NCBI RefSeq assembly: GCF_001447785.1 | Contig: NW_015162474.1 | Coordinates: forward strand, 1,304,417 to 1,368,416 | Source of the DNA: Gekko japonicus | Taxonomy: Eukaryota | DNA length: 64,000 nucleotides | Reading direction: 5' to 3' | Shown here: one piece after another, positions 1 through 64,000 of the stretch | How the letters are laid out: each line of letters begins with the position of its first letter | Numbering within the stretch: the first letter of the stretch is position 1 | Position numbers and translations under genes: made by a program | Notes under the pieces: generated by a model | What the model was told of the DNA's origin: nothing | Seen by the model: only the letters and a program-made list of their open reading frames with translations | The model's database searches: none

Positions 1-144
1 ATGTTATTCAGATACAGTAGAATCTGGATTAATTACGAATTCCAATAGAAAAACATAGGTGCCAATTCTATCCTGATTTCATTTAAGGTTCCTGGATGCA
101 TATTTAGAAAATGGGATGTGGACATGCCCAGCATATATGTTTGT

Positions 145-490
145 AAGGTAAAGGTAAAGGTTCCCTTGCTCGAAAGCCAGTCGAATCCGACTCTAGGGTT
201 GCGGTGCTCATCTCCGTTTCAAAGCCGAAGAGCCAGCGCTGTCTGCAGACGTTTCCGTGGTCATGTGGCCGGCATGACTAAACACCAAGGTGCACGGAAC
301 GCTGTTACCTTCCCACCGAAGTGGTCCCTATTTATCTACTTGCAATTTCTTGCTTTCGAACTGCTAGGTTGGCAGGAGCTGGAACTAGAGACAGGAGCTC
401 ACCCTGTCTTGCGGCACCCGGGTCTTGAACCGCTGAACTACTGACCTTCCACAGCCTGCAGTTCAGTGTCTTAACCACTTGAGCCACCGC
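145..490 (-). mobile_element. Sauria-type SINE (tRNA head, RTE/Bov-B-like ACCTTT tail)
   Basis: Minus strand begins GCGGTGGCTCAAGTGG (A box) ... GGTTCAAGACC (B box) and ends in (ACCTTT)n; homologous copy at 9584-9929. Confidence 0.85.
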
Positions 491-699
491 AAGAATTCAT
501 ATCTTCCAAAGTTCATAGCAAAGGGCAGATTTGTCAAGCTACCCTGGGGGAGATACTGCCTGTATTCTTTTTCATTGTATTATGGATGAACATACTCACA
601 TTCATGTAATCATGGAGTTTTTCTGTTGTGAATCCCACTAATGAATCTGGAGGGTAGCAATGCAGGTATCTTTGTGCAAAAATGTCAGCCTGATGATCT

Positions 700-1400
700 T
701 TCATGAACTGATAGAATTCTCCTCTTGCTCGAAGCTGTTGCTTGATAGATGGAGATCGAATCAGAGGGATCCTGTGGCATAAATACATTTTTTTTTGGTG
801 CAGCATATAGTTCTTACCAGATGCCAGGATTTGTACAGTTCTATTTTGAATGTTAATAGGCAAAAGGGACACAATTCACCAAGTGTGTCTCCTGCAGAAG
901 CCTTATTTAAATGAATGGGAGTCGTGAAAGTGTCTGAATGTGACCTTATGCGGTTTCTGTTCATTTCAGTGTGGCCTGTGGTAGAAATGTACTTAGTGGA
1001 TTTTTCCAGATGTTTGGATCTAGGACCATCCTGCACTAAACATGTACAACTTGCAAATACCACAAGTATCTTTAAATAAGATTTTGAAGTAACAGACAGG
1101 ATGCCTTCACAAAAACTTCTCGCATTAATCCACATCCTAGTTACAACCAGGCTATCTTGTACCGCAGTGAACTCTGTGTGGATCTGCCTTTAAAGACAGC
1201 TTGGAAACCACATCTGGTTGAGAATACAGCAACTGGTGTATTGACAGGGGAGCCTGTTTCTTCAATCATCAAAGCTCTTCAAGACTTTATAGTTTGTTTC
1301 TGAGCATGTCAAGAGCTGGTATTGACAATAAATTCATAAACAGCTTATGGCCACTCACTCACAGATGAATCTACCCTACAGTGAAGATAATCTCCTTCAG
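700..1400 (+). mobile_element. Highly decayed L2-clade LINE ORF2 3' fragment
   Basis: 1125-1250 reads LIHILVTTRL..LCVDLPLKTAWKPHLVENTATGVLTG, matching the C-terminal block VIHAMVTSR..LGLPL..LQLVQNVAARLLMG of the L2 at 61240-61355; boundaries approximate. Confidence 0.55.
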
Positions 1401-2311
1401 GAAAGGGATTCCCCCCTCCCCCCTGTGGCACCCTAATTATAGAATTCCATCTTTCTTTACATTTGCCTGATGCCATTGTTATAATCATTGCACCAAGTGA
1501 AGTCCATCCTGTTCATCTATGCAAATCTTGGTCCTGTAGATATTTATATGGTGTTTTTCTTGTTTTCCTGTTTTACTATTTTGTTTTGTTAATTTGTTTT
1601 AACATTTTATTATAAGTTACTTTGAAGGAAATTTAAACCAAAACCAGAGTAAAAAAATTCTTACAACAGTATAGATGATAAAAATGTCCAAATAAGGCAG
1701 ACACCCCACTAAGAACACTTGAGATACTTGAAGTCCTTTCTTACCTTACTAGAGCTGTGATCAATGGAAGGGAAACCAGAACTGCTAATAGGATCTTCAT
1801 GACTTCAGTTGACTAGGAAGAAAAGTAAGGCTGATTCCCCCCCGCCCCCAATAATCTCTTTTATACTTCACTGGATCACAGCCAGCTGCTTGTCAGGTCA
1901 ATCAATAGTTGGCGGTCAGTTGTTTGGCAGAACATTTTGGAATGTGCTCTAGAGGTAACCTTTTATTTATGTAAATACTGCAACCCATCAGAACATATAA
2001 CACGGGGGAGATGGAGACCTGCAGTGAAATATAGCCCCCCATACACACATACGCACGCACACAAATATACATCATAGTCATAAGCCATTTTTATCTTTCC
2101 AAGGGCAGAAGAGAGATATCCAAAGAGACAACAGTCCATATAATTATTTCACCTTGCTCCCTCAGAATGCCAACATTGCCCAATGTGAGACCAAGTTTCA
2201 AACATCTGCTCCACTGTTTAGTCTAGCTAGAATGCTGGGAAGCAACAAGTCAGAGAAAAGAGGGAAAGACCAACAATCATTAGGTTCTTATGGCTGGGTT
2301 ACCCCCAGGTA

Positions 2312-2558
2312 TAGGGTTGCCAGGTCCCCCCTGGCCACTGGTGGGGTATGGGGGGGTAGGGTTGCCAGATCCAGGTTGGGAAACTCCTGGAGATTTGGGA
2401 TTGGAGCCTGGGAAGGACGGGGACCTCTGTGGGGTACAATGCCACAGAGCCCACTCTTCAAAGCATCCATTTTCTCCAGGGAAACGGGTCTCTTTAGTCT
2501 AGAGATGAGCTCTAATTCCAGGGAATCCCCAGGTGCCACTTGGAAGCTGGCATCCCTA
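2312..2558. mobile_element. hAT-type MITE (TAGGGTTGCCA TIR family)
   Basis: TIRs TAGGGTTGCCA / TGGCATCCCTA; 8-bp TSD cccaggta (2304-2311) / cccacgta (2559-2566). Confidence 0.85.
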
Positions 2559-5269
2559 CCCACGTAGCAGGTGCTAGAAATAATGCAGGTCTGCTTCTTT
2601 CTACGTTGTCTCCTTTGTTTGTTGACTATTCTTTCAGGCAGCTACTTCCTCCAGCAGACATAATGCTGTCCTGAGTGTCAGACATGCTTAACTTGTTCTG
2701 ATCACTCCAGGCACCAAACCAGCCTCTGTCTTCCTAACCTCAGCTGCCAGAGGCACCTCTCATTTAACAAGCTATTCCCTGCTGGACATCCTATGCTGGT
2801 GTGCCAGTTGATGGAGGAGTTACCATCCAGAATTTCCCCAACTGCATTCACACCATTGCCCTTTTTCTTTTAGGATATGTCTACATCCCCCGATTTTGTT
2901 CTGAGATATATTTTGCTAGCACCAGAAGCATAAATGAGGAGCAGTGGACTGGTGGAGTTGGGAGAATGACATGGCAGAGAGACAGAGAGGGCAAAAACAA
3001 GGGAGAGCTTTTGTGAGTGGGAGTTATCTCTAAACCTAACTCTGTTGTCTTGTTCCTTCTAGCTGTGTAGAACAACATCAGTATAAGCTAGTGAAAAGCA
3101 GTGTTACTCTTTTCCTAGGATGTTATCATAATTTAGCCCTCTTTATACTTTCTAGATCAGTGATCCTCAACCTTTCCAGAACTGGTACCCACTGAGCTGA
3201 AAGCATGTCATGGGAAGTTACATGACATCACAGCCACATTATGTCATGTGACAGAAAACAAGAAGGGCCAGGGATAGGACACATGAGTTGAGGACTCAAT
3301 TATTCTCAGAAGATATCCTGGGACATTCTTTAATGTTTGGATCTCATTAACTCAACTCAAGAAGACTCTGGCAACATGATATATAGCAATCTAAGGTCAT
3401 ATTAACTTATTTTGATAAACTAGATTAATGATTAAACTGTGAACCAGGTGCCCCTCCCCACCATCACACGTTATTGTTCAGCACAGTATTTAGGACTGAA
3501 AACTTTTGGTTGGTAGGGTAATCTGATTTACAGAGAATTATGACAAGAAGCATAAAGGAAAACTGTGCCCCATAAAAATCCATATTTCACAATAAGGAAA
3601 GACAAATTCTGGCTGCCAAATGAGCCTGATCTTGCCAAGGAATTTATATTTGTCCATTTTAAAGATATACAGATAGCCCAGGCAAGCCCAAACTCATCAG
3701 ATCTCAGAAGCTATGCATGGTCAACTCTGGCAAGGACTTGGAAGGGCAACCTCCACGAAATACCAGAGGTGGGATGCAGGGACAGGCTAATCAAGCCACC
3801 TCTCTGAAAAACGTCCAAGACCCCAGTAGGGGTCACCAGAAGTCAACCATGACTTTCAGGCAAGTAAGGATACACAGATATATCTGGAAATATATAGGTT
3901 CTGAGACCTAATCTATTTTTCTTTTGTGTCCTTTAATCTTTATACTGTTTTATTTGTAAGTGGCTCTACCCACCAGCTACTTAGAACTGAAGCTTGCCAC
4001 ACTGATCTTGCTCGCGTTGAGCATCTTCCCCCTTCCAAAGACAGCTTGAGAATTTTGCTAACCTTTGACAACTCTCTGATTCCAAAGAAGCTTCTCAAAT
4101 TATGAACATGATTGTCTCCTTTTGATATCTTTGCAACTAGAGTTTTTTGTGAGGAGCCCCCTTCAACCATAGTTGCCTGAGTTAAATTCAAATAATCTGG
4201 ACTTAATAGATCTTGTCTCTGCATCCCGCTACACAACCAACTTTGAATGTTTTAGACAACTTAGCTGCTGTAACTGGGTTACATTCTGTCAAATCCTCAG
4301 ATGTCCAGCACAAAGGGGACCAAAAAAATATTCTATTTACTTTGGAACTTCTCAAAAACTCCCTTCACAAATTACAGTCTACCACTGACCCTTTGAAACT
4401 CTTCCTTTCTAAAAGCCATAATGTCAGTGAGTCAGTATCAACTGTGCGGGAAACTCAGGGAGCTCAGGAAACCTCTGATGCCAGTATTATGGCTACCATA
4501 GAGAACAACCCAATCCAACTGCATAAACTGGCTAGCACAACTTCTGCCGTGCAACCTAAATTGGATGATCCCCATGACCAAATGATTCATTTCAGCCTAG
4601 AAAGTATGACTTTATCACTACATGGCTTTCTACTGATATAGCTTGCCTGGTTACAAGCAATTATAGAGCCTGTAGCATATTTGTGTTTTTAATAAAATGT
4701 TCCTTTAAAATGGATGTGGTCAATTATGGACTCGACTGGCTTTCAAGCAAGGAAACCTTTACCTTTAACCTCAAACAATACAGCTGTTTTGAGTTTTAAT
4801 CCAGGCTCTATAACAACTATTGAACTACTTTGGTAAGAAATATTGTATTTTTGAATTTTTGTACTTTTGCAATTTTGTATTTAATACATAAATTGTAAGC
4901 ACATTAAATTGTGATTCTTTTATAGGAATGACTGTTACCTCTCTGGCATTCACATATCTTGGAGAGAGAAAAAATATTTGTATCATTATTGATACTAGGT
5001 AAGTCTAAAAATATATTTGTACTATTGATACTTGGTAAACCTCAATTGCACATTTTTCATCTTGCATTAAGATACTTATATGTTTATATGGTTTAATTTA
5101 TGGAATTTGCACAATTTTTTCAGTTCACTGAAGAAGTTTAATGAAACAAGTAATCCTCGTGTGATTCTTCTTTCAGATGATTCTTTTTCAAATTATTCTT
5201 CTTTCCATGTTGATTCATACTGTATTTATTTTTTGAATATTATATTTGTATATTTTTGTACATTTTAGC

Positions 5270-7130
5270 AGATGAAAATAATTGCGCACAATATGTAAAT
5301 TGAGTATAATTAGATGGAAGGGGAAAGCAGGCAATCTCCATTTTACATCTTAATCCAAGAAACATGCCATGGGGACTATATACACCTAGAAGGAAATTGT
5401 TACTTCTCCATTCCGGGCGGCTATTGGGCACACTGGTCATCTGAGAGCGGGTCTATGCTTTTTAATATCAGTGCTGTTATTCCCCAAATCAGCCCAGCTG
5501 TCATCCTGTCTTCCTTTTGCCTAAACTATTATTTAAATTAACTGCTCTTTGTTGATCACTGTCAATGTATATTTACCCTCTTGTAGTTGTCACACAGATC
5601 TACTGACCCTGAATGAGTACCTAGCAGATCTTGAGACAGAATACCCCTAAGACAGAACTCCTTATAGAGGAAAAATTTAATGCAAGAATTAGAAAGATGA
5701 CCTATCCCTGTGTACTGCCCTAGAAACTGATCCGAGTTACTCCTTTTTCTTTTCCTTTTCCAACATAAGATGCTCCGAAGACACACAGATGAACCCAGTG
5801 GGTTACTTCCTAGCGAATTTTATTATGTCCACTGGCAGATTGATCTTGAATGGATCTCCCCAGCATGATTTTCTAGGTGAATTTACTTCTAGCTCAACAC
5901 AAAGATCAAGTGTTATTGATTATGTCATCTTATCACCCTACTTAAGAAAGCTAGACAGGGATTTTTATGTAGATGATTGCATAGAGAGCAACCACTTTCC
6001 ATTGATTATTGTCCTTGAATATGAGTGCTCCCAATCACCACCATTTACTAACAACACATCAGAGAGCATAATCCTCCTATTAAAGGGTTAGCTGGAATCA
6101 GAAGATGGGCGAGGAGATCACTAAGGTACTTGACTCTGAAACTGAACTGAAGCAACAATTAATCAATGCCCAAAATGTGTCTGCGGCCCACATTCATTTC
6201 AGGGAACTTATTAACATAATTAAAACTTTCTTTGCCTGGCGATCTACTGCCTGCAGACATAAATAAGAAATAAATCAGACTCTTGGTTTGATGCTGGAAA
6301 TTGAAAACCCACCTTCAGACCCTCTTCCGTTTTCATCACGACATAGATGCAACTAGACTACCTGCCAATTATTTTGAGCTGAAAAAACAACTTCAGCACA
6401 CTATCATTCTCAAGAAGAGATCACTGCTGAATAAGAAATGGGATCTACTAATCAATGGCTCACTAACTGATTATAAGAAACAATTTTGGGCTCTAGTCAC
6501 GGGTACCCTTTCGGACAGAAGTCGCGCTCTCGATTCTCTAGTCCCTCCCCAGTTATGGATCGCTCATTTCTTAAAATTTATTCTATGATCCATCAGCAAG
6601 CACTTCTGATTACCAAAACAGCATCCTTCAGGATTTCCCCAAATGGCCTTCCATTACTCCAAAGGAAATTAAATATCTAAACAGTAAACTGCAAACCAAA
6701 AAGGGCTCAGGTCCAGATGGTCTCCCCCCAAAAAAAAATTATTCAAGAAACACCTGGGATGGTGGGCCACTCTTCTAGCTACCCTTTTTATTCTTATTGA
6801 TAAAACTGGAAGGATACCTGAATCCTGGACTAAGGCTGTAGTGGCCTGGGTTTTTTACAGCCACAAAACCCCTGGGAATTACCACCCAATAAGCCTTCTC
6901 TTAACGCTACACAAACCATCTGCTGGACAAACGATATTCCTGGCTTCATGACCAAAAAGTTTTGGGCCCTGAGTAGATTGTTTTCTGCTCTGATAGATCC
7001 AGTCTTGATCATTGTATTATACTCATCAACTTCACTGAGAAATATAGAGGTGCTGCGGGGATGTACTGTGCCTTCATCAACTTGAAGGGGACCTTTGATT
7101 CACTATCCAGAAGTTTATTGTGGAATAATT
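5270..7130 (+). mobile_element. Decayed APE-type non-LTR retrotransposon ORF2 (endonuclease + start of RT), possibly RTE-X-like
   Basis: Broken frames give ILIQET, LILNG..GEFT..SVIDY..SNHFPL (APE domain), then GPDGLP, IPESW, NYHPISLL and FINLKGTFDSL (RT motifs); ORF1-like sequence may extend upstream to ~3900. Confidence 0.75.
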
Positions 7131-8288
7131 TTTAAAATTTGTGTCATCAGTAGCATACAACAGCACTGAATCCTAGATCATAGAACTTGTAATGGAATGC
7201 ATGGAAGGATGCTATCTACCAGAGTCAATTCAGTGGTATAAATGAACCTACTACATTGTTTAAAGGATATGAAATTAATACAAACAATGGCTCAGTAACA
7301 TATTGTAATAGAATGACCCAGGAAGGTGCTTTTATAAATGGAATGGAAGATTGTGAACTGCATACAGTATGTATTATCTTACTCTCACTGCACTGTTTTA
7401 TGCTTATATAAAACCATTTTCTGCATTAACATATCATGTCTAAATACTTTGTTTCAGATTGCTGTAATCCTAGTCCTATAACATTAATTATCAGAAGCTT
7501 CATTCTATTTATTATGACTTACATGCCTTGAGTCTCAGTGAAAAAGATGGGCTATAAATAAAATAATCACAATGCGCCCTCCTTGCATGCAGTTGCTTGA
7601 ATGTGCGCGCGCAAGATTTATAGTAAAAATGAAGCAAATTCCAACAAAAGTGAACTTCTTCCAAGTAGCATGACTCTAGTTTGTCCTCCTTGATTCAGAA
7701 AATGACCTTACATTTTCACATTGTATCTACTGCACATTGCTTTTTGCTGGGGAAGCTGGATTTCTTTCTATACCAATGCTTCTCAAGCGGTTTCAACTTG
7801 GGGTCCCCTTGGGGCTTTCTAGAACCCCCAATATGAGGTGGCATACAAAGATCTGAACTGAGAGCACAGCATAAGTGCCAGCACTTCCAGGGACCTCCCT
7901 TTCTTCTGCAACTCCTCAGAACAGCTTTCAAAAAGTTGGAGAGGGTTCTTCCTGGTCTCTCCTGGACTCCCTGTGTTTGCTCTGCCGGCTCAGGAAAGAA
8001 GAAAAGCAGCTTCATAGGATAACTTGATACACCCCCTCCTGGTTGCTAGAAGGCATCTGCCTACCCAACTCACCTGAAGAAGGCTGCAGTGGTTCAGCCA
8101 GTGGTAGCCAACCTGTGACAATACTTCACAGACACACACCAGAGGTCTCTTCCCCCCCACCCCCGGAAGGGTCTTTGGAAAAAGGCTCATTTTCTTAAAG
8201 TCTGTGTTGAAGGACTCCTGAGACAATACCAGGTTTCCTCCTGAGGGATGCTCAGCACAGAAAAGACCACCAAACAGAGACATTAGAC

Positions 8289-9135
8289 CAGGAGCTCCCA
8301 ACATGGGACCTATGGGCACCGTAACACCCACAAGGGCAGGGCCAGATGGGGCTTTTGCCCATCAGGGCTTCTAATTTGCCCTTGGAGATCTGATTGGCTG
8401 AGCAAATTTTTTAAAATGCTGCTTTGGGAGCAGCTGCCAGCACAGCGCAAGGATCTTTACAGAGTGACAGAAGGTAAGCAAGAAATTATTTGCAAGAAAC
8501 TATTTAAAAACAGTATGTTCATTTTCCATAAAATTTTCTTGGCGGATTTTTCCAGAGTAGGTCGCCAGGCCTTTCTCCAATATGGAAGAGCAAGGACATC
8601 AGCCTAGCAACCAAATGCAGATTAGTCCGTGCTATTATGTTCCCCATAGCAACCTATGGCTGCGGAAAGTTGGACCATGAAGAAGCAAGGCAGGAGGAAA
8701 ATCGACTCATTTGAGCTGTTGTGCTGGAGAAGGCTTCCTTGGACAGCAAAGGTGACAAACAAGCAAATATTGGAGCACATAAAACCAGACATGCCATTGG
8801 AAGGGAAAAATCACAAAGCTGCGACTGACTTATTTCAGCCATGTCATGCGGAAGAACTCACTAGAAAAAGCAATTATGCTTGGACTGGTTAGCAGCAAAA
8901 GGAAACCTGGCCGCCAAAGAACACCAGCCTGAAAATGGAATAACTCAAAGAAACAGTACAAGATCGGAAAACGTGAAGAGAGCTTTTTCCTGAAATGTTG
9001 AAAAGCTATTATTATACACTCCCTGACATTCTGTGGTTGGCTCTGCCTCCTATGGTGGCCATTTTGTGGTTGCACCCACCACCTTGCATCAGAACTCCAG
9101 AGGTCCCCATAGGCTGAAAAGGGTTGGGAACCCTG
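8289..9135. mobile_element. Non-autonomous hAT element containing an RTE fragment
   Basis: Ends CAGGAGCTCCCAAC / GTTGGGAACCCTG; 8-bp TSD cattagac (8281-8288) / cattagat (9136-9143). Confidence 0.7.
8575..8990 (+). mobile_element. RTE/Bov-B LINE 3' fragment
   Basis: ESWTMKKQGRRKIDSFELLCWRR..PWTAKVTNKQILEHIKPDMPLEGK is the RTE C-terminal region; similar to the ORF at 34573-34929. Confidence 0.85.
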
Positions 9136-9583
9136 CATTAGATGCTACAGGTAAACCATACTCAGCTTCATTTATCCAGAGCAAATGAAATGAAGTAGAC
9201 GTCAGCTATTTCTTACAGCCATATGTATCCCACAATATGACAAAACCATATGTGTCACTTCTTTGAGTTGGACATGAAATCAGCAACTCTCCTTAATCCA
9301 TACATCACGTGATGTGTGTAATAATACCTGTTTGCCTGGGGCCCACAGCCCCAGCGATTTCAGCTTCAAGTTCAAATTTCTACCTGAATACTTCTTAGCT
9401 TGCCATGAAACAATTAGTTTTTACTGCCCTGGAATCAGCTACAGGTTATAGCTAACTACTGCTTTATTGGCCACAGGCATTAGTATGATAGACTAATATT
9501 AAATAGGGCTTGCCCCACCATGGTTTGAGAAACACTGCTTTCTCTACATGGACCTACACACATTTTCAGTAATTAAAGATTAG

Positions 9584-9929
9584 TAAAGGTAAAGGTTTCC
9601 CTTGCTTGAAAGCCAAACGAACCTGACTCTAGGAATGCAGTGCTCATCTCCGTTTCCAAGCCAAAGAGCCAGTGCTGTCCAAAGGCGTTTCTGTGGTCAT
9701 GTGACCGGCATGACTAGACACTGAGGTGCACAGAACACTGTTACCTTCCCACTGAAGCGGTACTATTTATCTACTTGCAATTTCTTGCTTTCAGACTGCT
9801 AGGTTGGCAGTAGCTTGGACCAGAAACGGGAGCTCACTCCGTCATGCGGCACTTGGGTCTCGAACTGCCGAACTACCGACCTTCCGGTCTGCAGTTCAAC
9901 GTCTTAACCACTTGAGCCACTGCAGCCAC
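9584..9929 (-). mobile_element. Sauria-type SINE, full length
   Basis: Homologous to 145-490; 14-bp TSD taattaaagattag at 9570-9583 and 9930-9943. Confidence 0.9.
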
Positions 9930-10499
9930 TAATTAAAGATTAGCCAGTTTCTATTTGTGGACTTCTTCCATCACTTTGTCCAAGTTCATCTATCTACAGT
10001 ACCACTGGTTTCCCTCTCCCATCTCTGTGTTTACTACCAAGCTTTTGCCTATGCCTTCCTTTTCTTTTTATCAGTGCACCTGCTTTGCTGCTTTACCTTT
10101 CCATGTGACTGATACATATATTAGAAAACTTTCTCCCAAACCACCACCCTAATCTCATCTCATCTGCTTCTCTTTGGTCACCTGACTCTAGCCCCATCAT
10201 TAATTACCATCCCTGGCTTCTTCCTTGTCTACCTACAACCCATCTAAGCAAAGACCCTCTCATTTCTAGTCTTGTAAGCAGCATGTTGAATATTACTGAG
10301 CATGTGGCTGAATGAACTCGACAGTACAACTCCTGTTACTCATACGTGGCTACAAGATGCACAGTGCCTTAAAAGTGGGGCTTTTTCTGAGGGGGGGGGG
10401 ATTTTGGAAAATATTCCAGATCAACCAGAGGACAGTTTTAGAACTTCACAACGATGGTTTTGTTTCCTTTATGTCTGAGAGCTGTCCCAAAGTCAGGTC

Positions 10500-10600
10500 T
10501 GTATTTCTCATCACCAGACACTCCTTCACTTATCAGAACATTTCAAGGCTCTTGAGATTAATGATTGTTGCTATGTAGACGGAGTATATATTATAGCAGG
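10500..10600 (+). promoter_or_regulatory. Putative LRRC10 core promoter (TATA-like element and GATA site)
   Basis: TATATATTATA at ~10585 and TTATCA at ~10530, 130-190 bp upstream of the ATG; motif match only. Confidence 0.35.
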
Positions 10601-10713
10601 ATGGAGGAAGTTGCCAGAAGAACAGCACACAGGGTAAAAAAAAAAGGCAGCTTCCCCAGTCCACAAGATTTATTCTTGTAGCAACAGCCCATTTACGTTG
10701 TGAAGTTTTCAGG

Positions 10714-11550
10714 ATGGGTAATGTTTTCAGAGCAGTTATTGCTTTTATTCCTTCTGATGACTGTCAGAAATACCTCCTAGGGGACCTTGAAGAGATGCCA
10801 ATTGATAAGATGCTGGACCTGAGCAGCAGCCAACTGAGGCGATTTCCCTTGTGTGTTTGTTCGTTTAGGGAGCTGGTCAAGCTGTACCTGAGTGACAACA
10901 ATCTGAACTATCTGCCCCCTGAACTAGAACAGCTCCAGAACCTCCAGATCCTTGCACTGGATTTCAACAACTTTGAAACACTCCCCTTAGTTGTGTGCAG
11001 CCTGAAGCAACTGTGCATTCTTTACCTGGGAAACAACAAACTCTGGGACCTTCCTATGGAGCTCCACCTTCTGAAGAACCTCAAGACCCTGTGGATTGAG
11101 TCCAACTGCCTGTACCACCTGCCCAATGTGGTGTGTGAACTGAGGCACCTCAAGACCTTGCACGTTGGATCCAATGCACTACGCTCCCTCCCTGGACAGC
11201 TTCGATACCTGCAGGAACTTCGTACTATCTGGCTATCGGGCAACCTTCTGGCTGATTTCCCACCTGTGCTGCTCCACATGCCCTTTCTGGAAGTCATTGA
11301 TGTGGACCGCAATGCTATCCGTTACTTCCCCAGTCTCAAGCAACTCAGCGGGTTAAAGCTGGTAATCTATGATCATAATCCTTGCAGAAATGCACCCAAG
11401 GTGGCTAAGGGGGTACATCGGGTAGGGAGGTGGTCAGAAGAGAGCCCAGAGCCTAGGAAAAGATCTGGTCTGGACAGGGGTAAAGAAGCTGAGGATATCA
11501 CTTCACTTCTGCCTCTGCCTCTCCCCTGCAAACTGTCTCTGTCTGATTAA
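10714..11550 (+). CDS. LRRC10: Leucine-rich repeat-containing protein 10 (cardiac), intronless
   Basis: 278 aa: MGN..AFIP.D.CQ.Y, tandem LxxLxLxxNxL repeats, LKLVIYDHNPCRNAPKVAKGV.RVGRW.EE; syntenic with CCT2/FRS2 as in human 12q15. Confidence 0.97.
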   Translation: MGNVFRAVIAFIPSDDCQKYLLGDLEEMPIDKMLDLSSSQLRRFPLCVCSFRELVKLYLSDNNLNYLPPELEQLQNLQILALDFNNFETLPLVVCSLKQLCILYLGNNKLWDLPMELHLLKNLKTLWIESNCLYHLPNVVCELRHLKTLHVGSNALRSLPGQLRYLQELRTIWLSGNLLADFPPVLLHMPFLEVIDVDRNAIRYFPSLKQLSGLKLVIYDHNPCRNAPKVAKGVHRVGRWSEESPEPRKRSGLDRGKEAEDITSLLPLPLPCKLSLSD

Positions 11551-13261
11551 TGAGCTTCCTCAAGATTGCCGCACTGGCAGCCTTCAACAGAGAAAACAGC
11601 TGAGCAAGGTTGTGACTCTTGCACCAAACAATGGGCCTGAGAACCGCACAATCAGGTGCTTTTAGGGACCATGCTTTTTCACATGTGAATTTACATTTCT
11701 GTAGGTTGTGCACAGGTAATGTGAGCAATTACAGCAATTGCCTAGGATTAAAAAAGAAACCTTTCAACTTGACTAGCACTCCATAGATATCCACAAAAAC
11801 TTATTTGAAGAAAAAAGCAAGTACACAATAAATTAAGTGTCAAGCAAGATAAATCCGTTTTGGATAACTGGATGATGTTGCATTTATTTTTAATTTTTTT
11901 GTACAAGGAAAACTGAAGGTATAGCACTTGATATGATTTTAGGAACTGCCTAGAAGTGTTTTTGACTATTTTCAAAAAATTCATACTGCAAGTGTACCTT
12001 ACCTCTGTTGTGCAGTAGTCTAAATGAGAGCTTTCAAGGCCACTGTAGAATGCCACAAAGACATCTAAACTGGTTTATCAACTGCTTCCTTTCACAAGGA
12101 AACATAGATCTGCAAGTGGAACTAGTCAAGGGTTTCTTTTCAGCACCTTCACCTAACTCTTTTGGGGAAATCGTGATGGATATAGTAGGAAATCAAAATA
12201 TTGTTAGTGTGTATTTATTGCAAGTAACAATTATAATTGCATTTTATATATGGCCATGTATGACAAGATTATTTGCAGTAATTTTTCTTTCCCTTTGGAA
12301 ACACATCAGTGAAAAACAAAAGTTCATGGTATTTGTTTTTTGTCCCCCTCCCCCTTTTTTTGTTTACTGAAAGAAAACCCGCTATTACTTTAGGGGCCGT
12401 TTACTAACACACCAGTGGGAATGCCCTCAAATGACAAAGGTGTACAGCCACTTCTTTGTGTATTTTGCTAAAAAAGTGCAGACACCGCTAGATGTTTCCT
12501 CACAATTTCCAAAAGTATCTTGGCTTTCGACTATAAGCAGCCTCACTTGATATACGGTTGGACTCACAGGCTTCCAGATAAAGATGTTTTTATAGTAAAA
12601 TCAACATATTTCATACAAATATTCATTCAGGAGGTGTGCCCTGACTTGAACAAACTGTACTATAATTTTTAAGGTTACAGTATTTAGCATAGCAATGCCA
12701 TAGTTATTCCTCATGTAAATATTAAGGCCTATTATTGTGTTTTAGTATAAAATTTATACATTAATTCTGATCTAGTAACAGCAGTGTTTTATACATAAAT
12801 TAAATCTGAAAGTAGCCTGACAAACTGAAAACCACTAGTAAAGAATAGTTTTCCCCCCCCCCCCCCCCCCCGAAAAAGTTCCATCAGGTGAGTCCTCATT
12901 TTGCACTCTGGAGTGGTACTATTATGAATAAATGATACCACATGTAATTCCTATTCTATCTAAATTGAATCTAAGAATGAACCCAAAATTGAAGTTTATT
13001 AACAAAAACATATGCAAAAAAGATCTTCACTGACTCTAGGTCTGAGAACTTCATGTCTTGTAGTACTGGGAGCTTAGACAGTGCATGCGAAAAAGCCATA
13101 TTGCTGCAGAACTATTTCATGAAGTTCCTCTAAACATATAAATAACACTTTTGCAAAACTATGAAGGCTAAGTATGGGTTGCCAATTACAGTATCAATAT
13201 TCTATTTTCTGGGATTTATGATGGCAAACAGCTATAATACAAGAGCTGTAAGAATACATCC

Positions 13262-14010
13262 ATTCCCCAAGAGATACGTCACTATAGTTTCTAACAAATT
13301 TGGAAAAAAGCCTCAAATGCTAAAGATAATGGTGGTGAGTTTATATTGCCACACACACAAACCTTCTTGGCAGTGGAAGGCATCCTGCAGAGGAAGTGGG
13401 TGAGCTTTACACCTGAGCAGAAGGGCACTGCTGAAAGGAAACGGGGAGATCTTTACTGGGGATGAGGAAGTGCATGCTCATGGATGCAGGCCTACCCAAT
13501 AAGTGGAGGGGTCAAAGCAATCCTGACTGCAAAGTATCTCCAGAACAGACTGCCCACAAAAGGGAGCACAAATATGGCATGACAAGGGACACATCAGAGT
13601 ATTTGGCAGCAAGGCCTTCACATCTGAACCCAGTAAGAAAAGACAAAAACTAGATCCTAGAACCAGAGAAAGTGTTTTTGTGGGATATGATTCTGGTGGT
13701 AAGGGGTATAGAGTGCTGTGCCCAGAAACAGGTGAAGTCTATGCCAAGCATGTGATTCACTTGGACAAAAGCAGAACCAGTAGAGAAGAGACTGCATCAT
13801 GTGACTCAGAAAAGGCAGATGACCAGTACCGGCTCTTGGACCTTGAACCAGGGCACAATGATGAAACATCAGAAGAAGACACAGAACGTGAGAAGGCAGA
13901 TTCCAAAGCAACTGTGCCCGAGATTCAGGGCAGTACATCAGAGGAATGAGGAGACAGGTGGACTCGAAAGCTCTGTGACAGCAGATGAAAATCCAGGACC
14001 GCACCTCCGA
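13262..14010 (+). mobile_element. Ty1/Copia LTR-retrotransposon integrase remnant
   Basis: Frameshifted NKFGKKPQML..DNGGEF..TPEQKGTAERK..MRKCMLMDAGLPNKW..AILTAKYLQNRLP..HIRVFGSKAF..KKRQKLDPRTRESVFVGYDSGGKGYRV. Confidence 0.88.
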
Positions 14011-14886
14011 TGCTCATCACAGATAATCTCTGTAATTTGTTTGAACAGCATTTCCCCCTTAACCAGGAAATGTGAAGTATCGGGGATACTGCGTAGAGCT
14101 TCTGTGCTTCCAAGTCAAATGATATTTTTTTTTACATTTAACCCAATCTCTCAGTGAAACAGTGAAAATCTGTGCTACAATTCAGATGTGTTCTTTGGTC
14201 TGAGATCTTCAATTGTTTCTCTTGAATTCCCTGGTATCCTTTTCTCCTCCATTATATATAACCTGTGAGATCCACAAGCTACTCTCAGAGTTCAGTGAAA
14301 AACACAAAGGCAGCATCTGACAGTTGACTGTACCCTGCAAGTACTTATACCATCACACATTAATTAATATTTAGGGTACTAAAAGTTTCTATACATTTTG
14401 CTGCAACACTCATAGGGCTACCTCTCCAGGAATTTGTAAGAAAATATACCATGTGGAATTTTTTCTTGAAACACTTGTGCATTTCAGTCAGATCTAACAG
14501 CAAGTGGAGAATTCCAATTAATTTCTGCTTGCAATAATTAAATATTTTTAAAACATAGTGACTTGTAGTATCTTAATTGCAATTATGCATTTTTAGCCAT
14601 TAGAAGTAAACAGTGCTTGTGTGACCAGATGTCTGGGCATCTTCCTTGGATTCAGTACTCCATATTATCTAAATTCTAACCACTTCTACAAAAAGGACAT
14701 ATTTAGAGGTACTGTACTACTAAGGAAATCAATAGGTCAATTAATATATTTGAAATTTTTATTACAGAGTACTAACAACGAATAGAGGAGAGATATTGTT
14801 GTACACTGAAGTGGATTGGTCTCTGAAATAATATAAGTTAAATCAACAAAAGAATAATCACATGCCAGTTCTAGATATACTGACTC

Positions 14887-14892
14887 TTTATT
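14887..14892 (-). terminator. CCT2 polyadenylation signal AATAAA
   Basis: TTTATT on the + strand, 70 nt past the CCT2 stop codon. Confidence 0.7.
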
Positions 14893-14961
14893 CCACAAAA
14901 GTAACACAATGAAGTACTTTGCAAAGTTCTGGTCCATATGGTCTTATTGACGGCAGAATAC

Positions 14962-14992
14962 TTAACATGGGTAACGGTCTGGTACACGTTTC
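14962..14992 (-). CDS. CCT2: CCT2 exon 16 (KRVPDRYPC*)
   Basis: ttcag acceptor, TAA stop. Confidence 0.93.
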
Positions 14993-17525
14993 CTGAAAGA
15001 AGAACCAGAATTTAGTACGTGGATGTTTAAGGAGAAAACTATCTTTCCTTATATATAATTGAGTAATGGGGTGGCACTTTCTGAACATTCCACACACTCC
15101 TAAATCAGTTGGCTCCATGATCTGTCACTCAGAAGCTGTCCCTATCCACTGGCTGTGTTGCCTAAGTACCGCCCACAGTGCACTCCGTCAGCCGCCACTC
15201 AAGAGTACTCACGTGCCATTGGCCAGGTGCTGGGTCTGCTCCTCTTCCCCGCCCACTCCAGCCACTGTTCCCTGTCAGAATACACTCTCTCTCCTGAGAA
15301 AGACAACTTGCCTGCTTGGCTCCTCTGTGGGACTAATTTTTCTCTCAGTGGCTGTTGGTAGGCAACCAAGCTTGGTTTTGTCAGTAAAAAGACAAAGGAA
15401 CAAAACTCTTTCCATGCCTTTGTGAAGAACTCATTGGGGCCAGTCCTGACTAGGGTTGCCAGCTCCAGGTTGGGAAATTCCTCCTGAGTCCTTCTGCCTC
15501 CCCAACACTGCCCTCCGCAGGATCCACCCCCCAAATCTCCAGGTATTTCCCTACTCAGAGCTGGGAACCCTACTTTCCCCTCAGTGCCTGTTGCTAGGCA
15601 ACCAAGCTTGGTTCTGTCAGTAACAGGCCCTTTCCACAGCTATTTTGGCCTTTGGGAGAAAACTCATTGGAGCCAGTCCTGACTGGAGTTGCCAGCTCCA
15701 GGTAGGGATATTCTGTGTCTATGGAAGTCAGAGTCTGGGCAGGGGCCTCAGCTAACAGAATGCTATAGAGGCCACTGTCCAAAGCAGTTAATTTTCCCGG
15801 GGGGAGGGGGAGATCTGTTGTCTGGAGTTCAGTTGTGATACCTGGCGATCTTCAGGCTCCACCTGGAGGTTGGCTATCTTAGGTGTAGCAGTCAGCGCTT
15901 CAGAGCAGTGTCTGCTAGACCCAGGTTCTTGTGGCAGCTGACTGGGTGATTTTGGACCAGTCACAAACTTTCAGCCTAACCTACCTCACAGGGTCGTTGT
16001 GGAAGTCAAAGGGGGGGGGGAGAATGATGTAAGCTGCTATGGTCCCCATTGCAGCGAAATACTACTTTTCCTCCTGGGGAACCACTATTGCCAATCTCGA
16101 GGTGAGAGCTGGAGATCACTCAGAATTACAACTGGTCTCCAGATTCAGTTACCCTGAAGAAAATGGTGGACTCTGTGTCCTAATACTCTGCTGAGATACC
16201 CCCCCATGACAGCCAATGTGACGTAGCAGTCAGGGCTTCAGAGCATGGTAGAGGCTGCAGGTGTGTGTGTGGGAGACGGAAAGCTGAAGAGTGAGGGGCA
16301 GATAAAGGCAGGTTGATGCTTGGCTGGGAAGGAGACAGAGTTGCCAACTCCAGGTTGGGAAATTCCTGGAGACTTAAGGGGTAGAGCCTGGAGAGGGTGG
16401 GGTTTGAAGAGGGGTGGGACCTCAGATAGGTACAATGCCATAGACTCCACCCTCCAAACCAGCCATTTCCTCCTGGGGAATCACTGCCACTCTGGGGGAC
16501 CATTGCCAATCTCCAGGTAAGGGCTGGAGATCACTCAGAATTACAACTGCTCTCCAGGAGGGAGGGCAGAAGTCAGCTGAAGACAGAGGGGCAGATAACG
16601 GTAGGTTGATGATTAGCTGGGAAGGAGATGGGGTTGCCAACTCCAGGTTGGGAAATTCCAGGTGATTTGAGGGGTGGAGCCTGGAGAGGGTGGGATTTGA
16701 GAAGGAGTTAGACCTTAGGTAGAATGCCATAGATTCCACCCTCAAAACCAGCCCTTTCCTCCTGGGTATCAATTGTTGCCAATCTTCAGGTGAGGGCTGG
16801 ATTTTTACAACTGCTCTTCAGGTAGCAGAGATCAGTTCCTCTCGAGAAAATGCTGAGGTCGCCACAGCAAATTGACACTGAGTGTCCAAGGCCGGGGCAC
16901 TCTCCCAGAGCCTCTTTCTAGAGTTCGTTGTATTTATTTCCACAACGGGCCTTATTCCTAGTATTCCAAATATGTCCTAAAAATTCTCCAGTTTAATTTT
17001 GAGCAAATAAGCTTACCTGGAAGCACAGAGTGTAAAACCATAAAATCATTTCACAGACATCTATATCGTTATAAGCAATGCTCCCTCTACCTGTGGGGTC
17101 TTGTGAGCAAAAATTCTACTTTGTGAGCTACTGGTATTAAAGTTGTGAACGAGCAATTTGGCTACTGCATAAATTAGTTTGCTGTGGAGCCATCCTTCCT
17201 GAGCCAAGACAAAAATTTGTGAGCTGGAGGCTAAAAAACTGTGAGCTAGCTCACACTAACTCAGCTTAGAGGGAACACTGGTTATAAGATGTCCATTAAG
17301 ACATCTTATAAAGCAATTATTTTTTCTGTTAAAGTTTAAAGACATTCTCTCATAAGTTGTACCTTGGAGCTGCTTTGATGATGTCATCCACACGGAGAAT
17401 CACTTCTGCTGCTTCTGCAGCACTCAGCAACACTTGCCGTTTCACCTGAAAGCTTTCAATTACTCCCAGATTTCCCATGTCTGCAATGGCACCCTTCTTC
17501 ATGTCTTCAAGATATTAGAATAATA

Positions 17526-17570
<45 letters not shown>

Positions 17571-20500
17571 GTCTCCCCAAGGTAAAAAACCAGAATGGCT
17601 TTGCATATCATCATTTTGCATTCTCTACTTAGCCATATAAATCAAGTTTGTGCTTAGTGAAGCCCCACATGATTCTGGGATAACTTCACCAGAATCAAAT
17701 TAAGCACCTGATATACATTATCCACTTCACATGTTCTTTATCTCTTTTAAAAGAGCTGCATAAGTTCTTTGGGGCTTAATATTTAATGAAATTCAGGTCG
17801 ATTGGAAAGACTTGATTCTGTGTAATTTTTACTGTTGTCCTTGGACAGAACACCCTGCATCACAAGGAATTATTGAAACTCAAGCCTAGTAAGCCACAGA
17901 AACACAGAAGCATAAATTTCACTATAGAACCTATCTGTAAAGATCTCACCGAGTCCATATGTAGTTTTTCCTTCAATGTGAGCAGCTCGAAGCTGGGCAA
18001 CCAGATCTGCACTGTCATAGCCAGCATTATCAGCTATGATGGTTGGGAGCTAATAAAATAAAAAGGCTATTAGGGAATTTCTGAAGGAACATGCAGGTCA
18101 ATTACAATTTTTTTAAAAAATGAAAAATAGTCAAAAATCTTCACTAGCCTTGAATTTTACATGATTTTCTCTATATAATACACATTTTCAGACTTACTGG
18201 GTTTTATGTGCAAGGAGGGAACAGGGTTATTATAATTAATTTTTAAAAAATAGTATAATGTAGGATGCAGGATTTTTTAAAAACTAAGAACCACAAACGA
18301 GTCAGCTAAACCAGAAAAAAAACATTCTCACATGAACACACACATGAAGCTGCCTTACATTGATTTAGACCCTTAGTCCATCAAGATCAGTACTGTCTAC
18401 TCAGACTGGCAGCAACTCTCCATGGTCTCAGGCAGAGGTCTTTCACATCACCTACTGCCTGGTCCTTTCAATTGAAGATGCCAGGGACTGGACCTGGGAT
18501 CTTTTGCCTGCAAAGCAGAAGATTCTCCACTATGCCACAGCCCTTCTCCTAAATATGTAACTCAGGCATCATGGAAAAACTCCTTTGTTCATCACTGGTT
18601 TGTTGCCATGCTCACTTGCTCGCTCCCTCCACATGCTCATGCAGACAGCACGACTTAACGCCCCATCATGTTAGAAGCATTCACTTGAACCATAATTTTT
18701 ATATTTTAATTTATTCCTTCTGAAAACAGGTACGGAGGCAGGGAACATGCAAACAAGGACAGCAACAAGCCAGGCTTATGCTTGTTACGAACAGGGGTTT
18801 GTTTGCAATGTCTGAATACCACCACAGCATGTTTCCAATTCTGTTCACTTGGGTAAATAACATTACTGTCAGTTAGAGGCCAACTGCAAGCAAAATTCTG
18901 CTTGTGGAACAGGACAACCCCGCCTCTTCCCTACTGGAGCCCTCCTCATCTTGGAAAGTCACTTCTGTAACAGCTGGGTTTGATGCATGGAGGAATGTGG
19001 TGGGGGAAAAACAACAGCAGAAGAGATCAGGACACCACCTCCTCACGGTCTTCCCATGTTACTACCTCTGCAGCACCACAGCTGTATTCCTATACATACT
19101 GCAAGTACCTTTTCATCTTTATCATTCAAATATTATAAAACACTTGTTTTACAAAGAAAATTTATTCTACACCCCCAAATTGTATCAACTATGCAAAAAG
19201 CAGAATATTTTACTAAGTTAAAATATGAAATTTTTAGTTCCTATTCCATTGCTGCTACTGCCTCCACATACCCAGACTGTAATTAGTACTGCGGTTCTTG
19301 ACAAAATGTCACATTTTACAGCAGGAGGGGGAAATGAGGGAAGCTGGCTGCCAGCTTGAAGCATCCAGGCTGAGAGTTTCTGCTGCAGATGTTTAAAGCC
19401 AGGGCCAGGGCCTTAGCTAGATGAGACACTAATCTGGTGGACACCAACTCTTATCTACTTTTTAGCCTTGGGGGGGTTATACTGTGATATAAATTTGTTC
19501 AAAAGTGTATTTTTGTACACCATTTGGCTCCCCACTGGAGATAAAAGTGGGATTAAAATATATTAATATAAGTGCAATGATCACAATGATTTACAAAAAT
19601 AATTATTTCCAGACATACGTTACTTTGCTACAGAACGTACTACATCAAAATGAAGAATATACATCTCTGACAATCCATCAGTTTACTTAATAGAACAGAA
19701 ATAACTTTACTACACTTTCCCAAATCTCAAAGGATAAACAATCTCAGTTTAGTAACCCCCACCCCCGAAAACCAGAAGTCAGTCAGTGCAAGCAGCAGAA
19801 AAGAACCTGAAGACCAGAAATGAAAATAAACAGCCAATGGTGACGTGGCTGCAATCACTTTATCTCACAAGGCACCTATGTTGAGTTTCTGTTACTATAC
19901 AATGGGAGAAGTTTGGCAGGAGGAGAAGGCAGAAGGAAGAGGCAGGTTGTAGCGTTGTGGCTCTTCTCCTTTGTAATGTAACTCTGAGGTGGGTGAAGGG
20001 CACCACACCTTCAGGGGTCTGGACTGATAAATAAAGCAATCTGCATAAGGGAACAGTGACTCAAGGCCTTATGGACTCCAGGTATGATGTTCCCCCTGCC
20101 CCCAGAGGGCACTAAACATAGTTGTTTGAACTACAAGCTTGGAAGTGAGAAAAAAGATCTCATTTACAATAACCAATAACACACCAGAAACATAAAATTT
20201 ATGTAAATCACTTATCCTCATTTAGTTCTACAGACTTGCTCAGTAATTAACTGAACACTAACTTACCATTCTCAGGGCCTTGGCAAAAGACTCCATTGCC
20301 ACAGACTCTTTGCCTGGTGTTCTGCTTGCAAGCTCTGTGACAGCATTCGCCATTAGCATCTCAGAGCAGCCTGTAAGCAGAAACTAGAAATGTTAACAAG
20401 CAAGCAACAATTAAAGATATTTACATTCCCTTTAAAAATTAAAAGAAGGTTGAATATTCACCTCCACCATATACTGTTCTAGTATCTTTTATAGTCTGTG

Positions 20501-23500
20501 CAAGGACACAGAGAGCATCATGTAAAGATCTTTCCGCCTCATCTATGATCTGCTGCGTCGCACCACGGAGAACTATGGTACAAGCTTCACCTAAAGACAG
20601 CCAAGATTACAAAACAGCAGTTAATTCTAGTTAGATCAACCACTCAGAAATTTTTAATGTCCCAATATCTACCATGACCCAGTTCAAATGTTATTCTTGC
20701 AGCATGGTTGGCGCCCCACAATGACTGGGTCTCCCATTTCATCTGAATGTATGGGAAACTCTGCCTCATGGATTTCCTCCATCATGTAATGGAGTCCCAT
20801 GCAGTGTTCCCTCTAAGCTGAGTTAGTGTGAGCTAGCTCAGTTTTTTAACCTCCGGCTCACACATTTGTGTCTTCGCTCAGGAAGGATGGCTTCAGAGCA
20901 AACTGATCTATGCAGTAGCTGAATCACTCGCTCACAACTTTAATGCCAGTAGCTCACAAAGTAGAGTTTTTGCTCACAAGACTCCACAGCTTAGAGGGAA
21001 CATTGGTCCCATGTCCACCCCCCTCTCTCAAATGAGCAGATTCTGTCATGAAGAAGTATCTGCATAACCTGGCCACCCATAGTGGCAGAGGTGGAACTTC
21101 AAGAATTAACAGTGGGTTTGAGAAGAACTCCTTCGACTTGAAGGAGATCTTCTCAGCCTTCCCTTTCCCCCCAGATGAAGCCACCACAACCTACCCATAG
21201 CAACTCCAGAGAAGTGAATAAGTTTATCTTCACCAATCATAACTTCTTCAATAAGGTTGCAGGTCCCTAGCTTTACCAGCTCTGGGTGATCGAAGGTTGA
21301 AGCAATTTCACCACCTGTGAACGTAAATTTACATAGCTACTGGCTACTATAAAACACCTTTTAAAAACTTAATATTTTGTAGGATAAAAATCCACATCCC
21401 AAACTGCAGTGTACGCTGCTAAAACAAACACCATGAACTAACGTTATGTAAATCAATAAGAACTAGAAACTGAACGCTAGAGCTGAATTACGATCTTTCG
21501 TAGCTGGTAAGGTCTGTGGAGAGGCCTGGTTTGGCGGCAGCTTTTTTTTTTTTTTTTTGCCTCGAGATGTCAGATCATTTAATAAAGTGAAGACATTTGA
21601 ACAAAATCTGTCCATTGTTATGCCACAAAACTTGAATACCAGCAACTTAATATCTTCGAAAAGATTCACAGAACGAGGGATGTTTTGGATCTTTTCAGTG
21701 CTTGACAACTTTTTGTGTGTGTATTGTGTGTATAGCTCTGTCCAACCTGATAATGCATGAATCATTAGCCAGCTTCATAAGGAGCTTTAGGAGCTTAAAG
21801 TTATTTTTATAAGAATTTCCAGCTTCTCTTCCACAAGCCAAGAGAAGAAGAACAGCAAGGAAAAAATCTGTCCACTGTAGGATAAAAAGAATGGCTGGGA
21901 TCCATGGGGAGAATTTCCACCAGTTCTCACCAGTATGTTACATTGCACAGTATTAATAGGAAATATAGGAAAATCAGATTGCATGAGTGGAATCTGCAGT
22001 TCTTTGGATTCAAATCTATGTCTTTTAACTCTTAGGACACAGCCAAGTGCCTTCAGTTCACAGACAAGTTGAAGGACACCATTGCTCTAGCCTTTAAACC
22101 TCTAGATACACACAATCTTCAAGTACTACATTTTGCAGACATTTCATCCACTTCTGTTGTAGCAATTTCTTCACTGAACACTTTGAAATGACTGCAAATA
22201 CAAAGCCAAAAATCAACAATATGTTGGTCAACACCAACTCTTGAATAAATAATTTGTCACTGTACCTGTAACAAGAGCCAAACGTTCAACTCCAGCAAAA
22301 TCTGCATGTTCAATAGCCATAACACCTGCAGCAGCAAACAACTGTTCTGGGTAGTTATAGATCAACTGCCTGCAATTAAAATGAATGCATCATAATGTGG
22401 AAGAAAGCAGGCTTATTTTTTCTCTCTTTACAGAAAGATTTCATGAAGGCCCACACATACCTGTTGATAAAACAATTTATTCCATGCTTCAGAATACGCT
22501 CAACCTTCTCCTTCATTTTCTCTTTTTCAGCTTGTTCTATTTCTGCCACCTTTGCTGTAGAATCCACTCGTACACGGGATCCAAATATCTAAATTCAAGA
22601 ATCAAGACCAGGCAGCAATATTTCCTAAATTGTTTTTTTAATACACACTCACACTACATAAATAAAATACATGAACACCTGCATCTGCCTTCTACTGGCT
22701 GAGATCCTTCGTCCATCAAGGTCAATACTGTCTATTCAGAATGGCAGCAGCTCTCCACTGTCTCAGGTAGTTATGTCTCATCACCTACTGTCTGGTCCTT
22801 TTAACTGGAGATGCTGGAGGATTGAACCTAGGACCTTCTGCATGATGAGCAGATGCTCTACCACTGAGCCTTAGCCCCTCTCCCTCTCATAGTGTTTACT
22901 GTGCTATTTTGTGCAGCATTTTAATTGTTTATATTATTTTATTTGCTTGTAAGCTCTTGAGCTGCTTCAGTATAAAAAGTGGGCCAGAAATTAATTTTTT
23001 AAATGTAATTTTTAGTTTACTTATATTCCATATTCTGGCAGATCAAATGTAGCAAATGAAAGTGTTTTTACCTCCCCCCCCCATCACTCACCTTAATTTT
23101 ATCAGTATCCATGCCAGTATTTGCAATAAGTATCTTTGCATTTTCAATTCTTTTTGGCTGGTTTACTCCAATTTTTTTATCCAACAGAAAACCTGAAAGG
23201 GAAGACAAGAGGCAAACAGACTTACTTTACAACAGTAAACCTATTTGATACTTTCCATTTTGCAATTAATTGTATAACATTCATTTAGAAGAGAAATTAA
23301 AACAGGAAACTTTTCCTAACCCACTGCCTGAAACATCAATAGTTTTAGACTGTGGGAAATTAAAATACATATAGTCATGAAAAAAACCTCCCAGTGACAG
23401 TGTGGAAAAATATGTACACTGGAAATGGGTAACAAAGGTATAGCCAGAACACAAGAAAATAGTTAAGCATCCATCCTTGAGAAATCAAAGTTAAGACAGA

Positions 23501-26500
23501 TAAATGTTCAGAAGTATACAAAAGCTTACCCCTATGAAATTGTTAGTCCCTTGTGTGAAACCTGCGTAACTGTAAATCGCTCAGAGCCAGCAGCTCTGCC
23601 GGATTGAGCGATCAATAAATCGAAAGGTATTATTATTATTACAAAAGCTGACAGAAGCAGCCTTCTATCAAAATTAAAAACTGAAAGACTGAGCATTCCA
23701 AGGAGTACAAAGACAATAATTCACCAAGGAGCAGAAAACTGTAGGAAAAACCAAGTACAAAAATATTACTACCATTACTAATTATTTATTAACTTTTCAG
23801 TTGTGATTAGTTCACCTTCCCTTACATAAATAAGAAGCTGAGTCTCACAACCTAAGCCAATTTGCCTATTTTCTACTCAGCAGTACCATCCATGCAGCAG
23901 GGCAATAGGGACTCCAGATGTGTCCCTGCCATGTGCAATGCAGCGCATCTGTAACAAATGTGCAATGCAGCGCATCTGTAACATTTGGGGCATCCTCCAT
24001 GGAAGGAAAAACCTGGGGAGGTTTTTGTTCCAAGTGTTGCAATAACTTGTAATTCAGCAATTTCCATTTCCATTCTGTTCCTGAAGTTCCTTTGTAATAA
24101 AACAGCTACTCTGAGGTCACCCACTGAAAGTCCTGGAAGGTTGAAGTGTTCTCCTACAGGTTTCTCAGTATTGTGATTCCTGATGCCAGATTTGTGTCCA
24201 TTTATCCTCTGACGTAAGGTTTGTCCTGTTTATCCTATGTAGAGAACTGAAGGGTATTGTTGGCATATATAATGTTAGAAGATGAGCAAGTGAAGGAGCC
24301 TCTGATGGTGTAGTTGATGTTGTTAGGTCCAGTGATTGTGTTGTCTGGGTGTATATGACATTAAATGCCAACAATGCCCTTCAGTTCTCTACATAGGACA
24401 AACAGGACTCAACAGGGATATTGGTTTCTTATCTCATTATATATGCTAACTCATTCAGTTCTCACATATGTATTCTCATACAGAGGGACTATATATTTTC
24501 TGTATTTTAGCGTATTTCTTTTTCAGAATAGTATATTAGAATACTGAATGCAATACAAGGAATATTGGAATGTTTGGCTGACATAACACTGCTAAGTGAC
24601 CTCCACGCCTGAGAGGAGTGAATGGAAAGAATCAGTCTTATTTTGACATATCTATTGCTTTACAACTGTTGACCTGATAACCTTAGCTTGTTATTTAGTT
24701 CTTGTCTTCGCATATCTTAAAACATCATCATCATGTTACATCAGCTCGTCTATAAGTTTGAGCCTTACCTTCCATTCCAATGTATTTGAAAAAGTGCTGC
24801 GTGCACACGAAAGCTTGAATAAAACTTTGTTGGTCTTAAACATACCACTGGACTCTAAATTTGTTCATCTACATTGAGGCATGTTCCACTGCCAGGGGAG
24901 TTACTTCAGAGGTATTATCTGGGTAAAATACCTTATGTTGGGACTGATCTTCCAAGTGATTTATTTTTATACTTATTTAGTGAAAACTTGCTGTTGCAAA
25001 GAAAGACCATGAGGCAGTGGAAGAGCACACACCTAATATCTCCAATTAAAGAATTTCTGTTCTGACTCTGTATAAAGGAGCTTCATATAGTCACACTATT
25101 TACTACAAGAAGCAGTGACAAGGTTTCCACAGATGCCTTTTGCTCTCACAAGCAGCACACTGAAATGGCTAATAAGTGAAATGATACCTTCATCTAAATA
25201 AGAGTCTATCAAACTTCCTCCTAGCTTCTTGATGACATGAATGGCTTCCAGGTTCCCAGATCCCTTCAGTCTAAGGACAGCATCCACTGCAAGTTTAGTA
25301 AAGTGTTCTTTATGATGAGTAAGTAGTTTTGAAGACAGTGTTGTTTCTGCAATGTTCATCAGATCCTGTTGAAACTTGGCTTCATTAGCACTAAAAACAA
25401 GAAAAGCTGAACTTAGATTACATTTTATTAAAAAGTGGCCACTCCTCAAGTTCTACACATAAACAGCAAGGTGTTCAAGTCTACAAGAGCATCTACCTGT
25501 GTCACCAAGCCAGCCATTCCTAAAGTTTGAAGAAACTTCAGCACTTTCAACACACTGCAAACAGCTGATGTTGGAAACAATCAATAAGAATTTGCATGCA
25601 CCCCCTCTCTCATACACTGAACCTGCATATGCTTAAAAGGCAAACCCTACCCTCAAACCCTTCAGAAGGACCTTACAGCATTACACTGTATACATTCAAG
25701 AGGAACGAATTTAAAGCTATAGCTTATATATAGGCAGGCAACAGTATCATGCTCTTTCCTGAGAAACCATGTTTTTCCTTGCAAAAATGAAAGACTTCAG
25801 TAGCCTGGCAGTTAACAGCTATCAATATGGACAAGCAGTGCAAGAGGCCATTAATATATAAATAGTTCGTATGCTGTTAACTAAACTACACAATGTATTA
25901 CAAAGCACTGTTCTCAAATGCTGAGCTTTCCAGAACCCCAAAAGGTCTATGCATCCCTGGCAACAGGTTTTGTCTCTTCAACAAAACCTTTTTTCCCTTT
26001 CCTTATACCACACTTACCAAGGGTTCAAATTCTGACACATGCCAAAGTTTTTGAAATTTAAGATAATCTTACTGTACATACTGGCTGACTTCCTAGAGGA
26101 AGCTCTCTGGTGTCTACTGCAGATTTTGTAATGTTTTATCCACCAGATTTTAACACTCACAATGCTATTATTACCTCAACGATATTACCTCAAGTAATAT
26201 CAAATTCCACCTTTCAGGAAAGTAAGTAGTATTTAGCTCTTAATGCTGCTTGCCTCCCAGGTACAGATGTAAAACATCTGCACGTAAGCATGGCAGCTCA
26301 AGACAAAAAAGCCACAAGCCTGAGACACTAACCCATGATCCACTGAAGATTTCACCAATGCTTCTCTTGCTGCTTTTGTGGCTTCTCTCCAACCGGCAAT
26401 GATGGTTTGAGGATGAATCTTTCTTGCAATCAGTAACTCTGCCTCCTATTAACAATCCAGTTTACTTTAATAAGTCTGAAATGAAATACCTACAGCTTGT

Positions 26501-29500
26501 TCTTCAACAAGTGCACATCATTTCCCAGCATATGCAGTTTTGTGAAACTATGTGCTCAAATGCCATAATGACAGAGAAATCCTTATTTACAGGTTTGATT
26601 TACAGACTCCATGAAAGAGCTTAGGGGTATACTTGGATTCCACCTTGCTGCTTAAGACAGGTTGACAGTGTGGCAACAAAATATTATCTTAATTACATTT
26701 CACCCAAAGAGCTATCCTTTCTAGACTCTGCAAATCTAGCCACATTCATCTAATGTTTTATAACTTTATTATAAATGCCCTCTACATGAGGCTGCTTTAC
26801 TTAGTGCAAATTGCAGCAGCGTGTCTCTTGAGTAGGACAACCCATTATGAATGTATATTATACCCATGAACATATTAACCCCTATGCACTTCATTGATTG
26901 TCTATTGGGTTCCAGTTTTAACTCCAGATCCTCACTTCTAAGCCCTCTATGACCTGGGATTCACACCTGAAGGATCATCTTTCCCAATATATATCTGTAC
27001 ATCATCAGAATGTTCTTGTTGAGATGCATGCTCTTCTTTGGCTTGATCATGGTTTCTTTATGACACAATTCAACCTTTTTGGAACAGCCACTCAGAAGAA
27101 GTCAGGAGGCCATCATTATCAATGCCCAGGAAAAGCAAGTTAACACAGTACTTTTAAAAACTGCATTTCTTTACATTTTACTGGCAAAAATGCATACTGT
27201 TTATTAAGGCTAAGGTTATTCTTGTCTGGATTGGCTAAGTGGTTACTGTAGATTTTGCTGCTGCATATTGTTCTAACTTTAGTTATATGCCATAATGGCC
27301 AAAATTTTATAAGTCTCCTTGAGCATGGAGAAAAATCTGGTTGTTAGTGTTTTGCTTATTAATAAATAAATGTTACACATTTAGGATTATCCTTGAAAGT
27401 GGCCCAGAAATTTGGAATAATTATTTACTTCAGATATATAATTCTTATATATTTATACTTTGCATACACATGAACAACCATATGGACAAGGAGAATCAAA
27501 TAGATATTGTTCACCTTGACTTCCAGAAAGCTTTTGATAAAGTTCCTCATCAAAGGCTCCTAAGCAAGTGCAAAAATCATGGGATAAAAGGACAAGTCCT
27601 TTTATGGATCAAAAACTGGCTAATTAATAGAAAACAGAGTGTGAGTATAAATGGGCAATTTGCTCAGTGGAGAGTGGTAAGCAGTGGGGTACCGCAGGGA
27701 TCAGTACTTGGTCCACTGCTTTTTAACTTGTTCATTAATGATTTGGAGTTGGGTGTAAGCAGTGAAGTGGCTAAATTTGCAGATGATACGAAGTTGTTCA
27801 GGGTGGTGAAAACCAGTGAGGATTGTGAGGCACTCCAAAGGGATCTGTCAAGGATGGGCAAGTGGGCGTCAACATGGCAAATGGGGTTCAATGTGGCCAA
27901 GTGCAAGGTGATGCACACTGGAGCCAAAAGTCCTAAATATAAATACACATTGATGGGGTCTGAACTGGCAGAGACTGATCAAGAGAGAGATTTTGTAGTA
28001 GATAACTCACTGAAAATGTCGAGACAGTGTGTGACTGCAATAAAAAAGGCCAATGCTATGCTGGGGATTATTAGGAAGGGTATTGAAAACAGATCAGCCA
28101 ATATCATAAGGCCCTATATAAATCAATGGTGGGACCTCATTTGGAATACTGTGTGCAGTTCTGGTCACCACACCTTAAAAAGGATATTATAGCTTTGGAA
28201 AAAGTACAGAAAAGGGCAACTTGAATGATAAAAGGGTTGGAACACTTTCCCTATGAGGAAAGGTTAAAGCGCTTAGGGCTCTTTAGCTTGGAGAAATTAC
28301 GACTGATGGGTGACATGATCGAGGTTTATAAGATTATGCATGGGATAGAGCAGGTAGAGAAAGAGGTACTTTTCTCTCTTTCTCACAATACAAGAACTCG
28401 TGGGCACTTCATGAAATTGCTGAGTGGTCGGGTTAGAACGGATAAAAGAAAGGACTTCTTCACCCAAAGAGTGATTAACACATGGAATTCACTGCCACAG
28501 GAAGTGACGGCGGCTACAAGCATGGACAGCTTCAAAAGGGAATTAGATAAGCATATGGAGCAGAGGTCCATCAGTGGCCACAAGGTATAGATAGGGACTC
28601 TGGGGCAAGTGATGCTCTGTCTTCTTGGTGCTTGGGGGGGGGGTCAACAGAGGGAGGGCTTCTAATGTCCTGGCCCCACTGGTGGACCTCCGGATGGCAC
28701 CTGGTATTTTTGGCCACTATGTGACAGAGTGTTGGACTGGATGGGCCTTTGGCCTGATCCAACATTGGCGTCTCTTATGTTCTTATTTATATGCATATAT
28801 ATTTATACTTTTCATTTAGTACTATGTTTTAGCAGAAATTTTCCCACTTCTGCCCATTTGTACTGGACAGAAGAAATTGTATCTCTTTATTTTAAATTCA
28901 GGAACAAAAACCTGGAGAATAAAATAGACTTTCAGCACATCATACCATTCCCTATATTATATCAGCATACTGTATCACTATAGTAGGATAATTTCATGCT
29001 GATAACTGCATGTTAAGTGCTTAATATAAGATTAAAGAAAAATATCATTAAGTATTTTGTTACCCTTAGTAGTTCAGCTGCTAGAACAGTTACTGAAGTA
29101 GTCCCATCACCAACTTCATCATCTTGAACCTTGGACATATCTATAAGGAGAATGTTACCCTATCAGCTTTATTACTGAAATATCATATATCTAGTAGTAT
29201 CATATAGTACTAGAAATTATATACAGAAACTAATTTGGAAACAAAATTCCGTTACTTTTTATAGACTACAGACAAAGACTGTGTGATCTATTTTGCAAGT
29301 GTCCTGGACAGTCTTTCCCCCAGCCCAATCCCCTCCACCCATGGGCATCAGGCAAGTAATTTTGTAAAACAAGTGCAAGGTGACTGAACATTCATAATGT
29401 TCAGCTTTTCTTAGCATAGGATATCAATTGCCTTTGGTGCAGAGATAAATTATGATTTAGTGGGTAAAGTGCTATAGCCAGACTGAGGAAATGTCAGATA

Positions 29501-32500
29501 ACCAGTATCTGTTTCATTAGAGACAAACTATAAATAAAAATCTATCTTAGTGCAACAAAATATGCTTATAATAATTCACTTTGTCAAACATACCAACCAA
29601 AACCTTGGCAGCAGGGTTGTCAACTCCAATAGCTTTCAAGATGGTTGCCCCATCATTAGTTACTGTCACTGTGCCCTCTCTTCCACTACTGAGAAGAATC
29701 TTGTCCTGTACAATCCAAGTTTAGGGGATTATTAAACATTTGATTCACAGTGATAACAGTGAAATAGCCAATATATTTCAGAATTTAGAAATATCTTACC
29801 ATTCCTTTAGGCCCCAAAGTGCTCTTAACTAGGTCTCCAATGGCAATAGCCCCAACGAAAGATGACTAGAACAAGAAGTAGTTTCAAAAAGAGGTAGTAA
29901 CTAGAATGTTATCAAGCTACACCTATTAAAAATGAAATGCAGTTAGGTCTTACCATCACTGACGCTAGAATTATACTTATTACTGAACTCACCAGTCGGG
30001 CTGTCTCTGCTCTCTCTTCATCAGCGCCAGCTTTGAAAATGTTCACAGGTGCTAGGGACATGGATGCCTGAAATAATGGTAATCACAGCAATATTTATTG
30101 TAGCATGAAGAACCATGCACTTCACACTATCATTGCTACATGAACTTTGCTGTACCTATCGTCTTCATTTTACCTAGATGTATTTGTACAACTAAGTTTA
30201 CCAGGTGCACTGGGGCAAATGTATGAATGAATTACATTATCTTAATTTCGATATACCTGCATCTTTTTTAAAGCTGTAACAAAACTTATTTTAGTCTCAA
30301 AACTTATTTTAGCCTCAATTTTATCCCCTATTTCCTATGACAATTACACTAGTTCTTAATATTTATATGGTGACTACAAGCCAACTTTTTCAATGCTTTC
30401 CTTACTACTCAGCCATCTCACAGGTTCCATGAACCCCAGCATAGCCTTTCCGGGAATCACTTTTTAAGAGTAGAAAAGTTGGCTAGATCCAACTCACAAA
30501 TCAGATATAAGGTTTTCACCTGCAGAGAACTGGGTAAAAGGCAGATCTAGATAATTTTAAATGGATCCGCATGAATTCATATGTTTTTTACATTAAAACA
30601 AAATAAAACCACCATCATATTGTGGATCAGGTCTTAGTCTATAGGCAGCGCCACAATTCCTGATAATCGATGCTTTGGATCCATGTTTTTGCACCATGGT
30701 GTTGCAACGAAGCAATGAAACTGTGAATTTTGCAGTGCAGACTGTGACTATGGATGTGTAAATGATCTGATGAAGAGTTTTCCCTGACCGTACTTTGAAA
30801 TCATAAGGATCCATGTTTTTGTGCCATGATGGCACCTCAAAGTGATAGATCAATGATTACTGTGCTTCTGTCTGTGGCCATGGATGTGATGAGTGATTTG
30901 ATGGTGAGTCTGGGTTAAGCTAATGAAAAAATCCTGAGGATTTGTACCTTCAAACTTACATCAAATCACATATCCTGTTCATGCCCAGAAACTACAACAT
31001 AAAAATCACAAATCCATCACTCTGTGGCACTGCTACAGTGCAAAAACATAGTTCTAAGGCATGGGTCCTTATTATTTTTGTGCTGGGTCACACCAAACTG
31101 ATGATCAAAAAACATATCCTACTCATGGCCACAGACTGCACCACAAAGAAACACAGCCATGACACAAAAATATGAATCCAAAGCAGGGATCCTCCTGAAT
31201 CCATATGATTTTATGTGGGGTTATCCCCAGCAAATCACTCATCACATTTGTGGCCAGAGTCTGCACCACAGAAATCATGGATCCACTGCTTTGTGGAGCC
31301 ACCATGGTGCAAAAACGTGGATCCAAAGCATGATTTTAAAGTGAGATCCCAGAAAACTGACCATCAAATGGTTTATCATATCCATGGCCACAGACAGCTC
31401 CACAAAATTCATGCAGCATCCATCACTTTTTGGATGCCACAGTACAGAGAATCCATGTGTTTTGTGGTTCAGTCCACTGACATGATATGTGAATTTACAG
31501 TCAATTTGCATACAGCAGGTGGGGGGGGGGGGCACAAAAACTCAGATCCCACCCCTGGCTGATGCTTTGCTGCCGGTTTTTTTAGTAGAAATTTTGGGCT
31601 GGGGGGGGGGGGACTTCTATGAAATATTTTTTTCTTTTAAATGAACTCAGAACCTACAGCAATTTTCCAGTCCTGTTATTTGTTCTTTAGAAATCAGTGG
31701 AATTTGCTAAAACACAGAGTGCAACAATCTAGCATACTCTCCCATATTTTTGTATACAGTGTACCTGCTATTTTACTGATTATTAAAAACCTTAGCTTTC
31801 TTTTAAATCCAGCATCTATGCCAACATGCAAAGTTATAAACTATGCGTAATCTACCTTGTGTCCCTGTGGGAAAGGTGGATAATAAATTACATAAACAAC
31901 TTTAAAAATATATTGTTGTTGTTAAAGCAGCCAAATAAGATTAGGTGCAATATTTCAATTTTCCCCATAATTTTGGAGGTTTTTTTCCCCTGAACATTTT
32001 CCCCATAGGACTTCAACACATCCAGAAATTTTACATCTATAATTGCACTGTCAGTCTCGTGAGTGGAACTAAATGTAGAGCCTGTTTCAGAAATCCACTT
32101 CACCAAGGAAGCCATGAGAACCCTTTAAAAGGTATACAGGGGGAGGGACAAGAGAGACCAAGAGATCAAAGTAACTTATACTTTAATACCTATCTTTACG
32201 ACCACCCTGTAAAGTAGGTCAATATCCACCGCCGTAATAAATCGCTAAACTAAGGCTCGCCTAAATTCACAGCAGAGGCGATATCTGAATCCCACGGCAT
32301 CCGTTTAGCCGCAATGCTGTACAAGCTACAGGAGTACAAGAACGTGCGATAAGCAGCAGAGGCCCGAAGGCAGCCCAGCGCGCCCCGAGCTCGTCTTGCC
32401 GGCAAGAACAGCACCCCCCCCCCGCCCGCCCGCTCCCCTGGCGAGGCGTAACTGGCAGGGGACTAAACGAGGAGAGGAAAAAGGAACAGCACCACGCGCA

Positions 32501-32778
32501 CGTCACACACCCTCGGAGAAACGTCCGGATTAAGACCTAAGAGAGGTTCGAGGGCTGCAACCTCGAGTGCGTCTGAAAGGCGTGTTGATGCCGCTATTCC
32601 TCCCTCAGACTCTTTCTTCTCCTCCTCCTCCTCCTCCACCCCCCCCCCCACCTTCGAACAATTCTGGAAGGTTCGACCGCTCCTTAGCACGCCACGCACA
32701 TCCCGAAAATGGAAACACGTTACGGCCCCCAAATCCATCTGAAGGCCCGACCTTGTCCCCCTCGGTCCGACTCACCAT
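14962..32778 (-). CDS. CCT2: T-complex protein 1 subunit beta (chaperonin CCT-beta), 16 coding exons, 535 aa
   Basis: join complement(32776-32778, 29993-30067, 29800-29865, 29594-29705, 29064-29140, 26333-26445, 25188-25390, 23092-23192, 22461-22588, 22266-22369, 21195-21314, 20462-20590, 20267-20370, 17950-18049, 17363-17504, 14962-14992) = 1608 nt, all GT-AG; motifs [32 protein letters not shown]. Confidence 0.98.
15042..16961 (+). mobile_element. Non-autonomous Helitron-like element, copy 1 (CCT2 intron 15)
   Basis: A|TCTTTCCTTATATATAATTG 5' end; 3' hairpin GTTCGTTGT-N10-ACAACGGGC then CTTATTCCTAG|T; same termini as 62126-63070; no TSD. Confidence 0.8.
15880..16060 (+). mobile_element. 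CORE/L2-related SINE fragment inside the Helitron
   Basis: tgggtgattttggaccagtcac..cagcctaacctacctcacagggtcgttgtgg..atgatgtaagctgct, a common squamate SINE body and tail. Confidence 0.6.
17076..17280. mobile_element. hAT MITE (CAGTGTTCCCTCTAAGCTG TIR family)
   Basis: Perfect 8-bp TSD gttataag (17068-17075, 17281-17288); TIRs at both ends. Confidence 0.92.
17363..17504 (-). CDS. CCT2: CCT2 exon 15
   Basis: [47 protein letters not shown]. Confidence 0.95.
17528..17570. repeat. (TAT)n microsatellite
   Basis: About 14 perfect units just upstream (in transcript orientation) of the exon 15 acceptor. Confidence 0.95.
17950..18049 (-). CDS. CCT2: CCT2 exon 14
   Basis: [33 protein letters not shown]. 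Confidence 0.96.
18331..18545 (-). mobile_element. Squam3-type tRNA SINE
   Basis: Minus strand GGGCTGTGGCATAGTGG.. head, GGCAGCTTCATGTGTGTGTTCATG tail; homologous to 22670-22879 and 41938-42275. Confidence 0.8.
20267..20370 (-). CDS. CCT2: CCT2 exon 13
   Basis: [34 protein letters not shown]. Confidence 0.96.
20462..20590 (-). CDS. CCT2: CCT2 exon 12
   Basis: [42 protein letters not shown]. Confidence 0.96.
20802..21005. mobile_element. hAT MITE, same family as 17076-17280, inverted orientation
   Basis: Perfect 8-bp TSD gtcccatg (20794-20801, 21006-21013); reverse complement aligns end to end with 17076-17280. Confidence 0.92.
21195..21314 (-). CDS. CCT2: CCT2 exon 11
   Basis: [39 protein letters not shown]. 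Confidence 0.96.
22266..22369 (-). CDS. CCT2: CCT2 exon 10
   Basis: [34 protein letters not shown]. Confidence 0.96.
22461..22588 (-). CDS. CCT2: CCT2 exon 9
   Basis: [43 protein letters not shown]. Confidence 0.96.
22670..22879 (-). mobile_element. Squam3-type tRNA SINE
   Basis: Minus strand GGCTCAGTGGTAGAGCATCTGCTC..GGTTCAATCC (A and B boxes). Confidence 0.8.
23092..23192 (-). CDS. CCT2: CCT2 exon 8
   Basis: [33 protein letters not shown]. Confidence 0.96.
24010..24867. mobile_element. Penelope-like element remnant (GIY-YIG endonuclease plus inverted pLTR)
   Basis: Minus 24010-24360: [60 protein letters not shown]; plus 24360-24867 repeats [15 protein letters not shown], then [11 protein letters not shown] and the pLTR tail. 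Confidence 0.85.
25188..25390 (-). CDS. CCT2: CCT2 exon 7
   Basis: [67 protein letters not shown]. Confidence 0.96.
26333..26445 (-). CDS. CCT2: CCT2 exon 6
   Basis: [38 protein letters not shown]. Confidence 0.96.
26780..27170 (+). mobile_element. Decayed L2 3' fragment
   Basis: ctctacatgaggctgc..ttagtgcaaattgcagcagcgtgtctcttg..cacctgaaggatcatctttccc resembles 61280-61510. Confidence 0.6.
27462..28795 (+). mobile_element. 5'-truncated CR1 LINE (RT + 3'UTR) in CCT2 intron 5
   Basis: [49 protein letters not shown]; CTTATGTTCTTA tail; candidate 16-bp TSD tatatatttatacttt (27446-27461, 28796-28811). Confidence 0.95.
29064..29140 (-). CDS. CCT2: CCT2 exon 5
   Basis: [25 protein letters not shown]. 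Confidence 0.96.
29594..29705 (-). CDS. CCT2: CCT2 exon 4
   Basis: [37 protein letters not shown]. Confidence 0.96.
29800..29865 (-). CDS. CCT2: CCT2 exon 3
   Basis: [22 protein letters not shown]. Confidence 0.96.
29993..30067 (-). CDS. CCT2: CCT2 exon 2
   Basis: [25 protein letters not shown]. Confidence 0.96.
30620..31460. repeat. Degenerate ~130-bp-unit minisatellite in two opposite orientations (foldback)
   Basis: ggatccatgtttttg.. at 30677 and 30807; reverse-complement units at ~30960-31450 (e.g. caaaaacgtggatcc ending 31324). Confidence 0.8.
32661..32675. promoter_or_regulatory. Heat-shock element
   Basis: aTTCtgGAAggTTCg, three perfect inverted nGAAn units ~100 bp into intron 1 of a chaperonin gene. 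Confidence 0.7.
32776..32778 (-). CDS. CCT2: CCT2 exon 1 coding part (ATG only)
   Basis: gccgccgccATG|gtgagt: strong Kozak context followed directly by the donor, inside the CpG island. Confidence 0.9.
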
Positions 32779-32943
32779 GGCGGCGGCGATCTCGGAGCCT
32801 CTCCTCGAGCCTTTCCAACAGCCTCGTGCCCGGTCTTACGGCAGCGCGCGGAACCTCTCAGCCACCCCCAACCGACACCGGAAATGACCCTTTCTGACTG
32901 CGCCTCTTATCCGCCGGAGGAATGGCTTGAGACAAATAAAACG

Positions 32944-32964
32944 TTGCCTCTTGGGAGATGTAGT
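32944..32964 (-). promoter_or_regulatory. ZNF143/Staf site with ACTACA (THAP11-associated) extension
   Basis: Minus strand ACTACATCTCCCAAGAGGCAA matches ACTACAnnTCCCAnnAnGC. Confidence 0.75.
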
Positions 32965-34558
32965 TTTCGTCCAGAATTGCTAAAGTAGTAAAAGGAGTCA
33001 GTCCTCGGTACAATTAAAAGGAGTCTTGCGGTACGTTAAAGACCAACAACATTTTAGTCCAGTGTAAGATTTGGTGGACTAGAGCTCACTTTTTCAGTAT
33101 AATGCCTGGGTCCGCACTATGTTGTCCCCACCTTTTACAGCCAGGTTTTAAGTAGCTGAGCCTAGCTAACAAATATTCTCTTTTTGTGTGACATGTACAT
33201 TTTACATCATTCTCTTTCATAGTCCCTTAGCTCTATTTCCTATTTTCATACTTCCCACTGGTGGCATCTAATGATGTAGGGTAAAAATGTTAGTCTTTAA
33301 AGTGGTATATAGAATTGCAGCTGGAGATCTGGGGACAGAGAGAGTGAAGCAATGTGTCGTTATATAGCCATCTTCCAAAGTTGCCGTTCCTGTCATTCTG
33401 GGAGAACTCCAGGCCCCACTTTGAGATTGCTAATCCAATTGCCACAAGACTTGTTTGTTTTTTGCTGAAGCACACTAAGTACAGCTACCGCTCTCAAGTT
33501 AGTGCAACCAACAGTTTCTTTCCTTATGCTCTTGAGCAGTACATTCTAAAGCTGACAGTGATGGTCATACTAGTGCAGTACAAGGTTTCAAAACAGCTAG
33601 ATTTGGATAATTGACTGCTAAACATAACCCCCATAAATTCATTGGATTGGATCCATGGGAAAAAATTTGCTTGCCAATAGGGTCATTGCATAAGTGAAAG
33701 TATGAAAAAAGCTTACACTGGCACTAAATCAGGCACAGTGATCCTGGACTGTTGTTCCACTTGTGCAAGATTTAGCGCAAGTAGGCAACCAGCAGGATGC
33801 AGGGGGACTTCCTGGCAACTGTGAAAACCTAGGCTGGCATCACAGAGATGTTGCCAGCAATGTGATAACATCACTTCTTGTGTGTGCCTGCCCAAGTTGC
33901 CGACAATGTTGCTGCAACACCAGCGTAGGCCTCTCCCTGCTGCCCATAAGTCTACTCCCCAGCTAGCTGGGGGCCTAGCAACCCTGAATCCCTCTATTTT
34001 TTTCCCCTAAAAATGGGTTCATATCCCTATTTTGAATCTGACAATTATTTGGAACCATTAAAATGGTTGTGACTATAGATATCTACAAAGCTGAATGGTA
34101 GGTCTTGAGCAAACGTCGAAATAAGATTAGATAAAACACTAAATTCAGTCATATTTCTGATTGCGCATTACTAAATCCAACCACTATTCATGTTTTATCC
34201 TTCTTTGCAGATAAAGATTGTATCCCAAAGACTTACTTAAAACATGTAGTTTTGACAGTGATTGTTCCACAGTAGATGCCATGTTAGATTGTTGCAGCAA
34301 AAATAAACAGGGGTCTTATAACACCTTAAACACTTATAAGGTTTCACTCTGGTGGCAGGCCCTGAACAGAAAATGAAGTGTTACTAAGAGTATTTGAAAG
34401 TCACTCTGGTTCAGCTTCCCCCATTCATTTCTTTTATTTTTTAACACCCCCATTATTTTGTTGTTTGTTTTCAGGTGACCAAAACATTCATGAACCATTG
34501 GATAGTTATTGCTGTTGTGTGGAGGGGGAACAGCTCATTATCCTGTTTTATAGAAGTG

Positions 34559-35505
34559 GTTGTTGTTGTTGTTCAGTTGCACAGTCGAGTCCGACTCTTT
34601 GCAACCCCATGGACCACATCACGCCAGGCCCTCCTGTCTTCCATCATTCGCCAGAGTTTGCTTAATTTCATGTTTGTTGCCTCAATAACACTGTCTAACC
34701 ATCTCATCCTTTGCCGTCCCCGTCTTCTTTGACCTTCAATCTTTCCCAGCATCAGGGTCTTCTCCAGTGAGTGCTCCCGTCTCATTTGGTGGCCAAAGTA
34801 TTTGAGCTTCAGCTTCAGTAACTGGCCTTCCAGGGAACAGTCAGGGTTGATTTCTTTTAGGATTGACTGATTTGATCTCCTTGCAGTCCAAGGGACTCTC
34901 AAGAGTCTTCTCCAGTACCATAATTCCAAAGAATCTATTCTTCAGCGCTCAGCCTTCCTTATAGTCCAACTCTCACAGCCATACAGTACTACTGGGAATA
35001 GGGTTGCAAGTCAATCTTCGCCAGGAGCAAGGGGCTGCCGGCCGGCATCTGGTGTGTGTGCGCACCGCATGCACGTCACCCGGAAATGACGTGACAACGC
35101 CAGGCACGCTGGGGGCGGGGCCACGGCCATACAAGGGAAAACCATAGTTTCCCCTCGTATGGCCGTGGCCCCGCCCCCAGCATGCCCGGCGTGGTCGCGT
35201 CACTTCCAGGTGACACGCACGTCGGGGAGGAGTTCCCCCCGAGGCCCGATCCGGCGGCGCTGGGGAACGGGCCTCTGGGGCGGGGGTTTCCCCGCCCCCC
35301 GGGGGGACTTGGGAAGCCTTAGCTGGGAATACCATTGCTTTGACCATACAGACTTTTGTTGGCAAGGTGATGTCTCTACTTTTTATTATGCCGTCAAGGT
35401 TTGCCATCACTTTCCTCCCAAGGAGCAGGTGTCTTTTAATTTCATGGCTGCAGCCACCATCTGCAGTGATCTTGGGTCCCAGGAATGTGAAGTCTATCAC
35501 TGTCT
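34559..35505 (-). mobile_element. Bov-B/RTE LINE 3' portion, interrupted by a MITE
   Basis: ELWYWRRLLRVPWTARRSNQSILKEINPDCSLEGQLLKLKLKYFGH..WRDVVHGVAKSRTRL; CTGAA(CAA)n tail. Confidence 0.93.
34999..35321. mobile_element. CpG-rich hAT MITE inserted in Bov-B
   Basis: TAGGGTTGCAAGTC / GACTTGGGAAGCCTTA ends; TSD actgggaa (34991-34998) / gctgggaa (35322-35329); Bov-B frame resumes across it. Confidence 0.85.
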
Positions 35506-35902
35506 ATCACCTGAAATGAGCAGTAACTTTGCCTGCCAAGTGAAAAGCAGTAAATAATTCCTACTTCCACAAACAGCTGGTAACTAACCATTTATTATGC
35601 CATTGCCATGGCTGGGTAAGAACTGCAATTAAGCAGAACCAAAAGGAGGAAAATTTAAAGGGCCAGTAGCCCTAAACAAGAAACTGAAACAATACTTTTA
35701 CTTTCCTTCTTGGGCAGCCTAGTATTTGTTTGGGCATTTTTCACCTGTTTTTCTCAGCTCAATGAGAACTCAGAGCAGCTGACAATGCCAAGCAGCAACT
35801 GAAATTAACAACCACAAATACTATAACAGGTTACTTAATAAAAAATCTATCTGCTATCAGCACCCTTCTTGCCAGCAGTCTTCCCACTGACATGCACTTA
35901 AA

Positions 35903-36020
35903 AACATGAGAGAAGCCATGTTGGATCAAGCCAATGGCCCATCCAGTCCAACACTCTGTGTCACATAGTGGCCAAAAAGCCAGGTGCCATCAGGAGGTCC
36001 ACCAGTGGAGCCAGACTCCA
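35903..36020 (-). mobile_element. CR1 3'UTR fragment
   Basis: Reverse complement of 28670-28785. Confidence 0.8.
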
Positions 36021-36249
36021 GAAGTCCTTTCTTCTGAGAGGCAACTTCCTCTTATGCTTACAGGAGCTAGAAAGAAGGGGCAGAGCAGGTGGTTACAGCT
36101 CTGCCCTTGATGGTGACAATCTCTCCTTCAGCACCTTCCTCAAGTATTGCAGTTACATTTTTGTTTTAGAAAACACAAACAGATCTGAAAAATGAAAGGA
36201 CAGCAGGAAAAAATACTACAATGTAATTGCTTTCAATCCTAGGGAATAT

Positions 36250-36900
36250 TTATTTATTGGAATTACAGCCAACCCTCGGGCTCAGAGCGGGTAACAATAA
36301 TCAAATAAAATTATTAAAAACTTATACACTGCTAACAATCAATACGATGACACATGAAAAGGGAGCACAACACAGTGCTCCTTATTCTGGGGAAAAGTGA
36401 ATAACATACAGATTAATAAATAAGGGGATAGCAGCAAGGGAAAGGGACAGGGAGAACAAGGGAGGCCAGTCTGAATGAAAACCATCGTTGTCCTCACCCA
36501 TAGGCCTGACAGAACATCTCAGTCTTACAGGCCCTGCAGAATTGCATCAGGTTTTGCAGAGCCCAGGTCTCACTCTACAGAGTTACACCCGGTCGGGGCC
36601 AGGACCAAAAAAGCTCTGGTTGAGGACAGCCGGATATTTTTTGGGCCAGGGATCACCAGTAAGTTGTTATCATTGAGCATAATTCTCTTTGGGGGATATA
36701 CCAGGAGAGGTGGTCCCACAGATATGTTGGTGCCAGACCATTTAGAGCATTAAAAGTTAGTACCAAAACCTTGAATCTGATCCAGTATTCGATTTGGAGC
36801 TGATGCAGCTGGCGGAGCACCGGATGAATGTGGGCGCTAAGTGGGGTTCCAGTAAGAACCCACACCACCACATTCTGGACCAGTTGGAGTTTCTGGCTTG
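36250..36900 (-). mobile_element. L2 3' fragment
   Basis: HIHPVLRQLHQLQIEYWIRFKVLVLTFNALNGLAPTYLWDHLS; tail ttacccgctctgagcc. Confidence 0.8.
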
Positions 36901-38120
36901 TGTGAAAGCAATCTTTGTGTTAGGAAAACGATCCCCTCAACACATTCCCACAAGTGCTGCACATTTACAAACACCCCAGATTTACTGCTAATGTGGAGAT
37001 TGTCTGAACGGCTCACTGTCCAGTCACACCCAAATCTTTCTGCTTTATTGCATAATACATGACTCTCAGATTTGGGGCTGTCAATAAACAACATAGGGAC
37101 TGATTTCCTATCCATCCCATGTCCTCACTGATCATTGACTTGTTTATACTTCTCACAGAAACAATCCCTTTCCAGGGGTTGTATTACATCAGAGTGCAGA
37201 TGGAGGTACTGTGTTTGAATATCCTTTCAAAGAATTCCTTGCAGGTAGAAAACTTCCATGGCAAGGAGAAGGTTTCTATGGTCAGTTGCTTTGTGTAGAG
37301 AACTTTGTATGCACAGAGGATCATTCAACCATGTGCTATCCTCCTGCTTGGGTAACACGGGAATTAGAGAGAGAAAATGAACTGTATAAAAAGATTGAAG
37401 GCTGGATATCAAAGGCTGTATTAGAAAGTCCATAGGACTGTATTGTATTTCCCAGCCAAATGCCTATCCTTAACATGGCCCTATATTCAGCATTTTCTAC
37501 TTGAACAGATTTGCCCCCCAAAGAACGTTGAAATTATTGCCCTTTTGAGATCAGTAGGTTATTTCTTCAAAGTTATCCCAATCCCTTTGAGCACAGTAAC
37601 AGTTAAGGCAAAATGCCAACTACAAACTGAGGTAGGGACTGCTATACTCAGTAAATAAATAGTTTGTTTTCATAATAAACTTGAATAATTCAGAAAGATG
37701 GAGCAAGCCATGACAGTCACAGCCAATAAAAATGTATTGTGTATAATGCATGAAAGAAAAGTTTAAATTGGCTTGACTGTAAGAACTCAAAAAGACATAG
37801 CAATCCCTGAATCAGAAACCCAATGAGCACTGCACATGTTTACATAGTAAAAATCAATATTTTATTGCCATGCTACAATTCGTATGAAGCTGGCACTGGT
37901 AAGGGGACAATGTTATCAATATTACAGAACACATTTTAAAATGGAAATCTGGTAAGCTCAATGAAAACGCAAGCCAAAATTAATTGGTAGTACATGGTGG
38001 TTGAAAATAAAAAACATACTATGCATAGTATAATATCATTTTGTCTTGAAAGGAAGATTGGAATGTTCAACAAGAACTAGGGGAAGGGAAATTCAAACTA
38101 AGTTTTTGTGTGAGAGAGAT

Positions 38121-38143
38121 TTTGGCAATGGTAATACCCAACT
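38121..38143 (-). promoter_or_regulatory. Extensively complementary miR-182-5p target site
   Basis: + strand TTTGGCAATGGTAATACCCAACT vs miR-182 UUUGGCAAUGGUAGAACUCACACU. Confidence 0.8.
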
Positions 38144-41100
38144 CTTCAGACTTTTTTTTTATAAAATAAACTCTAAAAAGCTACCTTTATACAAAGTTGC
38201 TATATTGATGCCTTTATGTAGGAAAACATTTTTATAATGCAAAATTAGGACATACAACAACTTTACAGTATTTTACAATGTAATGACAAAGTAACAAACA
38301 AATACAGTTTTGGCTTTTATAGAAATGTATATTTATGCATTTCATAAATGCATTTGTGGCACACTGGTGATTACTTGACTACTATTGTCCATTTTCATGC
38401 TAAGACTTGAGATCAGTTGTACCGTAACTTCAGAACCATAGTGTGGTTAAAGTGGCAAACAATGCTTCAGATGACATGGTTGTAAGTGATGCTACAATGG
38501 AATGAAATGTTATGCTTAAAAATTTCTTTAAGAAAAGAAAGGCACCATACTTGCTGGTTGGGACACACTATATCACGTTATATGTTACAAACATTATTTC
38601 CTTTTGCAAAATGGAAGCATTTCCTATACATTCAGTAGCAATCAATGTCTTATAACCAAGACAACTGCCTGCATTCAAGGTTTGGCAAATATCAGGGAAA
38701 ATACAGAATTAGTACCATAGATATGTATTATACATATATATATATATGCATTAGAAATTAACAGGGAGTTAAGGTTGTTGACACCTATTATTAGAACAAA
38801 AGCAAAGTATACAAAAATTCCTGAGTGAAGGGTCCTCTCCATTTTTAAAATGTGTTTAAGAGAAAATGCCTTAAAAATCAATGCACTAAGTAAAATTCAG
38901 TAATCTCTTTCTGCCCATTAACAGAATTAAAATCATCATTTGTGAATTCTGCTAACCACATCATCTTGTGACACAGACATTTCATATTTTCTGCTAACAA
39001 AACATACAGTCCATGCACTGGAAGACTTTAACTTTGTGCCTTAGAGAGGGAGTTCAGATGCAAGTGAATGACTCAGGTAAGCACTACTAGTAAGCACTAC
39101 TTTATTTAAATAATCCCCTTCTTCACAAGTGCAAAGGAAAATGGTAGTACCAGTCCTGGTTTGTGGCTAATCTTACAACATTAAAGGAGTCATCAGGCTG
39201 TCCTAATATTGCTCAAGGCTCATTCTAAAGCCTTGAGACACTTCAAGCAGACCAACAAGGATATATTTATGCTTTAATCAGAATGCTATCTAGACCTCTC
39301 ATAAACTGTAGGTCTGGCCCTACATCACAAACTCTTCTGTGGTAGGTTTCAAAACTGCTGATCAGGGAAAGATGCCTTTTTGTGACAGGTCCTTTATGAA
39401 CATATACGGTAAGTCTACTCTCTGCCTAGAAATCTAACCATCCAACTGCTAATGACAGTCATATGTTCATATTTATATGGAAAAAGGTACAATGCAATGG
39501 ATATAACAGAAAATATGTACTTGATGAAATATATAATTTACCAACATGAAAACAGTATAAGTACTTTAAATGCCCTTTGCAAATATACTGTTAAAAGTAA
39601 ACACACATTGTTTGAACTATAAAGGCAATCCTGTATTAAATTTAAATCTACTTCCACACAAAATATTGTGTTAATATGTATTAAACAGCATATTAGGATA
39701 GCAGCCTAATAACACATTTGACAAGACATCTTGTACATAGCTCAAGAGACATAACTATGAAGACCTTTTAATATTTGTGGCAAGAGCCATTCTGCACATT
39801 GGACTGGCTCAGTTAATGCTGACCTGTACTATCAGAAAGAAGAGATGCAGGACTGAAAAAATAATGTAAAATCAAGTTATAACTTGCTTGTACATATACC
39901 ATGAAACAGATATCAGGAACCTTAACTCCATATTAACATAATTATTTTCTGTACGGATTTCCTTACGGATTTCTTGGGCCCTGTGGGATATAAAGCACAC
40001 CATTTGCAAGGGAGAACAGAATGCCTGCACCATTAATAGGTTTAAGGGGAAAGACTGACAGATGAGAAAAGCTGAACCTAAAATCCCCATTTCTATGCAG
40101 TTATTGAAGTTACAGAAGCTCTCTCCTTTTGTATTCAAGAATGCTAGCATGATGAAAGAATGAACAATATTAGAGCTTAAGTACAGTCTCTGATTCTTCT
40201 GTTACTATAGAAATACTGTGAGATATCACTATGCTACTATTCACAAAGAAAGTAAGAATATAGAACTGAAGTTACTAATGATTTATGAAGAAACAATTAA
40301 ATTTTATTGCTTAACTCTAGTGATGGAAAAGAACAATATTACAGGATTAAAGTGTTTGTCTAGCCAATATTGCTAATTCAAAGTATGTCACCATAATTCT
40401 GGGCTTCATAATTTGGTTTTAAAAGAAAGCCTTGTGTTTTACATTTAAAGGGATGGGTATCTGCTTCAGTCTTTCCTGAATAAACAGAATGAAAGTCTAA
40501 AACCCTATCAGAAACTGACCACAACTGACCACTGTAGAATGAGATCCCATACAATACTGCTTAGGTCTAGTCTATTACCAGTTTGTACGTATAGTTAGAA
40601 GAACAATCCATAGTACAGTAGAAGCAACAGTACCAGTGACAAATTGAAGTTCAAGCTACTCACAACCATACCGTCAGCATGATAAACTGCATGCAGCCTG
40701 AACTCTTTAGGCTTTATCTGCACCAAGCCTTTTTGAAAAAAACATTTCATTTTACCTTCCTTTCCTGGCCCAGAAATAATTTTTGACAAGTTTCCTGTAT
40801 GTGTGTTCTTGCCCACTCTTGGAATTTAAGCCCTTTAAGTTGTACATTTTCTACCTTTGGCACAATGTTTAAGAGTCCTGCAAGTCTAATGGGGGGGGGG
40901 AATATGGGGAAGGGGGGGAGTAACATACACATGACAACTTTGAACTTGGAATATCGATGATTTATGGGATTATGAAATAGAAGCTGAAAGCCTGACTGTT
41001 TGCAGCTAAGATGCGTAAGGTGTATAAGCGAATGGTAATAGTGCAAATTCCTTGCAAATAAGCAAAAGGAAACATAGAGAGACAGTGAATCAGGAGAGGT

Positions 41101-41316
41101 GGCTATGAACAGAGACAACATAAAATACTCAATCCACAATCCAATGTTGAAAAAACACTTGCACCTTTTCAAATGCATGATTTTGTGCAAGAAAACCATG
41201 CTGCTTTCTCTGCACAAGTAGCAGTGGCACATTGTGGTGGTGGTGGGGAATTACTGAAGCAGTCACAACTTTTGCATTAGGTTGTTCCAAGGCAATCTGC
41301 CCTCCAGTGATAATAC

Positions 41317-41505
41317 TAGGGTTGCCCATTCCTGGTGGGGAAATTCCTAGTGATTTGGGGTGGAGCTTGGGGAGGGCAGAGTATAACAGCATGGAGTCCA
41401 GCCTCCAAAGCAGCCGTCTTCTTCAGGGGAACTGATCTCTGTAGTCTAGAGGTAAGTTTTAATTCCAGGAGCTCTCCAGGCCCTACCCAGAGGTTGGCAG
41501 GTCTA
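41317..41505. mobile_element. hAT MITE (TAGGGTTGCC family)
   Basis: Homologous to 2312-2558; TSD gataatac (41309-41316) / gatactac (41506-41513). Confidence 0.8.
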
Positions 41506-41937
41506 GATACTACCCCAATTTAGCTTCTGTATTTGATGAAACAATTTCTGCATTGCCTTCAGCAAAAAAAAAGATGTGACAATTTCTGCATTGCCTTCAG
41601 CAGGAATAAATCAACACAGTTTCACTGTAGAATTATAACAGCAAGCATTATCATCTTCACTCACATTTTGGTAGGATGTTATTTAATTGAACTGGATGAG
41701 GTTATTGATGTCAAGGTACCCCCTGCCTAGGTGATGGGTTGTAAGGGCTGTGTTTCATCCAATAGAGAATCTGGTAACCTGATAATCAGTGCCGGCTCAT
41801 TTTTCCTTTTTAAGTGGCACAAGTTTAGAAATATATCAGCACCTGATAAATCTCTGAAGCAAAGATGGGGATCTGTAGGATGTCCTCTAATCAAAGAACA
41901 GGATTCCAGTAGCCAGCACAGTTAATTTTATTTTTTG

Positions 41938-42275
41938 GAGGGGCTATGGCTCAGTGGTACAGCATCTGCTTGGAATGCAGAAGGTCCCAGGATCAATCTC
42001 TGTCATCTCCAGTTAAGAGGACCAGGCAATAGGTGATGTGAAAGAACTTCTACCTGAGGCCCTGGAGAGCTACTGACAGTCTGAGTAGAAGAAGTGAGTA
42101 GTGACTCACAAAAGCTCATACCCTACCACAAATTTTGTTTAAGGTGCTACTGGGAACGTACTCTTTTCTACTGCTACAGACTGACTAACACGGCTACCCA
42201 TCTTGATCTGAGTAGACAATAGTAACTGTGATGAACCAATGGTCTGATTCAGTATAAGGCAGCTTCATGTGTGTT
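41938..42275 (+). mobile_element. Squam3-type SINE with nested Penelope pLTR fragment (42090-42206)
   Basis: GGCTCAGTGGTACAGCATCTGCTT head, GGCAGCTTCATGTGTG tail; insert flanked by 10-bp direct repeat tctgagtaga (42080-42089, 42207-42216). Confidence 0.85.
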
Positions 42276-43687
42276 TACTTCGGCTCTCCACTATTTGCCT
42301 CAATTCCAGTTTTCTTTGGGAGAACATAGAAAGATCAATATACAGATATGTTTGCAAGGCATAATATGATTTGGGCTGACATATAACACAGCCCTGAGGA
42401 GGAATGTTTGATTTTATAGAGATGGTTTCCAGAGTAGCACAGCACATCCCTGTTATTAAGGCTGGTGAGGTTTTATTCTTGTGAATGTAATAAACTGTCA
42501 TATGCAATTTAAAAAATAATAATAACAAAATTATATCATAAGACCTCAAATCAGTTAATATTAGCACACATATTTTTAGCTTTTAATAATAATGAATCAC
42601 TGACCATTAATGTTATAACAGAAAGGCACCAGAGAAACTGCATGCATTCTTTCAGGGTATCACATGGATGAATAGTATTGCCACTTTTTCACAGGATTCT
42701 GTGAGGATGAATTTCTTCCTCATGCTGGTTATTTCCCCCCAAAGTATTTGGTGCTTTCCTGCTAAGCACATCTGCAAGTCCAATGCAAATATTAATACTG
42801 ATGACAAAGTAAAAGGAGCCCCAGATCTGCAGATGATGAACCTCTTGCCAAAACTTTGATGAGTCTCCAATAAAGTGCAGATCTTATGATTTCATAGCAG
42901 CTAATTAGACAAACCATCTGATTCTACTGAAAAGACAGCAAAGAAGCTCTGAAATCATCTTTAGCTGATTAAAAAAAATCAGAGAGGAAAGAACTATCCT
43001 AATTTCTTTCCAACATACATGCAAACAGGTGATGTTGAGGTTCATAAGAAGCAAAGACAAGTTAAGGCATTTCTTGGGGAAACTGATGAAACAAAGGATT
43101 TGCATACAGAAATAAAATGGTAGCCACGTCCTTCTACCTAACTCACTCTGGTGTACACTTGCAATATCCATTACTTAAGCAAGATCCTGGCCTTGAACAG
43201 GAGGAAGTATAGGCAGTCAGGGCACAATTTACTACAGTACAGGCAAAGAGACTTTTGTAGACACATTTTATTTGCTGCTGGTTTGAGTGTCGGCAGTCTC
43301 TTTCTCGGCCAAAACCAGAGCTTTTTTAAATACCCAAACTTTTCCCACAGATGGATTAAAAAGATAGGGTTTTAATGTTCTCTCAATATTTGGCAATGGA
43401 CGATTCCTTTTATTTTTTCCTACTTGCAAAAGATTATAGCTAGCAGTACATCTGAACACGTTCCATATAATATGATCAGGAAGCTAGTTCAGGCACTATA
43501 TAGCTTTTAAAACTATTATGGAAATGAAAGCCAGAAGTTTACAACTGAATAGAAAAGCAGCTTTTCCAGGAGGCTCTCCATTTTTTCTTTTTTTTTGCTC
43601 AACTGTCACAGGAAGACAGTTAGCTTTTAAAAAATGGGGGGTAGGTGGGGGATCTATTGCACACAATTTTACTCAATACTCCAGGAT

Positions 43688-43904
43688 GTGTGTGTGTGTA
43701 TGTGGACGCTGTCAACCTGCAGCCAACTTATGGCAACCTCTGAAGGGTTTTTAAGAGAAGAGACATTCAGAGGTGGTTTGCCACTGCCTGCCTCTGCGTA
43801 GCACCCCTGGACTTCCTTGGCAGTCTCCCATGCAAACACTAACCAAGGTTGACAGTGCTTTTAGCTTCTGTGATCAAGCTAGCCTGGGCCATCCAAGTCA
43901 GGGT
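43688..43904 (-). mobile_element. 5S rRNA-derived SINE with RTE-like tail
   Basis: gtctcccatgcaaacactaaccaagg..tgcttttagcttctgtgatc is degenerate reverse-complement 5S rRNA; (CA)n tail on minus. Confidence 0.65.
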
Positions 43905-46262
43905 CACAAGCAGTTTGCAATACCTCTTACTTCCTCTAGAATTGAAGGTTCAGGTTGCCTGTGTTGCATGGAGTCTTGTGCTGCACCAGCAGCCCTACAT
44001 GCTTTTCTAGCATAAAACTGAGGCATTTTTGAACAGAGCACCAAGGAAGATAAGCAGATGGTAGATGTATTGGGAATATTCAGCAGTAGTAAAGTATAAT
44101 CCATTCACAAAAATATTGCTTTCAGGGATCTTATGTACTGTTAGCAGCTACTCAGGTCTCAAGGCTTGCTGTGCCAGCAAGCCTGATGCTTAAGATGGAA
44201 TATACTGCTAGCAGCCCAACATTACAAAGGAGGACATTGTGGCAACATTGCAAGGGATTTTACTGGCATCCTGCACAGATGTGCCAATGTAGATGGAAGC
44301 AGAACAGGATCTCTGTCTCACAAAACCCAACAGCACTATTATTTATAGAATATGCATTAGTACACCACATGATGGATTCAAATCCAGCCTTCAGACTATG
44401 ACACTGACCTATGATTGTTTGCCTCTGGAAGAAACCAAGGCATGAAAGCTCATACCAGTTATTTTCTAAGGTGCCACAGCACTTCTTAACCTTAACTACT
44501 GATAATTAATGTTTCCTTGTGCAGGCAATAAAAAGGTCTTTCTGTTACTGACAATATTACCAACAGGTCTTCAAAAAGCTTTTCTATGGCAATATGGAAC
44601 TTGAACAAGATGAAATGCATAAAATATTTTGAAGATTATATACAAAATTAATAGTTGCAATTTAAACACTGTACAGACACACAGATGAAAAGGGAGGAAA
44701 GTAAAAGTAAAATAAAATTTAAAGGATCTTATTATAGATACAACGTAACTCTGAACTACATCAGAAATGTCTTCTTAATATCTGTACAACTGTACAGAAA
44801 AACATGAAGCTGCCACTTGAAAATCTGTAGTGGGTCTAACACAAGGCTGATTGCAGATTCTGATGAAAGGGAATACTGTTGTGATGTCTCCCATGTCAAC
44901 AGTGACAAGTTCTTTTCTCAAGATGGCCAAAAAAGTCTAACAGAAGCACATGGGCTGGGGCAAGGGACTGCTTATTTTTTCTTCCAGTTGCAAGGAATTT
45001 TATTCTGATTACATTTATATCCTACCTTTCTTCCATCATGGAACTCAAGGCTGTGTACAAAGGATTCCAAAGATTTCCCACCCATGCACTGATCAGACTC
45101 TTAGTATCAAGCAAGGTGATAGCATCATGCGTACTATCTCTTGGGCTGCTCTGGGAGATTACCCTGATCTTCAGGAGTAACTTCGAGTGGCAGAAAGGGG
45201 TGGGAAACAGAGAACACCCATTGCACATGCAGAACATTGCACGTGGGCCTTTGGATTCTGGCTAAGGAACTTCTAGCCCTTCAGCACAGTACAAACTGTT
45301 TTGTGCCAGCCATACCAACTTGCCAAAAAGTACAATTTATCCAGATGTATCCCATTTTCCTCTAAATGGAATACTTGCTACACATTAATCACTGTTAATT
45401 TCAACCTCAAAGAGAAAAAGAAACAAAACTGCAGCATAGACTATTTCTGAAATGCAAACTACAACACAACTTGTTCCTCAAATACTAGTTGCTGCATTTA
45501 TTGTTGGCGGCTTTAAAGTGCATCTGGTCATTAATTCATGAAGTGTTTAAAACTGCACTAAATGATCTTTGTATGCTTAAAATGTTGCTGATTTAATCAG
45601 TTTTTCTCAAGCCACTCACTCTAAGCAGTGGCATCATATATACTATTAAATGTTTACTTACTACTTGGATTTATAAAGAGTTGCACTCTTCAGTACTGTG
45701 ACAAGCTATATGGAGGGCTTTAGAGAATGACAGTTGCTGCCAGTTCTTTTTTATCAACTACGTTCTGGTTTCTGCCAGAGTAATTCAGTCCAAGTTTTCT
45801 GGATAGAGGAATTTGTACCCTTTTTTGAGTCAATTAAAACAGACCAGAGAATCTCTCATTTATGCCACATGATGTTCAACTGGAACATTTGCGTCTATGG
45901 ACATATGCTATGAAAGAATATACTGATCTGCTAAGAACGCAAGTTTCAGGAGGCATAAAAAGTCATGCCTTTAAGGGGCTTCAGGCACATGGCCAGTTTG
46001 TCAAAATTGGCATGTTACTCCAACTTTCAGTCAATAAAACAGGTACTGTCCAAAAGCTGTTACTACAAATGTAAAATGAAGCAGTGTTATTTAATACTCT
46101 ACCTTAAATTCCCTTTCATTAAACAAGCACATGAAATATTCAGAAAAAAGTCTACTGAATCTATGAAAGGTGATTTTTAAAAATCAAAATGGAGCACTCA
46201 TTCATTTCTAAAAAAAAAAAACTTCATAAAGGTGCAAACAATTTAACTAATGCATTCCAGGC

Positions 46263-47252
46263 TCACATAGGCAAGTCAGTACTGTTATGTCTAGTTTTTC
46301 GAGAAGTACCGTCGTCTCGTGGCAGTGCTTTCTGCAAGCTTGACATAGCAGCTGTTCTTTCAATGTCTATCACGGCATACAGCTCTGTGCGCCTAGTTGG
46401 AGTCTGTGGAAGAGGAGTGGTAGGAGTTTTGGGGGTCTGAGGGTTATCAGAGTCACTGCCACCTTCCAGATCAACCTGTATATAGTTGAGCTGCCTGTGT
46501 TCTGAATTCGGTCGCCTAATATCAAAGTTAAAGACCGTAGGGGTACAGTCTCGCCGTCGTGCATATTCTACTTTGTGAGCACTTAATGGCACTGTTACAT
46601 TCTCTGTATTGACATAATTATGCATGGGATCTAAGTTATTGTGGTAGCCATTCAGAGAAGGGGTCTTTGGTCCTAAACTGTCATCATCCTCTTTACTTAG
46701 CTTATGGGCTTCCCAAACTGGCGGCAAAGATGGCAAATTTTCATAATTCAGTAATGCAGTTCTCCTTTGAGCTGAATTGTTGATATTCTGTGTATCGGAG
46801 GTACTGGATGATATCAGACGACCTCTCCTGAGCCCTGGAGCACTAGGTATAGACAATCTATTTACATTTTCATATGCTAGTTTATTACCAGAAGAGGCTT
46901 CTTTGCGTTCATCACTGTCATATCCAGTGTCCCATTCACTGTTACTACTCCCACTAGCTTGAGTGCTGCTCGCACTAGTTTCAGTACTGTTTCCAATAGC
47001 GTGAGTACTGTTCCCACTTGTTTCCAGTTTCTCTTTTTCCATTAATTGCCTCTGGACAGGTGTTGGGCCCAAAATAAATTTGACTCCTTCAGGTTCCAGT
47101 ACAACCTGGGCATCTCTGTCCTCAGAACAATTTTCTTCTTCTTTCGCCTTGCTTGATTCTGCATTAGAAACCCTTCGTTCCAGAGGCGTACGCACACCCA
47201 GCCTGTTTTTTCTTTCCTCCTGTACACCAGTTGTATTCACATACGTATGCAC
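46263..47252 (-). CDS. FRS2: FRS2 last coding exon
   Basis: VHTYVNTTG...RKTRHNSTDLPM*; tttacag acceptor. Confidence 0.97.
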   Translation of the reverse strand: MHTYVNTTGVQEERKNRLGVRTPLERRVSNAESSKAKEEENCSEDRDAQVVLEPEGVKFILGPTPVQRQLMEKEKLETSGNSTHAIGNSTETSASSTQASGSSNSEWDTGYDSDERKEASSGNKLAYENVNRLSIPSAPGLRRGRLISSSTSDTQNINNSAQRRTALLNYENLPSLPPVWEAHKLSKEDDDSLGPKTPSLNGYHNNLDPMHNYVNTENVTVPLSAHKVEYARRRDCTPTVFNFDIRRPNSEHRQLNYIQVDLEGGSDSDNPQTPKTPTTPLPQTPTRRTELYAVIDIERTAAMSSLQKALPRDDGTSRKTRHNSTDLPM

Positions 47253-50200
47253 CTGTAAAGGACAAATTAAAGTGTCAGCTGCAATATCACACAGCTCCAT
47301 ATGATTTGCCTTACTCCCTTTACAGCTCATGGCCAATGACTACATAGTATTGTTGTTCCTAAAACAGTACATAGTGACATGTACATATGCTTGTGCAAGA
47401 AACTATTTTCTCAACACTTCCACCACAGAATATAAGAGTAATAAAACCTCAGTACAAATATATGTCATGGTAACACTGGACATGTACATAAGAATTAGAT
47501 TAAAATGGGAATACAATTAAATTAAAAATCAACATTCCTTACCTGCTCCTCTGCTACAAGCAAAGGATGTGTTGACTCTTCACCTACTGAAGGAAGACGT
47601 GCACTTCCTACAGAGGGGTGTCTGCTGGAGGGATGGGATGAAGCATCTCCATAGGAGGGATATCTTGGATACCCATTTGGTAAACTCTGACCACTCAACC
47701 CAGGTGCTGATTGGAGAGAAAACCCAGTTATTCTATTGATATGAAATGCTGTTTTTCTTCAGAAAATGTTTCATGAAAACGTATATATTAAACATTAAGT
47801 CATTCTGAAACAGACTTGAAAATGCAAGGATTTCCTGATCACCACTATCAATCCTGTCTTTTTAGGAATATATTATAACATTTAAATTCACTGGTATTTC
47901 ATACTCAGTTGCAATTATTAAGTAATGTGAAATACAAATCCAGACATCTTTAAGAATGACAGGTGTGTTATTTTTGAAAATGCAATACTAGCAAAAAAAG
48001 AGTTTGGGCTTGTGCACATGAAACATTTTCAGCTCTTTTAATGGACTGAGAGCAGCTCTGTGGGATCAGATGCTCCCAACCCTAGATTGTCTCATCCAGT
48101 GCAAACTGCCTTATACCCCACCGACCTTCATCCCCATTAGGAAAGCACTTTGATGACAGTTAACAGTAACTAGGGTAAACTGTTACAATGTTGACACTAA
48201 CGACAAACTCTGCTTTCAAATCCTGGTTAGAACTGATCATAGTTAAGAACAATGCCAGTAGGATGATAATAGCTAGGAAATTCATGCCAGAGAAGTGAGG
48301 TCACATTTAATTTTTGGCCACTCCTCAGCTCTTTCTGTACTCACAACTTACTGCAGCGTGTCCAAGCACTCAAGCCTATAAACTTGACTTCAGACTTCTG
48401 TGTCTGCTACCTGCACCAGTCTTACTTCATCTGGTGTATTTATTCTGTAGCTACAAACCACCACCCCACCTGCACTTTTCTAAATCTGAGTGGAATGTCA
48501 CTTGTGATGTGTGGTGGGCAGTGTCCAATTAAAAAATGTTTTTACACAAATTGCCCCATCACAGCTGTGCAGTAGTGTCCAGCAAGCACCTTCAATTTCA
48601 ATCCTCATAGTTCATGGTTTGCACATGCCTTTTAGTGTTAGCACCCTGAATGATAGGGAACAAAAAGAAACACAGGGAAAGGGGGGGAACCCACTGTTGA
48701 AACTGACCAGACTTGTCCTGAAATTGACAAGGAGCTGAGAAGCCCTGTTTTCCATATTGTTGAGCACTAAGGGAGAGGGCAGCTCTACTGCCTATGTGTG
48801 TGTGTTGAGTGTCTTCAAAAGTGCTGCTTGAATGTCGATAACTTTTGAATGGCAGCAAACAGCCCCTCTTTGTAAACACATAGCTAGCTTCTCCCCTTTT
48901 GGTCTCCCACCTCCTTCTCCTTTCTAAGCAGCCTGCCTGTTCTCCCCCTCACTCTTCCCTGATCTGAGAAGCAGAGGCACAGAAGCTAAGCTAAAGATTT
49001 CTCCTTTAAGGTTCAGAGGATGGGTTTGTCCTGGCTTATGATGAGTGCTTGTGGGAGGGCCAATTCTTTCCCCTTTCCCCAGGACAGCAGGAGAAGGCAG
49101 CTCTGAACTGACGGGCTCCCTGCAGGCACAGCCATGTCAATGGCTCCCTGCATGTTCAGCTGTGCACTGCCTTCTCCCTGCTGGTTGGCTTAAACTTGGC
49201 AGGCTCCTTGGTGGGCTCTGTTGAGCTGGGGCCTGCCCAGCAGAGCCCCAGCCAATCCTGCAGGGAAAACTCTTCACATACACATAAACCACCAACTCAG
49301 CCTTTCCCTATAATTATTTTAACCCAGAGAAGCCAGTTTAGCAAAAAACTGATTTCGCTAAACTCATTCTGCTTGTAAAAAAAACCCCTTTACATGAGGG
49401 AAAAAGTAAGCACTGATGAAGGGGATAAGATGGCAGAAGGTGCAGAATGGGCAGAATGACCTCAGTGTTGGCAGGGGGAAAGGGGCGGAGAAATCCGGGA
49501 GAAACTGTATGCTTTTGAATTACTGTCAGCTTGGAAGAGAAGCAAGGGGGAAAATTGTCACAAAACCACTTTCAGAAAAGCCAGAGAAACAGCTAACAGA
49601 AAGCAAACTGAGAGATGAAGGGACAAAAATCAATGCAGAGCTAAAAAAAAATCCTGATGGACATGCAAGGTGAAAATGGAACGAAATGCAGAACAAAAAG
49701 ATACCGCAATGGAGAGGCGCTGTGAAAGTGAGGGAAACTACCAGCCTTATTTCGCAACTATGGTGAAGGAACTGGGAGTGTTACATGTAAGTTAGTCCTT
49801 TGATTACAGTCCTTTCTGTACAATCTCTAAGAATTTGGATCTTACAGGTAGCCCATATGAGATTTCAAATTATTCGTCCCAGAAGAACATTTTTTTCAAG
49901 CAGATGTCATATGACTAATAATAATGCCTTAAACCATTTCAGTAATGCTGAAAGATTTTGCAGTTTTTCTTAAAATCTGGGAGGGGAGGAACAAGTGGGG
50001 GTCAGGGCCTCTCATTTTTATTTCTTCTTTTCATCTGTCTGGGACTTCATACCTCTAACCTCTCTCTTAAATCAGTAAATATGAGTCTTCACCACACGTG
50101 AACATTCACAAGGAATATTAATGCTGAAAACTGATGAGGTAACATCTTGTTGTGACTCTAGAATGCCAAAAGTAAACCTGGTAACCTGAGATTAAGTTCA

Positions 50201-53200
50201 CACCCAATACTCAGGAGAAAAAAATACTTACTGGTAGGTGTTCGGGGAGTTCGTGGAACTTCCATCTCTGTTTGATGTTGGTTCCTTTCTACTACTGGCT
50301 CTTCTACCACATTTATGCTGTTATTCTGCATGATCTCTTGCAACATATTAAATAACTCTTCAGCACGGGCACACTTGAATGCGAATATTCCTACAACAAC
50401 ATATTATACATTAGATAGTTATAAGAAGGAAAATGGACGTTTTCAATTTTAAAAATTGCTGGAGACCATTTAAGTGCATACCTGTCAAAGAAAGAACTAT
50501 TAAATTAACCATAAAGTTAAACAACCTTTTAAAAAAAGTTTCAAAACCTTTATGCACACATTTTAAAAAGGGTAAAGTGAACAGAACACAGAAGAGAATG
50601 TTTGGTATGCACTTCAGGAAAAAAAGTTTCTTGGTAAGCAGTAGCCTTTGTAGGAACAGAGTTTTTGTGCACCAAAGATATGCTTTTAAAGTTTCTGCTC
50701 CATTACCAACACAAAACCAAAGAAGTTGACATAGAATTCCTGTACAAGTAAGTAAGAAGGATTTGACACAGGGAGCAGGCCCAGGTTAATGTAAGGATTT
50801 AGGATGAAGGATTATAGAACAGATTTGGGTGAAAAAGACCAAGCCAGTTTGGGTTTGGTCTGAGGGATAGACACAGAAACAAAGTAGTCAATACGATAGA
50901 TTCTCCTGTAGTATTGTTCCACTTTGCTTTTCAACAGCAGAGGGAGCCCAACTTACCATCATCGGCAAACAGAGAACCCGTGCAGTTGTAGCTTTGGATT
51001 TTTCTTCCATTGAAAGCATGAAGTTAAAGTTGACATTCTTGTTAACAAGTGTGTGTGCCTTTGCTGAGTGTCAGCTTATCTAACATGCTAAAACTACGGC
51101 ACCTATTCTATTTCAGACAATGCAACTATGCGCATAGAGAAGGGACAAGCCGTAAACAGGCAATAAACTAGAACTCTGATTCTAGTTTATTGCCTAAGTG
51201 TCAATTGTAATAACAGAAATGTTCCAGGAGGTAGCAGTTAAGTCAGTTTTATGCATATCTTTATAATATTCCTAATTTTTCATTACAGCTCCATTTGGTC
51301 TGTTCTTGCAACCCACAATTCTCATATCTAACAATATATGCTATTCATATATATGTTAATACTTTAGACTAAGGGGCTGTTGATTGCGGTCTTGGTCATT
51401 CCGTAAAAAGGCTCGTGTTTTTCATGTCTAGCTCTTGTAACGTATGGCACCATTTTTCAACACTTTCTACACTGAGGTACTACTGACCACATAGCCATAT
51501 CAGTGTAGGAATTGTAACCAATGCACACTGTAGAGGATTATGGGGTAAGTTCTAGGGCAGACACAGTTTATGCTAAGCACTAGCCAAGCATTTACATATA
51601 TAGCATGAACCAAGTGTGTGTTCTACAACACATACAAACTCCCTTGTTGCTGTGCATTTTAGGGAATGACTGAAAAGGTCTCTTAAAGAAAACCATTGCT
51701 GATCTTTTTAGTGAGGGACTACAGGGTTTCCCAAAACAAGCTGAAAACTATCATCTTGGTAAACAAAGCACATCCTAATTTAAGCCTATAAATTTGTTAC
51801 ATAGAAGCAACTTCCACACACATTTGTGATACAGCACAGATTTCTAAGCTGAAGAGAGTACCTGGGCCAAGGAAACAGAAAGCCCATTAATGAAAAGCTA
51901 GATTTGTATCCAATAGTATTACTGAACCCCACATTGTGAGGGAAACAAACATGTACAATGAACTAATTGGGAAGATGCTTAACAACTCTTTAACAATTAT
52001 TAATATCTCCTCAGAGGCAGAACTGAATGTGCACAATGTTAGTTGCAACTAGATATAAAGTATCAGTGCAACTTTTTTGACTTTTCACAGGAATTTGCGC
52101 TTTGGGGGGCAAGCATTCTCTCTTCCTTAGTGACCTCTTTAGGGAGGCCCACTCCACATTTAAAGAACATGGATTCTAACTGACTTGACCTCCACCAGAA
52201 AAGATTATATTTTGCAGCTGTAGTCCATAAATGTTTGAGGTGGGCTGAATATGCACTTTTGACATAGTGAAAGACTGGACTAACGGCAGCCATTATACTT
52301 AAAATTTTGTCTTTTAAAAAAATAAACCAATACCACAAAACCCCATCCTTCACAGAAGAAGGGAACATTTTTCACAAAAGACTAGAGATCACGATAATAT
52401 TTGGAATTACACCATACAGGCTATACATTTCTGTCACCTTTAATCATTTAGTGAAAGAAAAATGACATCTAAAATGTTGATAAGTACACACACTTGCTTT
52501 CAACCACTAAAATAAAGTCTAATAGGTCACTGAGGGACGGGCTAAACATTCCCCTTGATACAGCTTTATTCTGAAGTACTTCAACCACCAAATCTTCATC
52601 AGTAATTTTATACATTTTTAAGGTTATCAGGGGTGCACATTTGGTATTACTCACACAAGAATACTGGAGAGAGGTTATAAAAGTAATTTTCTGATATCTT
52701 CCATTGCAACAGCTATGCTTATCTTAGCAAAGTCTTCTGAAAGTCCCACCCTGTAAATGCATAAGATCAACAGCAGCCTCTACCTGAGCCTTCTCTGCAG
52801 TGTCTCCTCTTTTGTAAAATGGCCTACCTGACATGATCAGGAGGGCTCCTGTGATTCTATTGTTCTGCTGAATGTGTACATCAGAATTGTTCAGGAGGGT
52901 GTTTTTATACAGAGAATAGGGTTGTTAATAAAATGGAATTGTTCAGGATGACTTTTTTTTTAACCGGAGGGACTAGGGCTATAGTTTTGTATTGTTTTCT
53001 GACATCTGTAATCCAGTTTCTGGACTGCTTATGATATGCCATGTCATATGCTATTTCATTGCATTGTTTTCTAATTCTCCAACCCAATTTTATTGTACTG
53101 TTTATTGTGTCTTATACTGTTCCTATTGCATTGTCTTTAAATTTTCTAATCCACCTTGAGTCTCAGCAAGAAAGGTAGACTATAAGTAAAGTAAATAAAT

Positions 53201-56200
53201 AACACAGATCAGACAAAGAGTCTGGCATCCCTGTAGTCTGGCTTCTTGTTTCCAACCAGTTAGGTGAGTCAGGAAAGCCAACGGACAAGGCATGAGGACA
53301 AAAGTTGTTCTCCACTGTTGCTCCTGCCTCCCATCAACTGGCATCATAGACATGCTGCCTCTGAAGATAGAGATCCTACTTAGCCATCATGGCTGACAGC
53401 TTGATTGGTCTGTCTTATCTCCTTTTAAAGCCATCTAAATGAAAGGTCATCATCATATCTTCTGACAACAAACTCCAAAATGTAATTATGAATTGTATAA
53501 AAATTATTCCTTTTATCGGTTTAGAATTTATTGCCCAACAGTTTAATTGGACATCCCCAGGGCTATTTTTGGGCAGGAACGCACAGGAACGGAGTTCCGG
53601 CTGGCTTTCAAGTTGGCCACACCCAGCAGGAACTCATTAGCATAATAGGCCACACCCAACAGCAGAAACTCATTAGGATTGGCTACATTAGGGGTGTGTG
53701 GCCTAACATGCAAAGGAGTTCCTGCTACAAAAAAAGCCCTGGGTAAACAGAATAAGAAGCAAACGGTGGGTGTGGCTGGATAAGCACACTTCTGGTAACA
53801 TGGGGGTGCGGCCTAATATGCCAATGAGTTGTGCTGTCAGGGGTGTGGCCTAATATGCTAATGAGTTTCTGCTGTTGGGTGTGGCCTATTATGCTAATGA
53901 GTTTCTGCTGGGCTTTTTCTACAAAAAAAGCCCTGGACTTCCCCAAATTCTAACATCATAGTAGAGGGAGAAAAAACTCTTACCTGCTTTCTCCACACCT
54001 TAAGACTAACACATTTTACCTCTCTATGTCCCAATGTAATTTTCTAAAATAAGAGGAACTAGAGGTTTAGCCACTCCATGCTGAGAAAATGTTCCATCCT
54101 GTTTATCAGCCATGCTAACCTGTAGCCATGTTAATCTAAGGACGGGATTCTCACAAATTAGGACATATCAATCTCCAGTTCTAACATATTTATTACCTAT
54201 GTTGCCCCCCCCCCGTTGAACCGAAACAGATGATAACCAGAAACATAGCATGTCATTCTTCTGATCTGTTTAAAAAAATATTTTCACTATTTTGCATGCT
54301 AATTTAACAAGCCACCTCTATATATACAAATGTGATATGTAATTCCATTTCATTGTCTGACAAAGTGTGCATGCACATAAAAGCTCACATCTTTTTTTTT
54401 TTTAATCCCCTGAAGGCAGGGTAGCTTTATTAATTTTTGTTACACCTACACACTAACAGAAAAAGAAAAGGGGAAGGGAAAAAGTACCCCAGGATAAAAG
54501 GACAGTAAATTAAACCCACACTATAACTAAAAACCCAAGAGGGAAGATCCTTAACAGTTAGTATTCAGTTAGTATTAAAACTTAAAACTTTTCATTTAAA
54601 TCAATGAATCCATGTTAGTGTTTAATCCAACTTTTCAAGTGTGCATCTTGAATAAAAATTTGTTGCTCTTAAAGGTGCTATTGGACTCTAACTTTGTTAC
54701 AAAATGCAAGTGTGACACTTTAAAGAGCAACACATTCTTTATTCTAAACTTCATAAGACTTCATGGACTATAGCCGAATTGTCAAAAGCATAAACATCTA
54801 TGGACGAATGTGCTCTAGTCCAAAGTGTATGTACTTGTCTTTAAGGTGTCATAAAATGCCTATAGGTTTTTGATAATTCTGGATTGCCATTTCTGCATTT
54901 GCTTTTCCCATTTAACAATATCTTTTCTAAGATGAAGCTAACAGTACTGGACATGGTATGCCAATGCCAAAGTGGCTTCACTACACAATAATGCTAATTT
55001 TATTTTCAAATTCCTTTCAGTAACCACTGATACAGGAGACTGCCTTTTTCACTGCCTGTACATATAGCTGGTATTTTTATTGAACTATTAATCATAACCC
55101 TAAAAGCAGGATCATCATGACCAAGTCAAACTATAGCGATCTTGTCTTCTTCCCTCCCTCACACACGGGATTTTCCCTTTTGTTTCTTCTTGCTTGCTCG
55201 CTTGCTGGGCAGTCCATGCATATATTTTCTTCTAATCTGTTGGTCTATGGCTGTCCCACCCTGTCATGTTATTACATATTTTGATGCTGGCCCAGCTGAG
55301 GGACTTGAGGGAAGAAACAAAATCACCTGCTTATACTCTAATGACACACAAGAGGCTTTTGAAAGGTCAAAAAAATAACCAAAATATTTTATTTAACTTG
55401 GAGAGAGGAAAGTCAAATGGACTCAGGGTAGGATGTATGAGGTGAACTGATAATAAAAACTGAGGTACCCTTGTAATCACACTAAATCCAGCTAATGTGT
55501 TGCCAACAAGTAAGTGTTTTTACTTTTCAACAAGGTCTTTAAAATTTTGAAGAGAGAGGCTTTTTTAGTTTTTGCTTTCACTCACAAGCAGAAATTTCTG
55601 AGTATCACTGACAATTCCAGTTTACAAGGCAGGAACGTACAACCAAGTTCCTAAAATCCTTCTATATGCATGAACCAGGGATCACTCTTTTAAGAGTTAT
55701 CTCTCTTTTCACTGCGCAGGGATTACTTCTCAACTAGAAGCTCTGTCCCTTTTCAGATTGAATTGGGATCTTCCATAATCCTCTCACTCCTCTTTACCTC
55801 CTTCCCAGCCTTCAGTCAGTGCTAAACTGTTTCTTCTTCAACTGTCAGTTCCGAACTGTCATTTCTTAACTGACACTCTTCACAGAATTCGGTTTGAACA
55901 CCCTGTCACTCAAAGGTTCTCAGACGCCATGAGGCATTAACCCTTGACAATCCATCACACAAACTTCATCAGTATAAGTGTGAAATTAGTTTTCTGCTCC
56001 AGTGTGCATTGGTTTTAATTTGCCACTTTTAGCATTCTGTCTACTTAGTCCATTTGAAGAGATCATACTGAAGCTCTTCATAGTTGTACGTGTTTTCAAC
56101 ATCTTGAAAAATGTGACATCGTCTGTACACTTGGTCACTTCACTGCTAACACATAATGCTCACACATAATTCTATATCAACTAGCAATGAGTTAACTGCT

Positions 56201-57456
56201 GTTGCCACCAATACAGATCCTTGGAGAAGCCCACCATTTATCTCCCTTCATTTGGAAAACGGTCAGTTTTTCCCCAACTCCCTTGAAGAGGGAGAATATC
56301 TCCACAACATCTTCCATGGTTCAAAACAAGGCAAAGTTTCAAAAGGATGGCATGGCAGTCAGTTACATAAGACCAAGGATTTCCACTGAGCTAGTATAAG
56401 CTCTTTCTATAATCCTGAGCAGCTCTTCTTAATGCATTCTGCATATTCTTCTACATCACTAAAACAGGAGCTATCATAAACCTTATTCAGCATATTTCAA
56501 TAGAATTACTAAATGAGAATTCAGTACTGTAGGCTATTTGGTGATTTCAATAAACTTCCACTATTACTTACAAAATCACTTTTGGAAATACAGAACTAGG
56601 CTAAATTTCATTAACTTATTTTTAATCAGAACAATTTACATTGTAAGATCCATCTCCCTGTAAGTTATAAGGACATTGGACTATTTTAGTAGGCTATTTT
56701 GAGTCTTCTAAAACAGAACAAACACAGCTAATACACCTATACTTTGCACCTGAATTTCACTTACAGATTTGTGAAATGGGAGGCTTCATACATACCTGGT
56801 CCAGTTTGACATCTTCGGCCACTTTCAAAAGAGAAGAGGTTGGAATCATAGCCATAGCGGCGCAGACAAAGGTAATGCCACTTGACAGAATCCCGTTTAC
56901 GAGTATACAAGATTAGTTCTGTGTCAGTAAGTTCCATTATACCAGAACCCAATTCATTACCATCATCATCCACATTAATAACCTATAAAATATTTTTAAA
57001 AACACAACATTAAATGCTTGCATATTTAAAGGTAAATCATTTCACAGTTACTTAAAAGTAATTAACTAAAACCATGTATCCCATTAAATTCAACTGGAAA
57101 AAGAATTTTTAACTGAAGTCTCAGCACTATTCCAGAGACAGGCAGCATAAAGTTATCCATATAGATTATAAATGTTCATGAAATAGCATGGCTCTGTGGT
57201 AAAACAGTACCAGTGGATTATATTTTCTCTCTGTACTGAGCTCATGGGTGTACAGGCCACACATACTTCAGAAGAAAACTGAAATTTACCATGGAAGTTC
57301 CTATTAATCCTTAACATTCCTCCTTCTTCCTTGCCATTGTAAAACAGAACTCAGACCATCAAAGCAACAAAATCCCACACAAAATTTTACCTTGAATTTG
57401 TTTCGATGGTTATCTGGGACATTTTCTTTATCTGGACAGCTACAACAGCTACCCAT
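46263..57456 (-). CDS. FRS2: Fibroblast growth factor receptor substrate 2, 5 coding exons, 521 aa
   Basis: join complement(57391-57456, 56796-56982, 50232-50390, 47543-47706, 46263-47252) = 1566 nt; MGSCCS myristoylation motif, IRS-type PTB, YVN/YEN/YEN/YVN Grb2 sites, NYIQV and LYAVI Shp2 sites. Confidence 0.98.
47543..47706 (-). CDS. FRS2: FRS2 coding exon 4
   Basis: PGLSGQSLPNGYPRYPSYGDASSHPSSRHPSVGSARLPSVGEESTHPLLVAEEQ. Confidence 0.96.
50232..50390 (-). CDS. FRS2: FRS2 coding exon 3
   Basis: IFAFKCARAEELFNMLQEIMQNNSINVVEEPVVERNQHQTEMEVPRTPRTPT. Confidence 0.96.
53200..54110 (-). mobile_element. Old CR1 3' fragment interrupted by a MITE
   Basis: ccttttaaagccatctaa..attccttttatcggtttagaattt..gagaaaaaactc resembles the reverse complement of 28260-28570; further pieces at ~54900-55100 and ~55950-56250. 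Confidence 0.6.
53558..53935. mobile_element. Composite hAT MITE (CAGGGCT TIR, ATGCTAAT-rich)
   Basis: CAGGGCTATTTTT / AAAAAAAGCCCTG; TSD gacatccc (53550-53557) / gacttccc (53936-53943); extra internal TIR ending 53741. Confidence 0.85.
54340..54700 (+). mobile_element. Penelope pLTR tail split by a poly(A)-tailed antisense insertion (~54391-54645)
   Basis: ctgacaaagtgtgcatgcacataaaagctcacatc ... catcttgaataaaaatttgttgctcttaaaggtgctattggactc, homologous to 24781-24867. Confidence 0.7.
56796..56982 (-). CDS. FRS2: FRS2 coding exon 2 (PTB)
   Basis: VINVDDDGNELGSGIMELTDTELILYTRKRDSVKWHYLCLRRYGYDSNLFSFESGRRCQTGP. Confidence 0.97.
57391..57456 (-). CDS. FRS2: FRS2 coding exon 1 (exon starts at 57482)
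   Basis: MGSCCSCPDKENVPDNHRNKFK|gtaa; upstream ctgtag acceptor. Confidence 0.96.
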
Positions 57457-57869
57457 GACTTTTTCAGAAGACCATGTGATTGCTACAGCCAAAGCAAAGA
57501 AAACAATTTTAAGAAAGAGATGAAAGTAAACTGTGCAAATGGCAGTTATATGAAAACATAAAACTGGCAAAGGGCAGAATTACGCACCAATGTGGAGTTT
57601 ATAAACAAAAGAGCTGTCACTTAAATTTCTGTTGCATGGATTTACACTTTATGACAAATTAAATTTAGCTGTTTATTTATAAACACATATTTTTATGTTT
57701 TGAGTAAACAGAATGATTGGAAAATGAATATTGGGGATGAATCCAGAAGTAATTTCTCCCAATGGAAGGGATTTCAGTCAGTGGACTTTCTTGCCTCTCC
57801 CACTGCTGGCCAACACTTATTAAGAAGCAGGGCTTACAGTTAAAATAAATCACCAACATAGAAGCACAC

Positions 57870-58250
57870 AACTAATTAAAACAAGCCCAGAGACATAAAA
57901 AACTGTTTAAAACTATCCATAAAACAGACCTCAGACCAGAACCAGACGATAAAACAGCTGGAAAGATAATTAAAAACCTGGGTAAAAAGAAATGCTGTGG
58001 CCTGATACCTAAAAGACAGTACGGTGGGGGCCAGGTAAGTCTCAAGTAGAAGACTGCAACTGAAAATGCCATCTGTCTAATAACCATCTACTTCACCTCT
58101 GAAGGCAGGGGAAACAGAGCAGGGCTTGGGAGACAGAACTGGAGGGCTGGACAGTACAGGATGAGATGGTCCTTCAGGTACCTTTACCCCAAGCCATTTA
58201 GGGCCTTCAGAGTAAGAACCAGAGCTTTGAATTGTGCCCAGAAACAGTTG
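57870..58250 (-). mobile_element. Old L2 3' end (continues at 61995-62125 and 63071-64000)
   Basis: Minus gcacaattcaaagctctggttcttactctgaaggccctaaatggcttgggg..ctgaaggaccatctc = QFKALVLTLKALNGLG..LKDHL. Confidence 0.7.
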
Positions 58251-58259
58251 AACGGGACT

Positions 58260-61200
58260 GGAGGAAACCATCGGACTTTAGCCAGCGGGCAGGCAGAATC
58301 TCACATGATTCGGTTTTAATAGCATTATAGTCCTGCAAAGTTGGATAATTGATTGATTATTTATTGTCTATTGGGGTAGTTAATTAACTGGGGTTTATGA
58401 TTTAAATTGAATTAATTGGGGGGTATGATTTAAACAGTAGACAGTGAGGAACCGACTAAATCAATTGATTAGAGGATGTGATTAAATTATTTAATTAAGT
58501 ATTATTGTGACTTAGCTATCCTACAGCGGGACTGATTAGAGCATAGCGGAATTGACTGTATCACTATGATGATCCCTGGCCTTTAAAGAAATCACTGGCC
58601 TTGAGAAAGAGAAATGGATTGAAACTTAAGTGCTAGCTAACTAGGGGTTGGGTGGTTATTTAGTAGGTCAGAAGGGTCTGTCAGGACAGATTAGGCTTCT
58701 AAGGTTAACAACACTAAGAGAACCTGCGAACTGCCATTAGTAGCACCATACTAGGATATACCATCTAATCAACTATCAGGGGTATGAGGCTCAGAGTAGC
58801 GAAGATCATTAGTGGCTGATAATGATGGGCCAGGGAATACCAGTGCTCCTGGGGAGAGGAAAGTACAGCGGTGGGACCAGGCAGGAATGGAAGGGGGAAG
58901 AGAAATAGAGAAGCTCGGCCACCTTCCAGCCTGCATCCCATCCCACAGGTGGCAGGCAGTGGGGCTAGGAGTAAAAACCCCACTCCGACATTGGTGTTCT
59001 GCAACGCCAGATCCATAAATAATGAGACCTCAGTCCTTCGTGACTTCCTGCTGGAGCAGGACGTGAATCTGGCGTGCGTGACCGAAACCTGGGTACGCGA
59101 TGGGGAGACGGTTGCTCTCTCCCAGTTGGCTCCTCCCGGGTTCTCAGTCCTCCACCAATCTCAGACTAAGGGGCTGGGGGGGAGAGTGGCTCTGTTCATT
59201 CGGGAGGCTTACTCCTTCAGGGCGCTCCCATCACTGAGGCTCACAGGCATCGAGTGTGCCGGCTTTGTGTGGGAAGCCGGGGAGAGTTTGACTGTTTGGC
59301 TGCTGTACTGACCGCTGGGCATTGGAGCACCCTAGACTGATAGTCCTGGGTGACTTCAAAGTCCATGCTGACGATGTGGCTTCCTCACAGGCGGTGGACC
59401 TGGTGTTGTCCATGGTGGCACTGGGACTCTCACAACATGTAACGGCCCCTACTCACCGAGCCAGTCAAACGCTTGATTTGATCTTTGCAGCAGGGGTCAC
59501 AGTGGACCAGACTGCTGCTATGGCAGTTTCATGGTCGGACCACCATGCCCTGAAGACCCGAGTGAATGTGTCACCCCAACCCTGTTTGGGCGGTGAACGT
59601 ATTTTAGCTTGCCCGCAGAGCCAAATGGATCCTCTGCAGCTGCAGATAGCTCTTTGGGATCCAATGCCCCCTGACGGCTCACTTGATGAACTAGTCGAGG
59701 ACTGGCATGGCCAACTCTTGACAGCCATCGACAAGCTCACTCCCAGACGTCCTCTGCATCCTCGCTCTAGGTTGGCTCCCTGGTATACCCAGGAGCTGAG
59801 GCTGATGAAGCGAAGGCTTAGATAGCTAGAGAGACAGTGGCGGTGCGCACGTGACGAAGCAACAAGAGCATCTTATAGGACGTTTATGAGATCCTGTGAG
59901 ATGGCAGTCAAAGCTATAAAGAGGGAGTTCTACGCAGCCACTATGGTGTCTACAAGCTCACGCCCAGCCCAATTGTATAGAACTATTCGGTCTTTAACAG
60001 TCTTGCCACAGGGCAGACAAAACATCAGTGAATTGGATACAGGCTGTGAGGCTTTCGCGAGCTATTTTGCAGATAAAGTCTTGTTGCTCCACCGCGACCT
60101 CCCGGCCACAGTTGAGACAGTGAGTGAACTTGAGGCTCCAAGCACATCTTCTGGTCCTATTCTGGATTATTTCAGTCCACTCAGCCCAGAGGAAGTTGAC
60201 AGACTGATCTCAACAGTACGCCCAAACACATGCAGCCTTGACCCATGCCCCTCCTGGCTAATTAAAGCTGGCCGTGAGGGGTTTTGAGGTGCCCTTAGGG
60301 ATATTATCAACAAGTCCCTCTCTGAAGGGCTGTTCCTGGGGGATCTCAAGGAAGCGATAGTCCGCCCTCTTCTAAAAAAACCATCTCTGGATCCGGCCGA
60401 ATTGGCTATTGGCCGGTTTCCAATTTGCCCTATTTGGGCAAATTAATTGAGAGGGCGGTGGGAACACAGTTGCAGAACTTTATGGATGACACTTCCACGC
60501 AGTCCAGCTTCTGCCCAGGCCATGGGATGGAGACAGCATTGGTCGCCCTCACAGATGACCTCCGGAGGCACCTGGATCAGGGCGGGACGGCAGTGCTGTT
60601 GTTGTTGGACCTGTCAGCAGCGTTCGACACGGTCGACCACCAGCTACTGGCCCACCACCTCGCCGACATGGGGATTCAGGGGCTTGCCTTGCAATGGCTC
60701 GTCTCCTTTCTCCAAGGTCAGGGACAAAGGGTGGCTCTTGGGGAGCAGCTGTCCTGAAGGCACCCACTAATCTGTGGAGTGCCTCAAGGGGTGGTGCTTT
60801 CCCTGATGCTATTTAACATCTATACACGCCCCCTTGCCCAGACTTCCCGGAGGCATGGGCTAGGGTGTCACCAATATACGGATGACTCTCAGCTCTATAT
60901 GTTGTTGGGCGGTCAGTCTGACTCTACCCTAGAAGACCTAGACCAGGCATTACAGGACGTGGCTGGATGGCTTAGACTGAGTCAATTGAAATTGAATCCG
61001 ACGAAGACGGAGGTCCTGTGCCTGAATTGGAGCAGATCAGGGGTAGGGATCCCACTACCAGCCTTTGATGGGGTGCCGCTGGTGCCAGCGCTGAGGGTCA
61101 GGAGTCTGGGAGTGCTCCTGGATGCTTCCCTAACAATGGAGGCCCAGGTAGCAGCCACTGCCAAGGCAGCCTTTTACCATCTCCAGCTGATTAGGCAGTT

Positions 61201-61960
61201 GGTTCCCTTCCTAGAATGCAATGATCTGGCTGCAGTGATCCACGCAATGGTCACCTCGAGGTGACTACTGCAATGCTCTCTACTTGGGGCTGCCCTTGGT
61301 GCAACTCCAGAAGCTGCAGCTGGTACAAAATGTGGCGGCCAGGCTGCTGATGGGCCTCCCTATGTGGGAGCATATCTGGCCTGTGCTAAAGACATTGCAT
61401 TGGCTGCCAATAACATACTGGATTTGCTTCAAGGTGCTAGTTTTGACCTTTAAAGCCCTTTATGGTCAGGGACCTGCCTACCTGAGGGACCGCCTTTCCC
61501 CACATATTCCCCAGAGAGCACTGCAATCAGGGGCACAAAACTGCTTGGCCCTCCCTGGCCCGAAGGTCGCCAGGTTGATATCGACCAGGACCAGGGCATT
61601 CTCTTTGGCAGCTCCGACTTATTGGAATGAGCTCCCGGGCAAGATCAGGGCCCTGCGGGATCTTCCACAGTTCCGCAGGGCCATGAAAACAGAGCTCTTC
61701 CGGCAGGCATTTCGGTAGGAGCTGCACTTTATCAGGTATGCCCTGGGCTGATTTTATCTCCAGCTTAAGCCACCTAGGTGGAGGCACCACTGAACGTGTT
61801 CTTACACGCACTTTATTATATTTGTACCGCCATTGGTATAGTAATGGTTTTAAATTGTCTATTATGTATTTTATACCGAGACCTATATTATTTTATTCAT
61901 TCTTATGTAAGCCACCCTGAGCCTGCCTCGGCAGGGAGGGCAGGGTAAAAGTTAAAGTAA

Positions 61961-61991
<31 letters not shown>

Positions 61992-61994
61992 ATA
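58260..61994 (+). mobile_element. Long, relatively young L2-clade LINE with disrupted ORF2, in FRS2 5'UTR intron
   Basis: APE: CNARSI, CVTETW, VLGDF, SDHHA; RT: LLDLSAAFDTVDH, GVPQG, YTDD; ORF2 ends 61718; tail TGTAAGCCACCCTGAG stem-loop + (TAAA)n; several stops and frameshifts. Confidence 0.93.
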
Positions 61995-62125
61995 GGAGAC
62001 CTTTCAGTACATGGCTGATACAATCCCTGTAAGTTACCAACTCCTGACAAATAGCCTGGCTCTCATATTTTAAACCAAGTGAAGTTTCTGGACTATTTTC
62101 AAAGGCAGCCCTATATACAACATTA

Positions 62126-63070
62126 TCTCTCCTTATATATAATTGTAAAGTGGAGTGGCACTTTCCAGCTCTCCCATTGGCTGTGCAATGCGCTCCCTCA
62201 GCCATTGGCTGGGTGCTGTGTAGGGACCCCCTGTTGACTTATGCCCTATTGGTTCATAGTGTGTGCTTACTCCTACAGTTGTGCCTTATTCATTTAGTGT
62301 GTGTGCACTTCATAATTGTGTAAATAGTTAAATAAATTCTTTTATTTGGGCTAATAATCTGTGTTGTGCTCTGACCACATAGTCTCCCCTGCTCTGCACA
62401 ATACCAAAGGGAGGGAGTAGCCCAGGGAAGCAAGGAAAGGCCAGACCCTTGGGTTGCCAACTTTCCAGGGATCCCCCAAAGATTGGGGATTCCATCTCCA
62501 AATAGGGGTCTCACTGTCCCTCTAAAAAAGCAGTGACAATTCAGTGAGTGGTGGCAGCGAACTTAAGGAGGGAGATACGCCCACCGGATGAGGGTGGGAG
62601 GCAAACAGCTGAGTGGTGAACTGGAGCCCGTTTTGCCACAGTAGGCAACCAAGCTTGGTTCAGACAAAGGAAGGAAACCCTTCACAGGCCTTTGTGAGGA
62701 ACTCATTGGGGCCAGTCCTGACTAGGGTTGCCAGCTCCAGGTAGGGAGATTCCTGGAGATTTTCTGGTAGATCCTATGGAAACCAGTGTTTGGGGAGGGG
62801 AGAGGCCTCAGCTGAACAGAATGCCATAAAGCCCACCTTCCAAAGCAGTTGTTTTCTTTTTTTGGGGGGGGGGAGATTTGTTGTCTGGAGTTCAACTGCT
62901 CTTCAGGTAGCAGAGATCAGTTCCTCTGGATAAAATGGTGGACTCTGTGTCATTATACCCTGCTGAGGTCACCACAGCAAATTGACGCAGAGTGCCCAAG
63001 GCCTTGGCACTCTCCCAGGGCCTCTTCTAGAGTTTGTTGTATTTATTTCCACAACGGGCCTTATTCCTAG
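62126..63070 (+). mobile_element. Non-autonomous Helitron-like element, copy 2
   Basis: A|TCTCTCCTTATATATAATTG ... GTTTGTTGTATTTATTTCCACAACGGGCCTTATTCCTAG|T; interrupts an L2 with no TSD. Confidence 0.85.
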
Positions 63071-64000
63071 TACTAATATAACTTAGATGTGATCGGAGCA
63101 TGGCTCACCATGGCAAGATCACATTTTCTGAAACACAGCAATAGCTGGCATATCAGCCAAAGCTTATAAAGGGTGCTAAGTGCCACAGAGGAGATCTTAG
63201 TCTCCAACCACAGGCCAGGACCCAGCAGTACCCCCGAATTATGAACCTACTCTTTCAGAGGAGTGCAGCTCTCTTCCAGACAGATTGAGTTCATAGTCCA
63301 TGAACAGATTCTCAGTCTTGCCTGGATTAAGCTTCAGTTCTCATCCATCCCATTACGTTCTCAAGGTACCAAATCAGGACTTCTACAGACCCACTCAGCT
63401 GTTACGGAGAACTAGAGCTCGTCATTCGCATACTGGTAATACCTCACTCCAAGTCCTTAGATGACCTCTTCCTGCAGTTTCATGTAGATGTTAAACAGCA
63501 TAAATGACCCAGGGCTCAGCAGCCGTACCACAACACCACCTTCTGAAATTAGCTGGTCAGGCAGAGCAAAGCCAACACAGCACAGACCCTCCCCCCCAAC
63601 TAACCTATCCAGAAGTATACCACGGGTGATGGTACTGAAAATGGATGATAGGTCCAGGAGAATCAACAGGGAGGTACTCCCCCTGTCTCTTTCCTGGGAA
63701 AGGTAATCAGTCAAGGCAACAAAGGCTGTTGAAATGGAGCACCTTGCCCAAGAATGGAATGTTAGCAACTTTGTAGTACTTACTTAGGTCATTTGGGTCT
63801 AGAGATGAGGGGCCTCACAACTGCTTCTTTCAAAGCTGTGGGAAATACATACCCTCCTATAGAGAAGCATTTATTACCTTCTGGGCCCATTCAACCAACC
63901 CAGCCTGGCACACTATTATTAGCCAAGAGCAACAAGGGACAAGCCCAAAAGTGGGTGCTCTGCCACTTCAAAGCCGCTTGTCTGCTTCATCAGGTCTCAC
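63071..64000 (-). mobile_element. Old L2 RT fragment
   Basis: TAFVALTDYLSQERDRGSTSLLILLDLSSIFSTI..MLFNIYMK; YANDE (YADD-like). Confidence 0.8.

What the first reader, a model, noticed from the sequence alone, without database searches (positions are those of the whole stretch)
15042..16961. Non-autonomous Helitron-like family carrying hAT-MITE and SINE cargo (copy 1, 49 bp from the CCT2 terminal acceptor)
Seen: two elements 47 kb apart (15042-16961, 1920 bp; 62126-63070, 945 bp) share a 5' end TCTYTCCTTATATATAATTG and a ~150-bp 3' end with a 9-bp-stem hairpin (two to three G-T pairs) 7 nt before CTAG. Both sit between A and T. Inside are pieces of the TAGGGTTGCC hAT MITE that occurs free, with 8-bp TSDs, at 2312 and 41317; the short internal MITE at 15451-15572 has no TSD. 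Both copies share the junction ggggccagtcctgac|tagggttgccagctccagg. Copy 1 also holds a SINE piece and internal duplications (~15355 vs ~15595; ~16310-16560 vs ~16600-16820). Established: 5' TC, 3' hairpin + CTRR, AT target and no TSD are Helitron hallmarks, and Helitrons capture DNA. Inference: a rolling-circle vehicle is amplifying cut-and-paste MITE ends, and repeat masking would probably report it as unrelated MITE fragments. Whether the family is already catalogued is unknown to me.
Basis: partly seen in the sequence, partly recalled or inferred. Interest (0 to 1): 0.8.

Follow-up and report, generated by a model that had tools for sequence, protein, structure and literature searches.

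The report
High-copy non-coding Helitron in lizard intron
Two copies of a non-coding rolling-circle transposon (Helitron) built largely from scraps of other transposons sit in this lizard-type window; the family is real and present in thousands of copies, but it is an ordinary example of something already described in lizards, bats and plants.

Summary
Elements at 15042-16961 and 62126-63070 share a 5' end (first 30 nt 24/30, starting TC) and a 3' end (last 30 nt 30/30, ending CTAG). There are no inverted termini. Each has A before it and T after it, and the flanks are AT-rich. A small hairpin (6 Watson-Crick pairs, not 9) lies 11-14 nt from the 3' end. The reported MITE pieces, the 34-nt linker|MITE junction shared by both copies, the SINE piece and the internal duplications are all present.

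I laid about 1x whole-genome reads from two individuals on copy 1. Depth rises from about 0-2 in the flanks to about 800-2,600 over the 5' region and 6,000-9,000 over the 3' tail. In one run, 2,710 reads break off exactly at 16961|16962 into unrelated AT-rich sequence whose consensus starts with T. Read joints show that copy 2 is close to the canonical form. Copy 1 carries extra internal duplications and insertions.

This is a non-autonomous Helitron family of roughly 10^3-10^4 copies with a mosaic body. I could not test for an autonomous RepHel partner, for empty sites, or for a Dfam/Repbase entry. Composite non-autonomous Helitrons in lizards are already published (Anolis), so interest is low. 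Other windows of this genome carry similar, unchecked Helitron notes.

The parts
15042..16961 (+). Copy 1 of the non-autonomous Helitron (1,920 bp). It lies antisense in the last intron of CCT2, with 48 nt (14994-15041) between it and the terminal-exon acceptor.
   Evidence: Read depth steps from about 0-2 to thousands at both ends.
15042..15240 (+). 5' terminal region starting with TC. The first 40 nt align cleanly with copy 2. Homology continues with indels to about 15240.
   Evidence: first 30 nt 24/30. Depth is about 810 to 2,600 per roughly 1x run.
15338..15450 (+). 'Linker' unit 1, ending in ...GGGGCCAGTCCTGAC at the junction with the MITE. It is duplicated at 15574-15683.
   Evidence: Depth is about 2,000, similar to the 5' region.
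15451..15572 (+). Short 122-bp hAT-type MITE with both ends and no 8-bp target duplication.
15574..15882 (+). Second linker (15574-15683) plus a diverged full-length MITE (15684-15882). Its core, 15704-15789, is the lowest-copy segment of the element at about 175x.
15883..16060 (+). Piece of a high-copy SINE-like repeat with a tRNA-like head (GTAGCAGTCAGCGCTTCAGAGCA...GGTTC). The head recurs at 16223-16245.
   Evidence: Depth is about 2,600-3,600. There is no other copy in the window and no Rfam match. The SINE label rests on motif reading only.
16189..16850 (+). Copy-1-specific internal block that splits the canonical 3' region. It holds two MITE-derived duplicates (16282-16477 and 16575-16766) and repeated short pieces.
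   Evidence: Most other genomic copies join 16188 directly to 16851, seen in about 600 reads per run. Also.
16851..16961 (+). 3' terminal tail, 92% identical to copy 2. The first ~12 nt, TGCTGAGGTCGC (to about 16862), still resemble MITE sequence in reverse orientation by eye. The remaining ~100 nt are tail-specific and end in CTAG (16958-16961).
   Evidence: Depth is about 6,000-9,300. In run X22, 2,710 reads have loose ends starting at 16962.
16926..16947 (+). Subterminal hairpin CGTTGT-N10-ACAACG. The stem ends 14 nt before the 3' end, or 11-12 nt if the G.T extension is counted.
62126..63070 (+). Copy 2 (945 bp), close to the canonical arrangement. From 5' to 3' it has the 5' end, a 475-bp body not shared with copy 1 (62166-62640), the linker (62641-62722), a MITE 5' part (62723 to about 62897), a reverse-orientation MITE fragment (62911-62973) and the 3' tail.
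2312..2558 (+). Free hAT-type MITE with an 8-bp target duplication (7/8 match). The 5' end is duplicated at 2357.
41317..41505 (+). Free hAT-type MITE with an 8-bp target duplication (7/8 match).

Best explanation
Both elements are non-autonomous members of one canonical (Helitron1-type, TC...CTAG) Helitron family that is very abundant in this lizard-type genome. By analogy with the tested bat element Helraiser, a RepHel transposase encoded elsewhere would nick at the 5' TC and peel off one strand. It would use the subterminal hairpin plus CTAG as the stop signal and insert the strand between A and T of an AT-rich site without duplicating the target.

The family's body is not transposase-derived. 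It is a mosaic of a specific 5' region, a 'linker', fragments of a hAT-type MITE in both orientations, and a 3' tail of about 100 nt specific to the family. Because those pieces lie between the Helitron ends, they have been copied along with it. Copy 2 is near the canonical form. Copy 1 is a derivative that gained a tandem linker+MITE duplication, a SINE piece and a 662-bp block of duplicated MITE-derived sequence.

Shown here: the termini, the flanks, the copy number, the sharp 3' boundary and the amplified junctions. Inferred: the RepHel-mediated mechanism and the route by which the cargo was acquired.
For: Shared, window-unique termini. Homology confined to TC...CTAG plus 2 nt on each side. 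The last 30 nt match 30/30 and the first 30 nt 24/30, which meets the >80% 3'-end family and 5'-end subfamily rule quoted in PMC2997563.

No inverted termini, 7/30. A before and T after in both copies, with flank GC of 0.31 and 0.39 against 0.413 for the window. A hairpin is present in both copies.

Reads: depth is about 0-2 in the unique flanks, about 810-2,600 in the 5' region and about 6,100-9,300 in the 3' tail, the same in two individuals. In X22, 2,710 reads have loose ends at 16962. Their consensus is AT-rich, starts TT and has only 0.39 agreement, which indicates many different insertion sites. Joints 16188>16851 (about 600 reads per run), 16540>16805 (about 800), 15383>15640 (about 250) and 15682>16356 bridged by TAGGGTTGCCAACTCCAGA (about 500) show that the composite junctions are multi-copy.

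Helraiser has the same anatomy: TC/CTAG ends, a palindrome 11 nt from the end, an A|T target and an AT-rich 3' flank (PMC4778049).
Against: No RepHel-encoding element with these ends was seen. No empty site was examined, so 'no target duplication' rests on flank reading. Both copies happen to have TA on both sides.

The hairpin is short and AT-rich, and its folding z-score in copy 2 is unremarkable.

The exact 5' boundary is fixed only by the two copies plus a depth step inside an 86-nt bin. The 5' loose-end rows fell outside the truncated table.

The 3' tail is 3-10 times more abundant than the 5' region, so several subfamilies or truncated copies must share it.

Raw-read depth was 0 across the left flank 14500-15015 in both runs, where about 1x was expected. 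The tool warns that such dips are filter artefacts.
Confidence: 0.85

Rival explanations
1. A cut-and-paste non-autonomous element with a TA target duplication (Tc1/mariner-like MITE), not a Helitron.
For: Both copies are flanked by TA on both sides.
Against: The ends are not inverted repeats, 7/30 matches between the first 30 nt and the reverse complement of the last 30. The plurality 3' flank across thousands of copies starts TT, not TA. The TC/CTAG ends and subterminal hairpin fit a Helitron.
Confidence: 0.04
2. There is no mobile unit with these ends. The two loci are chance or segmental juxtapositions of abundant MITE and SINE fragments, and the shared ends belong to some other repeat.
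For: Most of the body is MITE- or SINE-derived. The 3' tail is far more abundant than the 5' region.
Against: Both ends are paired in the same order and orientation at two loci 47 kb apart with unrelated flanks. The non-MITE 5' region, the linker and the 3' tail are themselves at 10^3-10^4 depth. The 3' boundary is sharp to the base in thousands of reads.
Confidence: 0.05
3. It is a Helitron family, but the MITE and SINE pieces are ordinary nested insertions and later rearrangements in individual copies, not cargo amplified by the Helitron.
For: Copy 1 clearly has private rearrangements. Joints that skip 15384-15639 and 16189-16850 dominate in the reads. MITEs of this family do insert nearby.
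Against: The identical linker|MITE 34-mer is in both copies. Linker-to-MITE and MITE-to-tail joints are seen in hundreds of reads per roughly 1x run. None of the internal MITE pieces has an 8-bp duplication. The reverse-orientation MITE fragment directly precedes the tail in both copies.
Confidence: 0.06

Closest known systems
Non-autonomous Helitrons of Anolis carolinensis (Helitron-1N1_AC and Helitron-2N1 to 2N5_AC; Novick et al. 2010, PMC3014272)
   Same: They are lizard hosts' non-coding Helitrons of 0.5-2 kb, with hundreds to more than 1,000 copies each. Helitron-2N3_AC is already described as a composite holding SINE and Poseidon fragments.
   Different: The paper prints no termini to compare and lists no hAT with a TAGGG... 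end. The Anolis families are described as internally deleted autonomous copies and most are only 2-3% diverged. Here the body is mostly MITE-derived and the two copies differ by 8-20% in shared parts. Identity with any Anolis family was not testable.
Helibat1 / Helraiser and HelibatN families of vespertilionid bats (Grabundzija et al. 2016, PMC4778049)
   Same: 5'-TC and CTAG-3' ends, a palindrome about 11 nt upstream of the 3' end, insertion between A and T, an AT-rich preference strongest on the 3' flank, massive amplification of non-autonomous copies, and diversification by end bypass and capture.
   Different: The Helraiser palindrome is 19 bp. Here the stem is 6 Watson-Crick pairs with a 10-nt loop. 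No sequence similarity was tested, and no transposase is known for this family.
Horizontally transferred animal Helitron families such as HeligloriaB, found in Anolis, bat, lamprey and Rhodnius (Thomas et al. 2010, PMC2997563)
   Same: Non-autonomous amplification in a lizard genome with no autonomous partner found there. Family is defined by the 3' end and subfamily by the 5' end.
   Different: I have no evidence for or against horizontal transfer here. Exact-match scans of viral and metagenome contigs with the termini were blank, which says little.

Membership tests
Canonical Helitron (Helitron1 type) | 5' terminus TC | tested here: met
   Both copies begin TCT(T/C)TCC. Inter-copy homology starts 2 nt upstream.
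Canonical Helitron (Helitron1 type) | 3' terminus CTRR | tested here: met
   Both copies end CTAG. In run X22, 2,710 reads break exactly after it.
Canonical Helitron (Helitron1 type) | Short palindrome or hairpin about 10-12 nt upstream of the 3' end | tested here: met
   CGTTGT-N10-ACAACG at 16926-16947 ends 14 nt from the terminus, or 11-12 nt with the G.T extension. It is weak: -5.7 kcal/mol and z -2.46 in copy 1, 5 pairs and z -1.28 in copy 2.
Canonical Helitron (Helitron1 type) | No terminal inverted repeats | tested here: met
   7/30 matches between the first 30 nt and the reverse complement of the last 30.
Canonical Helitron (Helitron1 type) | Insertion between A and T of the host, without target-site duplication | tested here: inconclusive
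   A precedes and T follows in both copies, and the plurality 3' flank over thousands of copies starts with T. No empty site could be examined, and both copies have TA on both sides.
Canonical Helitron (Helitron1 type) | Dispersed multi-copy family with the same ends at unrelated sites | tested here: met
   There are two copies with unrelated flanks in the window. Read depth is 10^3-10^4 times the flank depth, and the 3' flanks are heterogeneous with agreement 0.39. Pairing of this 5' end with this 3' end genome-wide was not tested.
Canonical Helitron (Helitron1 type) | An autonomous RepHel-encoding partner with matching ends | not testable with these tools
   No eukaryotic genome search was available. 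No RepHel ORF is in the window, and no scan note on one was found.
Helentron / Helitron2 | Short terminal inverted repeats, insertion between T and T, no CTRR end | tested here: not met
   No inverted termini, A|T flanks and a CTAG end.
Tc1/mariner-type MITE | Terminal inverted repeats plus a TA duplication | tested here: not met
   TA flanks are present but there are no inverted termini. The family-wide 3' flank consensus starts TT.
hAT-type MITE (the free copies and the internal pieces) | YARNG-type inverted ends and an 8-bp target duplication | tested here: met
   The free copies at 2312 and 41317 have TAGGG.../...CCCTA-like ends and 7/8-matching 8-bp duplications. The internal pieces keep the ends but lack the duplication. 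The YARNG and 8-bp criteria are quoted from PMC3014272.

The most novel reading that the evidence does not exclude
The Helitron family acts as a significant second amplification route for the hAT MITE. Thousands of MITE ends in this genome, including complete two-ended units such as 15451-15572, would owe their position to rolling-circle copying. These could still be excised or re-mobilised by a hAT transposase, so two unrelated transposition systems would feed each other. The evidence here shows only that MITE pieces ride inside an abundant Helitron. It does not show cross-mobilisation.
Probability: 0.1. Interest if true: 0.45.

Novelty: new member of a known kind. Interest (0 to 1): 0.2.

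Why it matters
The main value is for annotation. A family with roughly 10^3-10^4 copies and a body that looks like MITE and SINE debris is easy to fragment or mislabel in repeat masking. Knowing its true ends (TC...CTAG) allows correct counts of MITE versus Helitron activity in this genome.

It adds a further example to the published picture that squamate non-autonomous DNA transposons are mosaics made by capture or recombination.

Copy 1 makes up about 80% of the last CCT2 intron and stops 48 nt from the acceptor. Spliced contigs from two related organisms end exactly at that acceptor. There is no sign of an effect on the gene.

Tried and rejected
1. Exact-match scans for the 3' 21-mer in metagenome contigs and for both termini in viral contigs found nothing. 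These collections are not expected to hold lizard DNA, so the blanks are uninformative.

2. Full-text searches for the MITE and SINE motif strings found nothing relevant. The Anolis DNA-transposon paper lists no TAGGG... end.

3. An Rfam scan of 14900-17100 gave only chance-level hits with E above 0.5.

4. I hoped contigs from other organisms (X3, X20) would show an orthologous filled or empty site. Their long pieces stop exactly at the exon boundary 14994, so they look like spliced cDNA and say nothing about the intron.

5. Sensitive BLAST for further copies of the SINE piece, the 5' body or the copy-2-specific body within the window found none.

6. A sequence look-up in the scan's own notes was blank.

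7. Species identity was not pursued. Run organisms are coded and the protein tools give no organism.

Full report
WHAT IS THERE. The 5' 20-mer and the 3' 25-mer each occur twice in the 64-kb window, only at these elements, against 0.03 and 0.00 matches expected from shuffles.

BLAST between the two loci with 200-bp flanks places the outer limits of homology at 15040/62124 and 16963/63072. That is the element plus two coincident bases (TA) on each side. Beyond that the flanks are unrelated. The first 30 nt agree at 24/30 and the last 30 nt at 30/30. The first 30 nt and the reverse complement of the last 30 agree at only 7/30, so there are no inverted termini.

Both copies read A|TC...CTAG|T. 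The 50-nt flanks are AT-rich, with GC 0.31 and 0.39 against 0.413 for the window.

HAIRPIN. A hairpin CGTTGT-N10-ACAACG lies at 16926-16947. Its stem ends 14 nt from the terminus, or 11-12 nt if two or three G.T pairs are allowed. Folded as DNA it gives -5.7 kcal/mol (z -2.46) in copy 1. In copy 2 a C>T change turns one pair into G.T, leaving a 5-pair stem (z -1.28). The hairpin is real and correctly placed, but weaker than the '9-bp stem' of the finding.

INTERNAL ANATOMY. Using the two free MITEs as probes, together with self-BLAST, copy 2 reads from 5' to 3':
- the 5' region;
- a 475-bp body not shared with copy 1;
- a 'linker' (62641-62722);
- the 5' two-thirds of a MITE (62723 to about 62897);
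- a reverse-orientation MITE fragment (62911-62973);
- the 3' tail, whose last ~100 nt are not MITE-like.

Copy 1 has the same skeleton with additions:
- linker + MITE occurs twice, at 15338-15572 (with a 122-bp two-ended MITE) and at 15574-15882 (with a diverged full-length MITE);
- a SINE-like piece with a tRNA-like head follows at 15883 to about 16060;
- the canonical 3' region is split by a 662-bp block (16189-16850) holding two 86%-identical MITE-derived duplicates.

The identical 34-nt linker|MITE junction is present in both copies and nowhere else in the window. None of the internal MITE pieces has the 8-bp duplication. The free MITEs at 2312-2558 and 41317-41505 do show it, at 7/8 each.

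FAMILY-LEVEL TEST WITH READS (only one call was allowed). I laid two raw whole-genome runs of the species label that best holds the stretch (X21 and X22, different samples) on 14500-17075 at 80% likeness or more. About 1.68 billion letters were read from each, roughly 1x for a lizard-sized genome.

Summed depth in the right flank bin 16994-17075 is 2.0 in X21 and 0.5 in X22. Inside the element it is:
- about 810 in the bin holding the 5' end (15016-15101);
- about 2,600 and 1,500 in the next two bins;
- about 2,000 over the linker;
- 4,000-16,000 over MITE cores;
- 2,600-3,600 over the SINE piece;
- only about 175 over 15704-15789, a MITE variant that both copies share;
- about 9,300 and 6,100 over the last two bins of the element.

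The two individuals agree within a few percent.

In X22, 2,710 reads match up to 16961 and then continue into sequence unlike the window. The consensus of these loose ends is AT-rich, begins TT and has only 0.39 agreement. That is the signature of thousands of copies ending at the same base in different AT-rich sites, with T as the most common first flanking base. It also argues against a systematic TA duplication. The loose-end table was truncated to the best-supported rows, so the corresponding 5' rows were not shown. The 5' boundary therefore rests on the two copies plus the depth step.

Read joints show what the typical copy looks like:
- 16188 joined to 16851, about 600 reads per run;
- 16540 joined to 16805, about 800;
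- 15383 joined to 15640, about 250;
- 15682 joined to 16356 through TAGGGTTGCCAACTCCAGA, about 500.

The loose end 'before 16851' (about 3,600 reads, agreement 0.77) reads like copy 2's ...GTGGACTCTGTGTCATTATACCC. So copy 2 is near canonical, copy 1 carries private duplications and insertions, and the linker-to-MITE and MITE-to-tail junctions are themselves multi-copy.

One caution: raw depth was 0 across the left flank 14500-15015 in both runs, where about 1x was expected. The tool warns that its filters cause such dips, so I draw nothing from it.

WHAT THE OTHER ORGANISMS' CONTIGS SHOWED. The long pieces from X3 (organism B) and X20 (organism E) match the CCT2 3'UTR at about 91-96%, and two of them (X3 record 10, X20 record 1) stop exactly at 14994, the exon/intron boundary, with unmatched sequence beyond (table 8). 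These look like spliced cDNA. They confirm the acceptor but cannot tell whether the insertion is present or absent in those species. No empty site was obtained.

GENE CONTEXT. On the minus strand...[40 protein letters not shown] (about 17353-17514) and KRVPDRYPC* (starting at 14993) are the last two CCT2 exons. Copy 1 is antisense and fills about 80% of the last intron, ending 48 nt from the acceptor. This distance leaves room for the branch point and pyrimidine tract. Copy 2 lies beyond the large FRS2 coding exon (46263-47336, minus strand), presumably in an FRS2 intron, next to LINE reverse-transcriptase fragments.

INTERPRETATION. [quoted passage not shown] It also matches the experimentally studied Helraiser: TC/CTAG ends, a palindrome 11 nt from the end, insertion between A and T, and an AT-rich preference strongest on the 3' flank. 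In Helraiser the hairpin acts as a terminator whose bypass creates new ends and captures DNA (PMC4778049).

I therefore read the elements as non-autonomous Helitrons mobilised in trans by a RepHel transposase. The mechanism is inferred, not shown. The 3' tail is 3-10 times more abundant than the 5' region, so several subfamilies or 5'-truncated copies must share it. An unchecked scan note on another window (s1-816648) describes the same pattern.

How the MITE and SINE pieces entered the master copy cannot be decided here. End-bypass capture, nested insertion followed by deletion, and inter-element recombination all remain possible.

NOVELTY. Lizard Helitrons, their dominance by non-autonomous copies, and a composite family carrying SINE and LINE fragments are published for Anolis (PMC3014272). 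[quoted passage not shown]

A family this abundant would be picked up by any de novo repeat library. I could not query Dfam or Repbase, so whether this exact family is named remains open. The scan's own index lists 76 Helitron notes in this genome. Several describe similar MITE/SINE-carrying composites (s1-815307, s1-832993), and one followed-up Helitron was judged ordinary (s1-830839). These are leads, not evidence.

VERDICT. It is a new member, or at most an uncatalogued family, of a well-known kind, and interest is low.

Noticed in passing
window 14506-14994: Long contig pieces from runs of two other coded organisms (B, E) match the CCT2 3'UTR at about 91-96%. Two of them (X3 record 10, X20 record 1) stop exactly at the terminal-exon boundary 14994 with unmatched sequence beyond. 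They look like spliced cDNA although the runs are guessed to be DNA.
   Followed up: partly
window 14500-15015: Raw-read depth is 0 in both roughly 1x WGS runs across the whole left flank, while the right flank shows about 1x. This is probably the tool's conserved or human-like read filter.
   Followed up: no
window 62176, 62204, 62248, 62705 and 15218, 15433, 15666: The 5' region and the linker of the Helitron carry repeated (C)CATTGG motifs, which are CCAAT boxes on the opposite strand. Copy 2 has three within its first 130 nt. These could be NF-Y-type sites spread by the family.
   Followed up: no
window 17076-17280 and 20802-21005: An inverted pair of a different repeat, 89% identical over 206 bp, brackets CCT2 exons. 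The scan has already noted this as s1-821695.
   Followed up: no
window 27341-28192 (+), 59322-59825 (+), 60779-61264 (+): Open reading frames with LINE reverse-transcriptase and endonuclease-like sequence, read by eye from the translations. The last two lie just upstream of Helitron copy 2.
   Followed up: no
window 35075-35214: A 140-bp stretch that is 87% self-complementary, a near-perfect palindrome, inside an ORF-like stretch on the minus strand.
   Followed up: no
window 2312-2400: The free MITE at 2312 has its 5' end twice, TAGGGTTGCCAGG at 2312 and TAGGGTTGCCAGA at 2357, 45 nt apart.
   Followed up: no
window 10714-11550 (+): An intact single-exon 278-aa leucine-rich-repeat ORF in the position expected for LRRC10 next to CCT2.
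   Followed up: no
window about 17540-17610: A trinucleotide (AAT/ATT)n microsatellite in the CCT2 intron just upstream of the penultimate exon. It shows as runs of N and I residues in the translations; these are amino-acid letters, not assembly gaps.
   Followed up: no

What the first reader, a model, noticed from the sequence alone, without database searches (positions are those of the whole stretch)
38121..38143. Near-perfect miR-182 site in the distal FRS2 3'UTR (slicing or TDMD geometry)
Seen: the + strand reads TTTGGCAATGGTAATACCCAACT. Against miR-182-5p (UUUGGCAAUGGUAGAACUCACACU, from memory) the minus-strand mRNA pairs at nt 1-13 continuously, with G:U at 14 and 18, a mismatch at 15, a bulge at 21, and pairing to the 3' end. 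Pairing across nt 10-11 permits AGO2 cleavage, which is rare for animal mRNAs. I recall FRS2/miR-182 being reported as a conserved cleavage target in mammalian degradome work, so this may be a reptile orthologue of a known site; that needs verifying.
Basis: partly seen in the sequence, partly recalled or inferred. Interest (0 to 1): 0.7.

Follow-up and report, generated by a model that had tools for sequence, protein, structure and literature searches.

The report
Conserved miR-182 cut site in FRS2
Near the likely end of the FRS2 messenger RNA of this probably reptilian genome lies an almost full-length match to the microRNA miR-182, the likely counterpart of a site already reported in mouse and human FRS2, so miR-182 would cut or repress this growth-factor signalling message here too: a known case extended to another lineage, not a new mechanism.

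Summary
Observation confirmed. With miR-182-5p read from this genome's own hairpin, the minus strand at 38121-38143 pairs as described: nt 1-13, G:U at 14 and 18, mismatch at 15, bulge at 21. The gene is FRS2. RNA-seq depth drops sharply just before an AATAAA 255 nt downstream, so the site is transcribed; continuity with the coding exon was not tested. The match is rare for a UTR of this size (1 of 2000 shuffles) but not genome-wide (5 of 78 other 13-mer hits are as stable). It is known in mammals: a mouse degradome table lists miR-182-5p/Frs2 3'UTR, Frs2 rises 1.7-fold in slicing-dead Ago2 fetal liver, and human reporter primers show the same nt 1-13 match and flank. This genome's AGO2 keeps the catalytic residues. 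Unbroken pairing at 9-12 favours slicing over TDMD. No cut was observed here. The scan's index held no earlier FRS2 note. New member of a known kind; interest 0.3.

The parts
38121..38143 (-). Extended miR-182-5p site (8mer seed match plus central and 3' pairing)
   Evidence: -27.7 kcal/mol
38130..38131 (-). Predicted AGO2 cut, opposite guide nt 10/11
   Evidence: register; cut itself not observed
37861..37866 (-). AATAAA, likely distal poly(A) signal, 255 nt downstream of the site
   Evidence: read depth falls at about 37900 in 3 of 3 raw-read runs; no poly(A) tails seen
38681..38688 (-). miR-182 8mer (also miR-96 7mer-A1)
40856..40863 (-). miR-182 7mer-A1 / miR-96 8mer
43389..43399 (-). miR-182 8mer with WC pairing to nt 11, weak 3' pairing (-17.9 kcal/mol)
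37840..46262 (-). Inferred long FRS2 3' UTR (about 8.4 kb); further AATAAA at 39101, 40303, 41927 and beyond could end shorter isoforms
   Evidence: inferred from stop codon and distal signal; continuity not tested by reads
46263..47339 (-). Open frame holding the last FRS2 coding exon and stop codon (exon start not mapped)
   Evidence: no Pfam family; assignment from position downstream of the PTB exon and recalled FRS2 C-terminal motifs
56785..56958 (-). FRS2 PTB (IRS-type) domain exon
   Evidence: PF02174 hit; best PDB match FRS2, 118.9 bits, against FRS3 92.9

Best explanation
This is an extended miR-182-5p site near the transcribed end of the likely FRS2 3' UTR, the likely orthologue of the mouse and human FRS2 site, and miR-182-loaded AGO2 would slice the mRNA there, probably slowly, on top of ordinary seed-based repression. 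Steps: (1) shown: the genome encodes miR-182 and an AGO2 with intact catalytic residues, and the site is in transcribed RNA; (2) inferred: AGO-miR-182 binds the 8mer, nt 13-20 form a second helix, and unbroken pairing at 9-13 lets AGO2 reach the slicing state and cut between 38130 and 38131, removing the last ~290 nt and the poly(A) tail; (3) inferred: AGO1/3/4-bound miR-182, and miR-96 via shared seeds, repress through this and three other seed sites; (4) inferred: isoforms ending at upstream poly(A) signals escape the cut. The net effect would be lower FRS2, and so dampened FGFR/Trk-to-ERK signalling, in cells rich in the miR-183/96/182 cluster.
For: Pairing nt 1-13 WC plus 16-20 and 22-24. 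Site inside the read-covered region in 3 of 3 raw-read runs, all of one study. All 3 plus-strand miR-182 8mers of the 64-kb window fall in this UTR (31 of 2000 shuffles reach 3). AGO2 exons covering D597, E637, D669, H807 are identical to human AGO2 over 30, 65 and 52 residues (the residue numbers are recalled as catalytic). Mouse ESC degradome table: miR-182-5p to FRS2 3UTRexon, 1.5 mismatches (PMC4838385 supplement rows). Frs2 is 1 of 3 of 35 listed substrates raised in slicing-dead Ago2 mice, 1.7-fold in fetal liver (10.64898/2026.05.22.727060). Human FRS2 has four miR-182 sites and is derepressed by anti-miR-182; the reporter primers begin with the complement of guide nt 1-13 and carry the same T-run/ATAAAA flank (PMC6380276; compared by eye). 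miR-182 has A7 and G10 and nt 17 is paired, features that favour slicing (10.1101/2023.10.15.562437).
Against: No degradome or RACE data for this species. The site has 3.0 mismatch units against the 22- and 24-nt guide, above the 1.5 cut-off that gave the best signal in the mouse degradome study. The mouse row rests on a 0.4-RPM small RNA that differs by one letter from canonical miR-182. The Ago2 paper does not name the miRNA in its main text and its supplement could not be read; 32 of its 35 substrates were not raised. C17, a 24-nt length and only middling pairing at 9-12 (-2.5 against -5.0 for the strong example) predict slower slicing. The site is about half paired in a local fold (mean unpaired 0.52). 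Continuity of the UTR with the coding exon was not tested, and the libraries show no strand.
Confidence: 0.68

Rival explanations
1. High-affinity seed plus 3'-supplementary site: real and conserved, but repression is by deadenylation and decay, with negligible slicing.
For: G:U at 14 and mismatch at 15 break the helix just past the centre; 3.0 mismatch units; most listed mammalian substrates do not rise without AGO2 catalysis; human anti-miR and reporter data do not separate the two routes.
Against: Frs2 is one of the three that do rise in slicing-dead Ago2 mice; supplementary pairing does not need nt 9-12, yet these are matched here and in the human primer.
Confidence: 0.22
2. TDMD trigger: the FRS2 mRNA destroys miR-182, for example when the miRNA is held by a non-slicing AGO.
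For: Seed plus pairing to the guide's 3' end; centrally paired targets can sometimes trigger TDMD, and fully paired targets give weak, intermediate ZSWIM8 activity with slicing-dead AGO2 (PMC10899785, PMC13083262 passages).
Against: Validated triggers have a 3-11 nt loop that opens nt 9-10; here nt 9-13 are all WC and the 3' pairing is broken into 5+3 pairs with a wobble. Searches for FRS2+TDMD (2 papers listed) and ZSWIM8+miR-182+trigger (7 listed) showed no such report in their listings.
Confidence: 0.07
3. Chance match without function.
For: 80 copies of the 13-mer genome-wide, about the chance number; 5 of 78 others as stable.
Against: It lies in the very gene and 3' UTR for which mouse and human sites are reported, with a matching flank, beside two more 8mers.
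Confidence: 0.03

Closest known systems
Mouse Frs2 / human FRS2 3' UTR miR-182-5p site (PMC4838385 supplement; PMC6380276; 10.64898/2026.05.22.727060)
   Same: Same gene, same miRNA, same nt 1-13 match, T-run/ATAAAA flank on the same side, several miR-182 seed sites in the UTR; by eye also the mismatch at 15 and the wobble at 18, if the two human primers abut (inferred).
   Different: Here nt 14 is G:U and nt 16 is paired, with a bulge at 21; in the human primer nt 14 is WC, nt 16 has no partner and nt 21 pairs (by eye). The inferred UTR is about 8.4 kb, longer than the roughly 5 kb recalled for human. No cleavage data here.
HOXB8 / miR-196 slicing site (PMC6223193 and PMC4206712 passages)
   Same: Near-full complementarity in an mRNA 3' UTR allowing AGO2 cleavage; conserved in vertebrates.
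   Different: HOXB8 pairing is described as (near) perfect; this site has two wobbles, a mismatch and a bulge, so slicing should be slower.
Canonical TDMD triggers (Cyrano/miR-7, Nrep/miR-29b; PMC10899785, PMC11648932 passages)
   Same: Seed plus pairing reaching the miRNA 3' end.
   Different: No central loop; 3' pairing interrupted.

Membership tests
miRNA-directed AGO2 slicing target | WC pairing through the seed and across guide nt 9-12 | tested here: met
   nt 1-13 WC
miRNA-directed AGO2 slicing target | Extensive 3' pairing, including nt 16-17 | tested here: inconclusive
   16-20 and 22-24 paired, but 3.0 mismatch units against a 1.5 cut-off used in mouse degradome work
miRNA-directed AGO2 slicing target | Site lies in a transcribed RNA of the antisense orientation | tested here: inconclusive
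   Region is transcribed and depth ends by a minus-strand AATAAA; libraries unstranded, link to coding exon untested
miRNA-directed AGO2 slicing target | Cognate miRNA gene and catalytically intact AGO2 in the genome | tested here: met
   mir-182 hairpin; AGO2 exons identical to human over the four catalytic positions
miRNA-directed AGO2 slicing target | 5'-phosphate cleavage product opposite nt 10/11, dependent on AGO2 | not testable with these tools
   No degradome run offered; mouse orthologue listed in a degradome table
Orthologue of the mammalian FRS2 miR-182 site | Same gene, same site and flank | tested here: met
   FRS2 PTB exon; human primers match site and flank by eye; no formal multi-species alignment (one search found no orthologue in 54 metagenome loci)
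TDMD trigger (ZSWIM8) | Unpaired loop at nt 9-10 between seed and 3' helix | tested here: not met
   nt 9-13 all WC; feature
TDMD trigger (ZSWIM8) | miRNA rises when trigger or ZSWIM8 is lost | not testable with these tools
   No such report in the listings

The most novel reading that the evidence does not exclude
The FRS2/miR-182 site is an amniote-wide slicing site, kept for some 300 million years with the 3' pairing rearranged but retained, and placed just before the last poly(A) signal so that 3'-end choice switches FRS2 between cuttable and uncuttable forms; on non-slicing Argonautes the same site could also degrade miR-182 and so set its level apart from miR-96 and miR-183.
Probability: 0.1. 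Interest if true: 0.65.

Novelty: new member of a known kind. Interest (0 to 1): 0.3.

Why it matters
Endogenous mRNA slicing targets are few in animals, and most listed ones do not respond to loss of AGO2 catalysis; Frs2 is one of three that did. Finding the site, with central pairing intact, outside mammals suggests the slicing geometry has been kept by selection since early amniotes and makes FRS2/miR-182 a good test of why AGO2 kept its catalytic site. It does not reveal a new mechanism, and the conservation is probably visible in public UTR alignments (recalled, not checked).

Tried and rejected
Run search: no RNA holder listed on record; ten guessed-RNA contig sets hold most words but only one was laid and it gave no spanning piece, so they are not used as evidence. 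Metagenome scan for orthologous sites in host-derived contigs: 54 loci, 0 with an FRS2 flank, 2 are mir-182 hairpins, the other 52 look like chance matches. Shin 2010, Karginov 2010, Chen 2017 and Becker 2019 were not held, so the original degradome reports were not read. Bracken 2011: no FRS2 in the main text or in 3 of 4 supplementary files. No FRS2 in PMC4206712, PMC6223193 or 10.1101/2025.04.02.646793. The miR-182 hits in PMC11648932 were miR-1829 where shown. Search for the fish AGO2 defect gave 0 papers. miR-96 as the guide for this site: rejected, -11.3 kcal/mol. The miR-183 rows used a guide shifted by one base and were dropped. The site being a miRNA gene itself: rejected, Rfam finds only two tRNA-like repeats in the window. 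Earlier scan notes: none on FRS2; none used.

Full report
Observation. To avoid a guide from memory I located mir-182 in this genome: one match to RF00702 at 101.6 bits, whose 5p arm starts at L001:1508. Against the 24-nt arm, the minus-strand RNA pairs WC at nt 1-13, G:U at 14, A:A at 15, WC 16-17, G:U 18, WC 19-20, bulged guide nt 21, WC 22-24, at -27.7 kcal/mol; a perfect target gives -41.4. miR-96 from the same cluster gives only -11.3, so the site is specific for miR-182.

Chance. In 2000 dinucleotide shuffles of the putative UTR, 1 gave a seed-matched duplex as stable, 3 gave WC pairing from nt 2 to 13 or beyond, and 31 gave three or more 8mers. These are for one miRNA picked after the fact. 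Genome-wide the 13-mer occurs 80 times against 74-102 expected; I fetched all 78 places other than this site and the miRNA gene, and 5 of 78 give a duplex at least as stable. Counting G:U as 0.5 and mismatches or gaps as 1, the site scores 2.0 with a 20-nt guide and 3.0 with 21, 22 or 24 nt; 4, 12, 4 and 1 of 78 do as well. The sequence is therefore unusual for a UTR but not unique in a 2.5-Gb genome.

Gene and transcript. A PF02174 exon lies at 56785-56958 on the minus strand; its best solved-structure match is FRS2 (118.9 bits; FRS3 92.9). The long minus-strand frame 46263-47339 ends in the likely stop. An LRR gene at 10597-11550 and a TCP-1 exon at 25096-25452 fit the FRS2-CCT2-LRRC10 order recalled for mammals. 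The site is 8120 nt past the stop and 255 nt before an AATAAA at 37861-37866. Reads were laid on 36500-38171: in three raw-read RNA-seq runs of one study, summed depth per bin between 37900 and 38123 was 22-51, 3-8 and 25-33, against 0-8, 0-1 and 0-7 left of 37844; five read ends pile at 37905 in one run. So the site lies within a transcribed stretch that ends near that signal. The libraries show no strand, no poly(A) tails were seen, and whether this RNA is continuous with the FRS2 coding exon is left open. The inferred UTR holds three miR-182 8mers (38121, 38681, 43389; all 3 of the window's plus-strand 8mers), one 7mer-A1 that is a miR-96 8mer (40856) and three 6mers, and eight further AATAAA between 39101 and 45497.

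Machinery. Piwi-domain exons fall on a three-gene cluster and a separate locus, C17387, among others. The C17387 exons are identical to human AGO2 at residues 584-613, 615-679 and 766-817, which cover D597, E637, D669 and H807 (recalled as the catalytic tetrad; D669A is named as the slicing-dead variant). The slicing defect recalled for teleost AGO2 therefore should not apply; I could not read that paper.

What is in print. PMC4838385 (passages; supplement rows) lists miR-182-5p with FRS2, 3UTRexon, 1.5 mismatches, among mouse ES-cell degradome targets; the small RNA in that row is a 0.4-RPM variant one letter off the canonical guide, so the call is thin. Preprint 10.64898/2026.05.22.727060 (passages and section 19; supplement unavailable) lists Frs2 among 35 literature AGO2 substrates and finds it one of only three raised in slicing-dead mice, 1.7-fold in fetal liver; the miRNA is not named in the main text. 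PMC6380276 (passages; supplement rows) states that human FRS2 has four miR-182 sites, rises with anti-miR-182, and that a one-site reporter behaves alike. Its reporter primers begin, one with the complement of guide nt 1-13, the other with a stretch that reads like 38134-38165 here, ending in the same T-run and ATAAAA. If the primers abut (inferred from their design), the human site shares the mismatch at 15 and wobble at 18, pairs WC at 14, lacks a partner for 16 and pairs 21; the variant guide of the mouse table would then score 1.5, as listed. This comparison was by eye. Shin 2010 and Karginov 2010 were not held. Listings show no report of a reptile site; listings are not full texts, and public UTR alignments probably show it (recalled). 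A metagenome scan gave 54 loci, none an FRS2 orthologue.

Mechanism. Slicing needs pairing across the centre. In 10.1101/2023.10.15.562437 (passages and section 11) a purine at 10, A/U at 7 and 17, a short guide, a paired nt 17 and strong pairing at 9-12 favour it. miR-182 has A7 and G10 but C17 and 24 nt; nt 17 is paired; its 9-12 core is middling (-2.5 against -5.0 and -0.3 for that paper's strong and weak examples; my calculation). With a wobble at 14 and a mismatch at 15 I expect real but slow slicing, added to seed-based repression. TDMD triggers usually have a 3-11 nt loop opening nt 9-10, although centrally paired targets sometimes work (PMC10899785 passages), and a fully paired target gave only weak ZSWIM8 activity (PMC13083262 passages). 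This site lacks the loop, so TDMD is a minor possibility. Odds: slicing plus repression 0.68; repression without meaningful slicing 0.22; TDMD 0.07; chance 0.03.

Verdict. A real site, correctly described, and the likely orthologue of a reported mammalian cleavage target. It works like a miRNA slicing site; membership is met on geometry and machinery, inconclusive on 3' pairing, untested on the cut. New member of a known kind, interest 0.3. The scan's index held no earlier FRS2 note.

Noticed in passing
L064 (G000:C15659:815400-815492), L044 (G000:C11803:924112-924204), L074, L071, L065: Five other genomic places pair with miR-182 at least as stably as the FRS2 site (to -31.0 kcal/mol; L044 is WC at nt 1-18). 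About what chance gives; not checked for lying in transcripts.
   Followed up: no
window 43389-43399 (-): Second miR-182 site with WC pairing nt 1-11, crossing the 10/11 position but with little 3' pairing.
   Followed up: partly
window about 38152: One-base length variant of the T-run next to the site in 8 of 11 reads of run X20; on the mRNA this is an A-run just upstream of the site that could mis-prime 3'-end libraries.
   Followed up: no
L137:709-782, L137:1944-2021, L001:1501-1577 (G000:C11351): mir-183, mir-96 and mir-182 lie in order on one strand, but mir-96 and mir-182 are about 19 kb apart, wider than the roughly 4 kb recalled for mammals.
   Followed up: no
window 41940-42011 (+) and 22806-22878 (-): tRNA-like heads of probable SINEs; the first lies inside the inferred FRS2 UTR.
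   Followed up: no
window 10597-11550 (+), 25096-25452 (-): Single-exon leucine-rich-repeat gene (likely LRRC10) and a TCP-1 chaperonin exon (likely CCT2), matching the recalled mammalian neighbourhood of FRS2.
   Followed up: partly
window 36500-37843: Low, patchy read depth beyond the likely poly(A) site; read-through, repeats or DNA carry-over.
   Followed up: no
L127, L133: Two metagenome contigs carry animal mir-182 hairpins, 90% and 87% like this genome's: host DNA in the assemblies.
   Followed up: no

What the first reader, a model, noticed from the sequence alone, without database searches (positions are those of the whole stretch)
62126..63070. Helitron copy 2 splits an L2 at an AT dinucleotide, giving an internal empty-site control
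Seen: removing 62126-63070 joins ...tatacaacatta|tactaatataacttagatgtg.... On the minus strand this restores the L2 block HAPITSKL-Y*YN..LYIGLPLKIVQKL (compare VIHAMVTSR.DYCNALYLGLP at 61240-61295), with no duplicated bases at the junction. This fixes both ends and shows TSD-free insertion. This copy has different cargo (62230-62630) from copy 1, implying modular gain or loss.
Basis: seen in the sequence. Interest (0 to 1): 0.7.

Follow-up and report, generated by a model that had tools for sequence, protein, structure and literature searches.

The report
Helitron carrying a hitchhiking solo LTR
A 945-base, protein-less jumping element of likely rolling-circle (Helitron) type sits between an A and a T inside an old LINE and is missing from the same spot in related organisms; its 'cargo' is the remnant of a likely retrotransposon end (solo LTR) that likely landed once inside the element and was then copied with it hundreds of times, a tidy but ordinary case of nested jumping genes.

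Summary
62126-63070 runs TC...CTAG between A and T, and at least 2,282 copies share its 3' end. The flanks rejoin an old minus-strand L2-like LINE with no gap at the junction. A contig of organism C settles it: the site is empty, A|T, unduplicated; the 2-base loss is older than the insertion.

The 'cargo' is neither private nor host gene sequence. It is the 3' part of a ~1-kb TG...CA solo-LTR-like unit, framed by a GTAGG duplication in the Helitron. Free copies have their own 5-base duplications. Copy 1 shows the empty GTAGG site. At least 241 filled and 303 empty junctions exist. Copy 2 is an internally deleted member of the LTR-bearing subfamily. RepHel-coding elements with related ends exist but miss the 80% family cut-off. 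Precedents: composite anole Helitrons; nested retrogenes amplified by bat Helitrons. The scan noted other Helitrons in this genome, not this family. Verdict: real, new member of a known kind.

The parts
62126..63070 (+). Non-autonomous Helitron, copy 2 (945 bp); internally deleted member of the LTR-bearing subfamily
   Evidence: TC...CTAG between A and T; family ends; orthologous empty site
62126..62218 (+). Helitron 5' terminal module, cut short by deletions (the first lies between two 9-base repeats, read by eye against L039)
   Evidence: first 84 bases 84-97% identical to family 5' ends where they align; breakpoints
62219..62640 (+). 3' part (from about position 530 of ~1,000) of a solo-LTR-like unit; ends in CA; holds an AATAAA; lacks a 35-base stretch that free copies have
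   Evidence: 85% to free copy L109, 83% to L116; shared deletion
62641..62645 (+). GTAGG, right-hand copy of the 5-base target duplication of the LTR-like unit (the left copy is deleted here, present in other members)
62646..62892 (+). Internal Helitron module holding pieces of an abundant host repeat (GGGTTGCC-type; identity not tested)
   Evidence: (family D1)
62893..63070 (+). Helitron 3' terminal module; its junction with the upstream module matches exactly only here
63032..63059 (+). Subterminal hairpin (core stem 63036-63040/63051-63055; outer pairs degraded to G-T in this copy), ending 11 bases before the terminus
   Evidence: z -1.9 here, -3.3 in copy 1; paired changes among RepHel elements read by eye
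61997..62125 (-). Old L2-like LINE, piece left of the Helitron; carries a 2-base deletion near 62119-62121 older than the insertion
63071..63850 (-). Old L2-like LINE, piece right of the Helitron (RT region; right limit approximate, by eye from the translation)
57867..58257 (-). 3' continuation of the same old LINE beyond the younger LINE
58258..61994 (+). Younger L2-like LINE with (AATA)n tail, inserted into the old one (left limit approximate)
   Evidence: RVT_1 at 60758-61261
15042..16961 (+). Helitron copy 1 (1,920 bp), same family, LTR-free type
   Evidence: last 30 bases 30/30, first 30 bases 24/30 identical to copy 2
15358..15362 (+). Single GTAGG: empty site for the LTR-like unit in copy 1

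Best explanation
This is a protein-less Helitron-type element that was likely pasted, by a RepHel enzyme made elsewhere in the genome, between an A and a T of an already decayed LINE without duplicating a base, and its cargo is the 3' part of a likely solo LTR that likely inserted once into an ancestral copy and was then amplified as a passenger. Steps. (1) Shown: the old LINE already had the 2-base deletion and the A|T site. (2) Shown: a ~1-kb TG...CA unit sits in family members at one GTAGG site that is doubled around it and single in LTR-free members such as copy 1. (3) Inferred: an LTR retroelement integrated there, recombined to a solo LTR and lost 35 bases before the subfamily spread. 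(4) Inferred: rolling-circle copying in trans spread the composite to hundreds of sites, starting before organisms A and C split, since a C contig crosses the LTR-Helitron junction. (5) Shown: copy 2 is absent at this site in B and C; inferred: it arrived after the split. (6) Shown: copy 2 lacks 1.3 kb or more of longer members; inferred: these deletions arose in this copy, during or after copying.
For: T after the 3' end in 30 of 30 loci, next base variable (A 19, T 7, C 4). A before TC in 13 of 13 5' ends found among 30 loci. Exact orthologous empty site. Among 29 cargo-bearing loci the LTR end is followed by the GTAGG module in 25, and the LTR start follows the left module in 18. Free copies with both ends found: 15; 5-base duplication perfect in 4, 4/5 in 9, 3/5 in 2. 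The 35-base deletion is in 27 of 29 Helitron-borne copies (2 not scored) and in this copy; 9 of 13 free copies keep the stretch, 3 not scored, 1 (L095) lacks it. Tree of 30 Helitron-borne and 11 free copies: one origin not rejected (p-AU 0.435); copy 2 branch 0.026, against about 6% divergence between the window and organism C. 6 of 10 extended RepHel loci end in a homologous hairpin-CTAG; one (C3412) also has a related 5' end.
Against: The last 30 bases match RepHel elements at only 20/30 to 24/31, below the 80% family rule, so the actual mobilising partner is not identified. No internal region, primer-binding site or paired LTRs were found for the unit, so 'LTR' rests on ends, duplication and AATAAA. 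The best tree needs 2 label changes (L203 falls among Helitron-borne copies) and its bootstrap had not settled. A cruder 5' scan gave A before TC in 7 of 12 by script, 9 of 12 by eye. Copy 2's hairpin is weak (12 of 200 shuffles fold as well). Only one deletion junction was tested for uniqueness, by exact match.
Confidence: 0.87

Rival explanations
1. The element is a cut-and-paste transposon (Tc1/mariner-like) or a Helitron that duplicates TA; one TA is a target duplication.
For: TA stands on both sides of copy 2 and of copy 1. Against the paralogues a TA-duplication alignment costs only a 2-base gap (by hand). The X3 contig has 2 letters fewer near the site. Anole Helitrons were tabulated with 'TA' TSDs (PMC3014272).
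Against: The X4 contig uses one letter for both 62126 and 63071, an exact empty site, and the X3 and X20 left pieces run through A then T. The base after the T varies in 11 of 30 loci. No inverted repeat joining the two ends was listed (minimum length 30).
Confidence: 0.03
2. The cargo was captured by Helitron read-through of a locus that already held the solo LTR with both flanks, rather than inserting into a Helitron.
For: Helitrons bypass their 3' end and take flanking DNA (PMC4778049). The modules around the unit look like host repeats. 5 of 30 'empty-site' loci also carry LTR pieces upstream, so the module is sometimes duplicated.
Against: The same flanking module exists uninterrupted, with one GTAGG, in copy 1 and at 303 exact matches. 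Of 30 of these examined, 13 had a Helitron 5' end and 13 a 3' end within 1.5 kb, and 25 had no LTR sequence. Capture would need precise loss of the LTR hundreds of times, or two captures of one site.
Confidence: 0.07
3. The TG...CA unit is not an LTR but a non-autonomous DNA transposon with short imperfect inverted ends and a 5-base duplication (Ginger- or Transib-like; names recalled). The nesting history is unchanged.
For: About 10 of 13 terminal bases are complementary (by eye). No internal coding region was found. Related copies share the 3' third but differ in the 5' part.
Against: TG...CA ends, an internal AATAAA and a TATA-like box upstream (by eye), ~1-kb length and variable 5' halves all fit LTR families (recalled). 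No longer inverted repeats were seen.
Confidence: 0.15

Closest known systems
Non-autonomous canonical Helitrons (Helitron1 type), e.g. bat HelibatN moved by Helraiser/Helibat1 (PMC4778049, passages; PMC4224331, passages)
   Same: 5' TC, 3' CTAG, hairpin ending 11 bases before the terminus (11 in Helraiser too), A|T target, no duplication, no coding capacity, heterogeneous interior
   Different: Different sequence family in a lizard-like host; hairpin partly degraded; partner not matched at 80%
Anole composite Helitron-2N3_AC carrying Poseidon and SINE fragments (PMC3014272, passages)
   Same: High-copy, ~2-kb non-autonomous lizard Helitron carrying other transposable elements
   Different: Here the passenger is an LTR-like unit with its own target duplication and a matched empty site. 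That paper lists TA TSDs for Helitrons; this locus shows none. No sequence comparison with Helitron-2N3 was possible.
Nested retrogenes amplified by bat Helitrons, e.g. HelibatN211 to HelibatN424 (PMC4224331, passages)
   Same: Secondary insertion with TSD into a Helitron, empty-site exemplars, onward amplification
   Different: There L1-retroposed mRNAs (4 cases, 118 copies); here a solo-LTR-like unit at 241 or more exact junctions

Membership tests
Canonical Helitron (non-autonomous) | 5' TC terminus | tested here: met
Canonical Helitron (non-autonomous) | 3' CTRR terminus | tested here: met
   CTAG here; 28 of 30 loci
Canonical Helitron (non-autonomous) | Short subterminal hairpin | tested here: met
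   copy 1 z -3.3 (1 of 200 shuffles); copy 2 weaker, z -1.9 (12 of 200); paired changes among RepHel elements (by eye)
Canonical Helitron (non-autonomous) | Insertion between A and T with no target duplication | tested here: met
   orthologous empty site in X4; paralogue alignment
Canonical Helitron (non-autonomous) | [quoted passage not shown] | tested here: met
   2,282 exact 3' ends; unrelated flanks
Canonical Helitron (non-autonomous) | Autonomous RepHel partner of the same family (80% or more over the last 30 bases) | tested here: inconclusive
   34 PF14214 matches; 10 extended, 6 with homologous ends, 67-77% over 30 bases; the other matches were not extended
Canonical Helitron (non-autonomous) | Rolling-circle transposition shown biochemically | not testable with these tools
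   needs a donor/helper assay
Solo LTR (cargo) | TG...CA termini | tested here: met
Solo LTR (cargo) | 4-6 base target duplication at independent sites | tested here: met
   13 of 15 free copies with both ends match at 4/5 or 5/5; GTAGG on both sides in Helitrons
Solo LTR (cargo) | Parent with paired LTRs, primer-binding site, gag-pol | tested here: inconclusive
   not found in the loci fetched; superfamily unknown
L2 clade LINE (host site) | RT-coding LINE remnant with dispersed paralogues | tested here: met
   443 candidates, 68-78% for the 39 other copies scored; 38% protein identity to the neighbouring RVT_1-bearing LINE
L2 clade LINE (host site) | Placement in the L2 clade rather than CR1 or another | not tested
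   label recalled from the C-terminal motif; no reference library at hand
Tc1/mariner | TA duplication and terminal inverted repeats | tested here: not met

The most novel reading that the evidence does not exclude
The captured LTR is not a neutral passenger: it gave the Helitron subfamily a promoter and polyadenylation cassette that aided its spread, making rolling-circle copying, not retrotransposition, the main route by which this LTR reached hundreds of sites (241 or more exact Helitron junctions against 12 candidates for the closest free type). The numerical part is supported. The functional part is not excluded but has points against it: LTR-free members are as common, and the unit is often cut down (286-990 bases), copy 2 having lost the half with the TATA-like box.
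Probability: 0.1. Interest if true: 0.6.

Novelty: new member of a known kind. Interest (0 to 1): 0.3.

Why it matters
It is a clean worked example. An orthologous empty site shows that an apparent TA duplication around a lizard-type Helitron is not one, against a published table that lists TA TSDs for anole Helitrons. It also shows a solo-LTR-like unit being multiplied by a DNA transposon. Repeat annotation would count those copies as an LTR burst, and date it wrongly, when they came from likely one LTR insertion. If the unit kept promoter or polyadenylation activity, hundreds of such signals were spread by a Helitron. No new mechanism is needed.

Tried and rejected
Private or host-gene cargo: rejected; 62230-62630 has 2,014 candidates and lies in Helitron copies. 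Copy 2 as its own amplified 945-base subfamily: the 3' deletion junction matched exactly once in the genome; other junctions and mismatched versions were not tested. Parent element of the LTR-like unit: searched by end patterns and by free-type ends, four 10-kb extensions and a pair of hits 4.6 kb apart. That pair is a 99.4% duplication with 5'-truncated units and a Copia-type gag-pol fragment between them; I found no link to the parent. Rfam over the window gave only two tRNA-like hits far from the finding. Literature (search listings only): Helitron+gecko+non-autonomous, 4 papers; Helitron+solo LTR+nested+subfamily, 13; Helitron+solo LTR+amplified+chimeric+carrying, 4; Helitron+long terminal repeat+lizard+composite, 13. 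No listed title or abstract opening described this family or a Helitron-amplified solo LTR, but Repbase and Dfam are not searchable here and may hold it. My recollection that Helraiser needs transcription was not borne out in the passages seen (PMC5876387), so it is not used. PMC12001565 (passages) mentions nested TEs only as rare length inflation. Supplements of these papers were not read and may list such composites.

Full report
Observation. The element spans 62126-63070, begins TC after A and ends CTAG before T. A second copy lies at 15042-16961; the two share the last 30 bases exactly and 24 of the first 30. The window lies in a 2.49-Gb vertebrate assembly, G000; the repeats look like a lizard's, likely a gecko's (recalled, not tested). 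The 3' end gave 2,072 first-look candidates. In the 30 loci fetched it is followed by T in 30 of 30, reads CTAG in 28, and the next base is A in 19, T in 7 and C in 4. An exact 22-base pattern of the end occurs 2,282 times, the reversed control 0 times. Among 30 other loci, 13 showed a 5' end and all 13 follow an A; a cruder scan gave 7 of 12 by script and 9 of 12 by eye.

The internal control. With the element removed in a script, 23 of 29 paralogues of the host LINE align across the junction in one piece. The multiple alignment has no gap at the junction, and the two flanks are 78% and 80% identical to the paralogue majority. Most paralogues have C where this site has the target T, and TA borders the element on both sides. 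By hand, a TA duplication plus a 2-base loss fits the paralogues nearly as well, so the control was not decisive alone.

A real empty site. Public runs of other organisms hold the stretch. One contig of X4 (organism C) maps 61998-62126 to letters 349-473 and 63071-64000 to letters 473-1397, so a single T serves both sides: A|T, nothing doubled, nothing lost. One contig of X3 (organism B) also joins both flanks, 2 letters short just right of the site. A contig of X20 (organism E) matches the left flank and stops at 62126. All gaps of these left pieces lie at 62032-62045, so the 2-base deletion is older than the insertion. X4 differs from the window at 58 of about 925 letters. In organism A, X1 has an identical contig entering the element by 25 bases; X2 was uninformative.

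The cargo. 62230-62630 has 2,014 candidates; the 39 other places scored are 85-91% identical. In 29 fetched loci it continues into the same downstream Helitron module. Longer members show what it is: a unit starting TG and ending CA, with GTAGG on both sides. The right junction is seen in 25 of 29 loci and the left in 18. Copy 1 has the same flanks with one GTAGG at 15358-15362. Exact patterns give 241 filled and 303 empty junctions; 5 of 30 'empty' loci examined also have LTR pieces upstream, so some are second copies of the module. Of 23 loci where the unit's end is not followed by G, 18 are still Helitron-borne (unit 286-990 bases where both ends were found) and 5 are not. Free copies with both ends number 15 across two related groups and have their own 5-base duplications: perfect in 4, 4/5 in 9, 3/5 in 2 (in one search, 19 of 29 loci had no 5' end found and one locus was not printed). 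Copy 2's cargo is 85% identical to free copy L109. No internal region or parent was found, so the unit is 'solo-LTR-like', superfamily unknown.

One origin. A 35-base stretch near the unit's 3' end is missing in 27 of 29 Helitron-borne copies (2 not scored) and in copy 2, but present in 9 of 13 free copies (3 not scored; L095 lacks it). A tree of 30 Helitron-borne and 11 free copies (L095 dropped, match too short) has shorter branches for most Helitron-borne copies. It needs 2 label changes; holding the Helitron-borne copies together is not rejected (p-AU 0.435; bootstrap unsettled). Copy 1 is 73% identical to copy 2 over the module after GTAGG, against 78-93% (mean 89%) for 25 LTR-bearing copies, which fits a sister LTR-free lineage better than precise loss. 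Two X4 contigs cross the LTR-Helitron junction at 62640 (records 27 and 28), so the composite likely predates the A/C split while copy 2 (branch 0.026) likely postdates it.

Copy 2's own history. Members with both ends run about 2.2-3.1 kb (L040, L053, L042). Copy 2 lacks the left GTAGG, the first half of the unit and a block before 62893. That last junction matches exactly once in the genome.

Mobilisation. PF14214 finds 34 matches. Of 10 loci extended, 6 end in a homologous hairpin-CTAG before T (35-39 of 49 columns identical to copy 2's last 48 bases), and the element on C3412 also has a related 5' end (22/31). HUH and Walker A motifs are visible in one translation (by eye). [quoted passage not shown] The hairpin folds well in copy 1 (z -3.3) and weakly in copy 2 (z -1.9). 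The mechanism is taken from Helraiser: nick at TC, hairpin-guided end at CTAG, insertion into AT, which was preferred but not absolute (PMC4778049, passages).

Comparison and novelty. All sequence-level Helitron features tested were met; partner identity was inconclusive. Precedents: a composite anole Helitron with Poseidon and SINE pieces, in a paper that tabulates TA TSDs (PMC3014272, passages); mRNAs retroposed into bat Helitrons and amplified, shown by TSDs and empty exemplars, and a statement that these Helitrons carry retrotransposons (PMC4224331, passages); empty sites as the standard proof of mobility (PMC2997563, passages). Seven searches (listings only) showed no description of this family; repeat databases could not be searched. 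The scan's earlier notes concern other Helitrons in this genome; look-ups by sequence and by words found no note on this family. One note's use of sequencing runs prompted my empty-site test. Verdict: real and well resolved, a new member of a known kind; interest 0.3.

Noticed in passing
window 57867-58257, 58258-61994, 61997-62125: The old minus-strand LINE is split a second time, by a younger plus-strand L2-like LINE of about 3.7 kb; its 3' part resumes near 58257.
   Followed up: partly
L095 (G000:C2798, near 187,400): A 5'-truncated piece of the Helitron-type LTR unit (it has the 35-base deletion) lies outside a Helitron, between direct repeats of about 55 bases; possibly a repair-templated or retroposed copy.
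   Followed up: no
L237 (G000:C11276:39500-46500): A 99.4% duplication of 1.8 kb or more, with a Copia-type gag-pol fragment (Pol_BBD, Retrotran_gag_2, zf-CCHC) between the two copies.
   Followed up: partly
L092 and L095: Another LTR element has inserted into copies of the LTR-like unit; in L092 it brings a gag-like frame (by eye).
   Followed up: no
RepHel loci C14036, C9476, C3898 (L182-L183, L192-L195): Non-autonomous members of this Helitron family sit inside or directly beside RepHel-coding elements in 3 of 10 extended loci; on C14036 one follows the autonomous element's 3' end almost head to tail.
   Followed up: no
window 15338-15387 and 15574-15623; 16282-16429 and 16575-16722: Copy 1 has internal duplications of about 236 and 293 bases; family members vary in the number of such modules.
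   Followed up: partly
window 17091-17280 and 20802-20989: Long inverted arms (89-93%) about 3.5 kb apart just right of copy 1; possibly a cut-and-paste DNA transposon.
   Followed up: no
window 53622-53912; L123: A minisatellite-bearing inverted-repeat element (36-base period); a similar copy has inserted into a free LTR-like unit in L123.
   Followed up: no
window 22806-22878 (-) and 41940-42011 (+): Two tRNA-like Rfam hits, likely SINE heads.
   Followed up: no
window 63259-63833 against run X3: Organism B's orthologous contig skips about 575 bases of the old LINE right of the site.
   Followed up: no
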